64,000 bases of DNA from Eledone cirrhosa (taxonomy: Eukaryota). The DNA is taken from contig OZ024741.1 in the NCBI GenBank assembly GCA_964016885.1, positions 364,684,001-364,748,000 on the forward strand. Direction: 5' to 3'. Within the stretch, counting starts at the first letter, position 1. The number at the start of each line of letters is the position of its first letter. Below are positions 1-64,000 of the stretch, piece by piece. The notes beneath the pieces are model-generated. The model was given only the letters and a program-made list of their open reading frames with translations, was not told the DNA's origin and did no database searches. The translations under genes were made by a program, and so were the position numbers.

Positions 1-3000
1 GACACTGTGGAGATATGACACTGTGTAGATATACCACTGTGTAGATTTGACACTGTAGACATGATACTGTGTAGATATGACACTATGCAGATATGACACT
101 TTGTAGATATGACACTGGAAATATGACACTGTGTAGATATGACACTACGCAGGTAAGACACTGTGTAGATATGACACTATGCAAATATGACACTGTGTAG
201 ATATGACACTGTGGAGATAGGACACTGTGTAGATATGACACTGTGGAGATATGACAGTGTGTGGATATGACACTGTGTAGATATGACACTGTAGATATGA
301 CACTGTGGAGATATGACACTAGATATGCCACTGTGTAGATATGACACTATGTAGATAAGGCACTGTGTAGATATGAGATGTGTAGATATGGTAAGGTTTA
401 GGTATGACACTGTGTAGATATGATACTATGCAGATATTACACTGTGTAGATATGACACTGTGGAAATATGACACTGTGTAGTTATGACACTGTGTAGATA
501 TGATACGGTGTGGATATGACACTGTAGTTATGACACTGTGTAGATATGACACTGTATAGATATGATACTGTAGATATGAAACTGTGTAGATATGACACTG
601 TAGATATGACACTCTGTAGATATGACACTATGCAGTTATGACACTATGCAAATATGACACTGTGTAGATATGACACTGTGTAGATATGACACTGTGTAGA
701 TATGACACTGTGTAGATATGACACTGTGGAGATATGACACTCTAGAGATATGACACTGTGTAGATATGACACTATGCTGATATGATACTGTGGAGATATG
801 ACACTGGGTAGATATGACACTGTATAGATGTGACACTGTGTAGATATGACACTGTAGATATGAAACTGTGTAGATATGACACTATGTAGATAAGGCACTG
901 TGTAGATATGAGATGTGTAGATATGGTACGGTTTAGGTATGACACTGTGTAGATATGATACTATGCAGATATTACACTGTGTAGATATGACACTGTGGAA
1001 ATATGACACTGTGTAGTTATGACACTGTGTAGATATGATACGGTGTGGATATGACACTGTAGTTATGACACTGTGTAGATATGACACTGTGTAGATATGA
1101 TACTGTAGATATGAAACTGTGTAGATATGACACTGTAGATATGACACTGTGTAGATATGACACTATGCAGTTATGACACTATGCAAATATGACACTGTGT
1201 AGATGTGACACTGTGTAGATATGACACTGTGTAGATATGACACTGTGTAGATATGACACTGTGGAGATATGACACTCTAGAGATATGACACTGTGTAGAT
1301 ATGACACTATGCTGATATGATACTGTGGAGATATGACACTGGGTAGATATGACACTGTATAGATGTGACACTGTGTAGATATGACACTGTAGATATGACA
1401 CTGTGGAGATATGACACGGTAGATATGACACTGTGTATATATGACACTATGTAGATTAGGCACTGTGTAATATGAGATGTTTTGATATGATACGGTCTAG
1501 GTATGATACTGTGTAGATATGACACTATGTAGATATGACACTGTGTAAATATGACATTGTAGAAATATGACACTGTGTAGATATGACACTATGCAGATAT
1601 GACACTGTGTAGATTTGACACTGTAGACATGATACTGTGTAGATATGACACTATGCAGATATGACACTGTGTAGCTATGACACTGTGGAAACATGACACT
1701 GTGTAGATATGACACTATGCAAATATGACACTGTGTAGATATGAAACTATGCAAATATGACACTGTGTAGATATGACACTGTGGAGATATGAGACTGTGT
1801 AGATATGACACTGTGGAGATATGACAGTGTAGATATGACACTGATTAGATATGACACTCTGGAGATATGACACTGTGTAGATATGACACTATGCTGATAT
1901 GACACTGTGTAGATATGACACTGTAGATATGACACTGTGGAGATATGACACAGTAGATATGACACTGTGTAGATATGACACTGTGGAGATATGACACTGT
2001 GTAGATATACCACTGTGTAGATTTGACACTGTAGACATGATACAGTGTAGATATGACACTATGCAGATATGACACTGTGTAGATATGAAACTCTGTAGAT
2101 ATGACACTGTGGAGATATGACACTGTAGATATGACACTGTGGAGATATGAAACTGTGTAGATATGACATTGTGTAGATATGACACTGTGTAGATATGACA
2201 CTGTGTAGATATGACACTGTGGAGATATGATATTCTAGAGATATGACACTGTGTAGGTATCACACTGTGTAGATATAACACTATGCTGATATGACACTGT
2301 GGAGATATGACACTGGGGAGATATGACACCGTATAGATGTGACAATGTGTAGATATGACACTGTAGATATGAAACCGTGTAGATAAGACACTGTAGATAT
2401 GACACTGTGTAGATATGACACTATGCAGATATGACACTGTGGAGATATGACACTGTAGATATGACACTGTGTAGATATGACACTTTGTAGATTAGGCACT
2501 GTGTAATATGAGATGTGTAGATATGATACGGTCTAGGTATGACACTGTGTAGATATGACACTATGCAGATATGACACTGTGCAAATATGACATTGTAGAA
2601 ATATGACACTGTGTAGATATGACACTATGCAGGTATGACACTGTGTAGATATGACACTGTGGAGATATGACACTGTGTAGATATACCACTGTGTAGATTT
2701 GACACTGTAGACATGATACTGTGTAGATATGACACTATGCAGATATGACACTTTGTAGATATGACACTGTGGAAATATGACACTGTGTAGATATGACACT
2801 ACGCAGGTAAGACACTGTGTAGATATGACACTATGCAAATATGACACTGTGTAGATATGACACTGTGGAGATAGGACACTGTGTAGATATGACACTGTGG
2901 AGATATGACAGTGTGTGGATATGACACTGTGTAGATATGACACTGTAGATATGACACTGTGGAGATATGACACTAGATATGCCACTGTGTAGATATGACA

Positions 3001-6000
3001 CTATGTAGATAAGGCACTGTGTAGATATGAGATGTGTAGATATGGTACGGTTTAGGTATGACACTGTGTAGATATGATACTATGCAGATATTACACTGTG
3101 TAGATATGACACTGTGGAAATATGACACTGTGTAGTTATGACACTGTGTAGATATGATACGGTGTGGATATGACACTGTAGTTATGACACTGTGTAGATA
3201 TGACACTGTATAGATATGATACTGTAGATATGAAACTGTGTAGATATGACACTGTAGATATGACACTCTGTAGATATGACACTATGCAGTTATGACACTA
3301 TGCAAATATGACACTGTGTAGATATGACACTGTGTAGATATGACACTGTGTAGATATGACACTGTGTAGATATGACACTGTGGAGATATGACACTCTAGA
3401 GATATGACACTGTGTAGATATGACACTATGCTGATATGATACTGTGGAGATATGACACTGGGTAGATATGACACTGTATAGATGTGACACTGTGTAGATA
3501 TGACACTGTAGATATGACACTGTGGAGATATGACACTGTAGATATGACACTGTGTATATATGACACTATGTAGATTAGGCACTGTGTAATATGAGATGTT
3601 TTGATATGATACGGTCTAGGTATGATACTGTGTAGATATGACACTATGTAGATATGACACTGTGTAAATATGACATTGTAGAAATATGACACTGTGTAGA
3701 TATGACACTATGCAGATATGACACTGTGTAGATTTGACACTGTAGACATGATACTGTGTAGATATGACACTATGCAGATATGACACTGTGTAGCTATGAC
3801 ACTGTGGAAACATGACACTGTGTAGATATGACACTATGCAAATATGACACTGTGTAGATATGAAACTATGCAAATATGACACTGTGTAGATATGACACTG
3901 TGGAGATATGAGACTGTGTAGATATGACACTGTGGAGATATGACAGTGTGTAGATATGACACTGATTAGATATGACACTCTGGAGATATGACACTGTGTA
4001 GATATGACACTATGCTGATATGACACTGTGTAGATATGACACTGTAGATATGACACTGTGGAGATATGACACAGTAGATATGACACTGTGTAGATATGAC
4101 ACTATGTAGATAAGGCACTGTGTAGATATGAGATGTGTAGATATGATACGGTCTAGGTATGACACCGTGTAGATATGATACTATGCAAATATGACACTGT
4201 GTAGATATGACACTATGGAAATATGACACTGTGTAGTTATGACACTGTGTAGATATGATACGGTGTGGATATGACACTGTAGTTATGACACTGTGTAGAT
4301 ATGACACTGTGTAGATATGACACTGTAGATATGACAATGTGTAGATATGACACTATGCAGATATGACACTGTGGAGATATGACACTGTGGAGATATGACA
4401 CTGTGGAGATATGACACTGTGTAGATATGACACTGTGGAGATATGACACTGTATAGATATCACACTGAGGAGATATGACACTGTGTAAATATGATACGGT
4501 GTAGATATGACACTGTGTAGATATGACACTTGTAGATTTGACACTGTAGATATGAAACTGTGTAAATATGACATTGTAGATATGACACTGTGTAGATATG
4601 ACACTGTGTAGATATGACACTATGCAGATATAAAACTGTGTAGATAAGACATTGTGGAGATATGACACTGTAGATATGACACTGTGTAGATATGACACTG
4701 TGAAGATATGACACTGTGGAGATATGACAATGTCTAGATATGATACTATGCAGGTATGACACTGTGTAGATATGACACTATGCAGATATGACACTGTGTA
4801 GATATGACATTGTGTAGATATGACACTGTGTAGATATGACACTGTAGATATGACACCGTGTAGATATGACACTATGCAGATATGACACTGTGGAGATATG
4901 ACACTGTGGAGATATGACACTGTGGAGATATGACACTGTGTAGATAAGTCACTGTGGAGATATGACACTTTATAGATATGACAGTGTAGATATGACACTG
5001 TGTAGATATGACACTGTGGAGATATGACAGTTTATAGATATCACACTGAGGAGATATGACACTGTGTAAATATGATACGGTGTAGATATGACACTGTGTA
5101 GATATGACACTTTGTAGATTTGACACTGTAGATATGAAACTGTGTAAATATGACATTGTAGATATGACACTGTGTAGATATGACACTGTGTAGATATGAC
5201 ACTATGCAGATATAAAACTGTGTAGTTATGACACTGTGGAGATATGACACTGTAGATATGACACTGTGTAGATATGACACTGTGAAGATATGACACTGTG
5301 GAGATATGACACTGTCTAGATATGATACTATACAGGTATGACACTGTGTAGATATGACACTATGCAGATATGACACTGTGTAGATATGACATTGTGTAGA
5401 TATGACACTGTGTAGATTTGAGACTGTGTAGATATGACACTGGGTAAATATAACACTGTGTAAATTTGACACTCTTTTGATATGACACTGTCTAGATATG
5501 ACACTGTGTAAATATGACACTGTAGATATAACACTGTGGAGATATGACACCGTGTAGATATGACACTGTGTAGATACGAGACTGTCTAGATATGACACTG
5601 TGTAAATAAGACACTGTAGATATGACACTGTGTAGATATGACACTGTGTAGATATGACACTGTGTAGATATGACACTGTGTAGATATGACACTGTATAGA
5701 TATGACACTGTGTAGATGTTACACGGTGTAGATATGAAACTGTGTAGATATGACACTGTAGATATGACACTGTGTAGACATGACACTATGCAGATATGAC
5801 AACGTGTAGATATGACACTGTGTAGATATGAGACTGTGTAGATATGACACTGTGGACATATGACAGTGTGTAGATATGACACTGTGGAGATATGACAGTG
5901 TGTAGATATGACACAGATTAGATATGACACTCTGGAGATATGACACTGTGTAGATATGACACTATGCTGATATGACACTGTGTAGATATGACACTGTAGA

Positions 6001-9000
6001 TATGACACTGTGGAGATATGACACTAGATATGCCACTGTGTAGATATGACACTATGTAGATAAGGCACTGTGTAGATATGAGATGTGTAGATATGGTAAG
6101 GTTTAGGTATGACACTGTGTAGATATGACACTATGCAGATATGACACTGTGTAGATATGACACTGTGGAGATATGACACTGTGTAGATATACCACTGTGT
6201 AGATTTGACACTGTAGACATGATACTGTGTAGATATGACACTATTCACATATGACACTCTGTAGATATGACACTGTGGAAATATGACACTGTGTAGATAT
6301 GACACTATGCAGGTATGACACTGTGTAGATATGAAACTATGCAAATATGACACTGTGTAGATATGACACTGTGGAGATATGACACTGTGTAGATATGACA
6401 CTGTGGAGATATGACAGTGTGTAGATATGACACTGATTAGATATGACACTCTGGAGATATGACACTGTGTAGATATGACACTATGCTGATATGACACTGT
6501 GTAGATATGACACTGTAGATATGACACTGTGGAGATATGACACTATGTAAATAAGGTACTGTGTAGATATGAGATGTGTAGATATGACACTGTAGATATG
6601 AAACTGTGTAGATATGACACTGTAGATATGACACTGTGTAGATATGACACTATGCAGATATGACACTGTGTAGATATGACACAGTGTAGATATGACACTG
6701 TGTAGATATGACACTGTGTAGATATGACACTGAGGAGATATGACACTCTAGAGATATGACACTGTGTAGGTATGACACTGTGTAGATATGACACTATGCT
6801 GATATGACACTGTGGAGATATGACACTGGGTAGATATGACACTGTATAGATGTGACACTGTGTAGATATGACACTGTAGATATGACACTGTAGATATGAC
6901 ACTGTGTAGATATGACACTATGTAGATTAGGCACTGTGTAATATGAGATGTGTTGATATGATACGGTCTAGGTATGATACTGTGTAGATATGACACTATG
7001 CAGATATGACACTGTGTAAATATGACATTGTAGAAATATGACACTGTGTAGATATGACACTATGCAGATATGACACTGTGTAGATATGACACTGTGGAGA
7101 TATGACACTGTGTAGATATACCACTGTGTAGATTTGACACTGTAGACATGATACTGTGTAGATATGACACTATGCAGATATGACACTGTGTAGATATGAC
7201 ACTGTGGAAATATGACACTGTGTAGATATGACACTATGCAGGTATGACACTGTGTAGATATGAAACTATGCAAATATGACACTGTGTAGATATGACACTG
7301 TGGAGATATGACACTGTGTAGATATGACACTGTGGAGATATGACAGTGTGTAGATATGACCCTGATTAGATATGACACTCTGGAGATATGACACTGTGTA
7401 GATATGACACTATGCTGATATGACACTGTGTAGATATGACACTGTAGATATGACACTGTGGAGATATGACACTGTAGATATGACACTGTGTAATATGACA
7501 CTATGTAGATAAGGCACTGTGTAGATATGAGATGTGTAGATATGATACGGTCTAGGTATGACACCGTGTAGATATGATACTATGCAGATATGACACTGTG
7601 TAGATATGACACTGTGGAAATACAACACTGTGTAGTTATGACACTGTGTACATATGATACGGTGTGGATATGACACTGTATTTATGACACTGTGTAGATA
7701 TGACACTCTGTAGATATGACACTGTAGATATGACACTGTGTAGATATGACACTATGCAGATATGACACTGTGGAGATATGACACTGTGGAGATATGACAC
7801 TGTGGAGATATGACACTGTGTAGATATGACACTGTGGAGATATGACACTGTATAGATATGACAGTGTAGATATGACACTGTGTAGATATGACACTGTGGA
7901 GATATGACAGTGTATAGATATCACACTGAGGAGATATGACACTGTGTAAATATGATACGGTGTAGATATGACACTGTGTAGATATGACACTTTGCAGATT
8001 TGACACTGTAGATATGAAACTGTGTAAATATGACATTGTAGATATGACACTGTGTAGATATGACACTGTGTAGATATGACACTGTGGAGATATGACACTA
8101 GATATGCCACTGTGTAGATATGACACTATGTAGATAAGGCACTGTGTAGATATGAGATGTGTAGATATGGTACGGTTTAGGTATGACACTGTGTAGATAT
8201 GATACTATGCAGATATGACACTGTGTAGATATGACACTGTGGAAAAATGACACTGTGTAGTTATGACACTGTGTAGATATGACACTGTGTAGATATGACA
8301 CTGTGTAGATATGATACGTGTAGATATGACACTGTAGCTATGACACTGTGTAGATATGACACGATGCAGATATGACACTGTGAAGATATGACTATGTGGA
8401 AATATGACACTGTGTAGATATGAGACTATGCAGGTATGACACTGTGTATATATGATACTATGCAGATATGACACTGTGTAGATATGGCACTATGCAGATA
8501 CGACACTGTGTAGATATGACATTGTGTAAATATGACACTGTGTCGATATGACAATGTGTAGATATGACACTGTAGATTTGACACTGTGTAGATATGACAC
8601 TGTGTAAATATGACACTGTGTAGATATGACAATGTGGAGATATGACACTGTAGAAATGTCACTGTGTAGATATGACACTGTGTAGATATGACACTGTGGA
8701 AATATGACACTGTAGATATGACACTGTGGATATATGAAACTGTGTAGATATGACACTGTGTAGATATGACACTGTCTAGATATGACACTGTGTAGATATG
8801 ACACTGTGTAGATATGACACTGTGTAGATATGACACTGTCTAGATATGACACTGTGTAGATATGACACTGTGTAGATATGACACTGTGGAGATATGACAC
8901 TGTGTAGATATGTCACTGTGTAGATATGATACTGTGTAGATATGACACTGTGGAAATATGACACTGTAGATATGACACTGTGGAGATATGAAACTGTGTA

Positions 9001-9002
9001 GA
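1..9002. repeat. Tandem satellite, 16-bp monomer AGATATGACACTGTGT (14-bp deletion variants common), with higher-order duplications; runs off the left edge
   Basis: The monomer is visible continuously. Near-identical ORF-track peptides recur at offsets 535 (ends 612 vs 1147), 2119 (1463 vs 3582) and 2654 (410 vs 3064). The array ends abruptly at about 9002. Confidence 0.97.
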
Positions 9003-10932
9003 ATTGAAATAGCCACAGGTTATATTTTTCAATGTCATGTATAATTTAATCCATCGTCCATCGACATCAGTAGGATTTATGCTGAGATCAGATAGGTACG
9101 AAACTAAATACTACTCTTAAGTTATATATTTAATCTAGTGTTCTACCATTTCCGCCATTTCCCCTTCTTTCATTAATATTAATAGCATTGTTTTTATATT
9201 TCCGTTTTACTACAAGTGACGCCATGTCACATTAAGCCGAGATAAAGCTTTTGAAAAATCCTACAATCAAAATAGTATGTAAAAGCCATGCAGTTTGAAT
9301 GGTGAGTCAATTAACGAACCGACGATAGACGTGAATACGGAGATCCTGCTGTAATGGTTGCACAGTTAACGGTAAATAGTGAAAAGAAAAGAAGGTTTCA
9401 TTAATTGCTGTCTCGGTTCAAAGTGTGTTTCCATTAGAAATTGCCTGGTGAATATAAATGAAGAATGATGCTGATGTTGTGTGTCATCACTCTTGTTGTA
9501 TGTAGAGAGATTTCCCCCGGAAAACGGCGATCGATCAAATCGTTAGGCCGTTTGATTTAGCTTTCTAGCTAACGTACAGCACAGCCACAGATGTGTCGGG
9601 AGCGGAGGAAAACATGCAGCAGAGAATAAAATAAGATAAAAGAAAAATTCTAAAAAGCAAAACAAAATAAAACCCCCAAAAATAAAACTCTAAAAACAAT
9701 CATACCAAACAGTACATACCAGCATGAAAATAACATACATTGTTTCTTATCAGTTATTTCAAATTGATTGGAAAAAAAGATATATAACGTAAAACAAAAC
9801 AAAACTAAAATATAACCAAAATAAACAGACAACCAAAACAAACAAACAAAATAAGACACGACAAAGCTACATATAACACAAAATGGATGGACTTAATAAC
9901 TTTGGTATTCTAGCGTAATGTTGAAAAAAAAACAAAAAAAAAACAAAAACAAAAAAACGAGCTATTAACACCAACAAACTCGATAGTTTGTCTGGAAGAA
10001 GAAATTAGGGGAAAAAGAAGAAACCGATTCTACTAAGATACACACAAACATCATTAAATAAACATACAATTAACTTCATTTATCAAAACCAAAACAGAAT
10101 TATATAATACAAATTTGAAAAAAAATAAAACACACCTCATCTTACTCGTCTATTTAACTAAGAACACTATCACTAAGCACCTTGTTTATTTATCTGCTGT
10201 TTTGTGTGTTCCAGGGCAATATCTGATCGAGCTGTGATTCACGATCAAAGATATGCCAGTCATGATAATCACACATTTTTGTGTTTCAGTGGACTACGTT
10301 ATACAGTGTATCATCCATTCTTTATTTAAATACTAATGGACCATAAGGATGACAGGCAAAGCTAACTTCGGCAGGATTTGAACTCAGAACGTAAACGGTC
10401 GTAACTTTATGCCACAAATCACGTTGTCCACCACTCTACCGATACTGACGATCCACTGGCGTCCGCTAATATATTTGGACAATAAACATACATAAGTCTC
10501 GCTATTGGTTTTAAGCTGTGTTCACGTCAGCTTCATCAATAGTCGTGTGAGAATGCCAGTATTTCAGGATCTTTTTATTCATTATCAATGACGTTTACTC
10601 ATTCGGTGCTGAGCAAAGAATAACCTATAGTTTATATAGATTTCGCATACAAAACCTCTACTGGAGAGTCTCATTTGCATATTGAGCAAGCTTGACTGGC
10701 TAGGATTAATAAGCAGTAACAATAACATAGCGTGATTCTTAATAGAGGTGTATATGAAGGTATATAGGATATTTTAAAGTATAATAAACAAGGGTGTTTC
10801 AAGTTATGATCATGTCACAGTTATTTCAGTATATATCTTTTGGCGGTGAGTGTGGTTTACATCTACCGTAGCACCCATGGCTCCGTGGCCTCTGATAATA
10901 TGACACCATATACTACTGGGTATTATTATAAC

Positions 10933-11290
10933 TCTATGCTTTGACGCATAGAGTTACGGCCCTTGCCATTCTGAGTTCAAATCCCGCCGAGGTTAACTTT
11001 GCCTTTCATCCTTATGGGGTCGATAAAATAAAGTACCAGTAATGCACTGGGTAATTGCTGGCTTTGTGCCAAAAGTAGAAACAATTATTATAACCAGGGC
11101 AGTGTATTGGCAGTATCGGTAGAGGGTCAGACGCCATGCTTTGCATCATAGAGTTACGGCCCTTTACGGTCTGAGTTCAAATCCAGCCAAGGTTAACTTT
11201 GCCTTTCATCCTTAAGGGGTCGATAAAATAAAGTACCAGTAATACACTGGGGAATTGCTGGCATTGTGCCAAAAGTGGAAACAATTATAA
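10933..11290 (+). mobile_element. Two tandem copies of SINE family S1 (tRNA-like head, GCCTTTCATCCT..GGGGTCGATAAAATAAAGTACCAG core, ATT tail); the first is 5'-truncated
   Basis: B-box-like GAGTTCAAATCC; same body as copies at 16.3, 17.6, 30.7, 48.4, 51.4, 53.2 and 61.2 kb; ATTATAAC recurs before, between and after the copies. Confidence 0.9.
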
Positions 11291-11294
11291 CAAG

Positions 11295-11595
11295 AAGCAT
11301 AGTCTGGGGTTAAGAGGTTCGCTTCGCAATCAGTAATCATTTCTAATGTAATTTATGTCCTTGACGACCTTTGAGTGAAACTGTATAAACGGAACTGTTT
11401 GGAAGCCCATTGGATGGGCTGTATCTAAAATTTAAAGGGCCAAAACCCTGTCACACACTGCATGACCCTGAATCTTCCGGAGAATTACGTTAAGAGTACA
11501 CACGGCTCAGCGACTTACATGTTAATTTCACAAGCAGGTGGTTTCCTTGCCCCAACAACTGGAACACTCATCATCGACCTCTTGTGACCCGCCAG
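11295..11595 (+). mobile_element. Degenerate SINE fragments (tail shared with family S2)
   Basis: CCTGTCACACACTGCATGACCCTGAATCTTCCGGAGAATTACGTTAAG resembles 16869-16915, and 13120-13205 on the opposite strand. Confidence 0.6.
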
Positions 11596-13049
11596 ACCAG
11601 TCAGAGTAGTCCGCGATGATCGTTTTTAATTTTCACCTTGTAGGCTTATTTAGAATTTTTTTCGTAACCGTAATACAATTTTCTGTCAGTTGACCCATAC
11701 TAAAGGGCTTCACTGATAGGGTTATGTGTGTTATAATTTCCCAGTTCCATGTTATGGAAAGAAGTTGTGGTGAATCTTTGGAATAGTGCTTAATAGATAT
11801 TAACGGCCCTAATAATTGTTCCAATGTTCAAAAGTGGCCCACCAATGGAATATGTTGCACACCCCTGGACTATATCATTAAATATAGTGAGAACAATCTT
11901 AGTAACAACACGTTTGTCATCAGAGATTTGGCACCTGAGGACAATAAGAAACTGAAACTGCGTCGTTTTCTTACAAAACTGATTATTATAAGGTATTTAT
12001 ATTTATCGAAAAGTTTTCCACCACCAATTTATGTAAGAGCTTTTGTTATGTTCCAAACACCATCTTAATAACGAAAATTCATATAACTAAATCTTTCTAA
12101 ATTCCGAATTATTTTCAAACAGTATCTTTCATTAAACATATAGTAATAAAAGTGCTAATAATTTCTTCGTAGGTTAAAAAATATAAAAAATGTGTGCAGC
12201 TATATATTGTTAGAACCTCTGAAACAGAACAAATGAAGTTATTATACTACAATATAGGCATTCCTTAGCTTTTCATAAGAAGTTACAATTACATCTAACG
12301 ACCAACCAACAGATATGAAGATTCATTCAAGATATAATAACAACACAGAATAATTAATTGCAGTTAGAAAATAATTTTCAGACACTTAGGCTGTGAAAAT
12401 AAATTAAAAAAATTTAAAAGGAATCTCCAGCTGTTTTGTAAAAAGAAAAACAAAATTAAACACAAGGAAGATAGATAGATAGATAGTGAGAGAGAGAGAG
12501 AGAGAAGGGGGAGAGTTAGAGCGTGGAAAGAAAGAAAAGAAAAAATGAAACGAAGCAAATTCATTTAAAAACACCGCATTGAAAGATAAGGAGTTAGATG
12601 TTCGAATCAAAATGCTCTATAAGTTTTTTTTATTTCTAAAGTAATAAAAAAAAACAAAAAAAAAACAACTGGAATTATATTTGAAAGGAAGCGTGTTTTT
12701 AAAGAATTCTTTTGTTATTGGTTTCTTTTTTTTTATTCTATATATCGCACAATGATAATGACTGAATTCTTAAAAGCCGGCAACTGATGATTTTTTTGGG
12801 AGCCATGTTTCTTCTGGATGATTCAAATTGCTTTAGATATAGAAGAAGGAATACGTTTAGCTCAAATGTCTTTTGTTAATTCAATATTATATTTCATTTA
12901 TGTCAGCGTAGCTTAAATGATAAAAGTTAACATATTTTTCTTTTCTCTTGTCTTATCTATAATTCATACTGACGAAAAAATAACAGCAAAGCAACAACAA
13001 CAGCATTTTTCATATCTTTCAATTGAGACTGTATTGGACCTCCGTCGGT

Positions 13050-13365
13050 TCCGACGCCAAGTGTTCCAGTTGCGAGATCAACGTAACAGTCTGCCCATGG
13101 AATTTATATGCAAAATGACTGAGCTCTTCGCAGACGTTAAGGATACATTTGTATCCTTAACGTAAATCTCAGGGAGATTCAGTGTAATACAGCGTGTGAC
13201 AAGGCTTGTCCTATGAATTACCTCATTTTTTCCAACTGAGTGGACTGGAGTAATGTGAAATAAAGAGTGTTACTCAAGAAAACAAGATTCTTTGTCAAGA
13301 ATCAAACTTATGAGATTACGATTTTGAGCGGAACATTTTAACGAATAAGCTACGAGTATTCACAC
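13050..13365 (-). mobile_element. SINE family S2 (second tRNA-derived family), degenerate
   Basis: Reverse complement of the 16717-17000 element (ACTGAGTGGACTGGAG..GTGAAATAAAG, GTGTGACAAGGC). Confidence 0.7.
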
Positions 13366-13649
13366 CTGAGAATATGAAGTAAAGACATTTTTTATTCTAT
13401 TTATTTTTTGGCAGATTGCATTTGAAAAAGAAAACACACAAAAAAACATAAACGAAACAAAAACAAAGCAAATAGTTCCAATCAAAAGCTACTGCTACTT
13501 ATATCACTCTCTGATTACGTTACTCAATCCTTCAATGTTATTTGAAGAATTGGGTGTTGATTATTTCTAATGTTTTATTATAAAAAAAACTAACCATAAT
13601 TGGGTTACATACTGTGATTTAAAAATTCTTTTCTTTTACAAGTTCTAGT

Positions 13650-13985
13650 TATCAAACTGCAGCCATGCTGGAGCACTGCATTGAAAAGATTTAGTCAGCC
13701 ATATAGACTCAAATAGTTATTATTTTTCAAGTATCCTACTTATTCTAACGACATCTTTTTGTCAAACTGTTAAGTTACAGTACGTAAAACAGTAAACATA
13801 AGCGCATACACGGAGACATACACTTACTTTAAGGAGTTAAGAAGCCGCTTTGTAACTATCGGTTTTGAAGTTCAGCTCAACTGCGTGACACCTTGGGTAA
13901 GTTTCTTCCACTATAGATTAGAGTTGATCAATGCCTTGTGACTGAAATTTAGTAGAAATGAAACAGTGTGGAAGTACGTCACTCC
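13650..13985. mobile_element. Old SINE-like repeats
   Basis: 13650-13800 resembles 50425-50575; 13830-13980 resembles the reverse complement of 51005-51125. Confidence 0.55.
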
Positions 13986-14044
13986 CATATATGTAAGTAG
14001 TTTTAGTGAGTAGCTAACATATATTCAGCCCACCCACTCCAACA

Positions 14045-14545
14045 AAACACACAGAGCCAGGAAGATCACGTGGTATAACCCGTCCATACAGTCTCAATGT
14101 ATCTACCAACATAGTCAGTCACTTTCTTTTCCTTATAAGAAAGCATTTTCCCACCACGCACAACTACTATAAAATCTTGAACAAGAATACGGTTAAGGTG
14201 AACTACCTTAATAATAAAGGATTACAAATCCTGAAGAAGCATGCCACACAAATTAACAACACGGCTTAGCCATCCCGGGAATGTAACGGTAGAGACTAAA
14301 CTCGATACCCACTGAAGAATAAATTCCTGTCCAGTGAGCTCAGATACAAAGCAAAACTGCAGGGAAAATTCTACTTCAGACTGACTGAAAATATATTTAA
14401 ATCCCACTTTTCTCAACACTTGTACACGTTCAATAACAGACGATTACTAAATTCAACATCTCTGTCAAAATATATTTGCCAATTGAAAGATAGCGGTATG
14501 ACAAACCCTACTATCAAATGGGGAATTGTGGCAAAGACGAATGTC
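14045..14545 (+). pseudogene. Penelope-like element relic (Neptune-type RT linker/GIY-YIG region)
   Basis: Translates, with frameshifts, to RKITWYNP..SLNVSTNI..HFLFLIRKHFPTTH..YKILNKNTVKVNY and NSTSLSKYICQLKDSG..IKWGIVAK, motifs I recognise from PLE ORF C-terminal halves. Confidence 0.75.
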
Positions 14546-16309
14546 TTTTATAAGTATAGTTGTGTTTGTGTGTATATATATATATATAAAATCAAGGGAA
14601 TGCAAATACTGAAAAAATCTTAAAATATATTTTAAAAAATTCACTGTACTTACTGTATGTGCCCTTACCGCGGTTTCAAATCCCAAACGAATAGATAATC
14701 CAAGCGGATTTCTATTGAGAAAGAGATTATCGTCAGAATAAATGATAAAGCAGTTTTGTCATGATACCGTGTGCAAAGGCAAAAGCAGGGTGGACAGGTC
14801 AATCCAGTACTGCTAAAAACAGCAGCCATTCAGACGACAAAAGGTTTCTCTACCATTGGGGAGAATAATAATAAAAGTATGTGTTCCTACATGTAATTAA
14901 TACACACAGGGACACAAGTGTAGTCCGACCATATGCCATTTACATACAGCACCTGTATATGTGGATTTAGATGTATGTATGTGTAGATACGTTTGCGTGT
15001 ATGTATGTATATTTATGTGCATGTGTATACATATGTATATTTATATGCATTGTATGAATATGTATATTTGCATGCTCACATTCTTTACTATTTAGCGTGT
15101 AATGTTGGGTGCGTAATTGGAGCCTTTGCTGATGTATCTGCAGTCTCCATTTGGTTTGTGAAACAGTCGGTGTAGGACTGTGTTTAGATCCAAGGTTATA
15201 TCTACGAAATCTGCAACTTTTAGATTTGCGTCTATGTAAGTATATTTATGTATATGTGTAATTGTATACATATGTATATTCTATCCATCACTTTATCCTG
15301 CCAATGCCATCAACCTTTTCACTAACCCCCGTATACACCCACCTCCATATTCATCACCTGTCTCCCACTGATCAGTTAAAATCCTATTGATATACCCATT
15401 GAACAGTTAAACTTCTATGGCTATGTCCATTACCACCCTTTATTGCCCATTTTCACAAGACATCGCTCACCCACCCCAAAGTGGGTGGGAGATCTCTCCG
15501 TCGGACGGGGCAAGTTGACAGGTCTGTTATATTTTCTAATGTCAGGGTCAGGTTTTGATCAAAAACTTCAATTCACCAGCTTTGTGGCCCCATCGATAAA
15601 TTTCCGGAACGCAGGTTTCGCAGAACTGAACTAAGATTACAACGGATTCTGTAGTGCATCTCACACACGACATGACTAACTCTTTCTCTGACATCAGAAA
15701 ATTAGAAACAGAAAGAGTTCTAAAATGTATAAAATGACAAAAAAAGAGGGTAATATATCTAAAACATGAATCATTAAAAAGGAAATAAAATTTCCATAAT
15801 CGAACGCTCATTCTCTGAAGTTTGCATCAGATTGCAATCATTCAATAATGCGGAAAATTGATTTTCAAGTTGTTTCGATTCATTTCATAAATGATATGGA
15901 CAAAACTAACGGAATGGAACACAAATATCTACCGAAAAGAGCGGAAGATAACAAAATACCGGAATTTGACCGGCAGCTTCGTTTTGGGGCAGGTTGACGT
16001 CCAAAAATCCGGTGTCTTCCATCACTTGAATACCGTTTTTCTCCACATAATCGAGAGGCGTGCATCTTGAGTACCATGAGGATGAATGAATGTTACAGCG
16101 AGTGTCGCGGGCAGTTCTCCGCGGCTTTGCTTTTGCTATCGTGTCCGTGGGGTGCACCTGAGATGAGACGTACCGCTCAACCAAGAGTTTTCTTTTTCTC
16201 TTTGCCAACTCACTTTTTTTTGTAAATTTATTTTTCACATCTCTCTTTTTATTTTCTCTATTCTTGTTTATTATTTACATTTTTAGGCGGTGGATTATTT
16301 ACATTTTTA

Positions 16310-16537
16310 GGGCGGTGGATTGACAGTATCGGTAGAGAGTCGGAGACCAGGCTTTGCAGCATAGAATTACGGTCCTTTACGGTCTGAGTTCAAATTCCGC
16401 CGTTTAACTTTGCCTTTCATCCATACGGGGTCGATAAAATAAAGTACCAGTAACATACTGGGGTCGATTTAATCGACCCCCCCCCCCCCACCAAAAAAAA
16501 AATGACTGCCCTTGTGCCTATAGTAGAAATCATTATT
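16310..16537 (+). mobile_element. SINE S1, long variant with GTCGATTTAATCGAC hairpin and poly-C; duplicated 5' junction at 16270-16319
   Basis: GGCGGTGGATTGACAGTATCGGTAG A-box-like head; ends TGCCCTTGTGCCTATAGTAGAAATCATTATT. Confidence 0.9.
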
Positions 16538-16715
16538 GTATATCTGTTCTGCTACATTCGAGAAAACGTTTAACGTTTCCCGAAGCAAACCATACAGAAA
16601 TTCTCACTTTTGGATGGGATATACCAGTATGAGGAACACACGATATTTCTTTAATTAGAAGTATTCTGAGATGGGCAAAGTGTTTTGCAGAGAGAGGTAA
16701 TAGAGTTCCTGTAAA

Positions 16716-17003
16716 GGTGCGTGGCTTAGTGGTTAGGGGTGTACGGTTCCCGATCGCAAGGTCGTGAGTTCGATTATCGGCGGAGCGTTGAACAAGAGAC
16801 TATATTTCATGTTATTATAATCCATTTAGCTACCAATTATAAATTGTAACTTTAATTCAAAAGATCAGCCTTGTCACACATAGTATCACGCTGAATCTCC
16901 CCGAGAACTACATTATGGGTTAACGTGTTTGTGGAATGTTCCGTCACCTGTACGGTAGTTTTACGAGCTTGTTGGATAACTCGTCGTCGTAGCCGACAGA
17001 GGA
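16716..17003 (+). mobile_element. SINE S2, near full length
   Basis: tRNA-like head GGTGCGTGGCTTAGTGGTTAGG...GAGTTCGATT; related pieces at 13050, 37690, 39620, 51890 and 61630. Confidence 0.75.
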
Positions 17004-17040
17004 TCAACTCATACACATGTATTAAAAACCTTAACTAAAC

Positions 17041-17895
17041 TAGGGGTCATGGACCTGCGGCTCCGGAGCCGCATGGGGCTCTTTAACCCATCTCGAATCG
17101 CTCATACGCACTCTTTGTAATTTTGTATTAAAAATAAACCCACGACTGTATTAAAAATAAACCCACGACTATGACCCGCACATTGAAGTAAATCAGATAA
17201 GATTCAAAACCAAAAGTCGCAGTTAATAAAAAAACATAAATGTTAACGAAATTCATGTTACCTAAATTCAACGCGAACCTAACATATCGAATGATTTCTT
17301 ATATCTCTACGACATCCCTTCCATTGTTATTAATATGGGTTAAGAACCAGCAGCTTCGGAGTTGCATGAAGCTCTTTAGCCTATCCTGTGTAACTCTCCC
17401 GAGCTCTGAATGTTATAAAAATGTTTAAATCTGCAATTTTGCATTAAAAATATAAAAGCAAAGACTTATAAGTTATAACATAAATATTGAAACAGTTTCA
17501 GATAAGATTCAAAGTTAAAAATCGTGTAAGAAAGAAGTTTGCTAAATCCATGCTTTCTTCTATAAATTTTTGTTTATAATAAATTGTGTCTTCGTTATTC
17601 TGAATCATTATTTTTTCTAGGTAAGGGCGGTGGATTGGTAGAATCGGTACAGCGTTGGACATCATGCTTTGCGGCTTAGAATTATAGCCCTTTGCGGTTT
17701 GAGTTCAAATTCCGCCGAGGTTTAACTTTACCTTTCATCCTTACGGGATCGATAAAATAAAGCACCAGTAATGCACTGGGGTCGGTTTAATCGACATTCC
17801 CCTTCCCTAAAATTGTTGGCCTTGTGCCTAAATCAGAAACCATTATTTTTTCTAGGTAAACATTGCTCTTTAAATTGAAAAGATTCCCCGCACTC
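17041..17895. mobile_element. Probable non-autonomous hAT-type DNA transposon relic containing an S1 SINE
   Basis: Left end TAGGGGTCATGGACCTGCGGCTCCGGAGCCGCATG resembles hAT/Charlie termini; internal direct repeats; the right end is uncertain. Confidence 0.35.
17625..17840 (+). mobile_element. SINE S1 with a 19-bp TSD
   Basis: CATTATTTTTTCTAGGTAA at 17606-17624 and 17841-17859. Confidence 0.93.
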
Positions 17896-18273
17896 GTACT
17901 TAGTTCATTCATCCATTATGTCTTAAAGTCATGTAAACGTATTTTCCTATTAATTAGAAAGCGCAAATCGGATATTATTTCACTAATATAACAGAGGATA
18001 TCCAAAAGATTAGCGTCTTACAATCGATGCAGTGATCTCTTGATATAGCGGTCGATAAGTTAATACTTATCGACCGCTAAAAGGTAGAATTTAATCATCA
18101 GAACGATGGGGAGTAAGTATTAATTCTTGTAAAATTGGGCTGACATTCAACAAATATAATATCGTAGAGAGATTTAATTCTTTCTTTGATGCAAGATGGC
18201 GAATCACTATACTTTTAAATATTTTATATTAGAAAATATCGCAAACGTTTGGAACATCTGTTATATATATATA

Positions 18274-18455
18274 TAGGAAAAGAGTCAGGAGCCGACGGCT
18301 GAGCTCCGACCGTTTCGACAGCTAGATACGAAATGGTTCGGATCTACCTGTCGAAACGGCCAGACCTAAGCCGTCGGGTCCTGACTCTTTTCCTATTATC
18401 CACTGTACTACCCTAAGTATTGAGTACCTGGTATCTTACCACACCATCTTTGTTA
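18274..18455. mobile_element. (TA)n-flanked palindromic mini-element (family P1)
   Basis: About 120-bp hairpin ATAGGAAAAGAGTCAGGA...TCCTGACTCTTTTCCTAT plus a 60-bp tail. The same structure is inverted at 55775-55980; fragments at 19310, 33797 and 58980. Confidence 0.85.
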
Positions 18456-18467
18456 TATATATATATA

Positions 18468-19039
18468 TGTTTAGCTTGACTTGTTTTTTGGCTTAGGTGG
18501 TTAATGCCTTCTTGGCCACTTTTTCATTTTGTTTAGCTTTTTAACATATATGTTTTTTTAACTATAGAGCGCTTGCCAGCATAACTCATTTTGCGTTTCG
18601 TTTCGCTTTTTCTACCCGCCGAAATGCGATTCTCGCTGAATTTATATTTGTATTAATCTCCCGAGTCTTACAATTAACCTGTTAATAATTCTATTGACAG
18701 ATTGATTGCATAATTTTATTTTAAAATTACCCGGTTGAGTGCTTTTTCGATTTGTGCTATTTATGCAATTTTTTGCATGATTTACACATACTGAATTCAT
18801 TTGCCAAAATCTGGGTTTTTTTCCCTTGTGAGTTACGCATGTGCTTTTACAAAGCTCTGCGTCATTCCCAAAATTGGCGCAGAACAAAATACCTGTTGAT
18901 AACGTGATATTCCTTGTTCGATCATTATACCAAAAACTTATAGTTTTAAGCAGACAGTATTATTGATTTAGATGTCATAGAAATCCTGCATTTGGATTTT
19001 ACCACCAATTCCAATGGGTCCAGGTCGGTTATATATGTG

Positions 19040-19077
<38 letters not shown>

Positions 19078-19290
19078 TTTATCATTTATTTTGTTTGACC
19101 TGTTTAGCTTGACTTGTTTTTTGGCTTAGGTGGTTAATGCCTCTTGACCACTTTTTCAGTTTGTATGGCGTTTTAACATATATGTTTAGCTCTGTTTTTT
19201 TAACTATAGAGCACTTGCCAGCATAACTCTGATTTTGCGTTTCGTTTCGCTTTTACTACCCGCCGAAATGCGATTCTCGCTGAATTTATA
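18468..19290. repeat. About 180-bp direct repeat pair (18468-18645, 19101-19290) bounded by (TA)n
   Basis: TGTTTAGCTTGACTTGTTTTTTGGCTTAGG...CTCGCTGAATTTATA occurs twice; the second copy runs into (TA)n. Confidence 0.85.
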
Positions 19291-19363
19291 TATATATATA
19301 TATGAAATATTCGGGATCCCGACGACTGAGCTCCTGTCGTTTCAACAGCTAGGTCGGATCTGG

Positions 19364-19933
19364 GTTTGATTCAGAGTTTATATTCGTCAAACCAACGTGG
19401 TTTTACTACCCTTGTAATTCTAAACACACAATTTACTGTGTTTATTCCTTTTTATATATATTATAAAATGCTCACTATTTTTACTTTGAGCTTAATTATT
19501 GCAGGGTATTTTTATGAGTGTATAACTCTACATTTTTTTTGAATTTCGGCTCCTGGATTTGTGAGCTAATAAGTTGGGTGAATTTAGGCTATTATTTTTA
19601 GCCGTTTTACAATCCACCCACGCCACTTGAAACGACGAACACACGATGTATTTCATTACCTCGTGTTTATTTAGTTTACCTACTCTTATAAGTATTTGTT
19701 GCTTATAACCTCATCTCACGCTGAGGACTGCCTCCGGATTATCTGTTACAAACACAACTTTTCAGGGCGAAACAGATTAATCTCTAATCTGTCCGGGAGA
19801 TAATAGTTATTGAGACGGTCAGTACATTTTAATTTATCTTGTATTTTCCGTTTGATTCAGAGTTTCTATTCGTCAAACCAACGTGGTCTTACTACTCTTG
19901 TAATTCTAAACACACAATTTACTGTGTTTATTC

Positions 19934-19938
<5 letters not shown>
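19364..19938 (+). mobile_element. Hammerhead-containing unit with about 90-bp terminal direct repeats (period 486 bp); retrozyme-like or PLE pseudo-LTR
   Basis: GTTTGATTCAGAG...GTGTTTATTCCTTT starts at 19364 and at 19850; an HHR lies between; the 3' end joins (TA)n. Confidence 0.7.
19713..19801 (+). ncRNA. Type I hammerhead ribozyme with a stable stem III
   Basis: Stem I ATCTCACG/CGGGAGAT; core CTGAGGA (19721-27); stem II GCCT/GGGC after 2 extra nt; GAAA (19769-72); stem III CAGATTA/TAATCTG; GTC triplet at 19791-93. Confidence 0.75.
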
Positions 19939-20010
<72 letters not shown>

Positions 20011-20011
<1 letters not shown>

Positions 20012-20195
20012 AGGGCGGGTAAAATTCCAGAGATCCATGGACGAGTTCTCTCCAGCGGTCTCTGTCCCTCATTATCACTGCCATGTCCTGCGTCTCCAAC
20101 AGATTAGTGTCTGTCCTTAGGGCATCAACGTATGTTAACCTTTGTCTTCCTCTTCCAGTGTGTCCATGCAGGGGCCCCCCACAGGAGCATTGAGT
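20011..20195 (-). mobile_element. RTE-clade LINE 3' fragment; a shorter copy lies at 48849-48957
   Basis: Minus strand reads HGHTGRGRQRLTYVDALRTD...MRDRDRWRELV, an RTE-like C-terminus; the 3' end abuts (TA)n. Confidence 0.65.
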
Positions 20196-20990
20196 GCAGT
20201 GTCAACTCTGGGTGTCGGTGAGCATATATGCACAGATGCACAGTATCAAATATATATCGCAACCCCGTAGTTTTAGATTTAGCCATGTGTGTTCTGCTTT
20301 AACCTAGGGTTGACCAATAATCTGTGAATTAAATTTTCGTGCGTGTGAGCGTGTGTTTGTGTGTATGTGCGTGTATATATATATAAATTTGTGTATATAC
20401 ATGTGTCTATGCTTGTGTTCATGTTTTTGTCTTGTAACGTAGTGGATCTGCAGAAAGTGATCAATAAAATAAATACTAGATTGAAAGAAGTAATGGGATC
20501 GATATGATTTATACAATCCCAAGAAAGTGCACCCAGTATGACAACATACCAGTTAAATGACTAAAGCCATTAACATATCTTTCTCTTGTTATTGTTCATT
20601 TGCGTTTTATAAGTGAAACGAAAATCCAAAATAATTTGAGTGATTAAAAAATAAGTGAAATATATATCATGTACTCAGCATGTGTACGAGCGCGCATGTC
20701 AGTGAACATGTTTGTGTCTGTAATTTTAAAAATTATTTTTATGATCACGTTCGTTCTCTACCAATGCCCACAAATGACGTTCTTTTTATTGTGTAATAAA
20801 TAACAAAGATAGAGTAATAAATAGATAGATAGATATAAAGACAGGCAGACTGACATACGAAAGGAAGCTTGCCTCTGCACTGCGCATATGCTGTTTACCT
20901 GGAATCTGAACAGGATTTATTTCATTACAGTTATCAAAGCGCATGCGCTACCCGAAGTCATGACATATTTAAATTCTTTATATATATATA

Positions 20991-21797
20991 CTAGCAGCTG
21001 AGCCCGGTTTCACCCGGGGCCACTTTTTATTAAGTTAATAATTTGAAAAATATTATTGAAAGTTTATTATAAAGAAGCAGTTTCAGGAAAAAAAATAGAA
21101 ATATGCACTTGGAGCTGGACGACGTACAATGAGAAGGTAAGGGTTTTATTTCTTTTGTTAGAAAACAGTGACCTTTTTCGATTTGGCATTTCGTAAAATT
21201 CTACTGCAGAATCGATTTCATAAAACGGTACTGTATGATCGTTATAGAAGTATTTAAATTTAATATAGATAATTGAAAAATGAAAATGAAACGTACTGTA
21301 GAAGGCAACAGTTTATTAATCTGCATTTTCAAACTTGCATATCATCGACATTGCTATTTCGCTGTTAATAAACAACGCTTTTCACGTCGCTTCACTTCTC
21401 ATTGTACGCCGTCCAGCCCCAAGTGCATATTTCTTTTTTTTTTTCCTGAAACTGCTTCTTTATAATAAACTTTCAATAATATTTTTTAAATTATTGGTAC
21501 TGTATGTTAACAGCGAGAGAACGTTGATGAGTTTAAAGATTTGTATGAAATTGTAAATAACTCATCCGAGTATTAGAACAGGGGGAAATAACTCACCGAA
21601 CGCGATAGTAAATAGACCGTTTGGGGGCCCTAGGGACCACATTTTTCAAGTTAGAGATTTGAAACCTCATCTATTTGCTTCCTTGGCACTTTTTACATAG
21701 GTGTGTAAATTTTCATGTCCGTCCGACCACGTCTACTTCCATTTAACCGTGCACATTTGAATTTCAACCACCACCCATTTCACAAATATATATTAGA
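20991..21797 (-). mobile_element. Non-autonomous Helitron with an internal ~100-bp inverted repeat (21038-21137/21394-21496)
   Basis: On the minus strand: 5' TC at 21797, 3' CTAG at 20994-20991, GC hairpin CCCGGGTGAAACCGGG about 12 nt before the end, inserted between A and T with no TSD. Confidence 0.85.
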
Positions 21798-21800
21798 TAT

Positions 21801-22007
21801 ATGTATGTATAGTATATTTGGCAATATACCGTATGTTTAATTAAACAAATTTAGAAGCCCTACGCTATCAGTTTTAAAATAGTGACTATGTCACTTCCGC
21901 CGAAAAGAAGTAAGTGACATAGTCACTACTTTAAAACTGATAGCGTAGGTCTTCTAAATGTTTTTAATTAAACATACGGTATATTGCCAAATATACTATA
22001 CATACAT
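21801..22007. repeat. Fold-back with ~96-bp arms, built from the terminus of the element at 55030-55590
   Basis: Arms 21801-21896 and 21912-22007 are near-perfect reverse complements and match 55030-55127. Confidence 0.9.
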
Positions 22008-22040
22008 TCATATATACATCGCTATTTCAGAGCACCAATC

Positions 22041-22117
<77 letters not shown>

Positions 22118-22125
22118 ATAATGAT

Positions 22126-22275
22126 GTTTTCTTTATCAACTACAAGGTTGGCATAAAGTATAACATTAAGGACAGCACAGGACAATACAGGACGGTACAA
22201 ATGGGCATTTCTGCGTGTAAAAAAAAAATTATATGTATAAAAAACGAAACAAGAAAAAATTCCCCAATAGGGGCT
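22126..22275 (-). mobile_element. Tx1-type LINE, 3'UTR-only copy between AAT tracts
   Basis: Matches the 3'UTRs at 22339-22490 and 23391-23540. Confidence 0.88.
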
Positions 22276-22282
22276 AATGATG

Positions 22283-22338
<56 letters not shown>

Positions 22339-22339
<1 letters not shown>

Positions 22340-23339
22340 TTTTCTTTATTAACCACAAGGGTTTACATAAAGTAGACATTAAGGACAGTACAGGACAATA
22401 CAGGACGGTACAAATGGGCATTTCTGCGTGTAAAAAACAAAAACAGAGGATGTAACAAAAAAATAACAATGAAAAATTCCCCAATACGGGGGGAGACTTC
22501 CGAGGGACATTCGTGGAGAAAGACCATTAAAAAGCCACAGTGACCCTGACCACCAGGGCAAGTGCCCTCTCCCAGTTTTCCACCTTTAATTTACAGACAT
22601 ATACTCAGAGTAGGCCCATTCACTCGGACCATTCTTGCCTCTCTCACCCATCTTTCAACAAAATGCTGGGAAGAGAGCACTTCCCTTTCTACCCTGATTT
22701 TCCTTTTCAAATGAAATTTGAAAAAGTTAATCAGGGCATCATCGAAGAGGTAAGTGCTCGTCTTCAGCCCTTTCAAACGTGTCCACCATACTATCTCTTT
22801 CGCCATGGCCTACAGACAGATAAAAACTGCCTGCCCTTCCCGGCTAAAAGAAGAGGGCGGGGCAATCCTGACGATGGACTCAGCTGATAGCTGGATCCGT
22901 CCTACACGCGACAGCAGGTGTTCGACATGAACCCACAAGTCAGCAATGCTCAGACACTGGACGAGTGCATGAAGGACGGTTTCGTCGCCCTGCACGCATC
23001 TCGGACGTGCCCGGCTGACGGCACCTCAATGCCTGTAGAATTTATCCCGAACTGGCAAGCTCCTCGGTAGCACTGCCAGGCCAGGTATTTCTGGAAGTTG
23101 TCCATAGGCCCCGGACCGAAAGTCTTCCGAAGAGATTGGCTAGTTGATTTACGTCGACGCCTAGAGTTTTCTCAAGTACGTCGTCGCTCTTCCCCTCCAC
23201 TAATCCTCTATAGAAAGCCAAGGCGGAGTTTCCACCGATCACATTGCCCGATTGGTCGAGGGCTGTGAGCGCCTGAAGACATTCCAGTCTCCAAGCGCTC
23301 CCTCTCGGTCTTCGCTTGACCCAGGACTGCAGCTCCGTC

Positions 23340-23340
<1 letters not shown>
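22339..23340 (-). mobile_element. 5'-truncated Tx1-type LINE (ORF2 C-terminal Zn-finger region plus 3'UTR)
   Basis: Closely similar to 23391-24390; stop codon at 22591; (AAT)n on both sides. Confidence 0.93.
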
Positions 23341-23392
<52 letters not shown>

Positions 23393-23640
23393 TTTCTTTA
23401 TTAACCACAAGGGTTTACATAAAGTAGACATTAAGGACAGTGCAGGACAATACAGGACGGTACAAATGGGCATTTCTGCGTGTAAAAAACAAAAACAGAG
23501 GATGTAACAAAAAAAAAAAATGAAAAATTCCCCAATAGGGGGGAGACTTCGGAGAGACATTTGTGGAGAAAGCCCAGTAAAAGGCCACAGTGACCCTGAC
23601 CACCAAGGCAAGTGCTCTCTCCCAGTTTTCCACTTTTAAT

Positions 23641-26600
23641 TTACAGATACGTACTCAGAGTAGGTCCATTCACTCGGGCCATTCTTGCTTCTCTCACCCA
23701 TCTTTCAACAAAATGCTGGGAAGAGAGCACTTCCCTCTCTACTCTGATTTTCCTTTTCAAATGAAATTTGAAAAAGTCAATCAGGGTATCACCGAAGAGG
23801 TAAGTGCTCGTCTTCAGCCCTTTCAAATGTGTCCACCATACTATCTCTTTCGCCATGGCCACCAGACAGATAAAAATTACCTGCCCTTCCCGGCTAAAGG
23901 AAGAGGGCGGAGCAATCCTCACGATGGACTCAGATTATAGCCGGATCCGTCCTACACGCGACAGCAGGTGTTCGACATAAACCCACAAGTCAGCAATTTT
24001 CGGACACTGGACGAGTGCGTGCAGGATGGTTTCGTCGCCCTGCGCGCATCTCGGACATTCCCGGCTGACGGCACCTCCATGCCTGTAGAGTTTATCCCGA
24101 ACTGGCAAGGCTCCTCGGTAGCACTGCCAGGCCAGAGATTTCTGGAAGTTGTCCATAGGTCCCGGCCCAAAGTTCTTCCGAAGAGATTGGCTAGTTGATT
24201 TTCGTCGACGCCTAGAGTTTCCCCAAGTACGTCGTCGCTCTTCCCCTCCACTAATCCTCTATAGAAAGCCAAGGTGGAGTTTCCACCGATCACATTGCCC
24301 GATTGGTCGAGGGCTGTGAGCGCCTGAAGACATTCCAGTCTCCAAGCGCTCCCTCTCGGTCTTCGCTTGACCCAGGACTGCAGCTCCATCAAGGAAACGA
24401 GCTGGGGAAATACGTGTCTAGCAAACGGCGACCACACCTGATCACCGTCGAGGAAGAGGTGGAGATGTCGTAGCCTGAGTGGGTGTCTTCGCATCATCAG
24501 CCACGGCATTCCCAGCCCTCTACGGAGCGGGTGTTGACAGCAGATGGACCTCCTGACCATCGGAGCGCGTCCCTTCCACAAAAAGCGAAAGAGCAAACGC
24601 TCCAACGCAGTCAGGCGGGGCTTAGGACAAGGTACGACGGTCAGGCGGTAGCAGGTGACAGACGCGATGTACGCGTTAGCCACCTCCGCTCGACCTTTCA
24701 GGGATAGCTTCCTCTCCGCCCATTTCTGGGTGAGAGAAGCCACCCTGCTCGTCACCTCGTCCCAGTTTTTGTCCGAGCTGCAGGCCCCTGACTTTTCCTA
24801 GTTGATCATTGCTCCTGTCACCGCTTCGTATTCTCTTAGTGTAGTGCCGATCGCCTCGATGTGTTTGGCGTTCGACACCACTACGGTGACATCGTCCGCA
24901 TATGCTGACACGGATCTTCCGCATCCTAGTTCGCGCGGGACGCCCCTCAACGTCTCCAGTCTGTGCAGTAATGGCTCGAGAGTCAATACGTACAAGAGGG
25001 ACGAGAGGGAACATCCTTGGCGGACCGAGCGCATGATGTTGAACGGTTCCGAAAGGTGACCGTTCACTCTCACCACAGAGCAGATATCGCTGTGCATGGC
25101 AGCGATCCAGCCTCTGAAGACGGGCCCAAAGCCAGCCGCCCTCAGGACTGCCGCTAGGTAACGATGGTCGACCCTATCGAAAGCTTTCGACTGATATAAA
25201 TTGATCAAGGACCCACCCGTGCCAGGTTCCCTAGCTACCCTCTCTACGATGTATCGCATGAGGTGGAGGTTGTCGTGGATGGATCTGTCGGGAATGGCGC
25301 ATGTCTGCGCCTCTCCCACCAGACCACCAACGACAAGCGCCAACCTCTTTGCTAGCACCTTGGCCAAAATCTTGAACTCTGTGTTTAGCAGAGTTATGGG
25401 CCTGAAATTATCTATGTTATCCCCCTTGTTCGGATCCTTTCTCAACAGTGCCACCGCTCCTCGGCTCACAGAACTGGGAATTCTCCCGTTCTGTTGCCAG
25501 TTGCAGTAGACGTCCACCAAGAGGCCTCCGAACAAGTCTGGCATCTGTACGTAAAGTTCATAGGGCAGACCATCCAAACCAGGCGATTTACCCCTTGCGC
25601 AGCCAATCATTGCCTCCCGTATTCAGCGGCTGTTATCGGCTTTTCACAACACTCCACCTCAGTGGCCGAGAGCCAAGGCAGTCCGTCGAGGTAGACACTA
25701 AAGTCCATCGCTCGACCCGGCCTACCGCTGCCCCCGAACAGCTGAGCGAAGTGTCGCTGAAAAGCTTCACACATTTGACCGGGATCGAGTAGCATGCGCC
25801 CGTCGTGGTCCACCAAAGACCAGATCGTGGCTTTGTTGCCACGACGCGCCTCCGCCACTGGGGCCCATTGAACGGCTCTCGTCCCCTCGTGTCTGAGAGC
25901 ACGCACCCTAGCTCTGACAACGCAGCCTTCGTGCTTTGCATTGAAGAATTAGTCAAGGGCCAATTTCGCCGCAAGCACGTCGGTCGCGATGCCTTTGCTA
26001 AGCGCCTCGTCTAATTTTCTAACTAGTTCTCCCTCTGCTCTATTTTTCTCTATTGCTAAAGCCTTACTAAACCTAATGGATTCTATTCTAATCGCTCTTT
26101 TCAGAGCAAACCACCACTTGTTGTTGACAATGGCCCCCGTCAACGCCCGCTTAACTAGTTCGCTAATCCGGTCTCTGTAGGGCTTGCGCGCTGGTAAGGA
26201 CGCGTTTAGCTTCCAGTAGCCGGGTCCTCGTCTATGAAGCCTATCTAAGTCAAGCACACAGATCACGAATTTGTGGTCCGTGTAGCTGACTATCTTGAAT
26301 TGTGGACAGCCTATGCTAGACCTATCTATTCCCCTACAAAATACTCTATCTAGATATGATCTGGATGACCCTATACGATTTGTCCAAGTCCACATTGGCA
26401 CATTCGGGAAATCCAATCGGTACCTGTCAGACAGTTCAAAACGCCTGAGCAGGTTGGTGAGGCTCTTGCACCCTCCACCCTATCCGCTAATCCCACACAG
26501 TCCCAGCGTGCATCTAAGATCCCGTTCCAGTCGCCCACTAATACTAAAGAGCCTGACGTTCCAAGAAAGGTCTCCAGACGCCGGAAAAAATCAGGCCGCC

Positions 26601-26952
26601 CTGCTCCTGTCGGGGCATAGACGGCCACTAGCCTGAAAGCTTGCCCGTCTCCGCTGGTCACGTCCAGCACCACCAACTTACCCTCTGGGTCCAGGAAGAT
26701 GGCCCGTATGGCGAGATCCAAACCTCTCCGAAAAAGCACAGCAACTCCTCCTCCCGATCCAGGATGGCTGGGAGATGCGTACACATCGTAGCCGCCGAAG
26801 ATCGGTGCGAAGGCCCGTGCTTCGGAGATTCTGGTCTCGCTGATGGCCACTACATCTATGTTTAGTGACCTGAGGTCGTTGAGCAGCTGACCCTGCTTCC
26901 ATGACGACCCCAAGCCACGCGCATTTATGCTGCCTCTTCTGAGTGAGGTCAT
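23641..26952 (-). pseudogene. Tx1 ORF2 (AP endonuclease, reverse transcriptase, C-terminal Zn finger), frameshifted
   Basis: GSINARGL, ISETR, VGDWN, SYLDR, YTDHK (APE); SPGLDGLP, NFRPITLLN, SKAFDRVDH, RQGCSLS, AYADDV (RT); ECPRC..ETILHALVQC. Split over several ORFs. Confidence 0.93.
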
Positions 26953-26954
26953 GT

Positions 26955-29128
26955 TTAAAATAGAGTTGAAAAGATGGGAAAGACCACTTACCGTACTTTT
27001 CGTAGAGGAAGGATGGTTTCTCCATCCATTTACACTTGATCGTCTGGTGAAGGGACCGTTGAATCGTCCCTTCGGCTGGTCGTCGGACTTCTATGAGTAT
27101 GTCCGAATATACTCTTCGGTTGAGAGTCCCTCCTAGGCCTCTGAAATCACCAACTACGTTGGGGAATTTCGTTTTAATGTTTGTGTATTGTTTCTGTGCT
27201 ATTTTTAGCAGCCTTATGTTCGTTGGCGTTTTGATTGGTGCTGGTATTATGTAGTCGTGCTGTGAAATGTCTGTGTGTTCAATTATATAAGTCATTAGTT
27301 TCTTGTTGTGTGTTTTTATTGCCGTGCATTTGTTTTTATGGGGGTGGGGTGTGGTTCTGCTATTTTCTTGTCGTTGTTGCTGGGTGTGTGTGTTTTGTTG
27401 TGTTTGCGATGTTGGTGTTTGTGGTGTTGAAGGTGTTGTTGTTGTTGGCGGTAGGGTTGCCGCCGGTGGTGATGGTGGTGCTAGTGTGGGTGGTGATGGT
27501 GTTGGTGGTGTTGCTGCTGTGAGTCTCTTTGCAGTAGCTTTTACCCATTTTCATTTCTTTCCTCTCTTTTCGAAGGCGACGATGCGCTGCTTCTGCGTTT
27601 GTGCCTTCTTACGACCTTTTGCCATCCCTCTCCCACCTCACACTCCATGGCTGATTCTGTGAGGTCGGGGAGGGGTACCAGCTCCACTCTTTCATTTGTT
27701 GTTGTTGGTGATGTTTGCAGTGGAGTCTCTGTTGCAGCTGCATTTGGTATTACTGTTGTTGTTAATACTTCCACTGCTGCTGCTGTTCTTGATTTTCTTG
27801 ATTTGCGTGGGTATGGGTGCCACGGACCTATCGTTCCTGGTTGCCGCTTGTCCTGTTGCTGGTAGCCGTGGAGCCGGTTTCGGAGGGAGGGGATTCTTCT
27901 CCTTTCTCAGGGTCTTCTCGTTGCAGAAGGCCCTGAGGTGAGTCTTCGATCCACAGCGAAAACATTTCGGGCGTTTGCCCTCAACACTTATGGGCAGTTG
28001 AGTGCCGTTATCGAAGTCTATCACATCCGGGATAGCTTCGATGCACTCCTGGTTGGTTTGGATTAACATCTCAATGGAGGTGCCGACCCAATCTTCTCTT
28101 ACTTTTTTCTGTACTTGCAGTACAGTTGTTTTGCCCTCGATTCCGACGAGGACAGACGCGGCCAGCCAAGAAGGGGCCATCCGGGGGGGGGGGGGGCGGG
28201 GACGGGGACATGGGTCAGTTTGACCCTCACAATTTTTTTCCCGCAGTAGGAGGGCACCAACACCATTTCCTCGCTCCTTAGGGTCACTAAGGATTGAGCC
28301 TTTGCCTCCTGGGGTGTGGCAAAAAGCACGTCTACGGTGGCATATTTCTTGCCTCGGGTGATGTGCGTTTTCCGCTACCACACAGACCCTAAGGCTTTTT
28401 GTATTTGAGCCTCTGTGGCTCTTTCAACCCTACGTGATTTTGTGCTAACGGTACGTGACCGTACAGTGCTGTTGGGTTTCGAAAATTTTTTCGGCTGCCT
28501 TGCAGATTGCTCGGTGTCCGGATTTCGTCACCATCTTCTTCGCTTCCTCTAATTCCTCATTTGTTATGAGGATGGTTTCCAGGTTCTTTGCGATACCTGC
28601 AAACGAGATTGCTTTTTCTTTGCTGCTGTTGTTGTTGTTGTCGTCAGAGCTGCTGTTACTTTTGTTGTTGCTGCAGGTACTACGACTACTGCCGCCGCCG
28701 CTGTTGCTGTGGTTGTTGTTGTTGTTGCTGCTGCTGCTGTTGTTGTTGCTGTTGCTGCTAATGCTGTTGTTGTTTATGCTGCTGCTGATGCTGTTGCGGC
28801 TGCTACTGTTGTTTTCCTTGTCACTGTTGCTGCTGCTGCTGTTATTACGGCTGCTACTGCTATTATTCCTGACGTCAGACGAATGAAATGGGTTTTCGTA
28901 TTTCCCGCACACCTTTTTCGTCGTTGTCGTCGTCGTGGTGGAGAAATCTTGCACGCTTTGCACGTGATTTTTCTTTTCTGGCGTCGCTTGCGAAAGAGAA
29001 GGGAGGGAGAGAGACACATTTAGAGAAGAGAGGGAGAGAGACAATCTTCTCTCTGCTGTAGTGACGATTGAGGAAGAAGAAGACGGAATGAGTGGGAGTG
29101 ACCTATGAAAATTCTTTTTCGTAGCCAT
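26955..29128 (-). pseudogene. Tx1 ORF1 (gag-like, CCHC zinc knuckle), frameshifted, with Ser/Asn/Thr low-complexity tracts
   Basis: ATG at 29128 (MATKKNF); CFRCGSKTHLRAFC at about 27923-27964; lies upstream of ORF2; the 3' end is approximate. Confidence 0.8.
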
Positions 29129-29387
29129 GTTTTTTTTTCGTTTAAAATAAATATTGGGCACAAAACCCCAATAAGCGGTTATTTAACCCCGAAGGGCCAA
29201 ATAACGGGCAGAAAGACCCCTCTCACGAGGAGGAGTGTGTTTTTGTCTACAATTTGGTTAAAGTTTTAAACAATTTACAATTGTTATAGCGGTCAAAATT
29301 TACAATACCTTACAGAGCCGAGCCTCCGTCAACCATATTCAATAATAATAATAATAATAATGATAATAATAATAATAATAATAATAA

Positions 29388-30703
29388 AAAATTGAGCTGA
29401 AGCAACGAAATCCAGGTACTAACAGGTGAGATGATAAAGGAAATTGACACTGAAGAAGGATAGAAATATTTATGTGTTCTGGAGGCAGATGACATCAAGA
29501 ACAAAAAAAGAAGAAAGAATTGATAAGATCTGAGTACATTAGGAGAGTAAGGAGCGTATTAAAATCACATCTAAATAGTAGGAATGTCATAAGTGCAGTA
29601 AATTCCCGAGCTGTGTCTATTATTAGGTACAGTGCGGGAATTCTGAAATGGAATGTTGCTGAAGAAAAAGAAATGGATAGGAAGACTAGGGAGCTATTAA
29701 CTATCTACAACATGTTCCACAAGAGGAGTGATGTCGATAAACTCTACTTAAAGATATCTGAAGGTTGAAGAGGTCTTATCAGCATAGAGGACTGTGTTCA
29801 GATGGAGAAAAACAACCTGCACAAATACGTGATTGACAGTAGGTAGACAATGCTCAAAATTGTACTGAGGGAGAAGACAATAGACCAGGGGATGTCCAAG
29901 GAAGAACTAACAACAAGGAGGAAGAGCAACCTTCATGAAAAATCCCTTCATAGTACCTTCTTTAAGAAAACTGAATTTAGAGATCCACAGACATGGAACT
30001 GGTTAAAAAGAGGAGACCTTAAAAAGGCTACAGAAGGAATGCTTATGGCTGCGCAAGAACAGGCCCTCAGAACGAAGTGGGTGAAACACCATATTTACAA
30101 GGAGGAGGCTAGCCCACTGTGTAGGATCTGTGGAGAAAGAGAGGAGACTGTGACTCACATTGTATCCGAGTGTAAACACCTAGCCCAGGCTCACTATAAA
30201 GGCTAGAGACAATTTACCACATTCTGAGAAGTGGTATGAGCATAAGCCAGAGTCGGTGATAGAAAATGATTAGGTGAAGGTGCTGTGGGATTTTAGGATA
30301 CAAACAGACAAGAAATTAGAACACAATAGGCCTGACCTGGTGGTTTTGTACAAGGAAAAAAGATCGTGCCTGCCCATTTGAAACGAGAGTGCAAGAAAAG
30401 GAGAGGGAGAAAATTAACCGATACCAGGACTTAAAGTGGGAGGTAAAAAGGATTTGGAACTGCCATGAAGTCAGCGTCGTCCCGATTGTCATAGGAACAC
30501 TAGGTACTATCTCAAAGAGTTTCCAAGGATGGTTAAAGAAAGTTAGTCCAGCCCCGCTGTTTGGAACACTTCAAAAGGCATGCTTGCTGGGAACAGCAAG
30601 AACCCTCCGATACGTCCTGAATATCTGAGGCTACAGATAGTGGCTTGATATTCTTTTCAACAAACTTTCCAGTTAAATAACATCAATGACCGAGACACAA
30701 AGA
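29388..30703 (+). mobile_element. 5'-truncated R4/Dong-clade (RLE-type) non-LTR retrotransposon
   Basis: EG*KYLCVL, DVDKLYLKISEG*RGL, MAAQEQALRT, CRICGEREETVTHIVSEC, VLWDFRIQTD..HNRPDLVV, VPIVIGTLG; stop at 30628; flanked by (AAT)n. Confidence 0.88.
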
Positions 30704-30708
30704 ATAAT

Positions 30709-30890
30709 ATTTGTTTCTACTTTTGGCACAAGGCCAGCAATTACCCAGTGTATTACTGGTACTTTATTTTATCGACCCCGTAAGGATGAAAGGCAAAGTT
30801 AACCTCGACGCGATTTGAACTCAGAATGGCAAGGGCCGTAACTCTATGCGTCAAAGCATGGCGTCCGACCCTCTACCGATACTGCCAATC
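30709..30890 (-). mobile_element. SINE S1 inserted in the (AAT)n tail of the R4/Dong element
   Basis: Reverse complement of S1, with AATAAT on the left and (AAT)n at 30894-30923. Confidence 0.88.
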
Positions 30891-30893
30891 GAC

Positions 30894-30924
<31 letters not shown>

Positions 30925-31169
30925 TTGTGGAGTCAATTCTTTAGATCGATATGATAAAAATGAATAACTACTGTATCTATTTAAGTGATTACTGAAATTG
31001 TTTACTGCACCAGCTGTCCAACATGGACATCAATGAAATTTCATTAAAATTTCGTGTTTCTTTTTCCAGAATTATTGTATTATTGAAATGAAGTCTTTTT
31101 CAACGCATACACGCACACATGCACACACATCCATACATATAAACATGCATACATACATAAATAAATACA

Positions 31170-32180
<1,011 letters not shown>

Positions 32181-32409
32181 ACGTAAACACAACACCAGCA
32201 CAAGGTAGTAGCAAACAATTAGAACTTGAGAACTTGAGAGTTATACGACTGCATATATATATCCGCTCGTCCCTTAAATCTATCTTATTTCTCATTCTTT
32301 CTTCTGAAGTAGGACTAGCGTCCGAAACGTCAAGACCCTCTTCCTGCTATTTCAAGCGTTAACCTAATATATACTGTACCGATTGTGTTGTTATTTCTGT
32401 TTACCTTTT

Positions 32410-32410
<1 letters not shown>
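32181..32410 (+). mobile_element. HHR mini-element family A (PLE pseudo-LTR-like); minimal hammerhead at 32300-32335
   Basis: TCTT-CTGAAGTA-GGAC/GTCC-GAAACGTC-AAGA (core A9 mutated); ends TTACCTTTTA into (CA)n; homologues at 48585-48807 and 50685-50910. Confidence 0.75.
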
Positions 32411-32454
<44 letters not shown>

Positions 32455-33852
32455 GTGTGTATGTGTGTATGCATGGCTGTCTGCGCATGTGTGAGGGTGT
32501 AGCATTGTCATGAATGTAGGCATATGTTCATGTAAGCGTAAAACTTTGGTGCCTGGAAATAATAATAATTGCCTAAAATGGACAAAATATATTAATTTTC
32601 TATGTAGACAATGAAACCTTAGAAGAATTAAATGGTCTATGTTTCCTGTTCTATATGTTTCGCTTTTAATATGATCGTTATTACACGCATCATCCTTTAA
32701 AAAAGACTGTAAATCAGAGGTTCCTTATCTTTACTGATGCTGGAGTGTGAAACAACGTGAGACTTTTTATGGAGCAATTAGCTTATACACTTGATGTAGG
32801 GCGTCGAATGACTTGGGGTCTCGATTGAACTGTTGTACTAAAGCCTGGCATTTGTATATAATATACAACTTCTTTACACTGCTTTCTGGTTCATATATTT
32901 AGTCTTCGTTGTTGATGTATTTTATATCATGTTTGCTGATGTTTTTTCTTATTTTTGTACGTGCCTGGGTCAATAACGAATAAAGGGTTCTATGAATCGA
33001 TGGTCTTAACAGTTAAGGGTCACGTGTGTAGGTGCTGATGGAGGGATTGATGTTGCATGGGTCTCCTGATTGAAAATTTCATTGGGGCTCGTATGTATTA
33101 CGTAAGGTAATGAAAAAAAAAGAAAAGAAATTAATTTAGGGAGTCCTTTAAATATTATGGGGCGACTGGTGGCAATCCAGTTAACCCCACACCTTAATCC
33201 GCTAGTGTTCTGGTGTAAAATGTGAAACCAGTGATATTCCTCAACAAGAAATGTATGTGTCATACACATGTGTACTTGCTCGGCTGTTCAAAAAATTCCT
33301 ACATACGAGACAAAATAGTTTCTTATATTCTTTTCCTGTTTTGGGCGAATTTTTTTCTTATTTAAACCTACTTTTCCTTTCTTCTGTTCCATCTCCAACG
33401 TTTCATCTAATTTATATTTCATGTCGAATCACCTTTGTAAGATAATTGAATAAATTACTTATTTTTCTTAAAGCGACGCATTATTACAAGAAATACTAAA
33501 AAGAAAATATTAAACGCGTTTAAATATTCCTTTGAAGTTATGTATTTTATATTAAATGGTTTCATTGGCATTCAATTTTAATCGTTATATTGGTTGCTTT
33601 ACATAGAAGACATACATACGAACAGCCATTTTCTATTTAAAAAAAAATGCAATAATGTAAGTAGTTTTCTTTCTTTTCTGTTATTACTTACGCCTATGAT
33701 ACCACCAAGCATACACTCTTTACTCATTTTCCGCAAACACATAAACTTCATATACGACCCGAAATTTCCTCAGTCAAATATATATATATATATGAAACGG
33801 TCAGGACCCCGACTGCTGAGCTCTTGCCATTTTAACAGCTAGTTCCAGACTT

Positions 33853-33861
33853 TATATATAT

Positions 33862-33913
<52 letters not shown>

Positions 33914-33959
33914 GCCGTGTATATATATATATAGAGTATATATATAGAGTATATAAAGA

Positions 33960-34040
<81 letters not shown>

Positions 34041-34043
34041 TAC

Positions 34044-34134
<91 letters not shown>

Positions 34135-34162
34135 CGTGTGTGTGTGTGTGTATTTATATATA
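33853..34162. repeat. (TA)n microsatellite field
   Basis: Direct inspection. Confidence 0.95.
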
Positions 34163-35296
34163 TCATAATTAAACTTTAAACAATTTCCTGATACAGATGC
34201 AAGATTTTAGTAGTTAGTTGCAATTTTGCCCTCACAATTGACAGTCAATTTTATTTAATACGTCCACAGACACACACACAAATACAAATGTATATACATA
34301 TGTATATAGCTGTACTTCCACTTCTTAAAAATTTTCATATAATATATACGTATAAAATTCTAATTTTTTAATTTTAATTTTAATAATTTTTTAATTTTTT
34401 ATTTCTTTAAAAAATTAGTTATCTCTTAAAAAAATTATATATTTTTATTTATTTATTTATTTTTTTTATTTTCTCAAAAAAGTTTTTCAAAATTTTTTCA
34501 AAATTTTTAAAAAGATTTTTTCAATATTTTTTCAATATTTTTTCAATATTGTTTCAATATTTTTTCAATATATTTTCAATAGATTAATAACCACTAACTG
34601 ATTCTGGCTAAATGTATCTTAAACATCCATACTTATTTTGACTAAATAGTCTCACACTAACGAATAAATAAATATAATCGGAGTTTTTTTCCTTATCTTC
34701 CCTTTTCAATCATATAAATATAAATATTATTACTTAACTCAGTTAATTTAATTTAATTTAATTTTAAATCATTCTCAATTTTAAATACATATTTATTTAC
34801 ATAAAATACAAAACCAATATCCCTCATAACTCATTAGAACAACTATCTATAACATGATATACCCATTTATTATTTTATTTATTTATTTATCTACTTAAAA
34901 CAAATGAAAAACATCCCTCATATTATATTATAAACAAATTTGAAACAACTAATAATCGTAAAATATCCTTTTAATATAAATACACATACTAAAATATATA
35001 CTTACATATATACATAGATAGTTGTTCGAATATATGTCCCTCAAATTAACGTTATATGAGCTTTTCATTCATCTTCGCTTTTTTCCTTCTTCTTCTCTCT
35101 CTCACTATCATATATTATATATAAAAACTCTCCATAGTCGTTTAAATAAACGGTTGCTTTTCAATTATTTACATATTCATTTGCATATTCACCCATAGGT
35201 TTGAAAAATCCATAATACATTTCCACTATCCAGAGAATATCCAACTGATAAGGTATGATTTTCCTGGGTATGTCTCTATTTATAAAACAAACTTTG

Positions 35297-35359
35297 TATT
35301 TTATCTGAAGAAAGCGTACCAAAGTGTTTTGGTACCCTTGAAATATATATAATAAAATA
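35297..35359 (+). ncRNA. Minimal type I hammerhead (family B)
   Basis: Stem I TATTTTAT/ATAAAATA; CTGAAGA; stem II AAGCGTACCAAA/TTTGGTACCCTT; GAAA; TA-repeat stem III; ATA triplet. Confidence 0.75.
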
Positions 35360-35463
35360 AATATGGTTTTATAAATATAGTTTCCATTTATTTAATATCA
35401 TTGTGTATGTATATATATATATGTGTGTAACACACACATATGTATATATATATATATAATATA

Positions 35464-35528
<65 letters not shown>

Positions 35529-35561
35529 GTACACACACACATATGTATATATAAATATATA

Positions 35562-35775
35562 TATTAGAAAGTGAGGTTTTTTTTTACAAAATGAAAAATA
35601 ACCGAGGTGTCCTACACGAGTGAAAGTATAAAGAAAAAGAGATGAAATCGAAAATGCAACTGGAGTCTTATTTAAAAAAAAATATATATATTTATTTGGT
35701 TCCTTTACCGGTTTCGCAGTTCTTATGCTTTTCAAAAGTAGAGTTGAGATGGAGGGTCTGTGGGTTTTTTCACAC
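35562..35775 (-). mobile_element. (TA)n-flanked mini-element family D with a variant hammerhead-like motif
   Basis: Same sequence as the arms of 53783-54128; minus strand TTTGAAAA-GCA..TGC-GAAACCGGTA. Confidence 0.7.
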
Positions 35776-36814
35776 ATATATATATATATGTACACACATA
35801 CACACATATGTATATATAAATATATATATATATATATATGCAATATTTTATTAAGGTCGAATCAGTTGCCTAAAGTTATCATTACCGGGATGGGTGTAGG
35901 CCTGAGAATCTACACTATACTAAAATGCCCTTTAATGGCTCGTATCTCATATAGCCTCTGACAACCAAAATCCAGTTCCTGGCCTTCCAGTGGTGAATGC
36001 ATTTGGAATTGACAAAGTAGAGGGACAAATATGAGTTACTGGTGCCTGGTGCCTTAAAACCAAGTGCTCCAGCTAGACAAAACTCGTCAGCCTTGGGTGG
36101 CAGTCTGTCTAGGAGAAGGGACATTCAGAATACAAAACTAGGATAGAGGGGACTCCTTAGTCATACTTATTACAACCCATCTGTGCGCGGGAACACAAAA
36201 AATTCCCTGAACATTTTCGGGGCACGCAGTGTATCCACTGGAAATGAAGGACTCCGAGATATTGTCCCGTCTTCTGAGATTGGGAAACTGAAGTGAGACC
36301 TGTAGTTTACATGATTATTGATAATTTTCTTGATGCTTGTCATCAGATAAAATCACTGAGACTTAGTGAGTATCACCCGTGTTGTACAAACGTTTGATCC
36401 TATAATCCATAAATTACAGATGTCTCTTTTGTATCTTCTCAGTCATTCTATCTCATCAGCCGATGCATGCTAGGGTTCTGAATTCTTGGCCCTATATAGA
36501 CATTGATTCTATTAATTCAAATACTAGGGTGTTAGGCGAAGTTGCGCCAAAGAAATGCAACAACTTCCATAGTTTCGTCATAGACGGAAGCAGTCATGGT
36601 ACCCCAGTCATCTGTGCCGATGTGTCCTATGTTGGAGTGTTGCCAGTGCCTGGGGTGGTGTCATCGACCTGCCTTTAGTGGCTAGATTAAAACAATTCAT
36701 GTATTTGCATACGGATATGTGTAGATCTGCAGGAATGATTGAGTTGATGTTGTGACGGCTATCATCTGACAAGATGACACAATCATATATATATATATAT
36801 ATATGAAAAACAAC

Positions 36815-37850
36815 CCACATTTTCTAAATCTACTGTGAATGTCTGATGAATCCCACTTTCACTTAGAGGGCAAGATCAATCATAAGACCAATGTGTTCTG
36901 GGGATCAATGAAGTCCACTGAATTGGCTGTGAAATCTCTCCACTCGGGTAAATGTACAGTTTAGGCTGCCATTTCTGAGAGAGGGTTGATCGGTCCATTC
37001 CTCTTCGAAGAAAATGGTGCCACAGATGAGGAAAGGTATATGAAGGTTTTGGAAGATTTCAAAAAAGAGCTACAGATCTTGTAAATATCGCTTATGAATA
37101 AGTTCTGGTTCCAGCAAGGCGGGGCAAACGCTCACACTTCCAATGAGTCGGGAGAATGACTGGAAAATAACTTTGGAAATCGTGTGATTAGTTTAAAGAC
37201 TGATTTTGAGTGGGCCCCAAACAGCACTGATTTAAGCATCGGCCCAGATTTCTTTCTTTGCGGCTATCTGAATGATATTGTATATGTAAACAAACCCAGT
37301 ACCACCATTGAACTAAAGGAAAACATCAGGAAGATCAGAGCCATCCTTGGGTCTGTTTGTAAAGACGTTGCTAAACTTCATGCCGCTCAACAAATGCATG
37401 GATTTAAATGGGGATCACTTGGAACATGAGCTGTAACTCTTGACAGACACATCAGAAGATAGAGTATATTTGATATATTCTTAATTGTTTGAACTAAATG
37501 TATTCGGAGTTGCATTAGGTTTTGTTAAAAAGTGAATAATGTAAGTCGTGGACAGTCGATCGATAAGATCCCAGACCTCATTCGCTTAACGAGTGGAGTG
37601 GAGCTCGTCAAATCAGACCGAAGAAACAATGTTTCCATTGGTCTTTCAAATTGCTAATACTATCTATCGGTCACAAATCCAGGTAGAAGGAGCAGCGTGA
37701 AATAAAGTGTCTTACTTAAGGACATAACGCATCGCCCGGTCCGGGAATCGAATTCACAACCTCACGATTGCGAATCCAATTCTCTAACCACTCAGAACAA
37801 TGTAAACACAAATAAAAATGGGGCCAGTTTCTTTTTAGTCACCCTATATA
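36815..37850 (+). pseudogene. Tc1/mariner transposase relic (DD41D/rosa-like spacing) with right terminus; S2 SINE head inserted at about 37690-37795
   Basis: SDESHFHLEGKIN, IGPFLFE, WFQQGGANAH, WAPNSTDLS..DFFLCGYL..VYVNKP; ends TTTAGTCACCCTATA then TA. Confidence 0.85.
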
Positions 37851-39589
37851 AGAATTAGTTTGTACTTATAACAGTTGTACAATCCAAACAAAATATAAAT
37901 ACTAGTGCCATTTAATTTTAACGATCATCTATGCAAATATCCCAAATTTAACAACCTGAAGTTTAGAAAAGTAATACTTGGTAAACAATAAAATGTTTTT
38001 GTATCACAAGAATAAAAATACTTGGTCCTCATTGTATTTTTAATGGTAAATCCATCCGAATAAATCTTTAAGATTTCTCTATCAGATGAGATACTTTTGT
38101 GGCATAGATACTTCTGAAATATTTTCACTCATATTTCAAAACTTTATTTAACACTCTTCAAAACCTTTATCTCTTAACAATATTACAAATGCTCCTCTAA
38201 TATTGGTATCACTGATCCGAGGAACATATTTCTAAAGTATTTGAATTTAGTTTGCGGTTTATTCATTGTTTTAACAAAGTGAAACGAAATTAGATCATGA
38301 TTACGAAGCAAACTTCTTATCCCCCCCCCCCACGCTTACGTATATGTCCATAAAAAATAAATACCAGCACAAACAACAACAAATTATTCTGCATTCTAAG
38401 AGGATCCGGGAAAACCGTCACCACTGTTGTTCTGTTGAGAGAAGTGAATATAAATATCATTGTATGGCATCTTTATGCATACATCTGTAACATCATACAG
38501 GTACAGTGATTACAGACAGTTCACTTAGTTGAAAATGAAATTAGAGGCAGCTGGAGGTTAGCGCTGCGACAGCCTGACATCCTGTTTAGACTGGAGTCTT
38601 GTACCCTCGATCATTTAAAGCATATGAAATCGGAATACGCTCCGGGTTTCGTTTAGCCCATGCAAAGCATGTAAAGATGGGCGTAAAATGATATCTCTAA
38701 CTGTAATTCTAAAGTGTACGAAGCCTGTTTGCTATAGACAAGTGGAAAGATTTAACTTTACGGGTTGTACTCTTCGACGAAGAGCAGTATTTTCCTGATG
38801 CTACCAAATAAATAGATATATCTATTTGATAACTCGCTTTTTCCGACAAAGGTTACTTACCGAAATATTAGATTTTCCCTTGCGGTAAACCAAATTATTC
38901 TACATTTGAAGTGCAATACACACTAATTGCCGATGCAGACAAACACCAATTTCCTGGGATCTGACTGTTTGCCGTAATAATTATAGTTCGCTTTCAATAT
39001 TTTCTGAAAATAAAACTGAAAGAAAGCCTGTACATTAATTATTGCTACTGTGATCTAGCGGAATAATACAAACAGCAAATGCAAACGGAGGAAATTGCTA
39101 TATATTGTCATAGCTATACCAGAAGAGATTATTATTACCGTAACTCAAATTATAAACACCAGTGCAACTAAACGTATGAGTTGAATCAGTATTAATATTC
39201 ATTCTATAGAAAGGTCAACGAAGAACCGTCGAACATGGATAAAAAGAAGGAATATTGTGTTACTAAATATTATTACCATTCATATTTCAATGACAAGCAG
39301 TAATTTCTATAGGAAAATGTGGCTAGCAAAACAAACAAGGAATATTGATGGGAAAATAACAACAGTAACATTATTCTAGAATATACAGAGTTAATAATAA
39401 ATAGGCCCCCTTCTGTCATGACTGACCATAGGTTTGACCATGGAAAGTTTCTCTCCAGAGCGCATGCCCGGACAGGATGATTTGTGGTCTCCCCTTACCA
39501 TGCTATTGATGTGGTCCAAAGGGAAGGTAAAGGTCGATACAAGTGTATTTGCAGGTGAACGACTCCTCGGTGGGCGTGATATTAGACTG

Positions 39590-39765
39590 TATCACAGTTA
39601 ACCACCAGCTGGTAATGGTACTTATTTTTTCTCCAGATGAGTGAATTGGAACAACGTGAAATAAAATGTCTTGGTCAAGGGCACAACGCACAGCACGGTC
39701 CAAGAATTGAACTCACGATCGGAAGATCGTGATTGCAACACCCTAACCACTAATCCATGCGGTGC
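39590..39765 (-). mobile_element. SINE S2 head fragment
   Basis: CACCCTAACCACTAATCCATGCG is the reverse complement of the S2 head. Confidence 0.65.
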
Positions 39766-39886
39766 TTTTACAGATTAAGTAAGACACATGTAATAATGTA
39801 ATGATAAACAATGGTCATTGTTGGGATGATTTTGATCATAACATCATCGAAAAAGGAAGGACACATTGGAAATTGTTTATCCTGGA

Positions 39887-39887
<1 letters not shown>

Positions 39888-39955
<68 letters not shown>
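39888..39955. repeat. (CTAT)n tract at the 5' side of the Tx1 array
   Basis: Direct inspection; further tracts at 42150-42200, 42232-42328, 46006-46024 and 47346-47403. Confidence 0.97.
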
Positions 39956-39956
<1 letters not shown>

Positions 39957-42149
39957 GTGAGGAAGGACGAGAACAAAGGGGACGATATAAATAATTTCAG
40001 GTCCATAACTCTGCTAAATACAGAGGTACAGATTTTGGCCAAGGTGCTAGCAAAGAGGTTGGCGCTTGTCGTGGGCAACCTGGTGGGAGATGCGCAGACA
40101 TGTGCTATCCCGTCCAGGTCCATCCACGATAACCTCCACCTCATGCGATACATCATAGAGAGGGTTGGGAACGAACCCGGCTTTGGTGGGGCCCTGATCA
40201 ACTTGGATCAATCTAAGGCATTCGATAGGGTCGACCATGGTTACCTGGATGCGGTGCTAGCGGCGGCAGGCTTCGGACCCGTTTTCAGGGGCTGGATCAA
40301 TGCCATGCACAGCAGCCGCATCTGCTCTAGGGTCAAGGTGAACGGCTACCTCTCGGAGCCGTTCGAAATCGCGCGGTCCATCCGACAGGGGTGCCCTCTC
40401 TCCTCCCTTCTGTATGTAGTGACTCTAGAGCCACTGCTGCGGAAGTTGGAGTTGTTGCAGGGCATCCCGTTGGAACCGGGATTGCGGAAAGCGGTGTCAG
40501 CCTACGCCGATGACGTAACAGTAATGGTGTCGACGGCCTCGGAAATCGGGGCGATCGGCACCTTACTGGAGGAGTACGAAAAGTTTACAGGGGCTAAGCT
40601 GAACTGGGACAAGTCGATCGGTCTACAACTCGGCACGTGGAGGGGCAGATAGATGCCCTCCGATGGCGTCGTCGGGCGCTGGACGGAGGGCCCGGTGAAA
40701 TTGCTCGGGGTCTGGTTCGGACCAGACCTCCAGGTGGAGAAGAACTGGGGTGAGGTGACGAGCAGGGTGTTTGCACTGACTCAGAAGTGGGCCGAGTGCA
40801 AACTATCCCTGAAAGGTCGGGCGGAGGTGGCGAACACCTATATAGCGTCCGTCATCTACTACCGCCTGACCGTGGTGCCTTGCCCAAGGGAAACGCTCGC
40901 CAAAATGGAGCGCGCACTCTTCCAATTCCTTTGGAAGAGGCGGGCTCCTATGGTGAGGAGATCCATCTGCTGTCAACACCCTTCGAAAGGAGGGCTGGGG
41001 ATGCCGTGGCTGATGATACGTAAACACGCATTAAGGCTACGGCACCTTCAGGTATTCCTCTCCGGTCAACCGGTGTGGGCCCCGTTTGTGAGGCGAGCCT
41101 TTCCAAGACTCGTCTCACTCACCGAGCTGCAATCCTGGGTCAAGCAAAGACCGAGAAAACTGGGCGCCTGGCACACCGAGTGTGCCCAGGCGCTCACGGC
41201 TCTCTGGCAGGCGGACCCGGCTGTCAGTGGAGAATCCACCTCGTCATTCTATAGAGGGCTGGTGGTTAACAGGTGCGACGACGCCCTCGGAGAAGCCCTA
41301 GGCATGGAGGAAGACGAACTGGCCAACCTGTTCGGTAGGACATTCAGCCCGGGACCCATGGATAACTTCCAGAGGTCCCTGGCCTGGCAATGCTACAGAA
41401 GGGCTCTGCCCGTTCGAGAAAGGCTCTACAGACACGGGCGCCCGGGTAGGGACCCATCGAAAAAGGTCTGTCCCAGATGCGTCTGCGACGAGGAAACCGT
41501 TGCACACGCATTGGTACACTGCTCGGGCATTGCCGATCTGTGGGGCTATGTCGAACAACTGCTGTCAAGGGTGGGACCGATCCGGTTGACCACCGAGTCT
41601 ATTGTAACGATCAAGCCGCCTCCCCTCTTCAAAAACGAAGGAGAGGCGGTGTTTCTGTGCGTAATAGCCATGGCGAAAGAGGTTGTATGGTGGACGCGTC
41701 TGAAAGGACTGAGGTCAGACACCTTTCTCTCTGGCCAACAACTGGTCCGTTTCTTCCGATATCATTTCGGAAGAAGGATCAGGATGGAGAGAGAGGTGCT
41801 GCACCCCAGCCGTTTCTATGAAAGATGGGTGAAAGTGGCGAGAATGGCCCGTGTGAATGGGCCTTCACTCTACATCAGACTATAGGTGAGGAAGATGAAA
41901 GACCAAGGGAGCACCCCTTCTCTGTGCTCCTGAGGAGAAGAGTTGCACACTTTTTTCGGGGGTGTGTGCGACCCCCCAAGGCGCCTCCTCTCTATTGAGG
42001 ACTTTGTTATAAATTTTATTTTTTGTTATATTTTATTTTATTTTTATATATTGTTATTGCCTCCTCCTTATTGAGGACGCCTTGTTTTGTAAACTCCCCC
42101 CTTTGTACTTGTCCCACTTTTGATGCCCTGGTGGCAAATAAAAGAAACA
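39956..42149 (+). mobile_element. 5'-truncated Tx1 LINE, (CTAT)n lineage copy 1 (RT, Zn finger, 3'UTR)
   Basis: NFRSITLLN, QSKAFDRVDH, RQGCPLS, AYADDV, VCPRC..ETVAH; in-frame stop at 40650; ORF ends 41885. Confidence 0.95.
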
Positions 42150-42200
<51 letters not shown>

Positions 42201-42204
42201 ATAT

Positions 42205-42230
42205 AATGCCTTTATGGTAAATAAAGAAAT
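42205..42230 (+). mobile_element. About 25-bp 3'-terminal Tx1 remnant between CTAT tracts
   Basis: ATGCCTTTATGGTAAATAAAGAAAT versus the terminus TGCCCTTGTGGCTAATAAAGAAAT. Confidence 0.7.
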
Positions 42231-42231
42231 A

Positions 42232-42328
<97 letters not shown>

Positions 42329-42329
<1 letters not shown>

Positions 42330-45300
42330 ATGGAAATCGTGCAGCCTGGTCCCCAGGAGACGAAGAGGTGAGTGATTTCTTTTCCTCTTCTTTTAACTTT
42401 TCAGCACCAACATGGCCAATATAAGAATTGGATGTGTGAATGTACGCGGCCTGTGGATGCCCTGAAACAGGGAAAACTCTTAAACGACCTCAGGTCGCAC
42501 AGTATGGATTTAGTAGCCATTTACGAGTCCAGGATCCACAGCGAGCGACAACTGGCTCCCTTCTTCGACAACTTTGAGATTTACGCATCTCTCTGTCAGC
42601 CGGTTGGTGGAGGCGGGGTTGCCGTTTTGCTGCGGAAACACCTGGACCTCGTAACACAGACGGTACATCTGGACCCGGAGGGTCGACTGGTAGTACTAGA
42701 CGTTGACGGGGTAGTAAAGGTGGAACCTTCAGGCTGGTGACCGCATATGCTCCATCCGGGACACCGCGTCCAGACTTCTTCAAACGTCTAGAGACTTTTC
42801 TGGTAACGTCCCGCTCCCTGCTGTTAGTGGGGGACTGGAATAGAATCCTAGAGGCACGTTGAGACTATGTGGGAGCATGTCCCGATAGAGGGGGGGGGGG
42901 TGTGTGTAACAGCCTCAAACAGTTAATCGGCCGATTTGACTTGGTCGATAGATATCGACTAGATTTTCCGACTGTGCCACTGTGGACGTGGATTAATCGT
43001 AGCGGAACATCTAGATCGTACCTAGACAGGGTTCTTGTTAGAAAGAAGGATAGGGACATATTAAGCTGTCCACAAATGTTCATGGTTGACTATTCAGATC
43101 ACAAATTAGTGACCTGCTTAGTCAACCTTGACAAAACCCATAGACAGGGACCCGGCTACTGGAAGCTGAACTTGTCGTTACCGAGATGCAAAGCCTACAG
43201 TAGACGGATTAGCACCTTAGTTAAGCAGCACTTGACGGGGGCCATTGTCAACAACAGTTGGTGGTACTCTCTCAAGAGGGAAGTTAGATTAGACTCGATA
43301 GGTTTTAGTAAAGAATTAGTGTTAGATAGAAATAAGACCGAAAAGGAACTGGTAGATAAAGTAGAAGAGGCACTTAGGAGTGGCAACGTAACCAGCGTGC
43401 TAGCAACGAGAACGGCCTTGGACCAGTTCTTCGACGCAAAGCATGAAGGCTGCGTTGTCAGAAGCAAAATACGTGCTCTGGGAAACGAGGGAGCCAAAGC
43501 TGTTAGCTGGGCCCGAGTGACGGAGGCGAAAAGTGGCAACAGGTTCACGATTCGGTCTTTGAAGGACCAAGAAGGACGCGTGATACTTGAACCGAAGCAA
43601 ATGTGCGCGGCCTTTCAGCGGCACTTTGCTCAACTGTTCGGTCAGGGCGGCGCACCGGGAGGGGCTATGGATTTCGGTTCATACCTCGATGGCCTACCGC
43701 GACTCGCGGACAGCGAGGCGAAGTTCTGCGAAAGGCCAATTTTGGCCGCTGAGATAGGGGACGCGCTGAGCCAATGTGGCAAACGCAAATCTTCAGGTCT
43801 CGACGGTCTACCCTACGAATTTTACGTAGCAATGCCGGACTTATTTTCCGGTCTCCTGGAAGCGGTCTACTGCAACTGGCAGCAGAACGGGAGAATTCCC
43901 AGTTCTGTGACCAAGGGCGTAATCACGTTAGTCAGGAAGGACGAGAACAAGGGGGATGACATAGGCAACTTCCTGCCCATAACTCTGCTCAACACAGAGT
44001 TACAGATTTTGGCCAAGGTGTTGGCAAAGAGGCTGGCGCTTGTCGTCGAAAACCTGGTGGGAGAAGCGCAGACATGTGCAATCCCGACCAGGTCCATACA
44101 CGACAACCTCCACCTCATGCGATACATCATAGAGAGGGTAGGGTGTAAACCCGGCTTCGGTGGGGCCCTGATCAACTTGGATCAGTCTAAGGCTTTCGAT
44201 AGGGTTGACCATCGTTACCTGGATGCGGTGCTCGAGGTGGCAGGCTTCGGTCCCGTGTTCAGGGGCTGGATTGCTGCAATGCACAACAGCAATATCTTCT
44301 CAAGGGTCAAGGTGAACGGCTACCTCTCGGAGCCGTTCCATATCACGCGATCCATCCGATAGGGATGCCCTCTCTCCTCCCTTCTGTACATACTGACTCT
44401 CGAGCCACTACTGCGGAAGTTGGAGCTATTGCAGGGCATCCCTTTGGAACCGGGACTGCGAAAAGCGGCGTCGGCCTACGCCGACGACGTGACAGTAATG
44501 GTGTCGAGCACCTCGCAAATCAGGGAGGTCGGAACATTACTGGAGGAATACGAAAGGTTCACAGGAGTGAAGCTGAACCGGGACAAATCTGTCGGTTTGC
44601 AACTCGGAACGTGGAGAGGCAAACCGATGCCTTCCGATGACGTCGTCGGACGATCGACGGAAGGACCGGTAAAGCTGCTCGGGGTCTGGTTTGGCCCTGA
44701 CCTCCAGGTGGAGAAGAACTCGAACGAGGTGACGGCCAAGGTATTTGCGCTCACCCAGAAGTGGGCCGAGTGCAAACTATTCTTGAAAGGTTGAGCGGAG
44801 GTGGCGAACACTTTTATAGCGTCCGTCATCTACTACCGCTTGACCGTTGTGCCTTATCCAGCCAAAACGCTCACCAAAATGGAGCGCGCGCTCTTCCAAT
44901 TCCTTTGGAAGAAACGGGCTCCTTTGGTGAGAAGATCTATCTGCTGCCAACACCCTTCAAACGGAGGGCTGGGGATGCCGTGGCTGACGATGCGCTCAGG
45001 CTGCGGCAACTCCACGTATTCCTCACCAGACAACCGGTGTGGGCCCCGTTCGATTGGCACATCGAATGTGCTCAGGCGCTCACAGTCCTCTGGAAAACGG
45101 ACCCGGCGATCAGTGGAGACTCCACTTCGACATTCTATAGAGGGTTGGTTCGCAGCAAGTGCGGCGACACGCTCGGAGAAACTCTGGGCGTAGAGGAGGA
45201 CGAACTGGCCAGTCTGTTCGGTAGGACCTTCCGCCCGGGACCAGTGAACAACTTCCAAAAGGACCTGGCCTGGCAGTGCTACCGAGGAGCTCTACCAGTT

Positions 45301-46005
45301 CGAGACAAGCTCTACAGACACGGACACCCAGGTAGGGACCCTTCGAAAAAGATCTGTCCGAGATGCGTGCGCGACGAGGAAACCGTTGCACACGCATTTG
45401 TACACTGCCCGGGCGTTACCGACCTGTGGGGCTATGTAGAACGACTATTGTCGCGGGTGGGACCAATCCAGTTGACCACCGAGTCCATTGTCATGATCAA
45501 ACCGCCACCCTCCTTCAAAAACGAGGGAGAGACGGTTTTCCTATGTGTTATGGCTATGGTGAAAGAGGTTATATGGTGGACGAGGTTAAAAGGGCTGAGG
45601 TCAGACACCATTCTCCCCGGCGAGCAACTGACTCGTTTTATAAAATATCATTTTGGAAGAAGAATCAGGATGGAGAGAGAGGTGGTGCTGTACCCCAGCA
45701 GATTTTATAAAAGGTGGGTGAATGTGGCAAAGATGGCCCGAGTGGTTGGGCCTTCTATCTATATAAGCCTGTAGGTTGAGGAAAAAAAGGAAGAGAGGAA
45801 TGGAGTACTCACTCTTGGTGCTCCTGGAGATGAGCGTTGTACATTTTTTCGGGGTGTGTACAACCCCTGTGTAACACCTCCCCATATTGGCGATTTCAAT
45901 TGTTATTTGTTATTGTATTAATAGTTTTATTTTCATATACCTGTATGTAAACTCCCCATTTGTATTTGTCCCCTTCTTTTGTGCCCTTGTGGCTAATAAA
46001 GAAAT
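42329..46005 (+). mobile_element. Tx1 LINE, (CTAT)n lineage copy 2, with a complete but disrupted ORF2 (42412-45774)
   Basis: MANIRIGCVNVRGL, VGDWN, SYLDR, YSDHK, RT motifs and Zn finger; several stops and frameshifts. Confidence 0.95.
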
Positions 46006-46024
46006 TTATCTATCTATCTATCTA

Positions 46025-47345
46025 TGGGCAGAGTGCAAACTATCCTTGAAAGGTCGAGCGGAGGTGGCGAACACTTTCATAGCTTCCGTCATCTACTACC
46101 GCTTGACCGTCGTGCCTTGTACCCGTGAACACCTCACCAAGATGGAACGCATGCTCTTCCAGTTCCTTTGGAAGAAGCAGGCTCCACTGGTGAGGAGATC
46201 CGTCTGCTGTCAGCACCCTTCCAACGGAGGGCTGGGAATGCCGTGGCTGATGATGCGCAAGCATGCGCTGAGGCTACGCCATCTACAGGTATTCCTCACC
46301 GACCCCCAACCGGTGTGGGCACCGTTTGTGAGACAAGCCTTCCCGCAACTTGTCCCGCTGACGGAGCTGCAGTCCCGGGTCAAGCGAAGACCGAAGAAGA
46401 TGGGCGCCTGGCACATTGAATGCGCTCAGGCGCTCACAGTCCCCTGTCAAGCGGGCACGGCAATCAGTGGATACTCCACTTCGACATTCTATAGAGGGTT
46501 AGTACGTCACAAGTGCGACGACGTGCTCGGAGAGACTCTAGGCGTCGAAGACGACGAACTCATCAGTCTGTTTAGTAGGACTTTCCGCTCGGGACCCATG
46601 GACAATTCCAGAGGTCCCTGGCCTGACAATGCTACCGAGGAGCTCTACCAGTTCGTGATAAGATCTACAGGCACGGACGCCCCGGCAGGGATCCTTCCAA
46701 GAGGATATGTCCAAGATGCGCACAGGACATTGAAACCGTCCAGTACGCAATTGTACATTGCCCGGGCGCAACCCACCCGTGGAACTACGCGGAACAACTG
46801 CTGTCGCGTATGGGACAAATCCAGTTGACTGCCGAGTCCATAGTAAGGATCAAAACGCCAGCCTCTTTCAAAAACGAAAGACAGGTGGTTTTCCTCTGTA
46901 CAGTGGCTATGGTGAAAGAGGTTATATGGTGGACGAGATTGAGAGGACTGAGGACAGATGCCTTTCTCTCCGGACAACAATGATTCCATTCTTTAGATAC
47001 CACTTTAGAAGGAGAATCAGAATGGAGAAAGAGGCACTGCACCCAGTAAATTTATTGAAAGGTGGGTGACTGTGGCAAAAATGGCCCGAGTGATTGGGCC
47101 TTCTCTGTATATAAACCTGTAGGTTGAAGAAGAGATCAAAAAGAAGAAAGAAACACGCTGCTGAAGTTGAGGGTTGTTCTATCGACGGGGTATTAAACAA
47201 CCCATTTGTGGCACCTCCTCCCTATTGGAGATTTCGATTGTTATAATTGTTTGTTTTATATTTTTTTACACGACTGTATGTAAAATCCCCGGCATGTCTT
47301 TGTTTTGTCCCCTTTTCTTGTGTGCCCTTGTGGCTAATAAAGAAT
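46025..47345 (+). mobile_element. 5'-truncated Tx1 LINE, (CTAT)n lineage copy 3
   Basis: Begins WAECKLSLKGRAEV; ORF2 stop at about 47120; distinct 3'UTR; (CTAT)n tail. Confidence 0.93.
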
Positions 47346-47406
<61 letters not shown>

Positions 47407-48361
47407 TTTCTCCTTTCCTTTCATCCTCTGTTTTTCTAGCTCTCTATTCTCTAATTAAATCACTAAGCCTCTCATCTTTGTTTTCTTTTTTCCCTTCCTC
47501 ACAAACAATCTGCTTTTCCTTCATACAATCTTAATTGTTCTCCATACATCTTACTATCTTTCACTACTATCTTGATGAAATATCCTTATCTTTCATTAGA
47601 ATTCATTAATTAGATTATATATTTCCTTCCAATCTCCTCCATTCGTTCCCTTGTTTTAGATTGATTAATTGTCCAGTGTACTGAACAGAGTACAGTAATT
47701 TCACAATTACGTGAAATTTGTTAATGCGGATAAATCAATTTTACTTTATGTTCGTCTTTTATAATCGATCCTTTTAGTTCAGATGATATTGCTACGGATT
47801 TTAGTAATCTGATTTCAGTTTCGAAGGAATAATCACGTAAATTCATATTAGACATAGGAGTCCTTTTTCTCTTTTTTCTAGTCCGGTATTTCCCAAAGGA
47901 GATTAAGATATATATACATATATATAGGAAACAGTACATCTATCTACTTAATCTGGGATGGACACACGTGGGAAACTTGCTGGGTAAGTTCTGCTTAAAT
48001 TTCTATAGAAATTCTTGACTGTGAGCCTTCATTTTTATACCAATTTGTAGAGGGACTGCCAGGTCAAATTTTGATCTGGTCAGTCTCTGGGAGTTCTCTG
48101 GGAGAAACATGTGTAAGAGCTATAAAGATATGTTTTAAGATATACTTGAAACTCTTTCATTCACTCATTCATTTGCTTATTCCAGCTCTGCTTAATCCTT
48201 ACGCTAAATATTAACTTTCTCTAATATTTAACCCTAATAACCCAAGCATCGAGCACACTACGCTTCGGCTTTTGACATTTAGTATTCTGTATCGCATCTC
48301 TTTGTATCTCTCTGTTCCATACGATACTTTAATCCTATTATTATTATTATTATTATTATTT

Positions 48362-48534
48362 TGGCAGTATCGGTAGAAGGTTAGACTCCTTGTTTTCTAG
48401 CATAGTTACGTCCCTTTACAGTCTGAGTTCAAATTCTACCGAGGTTAACTTTACCTTTCATCCTTACGGGGTCGATAAAATAAAGTACCAGTAATGTACT
48501 GAAAAATTGCTGGCCTTGTGCCTAAAGTAGAAAC

Positions 48535-48540
<6 letters not shown>
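48362..48540 (+). mobile_element. SINE S1 in an (ATT)n tract
   Basis: (ATT)n at 48337-48360 directly upstream; S1 body and tail. Confidence 0.9.
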
Positions 48541-48581
<41 letters not shown>

Positions 48582-48584
48582 AAA

Positions 48585-48805
48585 TGTATGTAAAAGGTAA
48601 ACAGAAATAACAACACAATCGGTACAGTATATGGAAGGTATATATTAGGTTAACGTTTGATATAGTAGGAAGAGGGTCTTAACGTTTCGGACACTAGTCC
48701 TTCTTCAGAAGAAAGAATGATAAATAAAATAGATTGAGGGGACGGGCGGGTTGGAATAGGAAAAAATGTCTTTAGATAAAAATAACAGACCCATTCATGT
48801 TGACA

Positions 48806-48807
<2 letters not shown>
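48585..48807 (-). mobile_element. HHR mini-element family A; hammerhead with intact core at 48677-48712
   Basis: Minus strand TCTT-CTGAAGA-A-GGAC tagt GTCC-GAAACGTT-AAGA. Confidence 0.78.
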
Positions 48808-48842
<35 letters not shown>

Positions 48843-49253
48843 CTATTCTAAGGCGGGTAAAATTCCCGAGATCCATGGACAAGTTCTCTCCAGCGGTCTC
48901 TGTCCCTCATTATCGCTGCCATGTCCTGCGTCTCCAACAGATCAGTGTCTGTCCTATATATCTATATATATATATATATATATCTCTCTCTCTATCTATC
49001 TATATATATATATATATATATGATTATTTATTTAATTCATATATATATATATATATGAATTAAATAAATAATCAATTAATCAGAGCTATATAAAATTAGA
49101 AGTGAAGAATAAATAAACAAAAATTAGCTAATTTTCCTTCGTAGCTCTGACAGCGCACTTTCGCCGACTGGTGTGCAGCTAAAGTGCAGTTCAAGTGCAG
49201 TTAAAGTGCACATAATCTGAGAGGTAGTCGGCTTATCAAGAGACTCCCTCAAT

Positions 49254-49548
49254 GTAAGGACAGATTCTCCGAACTAACCGCTACCAGTTACAATTTTCAA
49301 AAGAGGAAATTCTCACGTAGTTTTACGGTAGTGAAGGATGGACTGTTGGTGCGTAACAGAGTTGCTAGAAGAAGCAGTCTATTTCACCCTAATTTCTATT
49401 CAACCATACGGGAGTTAGGACAAATTATGGAAAATACATACACATATAGATACATAAGTATAAACATATATATGTGTGGTGTCCCTCCTTTCCCTGTTTT
49501 GCTCGATGAATGTAACTGGTAGCGTTCAGTTCGGGGAATCAGTCCTAG
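49254..49548. mobile_element. MITE-like element with ~37-bp imperfect inverted termini
   Basis: TAAGGACAGATTCTCCGAACTAACCGCTACCAGTTACA versus TGTAACTGGTAGCGTTCAGTTCGGGGAATCAGTCCTA. Confidence 0.6.
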
Positions 49549-49659
49549 TCTGAGAATAACTTTTCATTCTCCCATCGGTCTTGGAGGCAATGAAAGGGAT
49601 ATAGGCGCTCTCTTTGCTCCCCTGACTAAGATGACGTGATCAACTGTCTTGAAATCACT

Positions 49660-49980
49660 CACGGAGGACGAACCCTCCTTGGACTCCTTCCACCAACTTC
49701 TGTCCCTTGCCAGTCTTGGCCATGAGGATCCCAGGTGGTTGGTGAAATCGTCTCGCCATTTTGTCCTTGGACGTCCAATTTCTTGGTGTCCACTCTGTCA
49801 CTCTGATCGTCCATGTGTTGTCACTGAATCGCGAGATGTGGCCAGCTCATCTATGTTAGTTCGTCTTGATTGTTGTTATTATGTCGTTGACTCCAGTTTG
49901 TTGTCGGATCCAAGTGTTCTTGTCACGCAACGAGATACCCAACGTGACGCGCCCCATCTTTCGCTGGGAGACACTGAGTA
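49660..49980 (-). mobile_element. RTE-type LINE 3' relic
   Basis: Minus strand reads GRPRTKWRDDFTNHLGSSWPRLARDRSWWK. Confidence 0.65.
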
Positions 49981-50647
49981 AGGTACTAAAAATAATAAAT
50001 TCTACAGAAATTGATATAGTATATTATAGTGTATCTTTGTTGTTGTCGTTTTTGCTTTTGTTGAACCCCCAGGTCATCCCTGATTGGGTAGACATATGAT
50101 CAAAGACATTTCAGCTCTGATTATTTTATTTGTTTTTGTATACTGAAGACCGCAGTGTTAAATGTTTCTTTTATCCTTTTGAAGACGGTAGACGGTATGA
50201 TAGTGTTACTATTTCTAACAGGTCACGAGATTACGTACGAACCTCAACGACGGTTCATGTTCATTGTTTAAATTAATTAATTAGTGGTTAATTAACTGAA
50301 ATTCTACAGAGAATGTCATGAAGTTTTACTGTTGTTGATTATATTTCGTTTCAGCTGCGTTTATCATGTTTTGTTTTTGTATCTCAAAGTCTGCATTCAT
50401 TTATTCTTTTGTTCTTTTACTGTTTCAGTCATTGGATTGTGGTCATACTGGAGCACTGAGTTGAAGTAATTTAATCGATCAGATGGACACCCAGTATTTA
50501 TTTTTTTCAAGTCTGGTATTTATTTTACCGATCTCCTTTTTGTCGAACTGTTAAGTTACGCGACATAAACAGACAGATACACACGCACACACACACGCAC
50601 ACACACGCGCACACACACACATACACGCAAACACACACACACACATG

Positions 50648-50684
<37 letters not shown>

Positions 50685-50687
<3 letters not shown>

Positions 50688-50910
50688 CAAGGGGTGGCAA
50701 CATGAATAGACCTGTTATTTTTCTCTAAAAAACCTCTTTTCCGATTCCGCCTTGCCCGTCCCCTCAATATTTCTAATTTCTCATTCTTTCTTTTGATGAA
50801 GGACTAGCGCCCGAAACGTTAAGACCCTCTTCCTGTTATTTCAAGCGTTAAATTAATATATTTCTTCCATATAATGTACCGTTTGTGTTGTTATTTCTGT
50901 TTACCTTTTA
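50685..50910 (+). mobile_element. HHR mini-element family A between (CA)n tracts; degenerate core at 50789-50824
   Basis: TTGATGAAGGACTAGCGCCCGAAACGTTAAGA; same 3' end as at 32410. Confidence 0.75.
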
Positions 50911-50967
50911 CACACACACACCCACACATATATATATGTAAATACATATATATATACATATATATAA

Positions 50968-51003
<36 letters not shown>

Positions 51004-51382
51004 GACTGGCTTCCGCACAGTTTTCATTAACTAAATTCCATTCACAACGGATTGGTCAATTCCAAGCTAAAGTAGAAACCACTTCCCCAAGGGTCACACA
51101 GGGTACCTGAACCCTAAACCGCGTGACACATTCAATGTATCTTTGTTTTTTGAAGACGATTGGGTGTAATTTGGCTGATATTTCAAATAATTAAAGCGAT
51201 TGCGTACCGACTCCCAAGTCTGCTTATTTGTCATTGCTTAAATTAATTCATTAATAATTAGTTAATTTGTCATTAATGAGTCATAGCTGTCCGAGATAAT
51301 ACGATACCAATCTACAGTTATAAGTAAACCAACATTTCTGTGTTGAATCCATGGATAGAATACAATCATCGTTGTCTCTAGA

Positions 51383-51413
51383 TAACTGTTTCTACTTTTG
51401 GCACAAGGCCAGC

Positions 51414-51473
<60 letters not shown>

Positions 51474-51624
51474 CCCAGTACATTACTGGTACTTTATTTT
51501 ATCGACCCCGTAAGGATGAAAGGCAAAGTTAACCTCGGCGGGATTTGAACTCAGACCGTAAAGGGACGTAACTATGCTAGAAAGCATGGCGTCCAACCCT
51601 CTACCGATACTGCCAATTCACCGC
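51383..51624 (-). mobile_element. SINE S1 with an internal (TA)n expansion
   Basis: The S1 body is interrupted at CAATTA by (TA)n at 51417-51470. Confidence 0.9.
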
Positions 51625-51689
51625 GAATAAATTAAAATAATAATCGCAAATGAATACAATTGTTTTTCCCCTTATAGAAGAATGATTTA

Positions 51690-51871
<182 letters not shown>

Positions 51872-52804
51872 ATACATGGAGAGGGTCAGTGGATGCCGCA
51901 TGGCGGAGCTAAAATGTTCTTTTTGAAATCACAAAGACGTGAGTCCGATTCCATGGCCTTGAGCAGACTCAAGGACCAGCCATGTCACACAATGTTTCAC
52001 ACTGAATCTCAATGAGAATTACTGTTTGTTGAATGTTCATCAACGTGTATGTTAATTCCACGACCAGACTGTTACCATCTAACTGGAACACTGATCACCG
52101 AAACCGACGGAGGTCCTTTCCATTCCATGCATTGAACATTTCAACACTAACTTAACTATTGTTTTCAGTGCAGATGGTGTCTATTCTCCGAAATATTATT
52201 AACAAATTTGCCAATATTTGTCAAAAGCAAGCGATCAAAAGTTATTGACGTTTAAAAGAACACAGTTTGGCCAATTTAATAAGACAAAGTCAAAACATCA
52301 AACCATTTTTAAGTTATAAGAAAAAATTCCTTCAGAGCTTCTGTAGCTATGTTTAGATGTACAGTGAACACAGAATCTGATGTTTGATCAAGCTGTGAAA
52401 GAAAAAAAATACCACAAAGAAACCATACATTCTCACATGGTAACTAATGTTATTTTAGCTAGACATGAAAGCAAACATCTTCTGAAAGTCAAGATGGAAC
52501 CAAACATTAGAGAACAACACACAAGTGGAGATAAATAACAATCGACATCACCCATTTTTTCCGTTTACAAAAGTAAAAAAAGTTTTTCTCTCATGAAAAT
52601 TGCTTCAGTTCTCTAAGAAAAGATTAGTCTTTATATAGTAATATTTTTAGTCATATTTTGTTTAGAGCGGCCAAGATACGTTTCGAAGACAACAAAAACT
52701 ATACCTTCTGGAGGGTAAACATAATGAACTATACTTTCAAATAAAATTTCTTATTCAGATTAAGAAATCAAAATTTACTTGCTGGAAGGTTTAAAAGATA
52801 ACAA

Positions 52805-53709
52805 TTATATAACCAAGAGTATAAAGTACTTTCTAAAGTCAGTGCTATATTTTTGCTCTATTTCTTGGTAGAGTTGTTCTAAGTATCCCATTACAGAGTT
52901 CGCGTAAACGGGAGCAAACTTCATTCCCATCGCTGTGCCTCTAATTTGGATGTAGTTCTTTCCATTGAAGAAGAAAGTGTTGTTTTTCAGAATAAGTTTG
53001 ACTGCGTCTAATATAAATGACGCTGTGAATCTGATGGGAATCACTTCTCTATGTTTTTCCACCCAGTATTTAACCGCCTTTATTCCTAAATCATATGTAA
53101 TGTTGGTGTAAAGGCTTACCACATCAAAACTAAGTAGAAGTGAATTCGTTTCCGTGGTTTTGGGAAGATGGGACAGGAAGTCGATATCATCCCGGATGAA
53201 ACTGGGTATGTGAATACATAGTGGTTTCAAAATAATTGTTTCTTCTTTTGGTACAAGGCCAGCAATTACTCAGTGCATTACTGGTACTTTATTTTATGGA
53301 TCCCGTAAGGATGAAAGGCAACGTTAACCTCGACTTTCAAAATAATTGTTTCTACTATTGGCACAAGGCCAGAAATTATCCAGTACATTACTGGTACTTT
53401 ATTTTATCGACTCCGTAAGGATGAAAGGCAAAGTTAACCTCGACTTTCAAAATAATGTCAACAAAATTGCTTAGACGGTGGGTAGGGCATGTTGGACCAG
53501 CTATAATAGGTCTAAGTTTTAAGTCTTTTGGGTGTAGTATTTTAATGTACTCACTGTTTTGTTCTTTTACTGCCAATGTATTTCTTTTGACTTGTGAACT
53601 TTCGGTAGACCATACAGATGCTGGGTTTTGGCTCAAAATTGGTGATGTAGTCTCTTTCCTTATCAGTAAGTGAGTTGTGGTATTTTGAAGCCAGGTTGTT
53701 GATCTTCTT

Positions 53710-53712
<3 letters not shown>
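52805..53712 (-). pseudogene. Penelope-like element reverse transcriptase relic interrupted by a SINE dimer
   Basis: LRPIIAGPTCPTHRLSNFVDIILK|PLCIHIPSFIRD..SFDVVSLYTNI..FFFNGKNYIQIRGTAMGMKFAPVYAN; the coding sequence rejoins when 53237-53456 is removed. Confidence 0.9.
53237..53444 (-). mobile_element. Tandem pair of identically 5'-truncated S1 SINEs, period 110 bp
   Basis: TTTCAAAATAAT at 53225, 53335 and 53445. Confidence 0.92.
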
Positions 53713-53782
<70 letters not shown>

Positions 53783-53785
<3 letters not shown>

Positions 53786-54121
53786 AAAAAAAGATGAAAT
53801 CGAAAATGCAACTGGAGTCTTTTTTTTTTAAATATATTTATTTGGTTTCTTTACCGGTTTCGCAGTTCTTCTGCTTTTCAAAAGTAGAATTGAGATGGAG
53901 GGTTTGTGGTTTTTCTCACAAAAGTAGAATTGAGATGTGAGAAAAACCACAAACCCTCCATCTCAATTCTACTTTTGAAAAGCACAAGAACTGCGAAACG
54001 GTAAAGGAACCAAATAAATATAAAAAAAAAGACTCCAGTTGCATTTTCGATTTCATCTTTTTTCCTTATACTTTCACTCGGACACCTCGGTTTTTTTCCA
54101 TTTTGTTAAAAAAAACCCCAC

Positions 54122-54128
<7 letters not shown>
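53783..54128. mobile_element. Family D fold-back (arms 53783-53920 and 53936-54128) inside (TA)n
   Basis: Near-perfect inverted arms of unequal length; the 15-nt spacer copies 53881-53895. Confidence 0.9.
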
Positions 54129-54219
<91 letters not shown>

Positions 54220-54962
54220 TTCTATCTAAAGTCATGCCATGCACAACAAGAAGTATTTTTGCAATTTATTTAAAGGCTTATATTTTTCTTTAGAAAGCGA
54301 AATTATTTTTCTCTTTATAAATGTATTTCGTATTTGATCGTCTGATCGTAAAACACTATACAAAAGCATGTTGTCTAGTTTTGGATCTTTCGTTCTTTAC
54401 AAATATGTAAACATTGCGATGGCTTTCCTTGTAAGAGAAAGATTAGATTACATTATTCGAGAATTTAAAACCAGACCTAATATTATCTTAGATAAGATTT
54501 AAGATTCGATTCTAATCGTGAGATCAACGTCAGATGAATGCTATTTAATTGCATACACGAATATTTGTTTTTCTATGCAAATGTCAGCATAGACGCCAAC
54601 TGATCGATGAAAAAATACTAAAATAGTAGCTGACACCGTGGAAATACCACTGTTTAATTAGAAACAACCACCAAGTATTAAATATATTTTATTTAGAAGT
54701 TATATAAAATTGTGTCGGGGGGTAACCACAGTTAAAAAAAGTAGAGTAAAGACTTCTTTATTATATATTAGAAAACAGAAAAGAAATTTCTATACACACA
54801 CGCACAAACACACACACACAGACATACACACACACATACACCCCCCACACACATATATTTATATATATATGTATATATACAAAGGTAGTTTGTTTTGAAA
54901 CAGCAGTTTTAACCCCCATCAGGCTAAAATTTCTTTAGTAAAAAATACAGCGAAAGCTACTA

Positions 54963-55015
<53 letters not shown>

Positions 55016-55029
55016 TGTATGTATGTATG

Positions 55030-55590
55030 TATATTGGCAATATACTGTATCTTTAATTAAAAACATTTTGAAGACCATACAATATCTGTTTTAAAGTAGT
55101 GACTATGTCACTTACTTCTTTTCGGCGAAAGAAGAGAGAGAAGCTAACAACCTGTTTCACGCTGTTTGGCGATCATCAGAGCCACACACGAACATTATAG
55201 AACCTGGATTCTTATAGAATTCCAGTAATAATCAGGAGTTGATTATACAGAGCGATTGCCGGTCCAGAAAAAATTAGGTATTAGGATTGGTGCTCTGAAA
55301 ACACACAGGTAGAACAAACAACCAGCGAGTGACAAGTAAATAAATACATAAATAAATAAATAAACACACACACACTCACACACACCCGGTTGTAATGCAA
55401 GCGCAAACTAAGCACACAACGCACAACACACAAAAACAAGATGGTGTAGGATAGAACAAAGGAGGGACACAAAATAAAATCCTAGTCACTGAGGAGGTCA
55501 CAGAATGTGTCATGAAAGAGTTTTCACAATATATAAACAACCATCTGGTTATCGAACCAACCAACCGGAAATTTATAATAAATTGAAGTG
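55030..55590 (-). mobile_element. HHR mini-element family C; hammerhead-like motif at 55143-55182
   Basis: Minus strand GCT-CTGATGA-TCGC..GCGT-GAAACAggtTGTT-AGC; the terminus matches the 21801 fold-back; the distal boundary is approximate. Confidence 0.6.
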
Positions 55591-55646
55591 AAAACCAATA
55601 GGTTCTTGTGTTTTTATTGGCAGCATGACCCTCCCAAAGTATAACA

Positions 55647-55700
<54 letters not shown>

Positions 55701-55774
55701 AAAAAAAGGAAAATAATAACTTCACTTGTAGTTCTAAACAATTTGATTTCATTTTATAATATCATGGTTTGGTA

Positions 55775-55980
55775 TATAACAACAAAGAGGGTGTGGTAAG
55801 ATACCAGGTGGACCATAATGCACCAGAGTACTCAATACTTAGGGTAGTAGTGTGGGTAATAAGAAAAGAGTCAGGACCCCGACGGCTGAGCTCCGACCGT
55901 TTCGACAGCTAAATCCGAACGTTCGAGTCTAGCTGTCGAAACGGCCGGAGCTCAGCCGTCGGGGCCTGACTCTTTTTCTA
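55775..55980. mobile_element. Family P1 palindromic mini-element (inverted relative to 18274)
   Basis: Hairpin at 55862-55978 plus the same tail; TA at both ends. Confidence 0.85.
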
Positions 55981-56005
55981 TATATATGACTAGTCTTAAT
56001 TTGGT

Positions 56006-56058
<53 letters not shown>

Positions 56059-56150
56059 CAGAAGGGATATTCAATTTGTTGGTAATTCAACAAATATAAA
56101 TGTTTATAACTGATTCAGAGCACTCGACAAGTTTTCTGGAGTATAATATT

Positions 56151-56490
56151 CAATGATAAATGGAAACTATATTTATAAAACCATATTTATTTTATTATAT
56201 ATATTTGAAGGGTACCAAAAACTTTGGTACGCTTTCATCAGATAAAATACAAAGTGTGTTTTATAAATTTTGACATAGCCAAGGAACATACCTTAACGGT
56301 TGAAATGATTGAAATTATCCAAGGAAAATTTCAACCATTAAGGTATGTTCCTAGGCTATGTCAAAATTTATAAAACACACTTTGTATTTTATCTGATGAA
56401 AGCGTACCAAAGTTTTTGGTACCTTTGAAATATATATAGTAGAATAAATATGGTTTTATAAATATAGTTTCCATTTATTTAATATCATTG
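56151..56490. mobile_element. Family B fold-back with a hammerhead in each arm (56188-56249 minus, 56385-56446 plus)
   Basis: Arms 56151-56306 and 56328-56490. The plus arm has intact CTGATGA..GAAA; the minus arm has GAAA changed to CAAA. Homologous to 35240-35403. Confidence 0.85.
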
Positions 56491-56524
56491 TATATATATA
56501 AATATATATATATAAAAAAAAAAA

Positions 56525-56937
56525 AAATTGTCCGGGAAAGACTGCCCTAACACCGGCCGGAGTTATCTCCCTTGACCTGCTGCAAAATCAACACAAGCTA
56601 TTTTTGCGAGCAATGAACCTTGATGTGGATTTAACCCCCAAAACTCTTTCCGAGCAATATAAGGAACACTTTTCATTATTTATGCCCTTGAGAAGCCCAA
56701 CTGGGCGAAACGTACGTAGGTGCTGTTTTAAATAAACATGTTTTAACGGTCTATTCTCTGATTTTTTACTTTCCCACGTGCTTACGCTCTGCTAACTCTC
56801 TAGCCCACTAAATATTAACACTTCGAATATATAATACTGCCGGCACTAGTATCGAGCACCTTTGGCATACGCTACTTGGCAAATAACTATATGTATCACC
56901 TATCCTCCCCCTTTTTCTCTTTCTCGATACGTAAATA

Positions 56938-56940
<3 letters not shown>
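56525..56940 (+). mobile_element. (TA)n-flanked unit with a variant hammerhead-like motif at about 56678-56721
   Basis: ATTTATG-CCCTTGAGAA-GCCC aact GGGC-GAAACGTA-CGTAGGT. Confidence 0.45.
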
Positions 56941-57021
<81 letters not shown>

Positions 57022-57033
57022 GTTTTGCAATGG

Positions 57034-57800
57034 GTCACGTTGTGGCTCAATGAAGACATCCGATAACAGGGGATATCCAGAGCTTCGGATTCATCAGGAG
57101 TTAGCTCAAAATTAGACAATTAATTTTCCAAAGTGATCGCGCCAAGGGGTTGCTTTCGGTTATTTGTCGGAGATTTCTTCATAGGAGCTTTCTTCATAGT
57201 CACGTTGTGGCTCAATGAAGAATTAATAAATTAAATAATCAGAGCTATATATCATAAAACATGTCTTTAGAATCACTAGATAAAATATATACCGTTTCCT
57301 CTCCCAATTAGCATAATTAACCATATAAAAAAATCAATTAGACCAAGCTATAAGAATAAAGGCTCCTATGAAGAAATCTCCGACAAATAACCGAAAGCAG
57401 CCCCTTGGCGCGATCACTTTGGAAAATTAATTGTCTAATTTTGAGCTAACTCCTTATGAATCCGAAGCTCTGGATATCCCCTGTTATCGGATGTCTTAAA
57501 ATACGGATGAAACCATGGTAGAGGTAATTAAATATGGACACATTTCTTCTAAGTTTATTTACACCTAATTGTGTTTAGTTGACTGTATATCTGGTAGATT
57601 TATACATGCTGTCGAAATGTTCGATAAATACTCCGTCGTAACCGCCGCGAAGGGACTGCTTTCGGTTATTTGTCAGATATTTCTTCATAGGAGCCTTTAT
57701 TCTTATAGCTTGGTCTAATTGATTTTTTATATGGTTAATTATGCTAATTGGGAGAGGAAATGGTATATATTTTATCTAGTGATTCTAAAGACATGTTTTA

Positions 57801-57805
<5 letters not shown>
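57034..57805. mobile_element. Nested fold-back of HHR family E; hammerhead at 57448-57525 (+)
   Basis: 57053-57188 is inverted relative to 57362-57497, and 57252-57401 relative to 57656-57803. ACTC-CT(T)ATGA-ATCCG..CGGAT-GAAA-CCATGG-TA-GAG; the inverted partial copy keeps CTGATGA. Confidence 0.8.
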
Positions 57806-57842
<37 letters not shown>

Positions 57843-58159
57843 GTATGTATGTATTTGTGTATGTATACGTATGTATATTTAGGCATTCATCTGTGATAAA
57901 CTTTCATTGACGTTATTTTTATATGAATAATTACTTGAATTTTTGTAGTTTGATTGAAGGAATTTATATGTGAGAGTGTATACATATGTATAGTATCGTG
58001 CATATAGGTATGAATGTGTAGGTGTGTGTACAATCTAGCATGTGAAAATTGTTCTCCTTCATGAAAATTCTAATATTTATACGGAATTTATTGTGCAAAA
58101 AAGAAAAATTGCTTATAACTCTTACTATAATATTCGTATGATATATGATTCGTTTAACT

Positions 58160-58503
58160 CAGAGGTTCTCAATTGTTTTGGGCCACCGCCCCCACCCACG
58201 GCCACGTAATACCCTCAGTGCTCCGCACCCTATTTCTAGAGAGACCTACCTTTTCGCAAATGGTAAACAATATATAATATAAAATATCGTTAATTTATGT
58301 ATAAGAAATAAAATAATATATACTACCTATAAATAAATATTATATATTTTTTAATTTAAGTATATTTATATATAATATGTAAAATTTGATATTTAACATA
58401 CTATTATATCATCTCTACTCCACTACAGCTCTTTTAGACCCCAGAACCCCATGGACCTTATCAGGGAGGGGGGGGGGGGTAGCGCCTGCTTTGTGAACTT
58501 CTG
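58160..58503. mobile_element. hAT-type MITE
   Basis: TIRs CAGAGGTTCTCAA and TTGTGAACTTCTG (11/13 match); 8-bp TSD GTTTAACT/GTTTAAAT. Confidence 0.75.
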
Positions 58504-58797
58504 GTTTAAATGCATACGTGAATAATACTGGTCAAAATACTTGTGTCAAGGACTATTTTCTATTATGACGTTACCCTATTTTTAAATTGTAAACAAAATG
58601 TTCCGTTGTGGTATAATTTTATACAGAATGCTTTTGTTGAGGTAAAATGTTATTTATGTTTAATTAATTCTGAAGATTTCAATTATTGGATTATATAATT
58701 ATTTAATCAATAATTAAGTATATATACTCAATAAGAAGTATGAAACATATGTTAATTAAAACATGATATAATTAGCAGTGTTTGGTATTATTTTCAA

Positions 58798-58979
<182 letters not shown>

Positions 58980-59195
58980 ACAAAGGAGTAGTGGTAAGGA
59001 ACCAGAAATAGCCACCGAAACGGCTTGAGCTCTGCCGTGGGGGTCATACTTTTTCATATATATATATATATGCGACAAGTGATTTGAGAAAATAACACCA
59101 AACTTCAGCACAGAGCATATAAAAAAAAACGAAATAACAGATGTAAACTTTATTCCATCGTTATGTTTTTCTGTTTTTTTTCTGTTCATATTCTA

Positions 59196-59255
59196 GCTGT
59201 CTGATGAGGTTATAGCTGTTGCATAATGGTTACCATCGAAATATATTTAACACCA
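59196..59255 (+). ncRNA. Decayed hammerhead-like motif in a (TA)n-flanked unit
   Basis: GCTGT-CTGATGA-G...C-GAAA-TATATT-TA-ACACC; stem II is imperfect. Confidence 0.4.
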
Positions 59256-59270
59256 AATATGGATAAACGA

Positions 59271-59309
<39 letters not shown>

Positions 59310-59434
59310 TTAGAAGGAATAAGGGGTTGTGGGCTTACTTGATAAAGTGTATTTAGAAATAAAAGTAAAGCAGAAACAAGGGACAGGTCCCCTCTTCAGT
59401 TGTCTGTTGGAGCTCTCGGGCATTTCAATGATAT

Positions 59435-59504
<70 letters not shown>

Positions 59505-60319
59505 CACACACTTACAATCCTCTTTCCAGCGTGACTGACATTTTACACGACATTTACAACACCATTAATACAATATAATAGATATTTGTATTTACGCCGG
59601 CTGCTTTAGTCCATATAAAAACTCAGTAAAAATCGCATTAGCTCGATGGATATAGACTGTTTATGCATAGATTTATTTCCCTATACCAAATATTTAACTT
59701 ATGGACCGAATTTCTATTAAATGTCTTCTAAAAGAATCAATGTTTTCAATTATATTTCTTTCGGTTACGAAGTTTGTTCTTTCTCTACTCTCCACATCAA
59801 ACGTTTTTTTCTTTTTGATCAAAAGCATTATAATTTGTTTACTAAGTTCTATCTCTCAAACTTATTGAAGTTATTCTCTTAACTGTCTTTTACTTCAACT
59901 AATTTTCTCTTAAACGAAGTGATAAGATATTTTCACAGTTTCTCAGTTCATATTCGAGATAAAATGATTTCTTTCTGTCCAAATAGTTACATTAACTTTA
60001 CTGCTCTTTCATGTCCAGTGACGAATATCCTTCGTCATGGCATAATTAATCTGAATCATCCTGGCTATCACAGTCTTCGATAAGGAAACAGCAAAATAAG
60101 TTACGTGAAATCTGTATTATGCAGACAATAGATACGACAAAAATCTGTTTTATCGATGATGTGTATGGTCCCATGTGTAGGGGCGCTGTATTGACATACG
60201 GTGTTTCATGGGCATTTTAAGCCTGGCGGAGCCCATCCCTCACCAGGCCTGAGTACAGCAGATTTCTTCCAGAGAAAGATAGAAAGTGAGAGAGAGGAAA
60301 TGAGAATGAGATATAGAGG

Positions 60320-60455
60320 AAGAATCGACATCAGTACTTGACTGGTACTCTTTTTATCGGCCTCGAAAGGATGAAAGGCAAAGTTGACCTCGGCGGGATT
60401 TGAACTCAGAGAGCCGGAACTTACCTTCTAGCGACTTTGCCAATACGCCGCCTTT
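60320..60455 (-). mobile_element. Degenerate S1-related SINE; an older copy lies at about 60640-60725 (+)
   Basis: GGATGAAAGGCAAAGTTGACCTCGGCGGGATTTGAACTCAG. Confidence 0.75.
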
Positions 60456-61155
60456 TGTCGAAGCTAAACTTTATATTTCAACCACTCTATTACTACTGTT
60501 TATGTATCACAGAAATAATAAAAATGAGAGGGCAGCCATATTGTTCATATGAAAGTCTAATTTGATCGCTTAAAAGCACTGGAATTAGTTATGGTTGTGA
60601 AATATTCTCACTTTTAATTAGAGATTATAAACATAGCATATCTGAATTCAAATCCCACCGAGGTCAACTGAGCCCTGAATCTTTTCGAAGTCGATAAATG
60701 AAGCACCAATCTAATACCGGGGTTGAGGTTTTCCCCATCTCTCTTTCTTTAGATGAAATCGGACGTGCTTCGACCATGAGAGAGATGGACTCATCCAGGT
60801 TTAAAATATCTAAAACTCACTGCGTCAGGACGGCGCCACTACAACACCACTTTATTTTTTAAAATCTTATACGTTGAAATTATAATAACATAGTAGCATA
60901 GTTTATATGAAGCAGGATTGTAAAGTATGTGGTTAGGATTGTTTTAGAAAGCTAATACAATACCAGTTAGAAATACAGGAATGAAGACTAGAGTCGCGTA
61001 AGACAAATAAAGCAAGAAACATGTAGCCTTTTACATTATATTTCATGATATTTCTAGCTTAGCACCCCTTCAAGAAGTATGACATGAAAGTGAAACTGCT
61101 GTTCTGTTTGTCTTACGTTACTCTAGTTTTCATTCCATTATTTATAACTTGCATT

Positions 61156-61338
61156 TAGGCGGTGAATTGGCAGTATCGGTAGAGGGTTGGACGCTATGCT
61201 TTCTAGCATAGTTACGTCCCTTTACGGTCTGAGTTCAAATCTCGTCGAGGTTAACTTTGCCTTTCATCCTTACGGGGTCGATAAAATAAAGTACCAGTAA
61301 TGTACTGGGTTATTGCTGGCCTTGTGCCAAAAGTAGAA
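61156..61338 (+). mobile_element. Full-length SINE S1 with a 19-bp TSD
   Basis: ATTATTTATAACTTGCATT at 61137-61155 and 61339-61357. Confidence 0.95.
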
Positions 61339-61408
61339 ATTATTTATAACTTGCATTGTACTTGTTTTCTCAAAACCTATGTAATTACATTATATCTTCC
61401 TTTATATA

Positions 61409-61543
61409 GAGTTACGGCCCTTGCGATTCTGAGTTCAAATCCCGTCGAGGTTAACTTTGCTTTTCATCCTAATGGGGGTTGATAAAATAAAGTACCAGTA
61501 ATACACTGGAATAATTGATGGCCTTGTGCCTATTGTAGAAACA
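61409..61543 (+). mobile_element. 5'-truncated SINE S1 with a 20-bp TSD
   Basis: ATTATATCTTCCTTTATATA at 61389-61408 and 61544-61563. Confidence 0.93.
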
Positions 61544-61629
61544 ATTATATCTTCCTTTATATAAGGAACTTGTATAGGCATAAACGTTTTATACCATAAC
61601 CTATGCGAGCGCGCGCGTGTGCGTGCGTG

Positions 61630-61900
61630 CATGTATTGGACCGCTCGCTCGTGAAGTTTACGTGCAAGTAGCCAAGCATTCTACAGACACGTGCACTCTT
61701 AACGTAGTTTTCAAGGATCTTCAGCGTGACAAAGTGTGTGACAATGTTGGCACTTTGAATTGCATATACAGCTCATTTTTGTCAACCGAAATGACTAAGA
61801 TAACATGAAATAAAGTATCTTACAACCTGCTGCCCGGAATTGAATTCATGATCTTACAATTAGGAGGTAAACAGCCTAACCATTAAGCCACGCTTCTTCA
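61630..61900 (-). mobile_element. SINE S2, degenerate
   Basis: CCTAACCATTAAGCCACGC is the reverse complement of the S2 head; the tail motifs are shared. Confidence 0.7.
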
Positions 61901-62104
61901 CGTAATCACCTACGCTTTAAATGCAACAATCGGTAATGTTCTGTTAAGATTCTTTCCTGTGGTTTCTCAACAGGGATCTGACAAATCAGTGTATAGATAA
62001 CAAATAAAGGCAGTACACATAGATACACAGACACACGCTCACCCCCCCCCCCCACACGCACATTTGTATTTTTATATCTATATCTATATATATATATATG
62101 TGTG

Positions 62105-62145
<41 letters not shown>

Positions 62146-62174
62146 TTATATATATATGTATATATGTATATGTG

Positions 62175-62251
<77 letters not shown>

Positions 62252-62261
62252 CTCTCTCTCT

Positions 62262-62393
<132 letters not shown>

Positions 62394-64000
62394 AAAAGAA
62401 AATTTATATATATGTTTATATACCCATGTTTAATACATGCCATTCATATTAAAACTTATCTTCCAGAGACCACACTCACCAAAACTTTAGAATTCAGATG
62501 AAATACCACAAATCGAAGAAAAGAACTCTATTCAAAATGCATAAAACCATTTTCGTTATTTGCTATGAAACACCCGTTGAGATACCTTTTAATACAAGAA
62601 GCATGCCATTCTTCTGACCTTGCTATATACAATGTAGATTCAGAGGAGAAATATGTTTGAGTTTCATTTAAACAATGTTTAGCGGAATATAATATAGAAT
62701 CGATAGGAAGATTCCCTTCCAATGCTACATTGATGGCATTCACTTATTTAGTTTTCTTATTCATATCATCATTCCTCTTCGTAGGGTTATAATCATTAGC
62801 TACAAAAGTCACATACGTTTAATCATTATCTTGTCGAAAATTAACAGAACAATGCAAAAAGAGTTTTAATTGAGAGCAAAATTTTCTAAAAAGGTTTTGA
62901 AACAATGTTTCGATGTACTGGGAAAACAAAGTTGAACTGGGCCACATGCTGTTAATTTACAAAAGATGTGCTTGAGATGCTATGAAGTTCATGTTTCTTC
63001 TTATGGGTTTTATTAAAGTAAGTGTATGTTAATATGATACTATTGAAGAATTCAAATTAAGATGTATACGTAGTTAACACGATCGATGATTAATCGATAA
63101 TTTCAAAATGTATTTTACTAATTAGAAATTCGGGTGGGCATTTCTGGTTTGTATAAAGCTCTACAGGTATCTAGGCATATTTGAAATGCAATAGAAAAGA
63201 GAAAACTTTCAAATGCTATATGGTCACCATGCTCCTGCTTTTTATCTTTTGAATGCTTCGAGACTAGGTGTATTGAAGTCTTTCATTTACAAGAATGACC
63301 AAGAAAAATTTCTTTGACATTTCTGATATTGAAAGATTCTTCTAAGGAAAGTATATATTTATTAGAAAACAGAAGTATAGAATAATAAAAGTATATGAAA
63401 ACCATTAAAATGGTAAAGAGGAAGAGAGAAAAGTGGTAAAAAGGTGGGCCATGTATGTAAAATTAAACAGCGAAAAAAGGAGACAAACTTTACACTATTG
63501 GCTGGATGGTATATCGAAGCTATGCCCCGTGGTCAACATGAAGAAAGTATTGCCGCGGAGAAGACTCAGTGGCACCCGCTGCATCAGCCATTTCACTTCA
63601 CATGGCCCTTTCTTCAGTGTTCAGTGTGTCTGTGGGAAGGGTGCTGCATTCCTCCTGATCTTACAAAGGAAATTGTTAGTTATGGGACCGAGAACACTTA
63701 AGATATCGGTTGCAACCGGCACAAAAAAGGACGCGGTCAGTCAAATCTCGACATTTGCATTTTCCTGCTCCTTGTGTCTGAATTATGTTTAACCAAAAGA
63801 CTCATGAAATATTCCTTGAATCAAAATGTGGAGGTAAAATACGCAATATACTCTTGGATATCTTTCATGGAGTCCTGGTGAGGATGGATATGATGTGAAT
63901 GACTGATTTGGTGGTTTGATGTTGCAGGCTTGGTGGTTGAAAGTGAAGCAAGATATTTTACCTGGAAAAGAGGATGGCTGGAGTTTTACGATGGAAGCTT

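What the first reader, a model, noticed from the sequence alone, without database searches (positions are those of the whole stretch)
22126..29387. Sister Tx1 lineage specific for (AAT/ATT)n, including a full-length copy
Seen: three co-oriented copies (150 bp, 1 kb, 5.95 kb), each separated by AAT repeats. The tract also abuts the 5' end at 29340. The 1-kb copy joins its tract through a short AA microhomology. Inference: the same stacking behaviour as the CTAT array on a different repeat, with ORF1 and ORF2 available for consensus reconstruction.
Basis: partly seen in the sequence, partly recalled or inferred. Interest (0 to 1): 0.78.

Follow-up and report, generated by a model that had tools for sequence, protein, structure and literature searches.

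The report
Octopod Tx1 retrotransposon targeting ATT repeats
Three decayed copies of one jumping gene, likely from an octopus-type animal, lie nose-to-tail in a run of AAT repeats, most likely because the element keeps inserting at the short motif ATTAT; repeat-targeting is a known habit of this group, but this target was not found in the papers searched.

Summary
Observation confirmed. Three minus-strand copies of a Tx1-type LINE (147 bp, 1.0 kb, 5.95 kb; 85-94% alike) each sit between (AAT)n tracts, and the 2-nt AA microhomology is real. The long copy is dead: at least 6 ORF2 breaks and a ~100-bp deletion. The short copies are not late duplicates of it.

The ATT after the 3' end looks target-derived. 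Copy A has a GAT-marked 7-8-bp duplication. A SINE with the same 3' hairpin has 11-19-bp duplications starting ATTAT at 5 of 8 independent sites, all five in unique DNA. So the likely target is 5'-ATAAT-nick, which (AAT)n supplies densely. The same tract also holds an opposite-strand R4/Dong-like element and a SINE, five insertions in all. The AAT and CTAT lineages share a clade, each with its own Argonauta relative.

Genome-wide 5' flanks and transcript ends remain untested. Microsatellite-targeting Tx1 is known (Kibi, Koshi, crocodilian families); an ATT target was not found in my searches. This scan already noted the same kind of train on other DNA of this genome. Verdict: new variant of a known kind, moderate interest.

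The parts
22112..22126 (+). left end of the AAT tract, next to (AT)35; ends in TAATGATG, left copy of the likely target-site duplication of copy A
22127..22273 (-). copy A: 147-bp 3'-UTR fragment, divergent subfamily (85% to C), hairpin variant CAAC-cttgta-GTTG
22275..22338 (+). AAT tract starting TAATGATG (right copy of the duplication), 21 units, 2 of them GAT
22339..23341 (-). copy B: 1.0-kb 5'-truncated copy (ORF2 end and 3' UTR), own stops and frameshifts, 2-nt microhomology at its 5' junction
23340..23390 (+). (AAT)17 between B and C
23391..29340 (-). copy C: 5.95-kb near-complete Tx1-type LINE, inactive
23638..26952 (-). ORF2 remnant: APE endonuclease, reverse transcriptase, zf-RVT; breaks near 26468, 25949, 25620, 24798, 24172 and 23935; about 100 bp missing near 24780
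26953..29128 (-). ORF1 remnant (broken; low-complexity N-terminus, one CCHC knuckle near 27950); its 3' limit is not fixed
   Evidence: family leads only
23391..23415 (-). 3' terminus: 4-bp stem with CUUGU loop, AAUAAA, GAAA(A/U)C, then ATT with no poly(A)
29341..29387 (+). (AAT)7 GAT (AAT)7 tract between the 5' ends of copy C and of the opposite-strand element
29388..30696 (+). 5'-truncated, decayed LINE with CCHC and restriction-like endonuclease motifs (R4/Dong-like; clade not tested)
30704..30893 (-). tRNA-type SINE (head type judged by eye) with the Tx1-like 3' hairpin
30894..30923 (+). (AAT)10, right end of the original tract and 5' flank of the SINE

Best explanation
Three decayed copies of a Tx1-type LINE lie head-to-tail in one AAT microsatellite, most likely because the family inserted there repeatedly by target-primed reverse transcription at the motif 5'-ATAAT-3'. 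Shown: the copies, their domains, their independent decay and the junction sequences. Inferred steps: (1) ORF2p binds the small CUUGU hairpin at the RNA 3' end. (2) The APE endonuclease nicks the AAT-reading strand after ...ATAAT. (3) The freed 3' end likely pairs with a few AUU bases just behind the element's GAAA(A/U)C end; these would be in the RNA because AAUAAA lies only about 6 nt before the junction. This would explain why no poly(A) is copied. (4) A second nick 7-19 nt away duplicates the target, so each insertion leaves fresh sites on both sides and later copies stack in one orientation. The SINE with the same hairpin likely borrows these enzymes. A restriction-like (Dong-type) element would use the same duplex from the other strand. 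I put targeted insertion itself at about 0.85, and the version with RNA pairing at about 0.6.
For: Domains APE, RT and zf-RVT. 3 of 3 5' and 3 of 3 3' junctions lie in AAT tracts that make up 0.2-0.5% of the window. C's 5' tract is bounded by the 5'-truncated end of another element, so it is nobody's 3' tail on C's strand. Copy A is flanked by TAATGATG on both sides, while GAT occurs only once in the roughly 60 other units of these tracts. 7 of 10 SINE copies with a 3' end have flanking direct repeats of 8-19 nt (P <= 0.005 each), all starting at ATTAT; 2 of the 7 are tandem partners, leaving 5 of 8 independent sites, against an ATTAT frequency of 0.26% per position. Hairpin: 86.5% of 52 cells paired, 3 of 4 pairs with two-sided change, 0 of 500 shuffles reach the covariation score. 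No poly(A) at 3 of 3 AAT or 4 of 4 CTAT 3' junctions. B differs from C at 60 of about 1002 positions, 9 of 31 changed codons synonymous (neutral expectation 0.30), and carries the family allele at 3 of 3 listed near-fixed C-private sites. One contig in run X1 shows another ~60-bp copy joined to a further 3' end through an AAT-rich spacer (table 5c).
Against: Only three Tx1 copies at one locus, and two of the three 5' tracts double as 3' tracts. No genome-wide count of 5' flanks was obtained. The SINE evidence bears on Tx1 only if Tx1 moves the SINE, which is inferred. 3 of 10 SINE copies show no significant duplication (two lie in repeat tracts that would hide one, one has none), and only 2 of 16 SINE hits have an (ATT)n 5' flank. 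The hairpin is 4 bp, was picked by eye from these same sequences, and has only three or four related lineages behind it. Copy A pairs only with a one-base shift. One search showed 40 of 376 variant places, so the private-allele test rests on 3 sites. Nothing here separates endonuclease choice from RNA pairing.
Confidence: 0.6

Rival explanations
1. Insertion is targeted, but the endonuclease alone picks the site; the RNA carries no target-like tail, and the AAT and CTAT lineages differ by protein changes.
For: The usual view for Tx1-clade elements (PMC4494074 passage; PMC3812793 passage). Tx1L endonuclease nicks almost only its own site in vitro (PMC1950540 passages). The endonuclease region is the more divergent part between the lineages (64-67% DNA identity against 78-81% in the RT core).
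Against: The betaB6-betaB5 loop has the same length and similar sequence in both lineages. AAUAAA 6 nt before the junction predicts an RNA that runs into the repeat, yet no poly(A) is copied. Faster endonuclease divergence is common in LINEs (own knowledge).
Confidence: 0.25
2. The (ATT)n is an RNA-encoded or slippage-made 3' tail of an element that inserts with little preference; the stack arose by template jumping or double insertion.
For: Other LINEs end in short repeats (I element TAA, UnaL2 TGTAA; PMC3747384 passage; RTE repeats, PMC6007223 abstract). The 5' tracts of A and B are the tails of B and C. B and C decayed neutrally from a similar source and could be the same age.
Against: It does not explain C's 5' tract, the GAT-marked duplication around A, or SINE duplications in unique DNA that start with ATTAT. 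A is a different subfamily with its own duplication. Tandem dimers are themselves attributed mainly to site preference (PMC5932611 abstract).
Confidence: 0.08
3. Copy B is a local 1.05-kb tandem duplication of C's 3' end plus tract, made by microhomology-mediated repair.
For: B plus its tract aligns with C plus its tract at 94% over 1055 nt; the junction has a 2-nt microhomology.
Against: B shares none of 3 listed near-fixed C-private alleles and has its own stops. Short microhomology is also typical of 5'-truncated LINE insertions (own knowledge). It cannot explain A. A duplication very soon after C inserted is not excluded.
Confidence: 0.05

Closest known systems
Kibi (TC)n and Koshi (TTC)n of teleosts; crocodilian Tx1 families on (TTCC)n/(TTTC)n (PMC4494074 and PMC3812793, passages read)
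   Same: APE-type Tx1-group LINE found in microsatellites, with the repeat on both sides
   Different: Their targets are polypyrimidine tracts; here the target is ATTAT/(ATT)n, with a related lineage on (CTAT)n. The RT is only 38% identical to the Takifugu pol-like protein BAC82606.1 and falls outside its branch. That this record is one of the Kojima and Fujiwara 2004 Tx-group deposits is recalled; its element name was not shown.
Dong (R4 clade) of Bombyx, Anopheles and Biomphalaria, on (TAA)n (PMC3812793 passage)
   Same: Same repeat duplex; a Dong-like element shares this very tract
   Different: Dong uses a restriction-like endonuclease (R4 clade per PMC4640811 passage; Dong's placement in R4 from the label Dong-R4 in PMC13282606). 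The Dong-like element here reads the AAT strand, while the Tx1 copies have an APE domain and read the ATT strand.
SART1/TRAS of Bombyx on (TTAGG)n (PMC7265360 abstract; TRAS orientation recalled)
   Same: Stacking of site-specific LINEs in a short tandem repeat; opposite-strand use of one repeat
   Different: R1 clade, telomeric, poly(A)-tailed; here the repeat is interstitial and no poly(A) is copied
Tx1-Mar and SINEU of crocodilians (PMC4494074 passages)
   Same: A Tx1 family and a SINE share a target, which implies trans-mobilisation
   Different: There the target is a Mariner element and the SINE head is snRNA-derived; here a tRNA-type SINE also shares a 3' hairpin with the LINE

Membership tests
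Tx1 clade (L1 group) non-LTR retrotransposon | ORF2 with N-terminal APE endonuclease, RT and C-terminal zinc domain | tested here: met
   PF03372 E 2e-10, PF00078 E 4e-24, PF13966 E 6e-10
Tx1 clade (L1 group) non-LTR retrotransposon | RT closer to Tx1-group proteins than to mammalian L1 or R2 | tested here: met
   187-188 bits to Takifugu pol-like and alligator 'TX1 149 kDa' proteins against 86 bits to human L1 ORF2p and 67 or fewer to R2; two separate phmmer searches
Tx1 clade (L1 group) non-LTR retrotransposon | Placement inside the clade in an RT tree with named references and an L1 outgroup | tested here: inconclusive
   The tree of 40 rows (3 window copies, 37 of 120 held hits chosen by hand) had no L1 outgroup and a midpoint root
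Tx1 clade (L1 group) non-LTR retrotransposon | ORF1 with RNA-binding domains and CCHC knuckle | tested here: inconclusive
   CCHC motif visible; no Pfam hit; Atlas leads below 0.9 include RBD_ZCCHC3 and zf-CCHC clusters
Target-specific Tx1 family (criterion of PMC4494074: target in over 20% of flanks) | Target enriched in flanks across the family | tested here: inconclusive
   3 of 3 in this window, one locus only; no genome held; metagenome scans empty
Kibi / Koshi | (TC)n or (TTC)n target | tested here: not met
   All junctions are ATT
Dong / R4 (for the three Tx1 copies) | C-terminal restriction-like endonuclease, no APE | tested here: not met
   APE present in copy C
Dong / R4 (for neighbour 29388-30696) | RT followed by CCHC and PD-type nuclease, no APE | tested here: met
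   280 of 408 aligned residues identical to P0121, which has RT and a weak restriction-fold hit but no APE
Dong / R4 (for neighbour 29388-30696) | RT phylogeny within R4 and not HERO or NeSL | not tested
   No named references were fetched

The most novel reading that the evidence does not exclude
Octopod Tx1 lineages change target by changing a few RNA bases, not the enzyme. A shared hairpin positions the RNA, a loosely AT-specific nick opens the DNA, and the target bases read through into the transcript decide where priming succeeds. One old clade could then radiate onto ATT, CTAT and other repeats, and its SINE would inherit the address.
Probability: 0.2. Interest if true: 0.65.

Novelty: new variant of a known kind. 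Interest (0 to 1): 0.42.

Why it matters
How APE-type LINEs pick microsatellites is described as not well understood (PMC3812793, 2013, passage). Two related lineages in one genome, with the same RNA hairpin but different repeat targets, plus a SINE that records the minimal site in unique DNA, form a natural swap experiment for endonuclease versus RNA pairing. The finding also explains how long LINE trains build on one microsatellite. It is not a new principle, and the copy here is dead.

Tried and rejected
No whole genome is held, so no genome-wide junction survey or family alignment was possible.

Metagenome scans found nothing: a 22-nt 3'-UTR pattern gave 0 loci; the zf-RVT peptide gave 0 confirmed of 348 candidates.

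Run search: no RNA holder listed; this says nothing on expression. In one search the raw-read run X22 laid 0 reads. X20 (RNA only a guess) and X12 gave mostly A-rich spurious ends. Only 18 of 2410 loose ends were displayed, none a usable truncation junction. No read-level view of full-length 5' ends was obtained.

Summed contig depth (about 430,000-1,120,000 over ORF2, falling about fourfold near 27009) is not a copy number. I read the drop as divergent ORF1 regions among subfamilies, untested.

Look-ups of earlier notes by sequence and by relatives were empty.

Literature: 8 answered searches listed no paper describing an ATT/AAT-targeting Tx1 or cephalopod Tx1 targets. PMC8967140, PMC9115989 and PMC11203168 (passages) and PMC13282606 (part 1 of 3) mention Tx1 or Dong counts only. 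I did not see Kojima and Fujiwara 2004, Repbase or Dfam entries, or the supplements of PMC4494074 and PMC13282606, any of which may already list this family and target.

Rejected: that the long copy is intact; late local duplication of B; membership in Kibi/Koshi or Dong.

Full report
Observation. The sequence and self-BLAST show three minus-strand copies sharing one 3' end: A 22127-22273 (85% to C), B 22339-23341 (94.0% over 1002 nt) and C 23391-29340. (AAT)n tracts lie at 22112-22122, 22275-22338, 23340-23390 and 29341-29387. B's 5' junction shares AA with the tract. AAT/ATT runs of three or more units make up 0.5% of the non-satellite window and 0.2% outside this train, so the arrangement is not chance. 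However, the 5' tracts of A and B are also the 3' tracts of the next copy.

What it is. Copy C encodes APE endonuclease, RT and zf-RVT. Its RT scores 187-188 bits against Takifugu pol-like and alligator TX1-named proteins and 86 against human L1. The closest named relatives are Argonauta hians proteins (72% and 63%), so the host is probably an octopod; this is not established. C is dead. Frameshifts lie near 26468, 25620 and 24172, stops near 25949, 24798 and 23935, and about 35 codons are missing near 24780. ORF1 is broken too. In run X1, 42,677 contigs were laid on the element body, and at most of the 40 listed places (of 376) nearly all depth differs from C, so these are private changes. 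The family is abundant in that run, but depth gives no copy number.

Independence of the copies. B and C differ at 60 positions, each has its own stops, and 9 of 31 changed codons are synonymous against a neutral expectation of 0.30. B has the family allele at 3 of 3 listed near-fixed C-private sites. Both therefore decayed separately from a similar source. About 3% each would be roughly 8 million years on the scale used in PMC13282606 (part 1 of 3 read); this is a rough inference. A duplication just after C inserted is not excluded. A is a divergent subfamily.

Target or tail. Three lines favour target. First, C's 5' tract is closed on its other side by the 5'-truncated end of an opposite-strand element. 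Second, A is flanked by TAATGATG on both sides (22119-22126 and 22275-22282), and GAT occurs once in the roughly 60 other units. This reads as a 7-8-bp target-site duplication with no copied tail. Third, a SINE in the window ends in the same hairpin. Of its 10 copies with a 3' end, 7 have flanking direct repeats of 8-19 nt (P <= 0.005), all beginning at ATTAT. Removing 2 tandem partners leaves 5 of 8 sites, in unique DNA, against an ATTAT frequency of 0.26%. Three copies show no significant repeat, and only 2 of 16 SINE hits have an (ATT)n 5' flank. The likely minimal site is therefore a nick after ATAAT on the strand opposite the RNA, and (AAT)n is simply a dense array of such sites. This transfers to Tx1 only if Tx1 moves the SINE, which is inferred from the shared hairpin, strand and junction. 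One X1 contig shows a further short copy joined to another 3' end through an AAT-rich spacer.

The 3' end. AAT copies, the four CTAT-array copies and six SINEs share a 4-bp stem with a CUUGU-like loop. 86.5% of 52 cells pair, 3 of 4 pairs change on both sides, and no shuffle of 500 reaches the score. The structure was chosen from these sequences and few lineages stand behind it, so this is support, not proof. AAUAAA lies about 6 nt before the junction in B and C. Cleavage normally falls 10-30 nt after such a signal (own knowledge), which is inside the repeat, yet none of 7 Tx1 3' junctions shows poly(A). I infer internal priming by pairing of AUU bases with the nicked strand. Transcript ends were not observed.

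Relation to the CTAT array. In an RT tree of 40 rows (37 of 120 held hits, chosen by hand; no L1 outgroup), both lineages fall in one 7-row clade (99/99). The AAT copy pairs with Argonauta P0002 (96/94) and the CTAT copies with Argonauta P0050 (100/99). The split thus likely predates the divergence of host and Argonauta, if the host is not Argonauta itself. DNA identity between the lineages is 64-67% in the endonuclease and 78-81% in the RT core. The target-probing loop has equal length and similar sequence (loop role from PMC1950540 passages). This does not settle whether enzyme or RNA sets the target.

Wider context. The tract runs on to 30923. It holds a decayed 5'-truncated element with CCHC and restriction-like motifs on the plus strand (29388-30696) and a minus-strand SINE (30704-30893), five insertions in all. 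Earlier notes of this scan describe such trains, the CTAT/GATA lineage and the SINE hairpin on other DNA of this genome. I treated them as leads and tested the hairpin and the train here.

Known and new. Tx1-clade microsatellite targeting is established: Kibi (TC)n, Koshi (TTC)n and crocodilian (TTCC)n/(TTTC)n (PMC4494074 passages). TAA repeats are the known target of Dong (PMC3812793 passage). Tandem dimers through site preference are known (PMC5932611 abstract). Eight answered searches listed no ATT-targeting Tx1. Repbase, Dfam, Kojima and Fujiwara 2004 and unseen supplements may hold it.

Verdict. A real, most likely target-directed Tx1-type family with an unreported-looking ATTAT/(ATT)n target. 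It works like Kibi and Koshi but is not a member of them. Genome-wide specificity and the role of RNA pairing stay open. Interest 0.42.

Noticed in passing
window 29388-30923: A Dong-like RLE element (+ strand) and a SINE (- strand) continue the same AAT tract, making five insertions from two endonuclease classes on opposite strands.
   Followed up: partly
window 10936-11288, 17630-17847, 53231-53444, 61166-61339, 61406-61548: SINE copies have 8-19-bp target-site duplications that all begin at ATTAT; two loci are tandem SINE pairs.
   Followed up: yes
window 39887-47404: The CTAT array holds three long Tx1 copies and a 27-bp mini-copy (about 42203-42229) that is only the 3' hairpin and AAUAAA; all four 5' junctions lie in the repeat, mostly after TA.
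   Followed up: partly
window about 26990 (- strand) and about 42368 (+ strand): Both lineages have a splice-donor-like GTAAGT/GTGAGT and a pyrimidine run about 40 nt before the ORF2 ATG. Contig depth in run X1 drops about fourfold just upstream in element sense. No RNA test.
   Followed up: no
run X1, laid on window 23393-23485: A high-depth joint (433 and 363) links a ~95-bp 3' fragment to the next 3' end through about one ATT unit: possibly a tandem or dimeric non-autonomous derivative of this family.
   Followed up: no
window 1-9002: A 16-bp satellite of about 573 copies with strong strand skew.
   Followed up: no
window 21037-21136 and 21395-21495: A 100-bp inverted repeat pair, 95% alike, just left of the train; probably a MITE.
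   Followed up: no
window 29340: One G (element sense) stands between the ATT tract and the presumed 5' end of copy C; it could be a cap-derived extra base, but one copy cannot show it.
   Followed up: no

Follow-up and report, generated by a model that had tools for sequence, protein, structure and literature searches.

A stack of four probable LINE insertions in TATC repeats and a lineage of Tx1-like elements with a probable TATCT target core

In the window (the whole 64,000-nucleotide stretch analysed), five perfect (TATC)n tracts alternated with four LINE pieces, all in the same orientation (Table 1). The pieces measured about 2.19 kb, 24-26 bp, 3.68 kb and 1.32 kb, had unlike 5' truncation points, and belonged, from 5' to 3', to subfamilies A, D, B and C. 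Their 3' terminus was in every case AATAAA(A)GAA(A/T) followed by two bases. The four co-oriented copies of about 2.2 kb, 25 bp, 3.7 kb and 1.3 kb with repeats on both sides, which a sequence-only reading had described, were all found again. This arrangement lay well beyond chance expectation, given that TATCT was present in only 4.3% of background 30-nt windows. That reading's view of separate insertions rather than a tandem duplication agreed with the four subfamilies, the unlike 5' ends and the 3'UTRs, only 57-70% identical between the families of the long copies. Its 3'-end probe fitted the B and C types and did not fit the others, the copies being of four subfamilies.

Table 1. Positions of the repeat tracts and LINE copies in the window
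Feature	Position	Strand	Description
(TATC)n tract 1	39887..39956	+	70 nt, perfect; upstream of copy 1
Copy 1, subfamily A	39954..42149	+	RT, C-terminal CCHC region, 3'UTR; truncated 5' within RT
(TATC)n tract 2	42150..42200	+	51 nt, perfect
Copy 2, subfamily D	42206..42231	+	last 24 nt and 2-nt end
(TATC)n tract 3	42232..42329	+	98 nt, perfect
Copy 3, subfamily B	42330..46006	+	ORF1 end, entire ORF2 (endonuclease, RT, CCHC), 3'UTR
(TATC)n tract 4	46007..46025	+	19 nt, perfect; length about one target-site duplication
Copy 4, subfamily C	46024..47347	+	frameshifted; 5' truncation lies after RT
(TATC)n tract 5	47348..47405	+	58 nt, perfect
Family T stack	22128..29337	-	one near-full-length and two truncated copies
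(ATT)n tracts between family T copies	23340-23390, 22275-22338		(ATT)n also at 29341-29387

Copy 1, the 5' end of which shared a 3-nt microhomology with tract 1, contained one in-frame stop (40650-40652) and was 98.2% identical to a full-length A copy and, across the 548 nt at its 3' end, 99-100% identical to its closest relatives. Copy 2 matched the subfamily D 3' end at 24 of 24 bases, and this 24-mer occurred 1,540 times in the genome, compared with 0 for the reversed control; the 25-bp piece is therefore real, and is either an extreme truncation or a deletion remnant. Copy 3, which was 93-94% identical to a full-length B copy, was interrupted by stops, by frameshifts and by a deletion near 45051 (about 76 nt). 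Copy 4 was the most diverged of the four (91.5% against the longest C copy, which was used as the reference). Judged by divergence, copy 4 would have inserted first, followed by copy 3 and then by copies 2 and 1. The target-site duplications of the stack copies consisted of pure repeat only and so cannot be delimited.

The elements had an ORF1 with a CCHC-type knuckle and an ORF2 with an N-terminal APE endonuclease, an RT and a C-terminal CCHC. The domains Exo_endo_phos, RVT_1 and zf-RVT were found in P0001 and P0327, with zf-RVT slightly below the cut-off. The best match among solved structures was human L1 ORF2p (E 5e-46, residues 12-863, covering endonuclease and RT), and R2 matched in the RT only (E 3e-20), in a database (PDB) where few clades have solved structures. 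The domain order, the nearness of the RT to L1, the truncation and the duplications place the elements in the L1/Tx1 group of APE non-LTR retrotransposons. In ORF1, the domain search matched neither Transposase_22 nor RRM, and zf-CCHC scored below the cut-off in both A (E 0.0099) and D (E 0.32); a Type I ORF1 (RRM and/or zf-CCHC, without Transposase_22) is said to be consistent with Tx1 (PMC5203782). The assignment to the Tx1 clade is putative and is based on this architecture and the L1-group best hit, not on a phylogeny that includes named members of that clade. Homolog, cluster and Atlas searches returned domain-level names, none of them Tx1, and the nearest named homologs were proteins of Argonauta hians (66%) and Acanthosepion pharaonis (52%).

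Genome-wide, NN-TATCT directly followed 14,177 of the 16,709 counted 3' ends (about 85%), with 1,314 of 1,548 ends for the A probe and 12,863 of 15,161 for the degenerate B/C/D/E probe. The two bases between the GAAA end and TATCT were typical of the subfamily. Other sequence came next at about 15% of the ends, (TA)n or (TC)n in samples, and (TC)n adjoined just 3 of 159 sampled A-D ends. Upstream, TATCT lay within 30 nt of the 5' junction in 99 of 127 A-D copies (78%), compared with 352 of 8,112 background 30-nt windows (4.3%; p ~1e-78). The motif was present in 24 of 25 full-length copies and in 75 of 102 truncated ones (74%), the latter making up 102 of the 127 resolved A-D copies; it was absent from 28 of the 127, of which 10 had element-like or repeat sequence upstream and 18 had neither. 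The A, B and C samples were mostly best hits rather than random copies, and de-duplication removed only L272 and L162. The tabulated flanks thus carried the repeat core on both sides, above the 20% of flanks used as a criterion in PMC4494074, and the pattern that the earlier reading had named as fatal to it, most copies with a repeat at the 3' end only and random 5' flanks, was not seen.

Informative duplications (at least 10 nt and not pure repeat) were obtained for 36 of 127 copies and were skewed toward short or imperfect tracts; they measured 10-34 nt, with a median of 16.5 nt. Their first five bases were T36 A36 T36 C33 T36 (n=36), an invariance of +1 to +5 that is partly built in because the anchored search fixes the start point, and base -1 was C in 29. 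In an unanchored search, 24 of 127 copies had duplications with at least three departures from the repeat, against 4 of 376 mismatched control pairs; 18 of the 24 began 0-2 nt past the element end and 6 began 8-55 nt past it. Where a duplication included unique sequence, it started directly after the element, and no additional repeats intervened. A TATC unit preceded the cut within 30 nt at 28 of 36 sites, compared with 124 of 454 TATCT sites in the background (p 2e-9), and positions -8 to -1 fitted the TATC periodicity in 23-32 of the 36 sites. The target is a 5-nt TATCT core within a short, often imperfect TATC run. Of the proposal that (CTAT)n is the target, the part that held is that the repeat is a target and not a tail; a need for a microsatellite was overstated, since 14 of the 36 informative sites had no more than a single perfect TATC unit over the cut, so that a long array is not needed.

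We consider it highly probable that the stack was built by separate insertion of four copies, one from each of four subfamilies within a single APE-type LINE lineage, the endonuclease of which likely nicks the GATA strand of TATC runs. The first nick would lie at 5'-AGATA^G-3' of the bottom strand, or a single base further right. The freed 3' end would then prime reverse transcription, probably aided by a few terminal UAUC bases of the RNA that pair with it, in the way that poly(A) pairs with T-tracts in L1. The element RNA cannot pair with the sequence upstream of the cut site. With a second nick 10-21 nt downstream of the first, about 16 target bases would be duplicated and repeats left on both sides, and normally neither poly(A) nor an extra repeat tail would be added.

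Since the target has a strand, copies within one tract would share orientation. Neighbours within 220 nt downstream were in the same orientation in 48 of 158 cases and opposite in 1, and mixed-subfamily stacks were common genome-wide. The idea that each insertion leaves a target for the next agreed with the 5' junctions, the duplications and the co-oriented neighbours. A polarity in which newcomers land upstream fitted this stack and was not significant across loci, either for A (21/68 downstream vs 9/49 upstream, p 0.14) or for C (3/29 vs 6/25, p 0.27), the two sides being detected by different methods.

Alternatively, the RNA rather than the endonuclease might mainly set the target, with a loose nuclease and read-through transcripts that prime only where the 3' end of the nick pairs with UAUCU. 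The strict core is just five bases, at the primer end; no poly(A) was inserted although AATAAA precedes the end by only 5-8 nt, which makes it plausible that the RNA carries repeats; and a correlation between the 3' repeats of LINEs and SINEs and the base at which the duplication starts is known (PMC13295347). We nevertheless regard this explanation as unlikely, because the TATC periodicity extended upstream of the cut, where the RNA bases mismatch and are subfamily-specific, at off-target sites the base native to the site persisted at +2 or +4, and endonuclease changes were in excess on the TATC stem. The Tx1L endonuclease, moreover, is described as sequence-specific in vitro (PMC1950540). 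Much less probable is a (TATC)n tail carried by randomly inserting elements, the stacks being a product of subsequent slippage or recombination, or of their survival in regions rich in repeats. The 18 of 127 junctions with neither motif nor element-like upstream sequence and the 6 of 24 late-starting unanchored duplications would suit it, but the motif frequency at truncated 5' junctions against background, the unique-sequence duplications beginning at the element end and the position of tract 1 upstream of the first copy, which the earlier reading had rightly taken to mean that it is no tail, largely refute it.

A tandem duplication or assembly artefact is the least probable explanation: although public contigs stopped short of spanning the tracts, the stack junctions come from the assembly rather than from reads, and same-family tandems at a spacing of about 5.8 kb occur elsewhere in the genome, each piece came from a different subfamily, matched at 98, 100, 93 and 92% against 77-85% pairwise among the aligned long copies, mixed stacks were common, and both flanks were identical in one public sample. 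The flank contigs of that sample ended at the tracts. Under a second organism label, the right flank was present, differing at 35 positions and with 11 gaps in an alignment of about 470 nt, alongside much element sequence. Among the matches listed for four public runs against 38700-48300, which were swamped by repeat copies, no joint across the stack was present, and no orthologous empty site was seen in these runs.

A sister group has its own stack in the window, with (ATT)n between the copies. The TATC families, at least five subfamilies, grouped as a single clade (100% bootstrap) in all four ORF2 regions analysed and were nested among (ATT)n families in a quick rooted tree with targets assigned for the ATT and TATC families; the sister families T and U use (ATT)n. 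At the 5' junctions of family T the motif was found in 11 of 29 cases, with 13 confounded by element-like or repeated upstream sequence. On the TATC stem, 16 of 232 endonuclease positions had changed, compared with 25 of 908 elsewhere (p 0.005), the sole one of six branch tests below 0.1 (about 0.03 corrected, with one copy per family); the A+D stem had a similar ratio (2.2) that was non-significant (p 0.10). No support was found for a recombinational exchange of the endonuclease between the ATT and the TATC families, as the four regional trees kept one split.

The lineage probably arose from relatives that target (ATT)n, by way of changes in the endonuclease. That an octopod Tx1-like radiation switched from (ATT)n to (TATC)n via a small set of such changes, very young intact elements of both kinds coexisting in one genome, has in our judgment about an even chance of being correct. 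Copies with open reading frames occurred in both groups (L237 and L242 of D; 39 of 40 hits of U). Of the 16 candidate stem residues, one maps to the betaB5-betaB6 hairpin loop, at its tip. Loop grafts on L1 altered nicking only partly (PMC1950540). With 65-72% DNA identity between their endonucleases, the natural TATC/ATT pair allows direct tests by endonuclease swap or point mutant. If the switch is true, the coexisting elements are a ready-made system for retargeting of APE endonucleases. Many GATA tracts in the genome adjoin LINE ends, which bears on microsatellite markers and repeat annotation.

As a principle, microsatellite targeting is already established for Tx1 LINEs. The present contribution is a target for which the literature searched yielded no paper, together with more than 16,000 counted 3' ends and a cut site readable within a base or two. 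In Octopus vulgaris, 80 L1-Tx1 families were annotated, 13 of them recently active, in a paper whose main text lacks the word "target" (PMC13282606); some of these families may be the present ones. Kibi ((TC)n) and Koshi ((TTC)n) are described as teleost Tx1-clade LINEs (PMC4494074, PMC3812793) and are likewise APE-type and microsatellite-specific, whereas the target here is TATC/GATA and the host likely an octopod; the TATCT core excludes Kibi and Koshi proper. PMC4494074 reports crocodilian Tx1 families with a preference for (TTCC)n/(TTTC)n, and also tandem SINEU-3 copies that formed by sequential insertion around a target-site duplication. The former, members of the Tx1 clade, share the preference for a tetranucleotide repeat, and differ in the repeat unit and in the subfamilies, 3' end numbers and (ATT)n sister group found here. 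Dong, Waldo and Mino belong to the Dong-R4 and R1 clades. Their targets are given as (TAA)n, ACAY and AC, respectively (PMC3812793), and Togen, related to NeSL, targets (TG)n (PMC4640811); all share microsatellite targeting, and (TAA)n is the target of families T and U, but they belong to other clades, while the present element has an L1-like ORF2. With human L1 ORF2p (PDB 8sxt and others), the catalytic endonuclease motifs align, and both elements have a short core target and duplications of 10-20 nt; the present elements differ in the CCHC-knuckle ORF1 instead of Transposase_22, in having no poly(A) tail, and in a target of TATCT instead of TTTT/AA.

The stack is made up of four co-oriented pieces of a single kind of LINE, interleaved with five perfect (TATC)n tracts of 70, 51, 98, 19, and 58 nt, so the sequence-only reading was right in describing co-oriented copies with repeat tracts on both sides. 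The long pieces, which share 77-85% identity with one another, encode the reverse transcriptase (RT) and the C-terminal zinc-binding region, and all four copies are defective. Matching to actual reference copies of this genome assigned copy 1 to subfamily A (98.2%), copy 3 to subfamily B (93-94%), and copy 4 to subfamily C (91.5%), while copy 2 represents the final 24 bases of subfamily D, with 24 of 24 matching (the subfamily and family labels are our own). The presence of four subfamilies bears out the view that these are separate insertions and not a tandem duplication; the stacked-insertion observation is genuine and its first interpretation is correct. Copy 2 is not unique, since very short copies recur elsewhere, with spacings of 83-151 bp among the B/C/D/E-type 3' ends listed. 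The spacer between copies 3 and 4 is the 19-nt tract, about one duplication length. Within the stack the copies become older toward the right, suggesting that later arrivals inserted upstream of earlier ones; tested across loci, this polarity showed no significance. Further features of the window are collected in the table.

Repeat-associated features of the window
Feature	Positions	Strand	Description
Satellite	1-9002		unit of 16 bp in about 573 copies; 82% matches
Family T stack	22128-29337	minus	three related copies, one near full length with ORF1, between (ATT)n tracts
Stack of copies 1-4	39887-47405	plus	TATC-type elements
GGTRAGT	about 42365-42375		splice-donor-like, at the ORF1/ORF2 boundary
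5'-end remnant	47953-48088	plus	136 bp, 89% to subfamily A, same orientation as the stack; short imperfect TATC run before it, remainder of element missing
(CTAT)n tract	58821-58932		long, no adjoining LINE match; unoccupied target
(CTAT)n tract	62178-62249		long, no adjoining LINE match; unoccupied target

Exact counts over the 3.0 Gb genome showed that A ends were followed by two bases and TATCT in 1,314 of 1,548 cases and B/C/D/E-type ends in 12,863 of 15,161, with 0 genome-wide matches for the reversed-pattern controls. These counts alone are compatible with a tail, and therefore the 5' junctions were read as well. For A, with 1,548 copies in all, the sample comprised 39 best hits and 30 copies taken in order of position; for B and C, 31 and 29 of the 39 best hits listed for each; and for D, with 1,540 copies in all, the first 30 along the largest contig. 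Removal of one duplicate A site and of 31 copies whose 5' junction lay outside the fetched DNA or the reference left 127 copies. TATCT was present within 30 nt upstream of the 5' junction in 99 of them, and in 75 of 102 truncated copies versus 352 of 8,112 background windows (122.7 kb of the window and T-family flank DNA). Upstream of the 28 junctions without the motif, the DNA was element-like or repeat in 10 and neither in 18.

Target-site duplications of at least 10 nt that were not pure repeat were found in 36 of the 127 copies by an anchored search, beginning directly after the two terminal bases and measuring 10-34 nt (median 16.5). Because that search fixed the start point, an unanchored search was also run, which returned duplications departing from the repeat at three or more positions in 24 of 127 copies, compared with 4 of 376 in a mismatched-pair control. 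Eighteen of the 24 started 0-2 nt past GAAA; the starts of the other six lay 8-55 nt away, for the most part where the flank is low-complexity or minisatellite DNA. Since the duplications begin at the element end, normally no repeat tail is added, and the repeats 3' of the element are part of the target. Together with the 5' junctions, they uphold the earlier claim that CTAT is a target and not a tail.

Across the 36 sites, the duplication opened with T, A, T, C (33 sites; A in 3), and T; the bases from -1 to -4 before the cut were C (29), T (30), A (24), and T (31), and the TATC period extended upstream as far as -8. Of these sites, 14 had 0-1 perfect TATC units spanning the cut, 13 had 2-3, and 9 had at least 4, in a set biased toward short tracts. 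Tracts were nonetheless short across all 99 motif junctions, with a median of 16 nt on the upstream side and 12 nt on the downstream side. An isolated TATCT was disfavoured, with TATC within 30 nt upstream at 28 of 36 sites versus 124 of 454 background motifs. These figures describe a target with a strict 5-nt core inside a loosely periodic run. The (CTAT)n microsatellite first proposed therefore holds as a TATC-periodic target, but only the 5-nt core is strict and the tracts are often short or imperfect. (TA)n and (TC)n served as occasional off-targets. One A copy (L009) lies inside a minisatellite of about 36 bp, the unit of which includes the TATCT core.

Across the genome, a relative in the same orientation lay within 220 nt downstream of 48 of 158 A-D copies, versus one in the opposite orientation, and a relative's 3' end lay just upstream of 31 of 127 copies. 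Many spacers between stacked neighbours were about one duplication long.

Full-length copies measure 5.7-5.9 kb and contain ORF1 (582 aa in A, about 640 aa in D), with a single CCHC knuckle, and ORF2 (about 1,145 aa), with an APE endonuclease, RT, and zf-RVT. The top solved-structure match was human L1 ORF2p, and the nearest named protein match was from Argonauta hians (66%). Of the 20 long D loci, L237 and L242 had both frames open. Compared with the reference copy of their family, members showed a median identity of 98.6% (best hits) or 96.8% (by position) for A, 98.0% for D, 95.0% for B, and 91.1% for C. The 3' terminus reads AATAAA(A)GAAA followed by two subfamily-typical bases: CA for A (67 of 69 sampled), TT or TG for most of B, and either TA or TC for C and for D; poly(A) was absent at the 3' ends of sampled copies. 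The GGTRAGT occurs in the A, B, and T references, and a search for this pattern gave no match in D.

Family T shares the architecture of the TATC elements with a different repeat: 26 of 30 ends continued with two bases and then ATTAT, and 5 of 29 copies carried informative duplications. A short recurring repeat ending in ATT runs, presumably a SINE, often adjoins T copies (L092, L097, L102, L103, L107), and its tail would supply ATT targets for this family. In family U, the 1,150-aa ORF2 was open in 39 of 40 matches, protein identity was 99.1-99.8% among 29 fetched copies (L282-L310), (ATT)n followed 28 of 28 clustered 3' ends, and some copies stood in tandem, 5.84 kb apart; the family is very young and probably active. 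The RT region of the U copy L284 was 78-82% identical to the TATC families and 79% to T, while the U endonuclease and C-terminus were nearer to T, mixed affinities that may reflect rate variation or old recombination.

DNA trees of four ORF2 regions separated the TATC and ATT families with 100% bootstrap. In a quick protein tree including 20 database relatives, T branched off before U, and U before the TATC clade (SH-aLRT 87-94, 99, and 100), and this order makes ATT the likelier ancestral target. Changes on the TATC stem were enriched in the endonuclease (16/232 versus 25/908 elsewhere, p 0.005), while five other branch tests gave ratios of 0.5-2.2 (p at least 0.10). One stem change, I to S at residue 202 of the reference protein P0001, lies at the hairpin tip aligned with L1 T192-S202, a loop linked to target selectivity in PMC1950540.

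The duplications suggest that the GATA strand is nicked first, at AGATA^G or shifted rightward by one base, with a second nick following 10-21 nt downstream. In APE LINEs of the L1/Tx1 group, target-primed reverse transcription is an established mechanism, and the primer could plausibly pair with a small number of repeat bases at the end of the RNA. Targeting is probably led by the endonuclease. That RNA-led priming, for which such pairing would be the basis, mainly decides the target seems unlikely. A tail, a duplication, or an artefact, even taken jointly, is highly improbable given the 5' junctions, the duplications, and the four subfamilies, although the 3' ends by themselves would fit a tail.

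No description of a TATC/GATA-targeting LINE was found in the available parts of PMC4494074, PMC3812793, PMC4640811, PMC8967140, PMC5203782, PMC3747384, PMC1950540, PMC13295347, PMC5753468, and PMC13282606; the figures or supplements of the first may name more repeat targets. PMC13282606 reports 80 L1-Tx1 families in O. vulgaris. Judged from this literature, TATC is apparently a new target, although Repbase, Dfam, or Kojima and Fujiwara 2004 may already describe it; the principle of a repeat-targeting LINE is already known. What is added is a target defined to the base level and a likely switch from ATT to TATC with intact elements on either side. The elements are likely members of Tx1, and they share their mode of action with Kibi, Koshi, and the crocodilian (TTCC)n/(TTTC)n Tx1 families as described in PMC4494074 and PMC3812793; the TATC family is neither Kibi nor Koshi, because its target differs.
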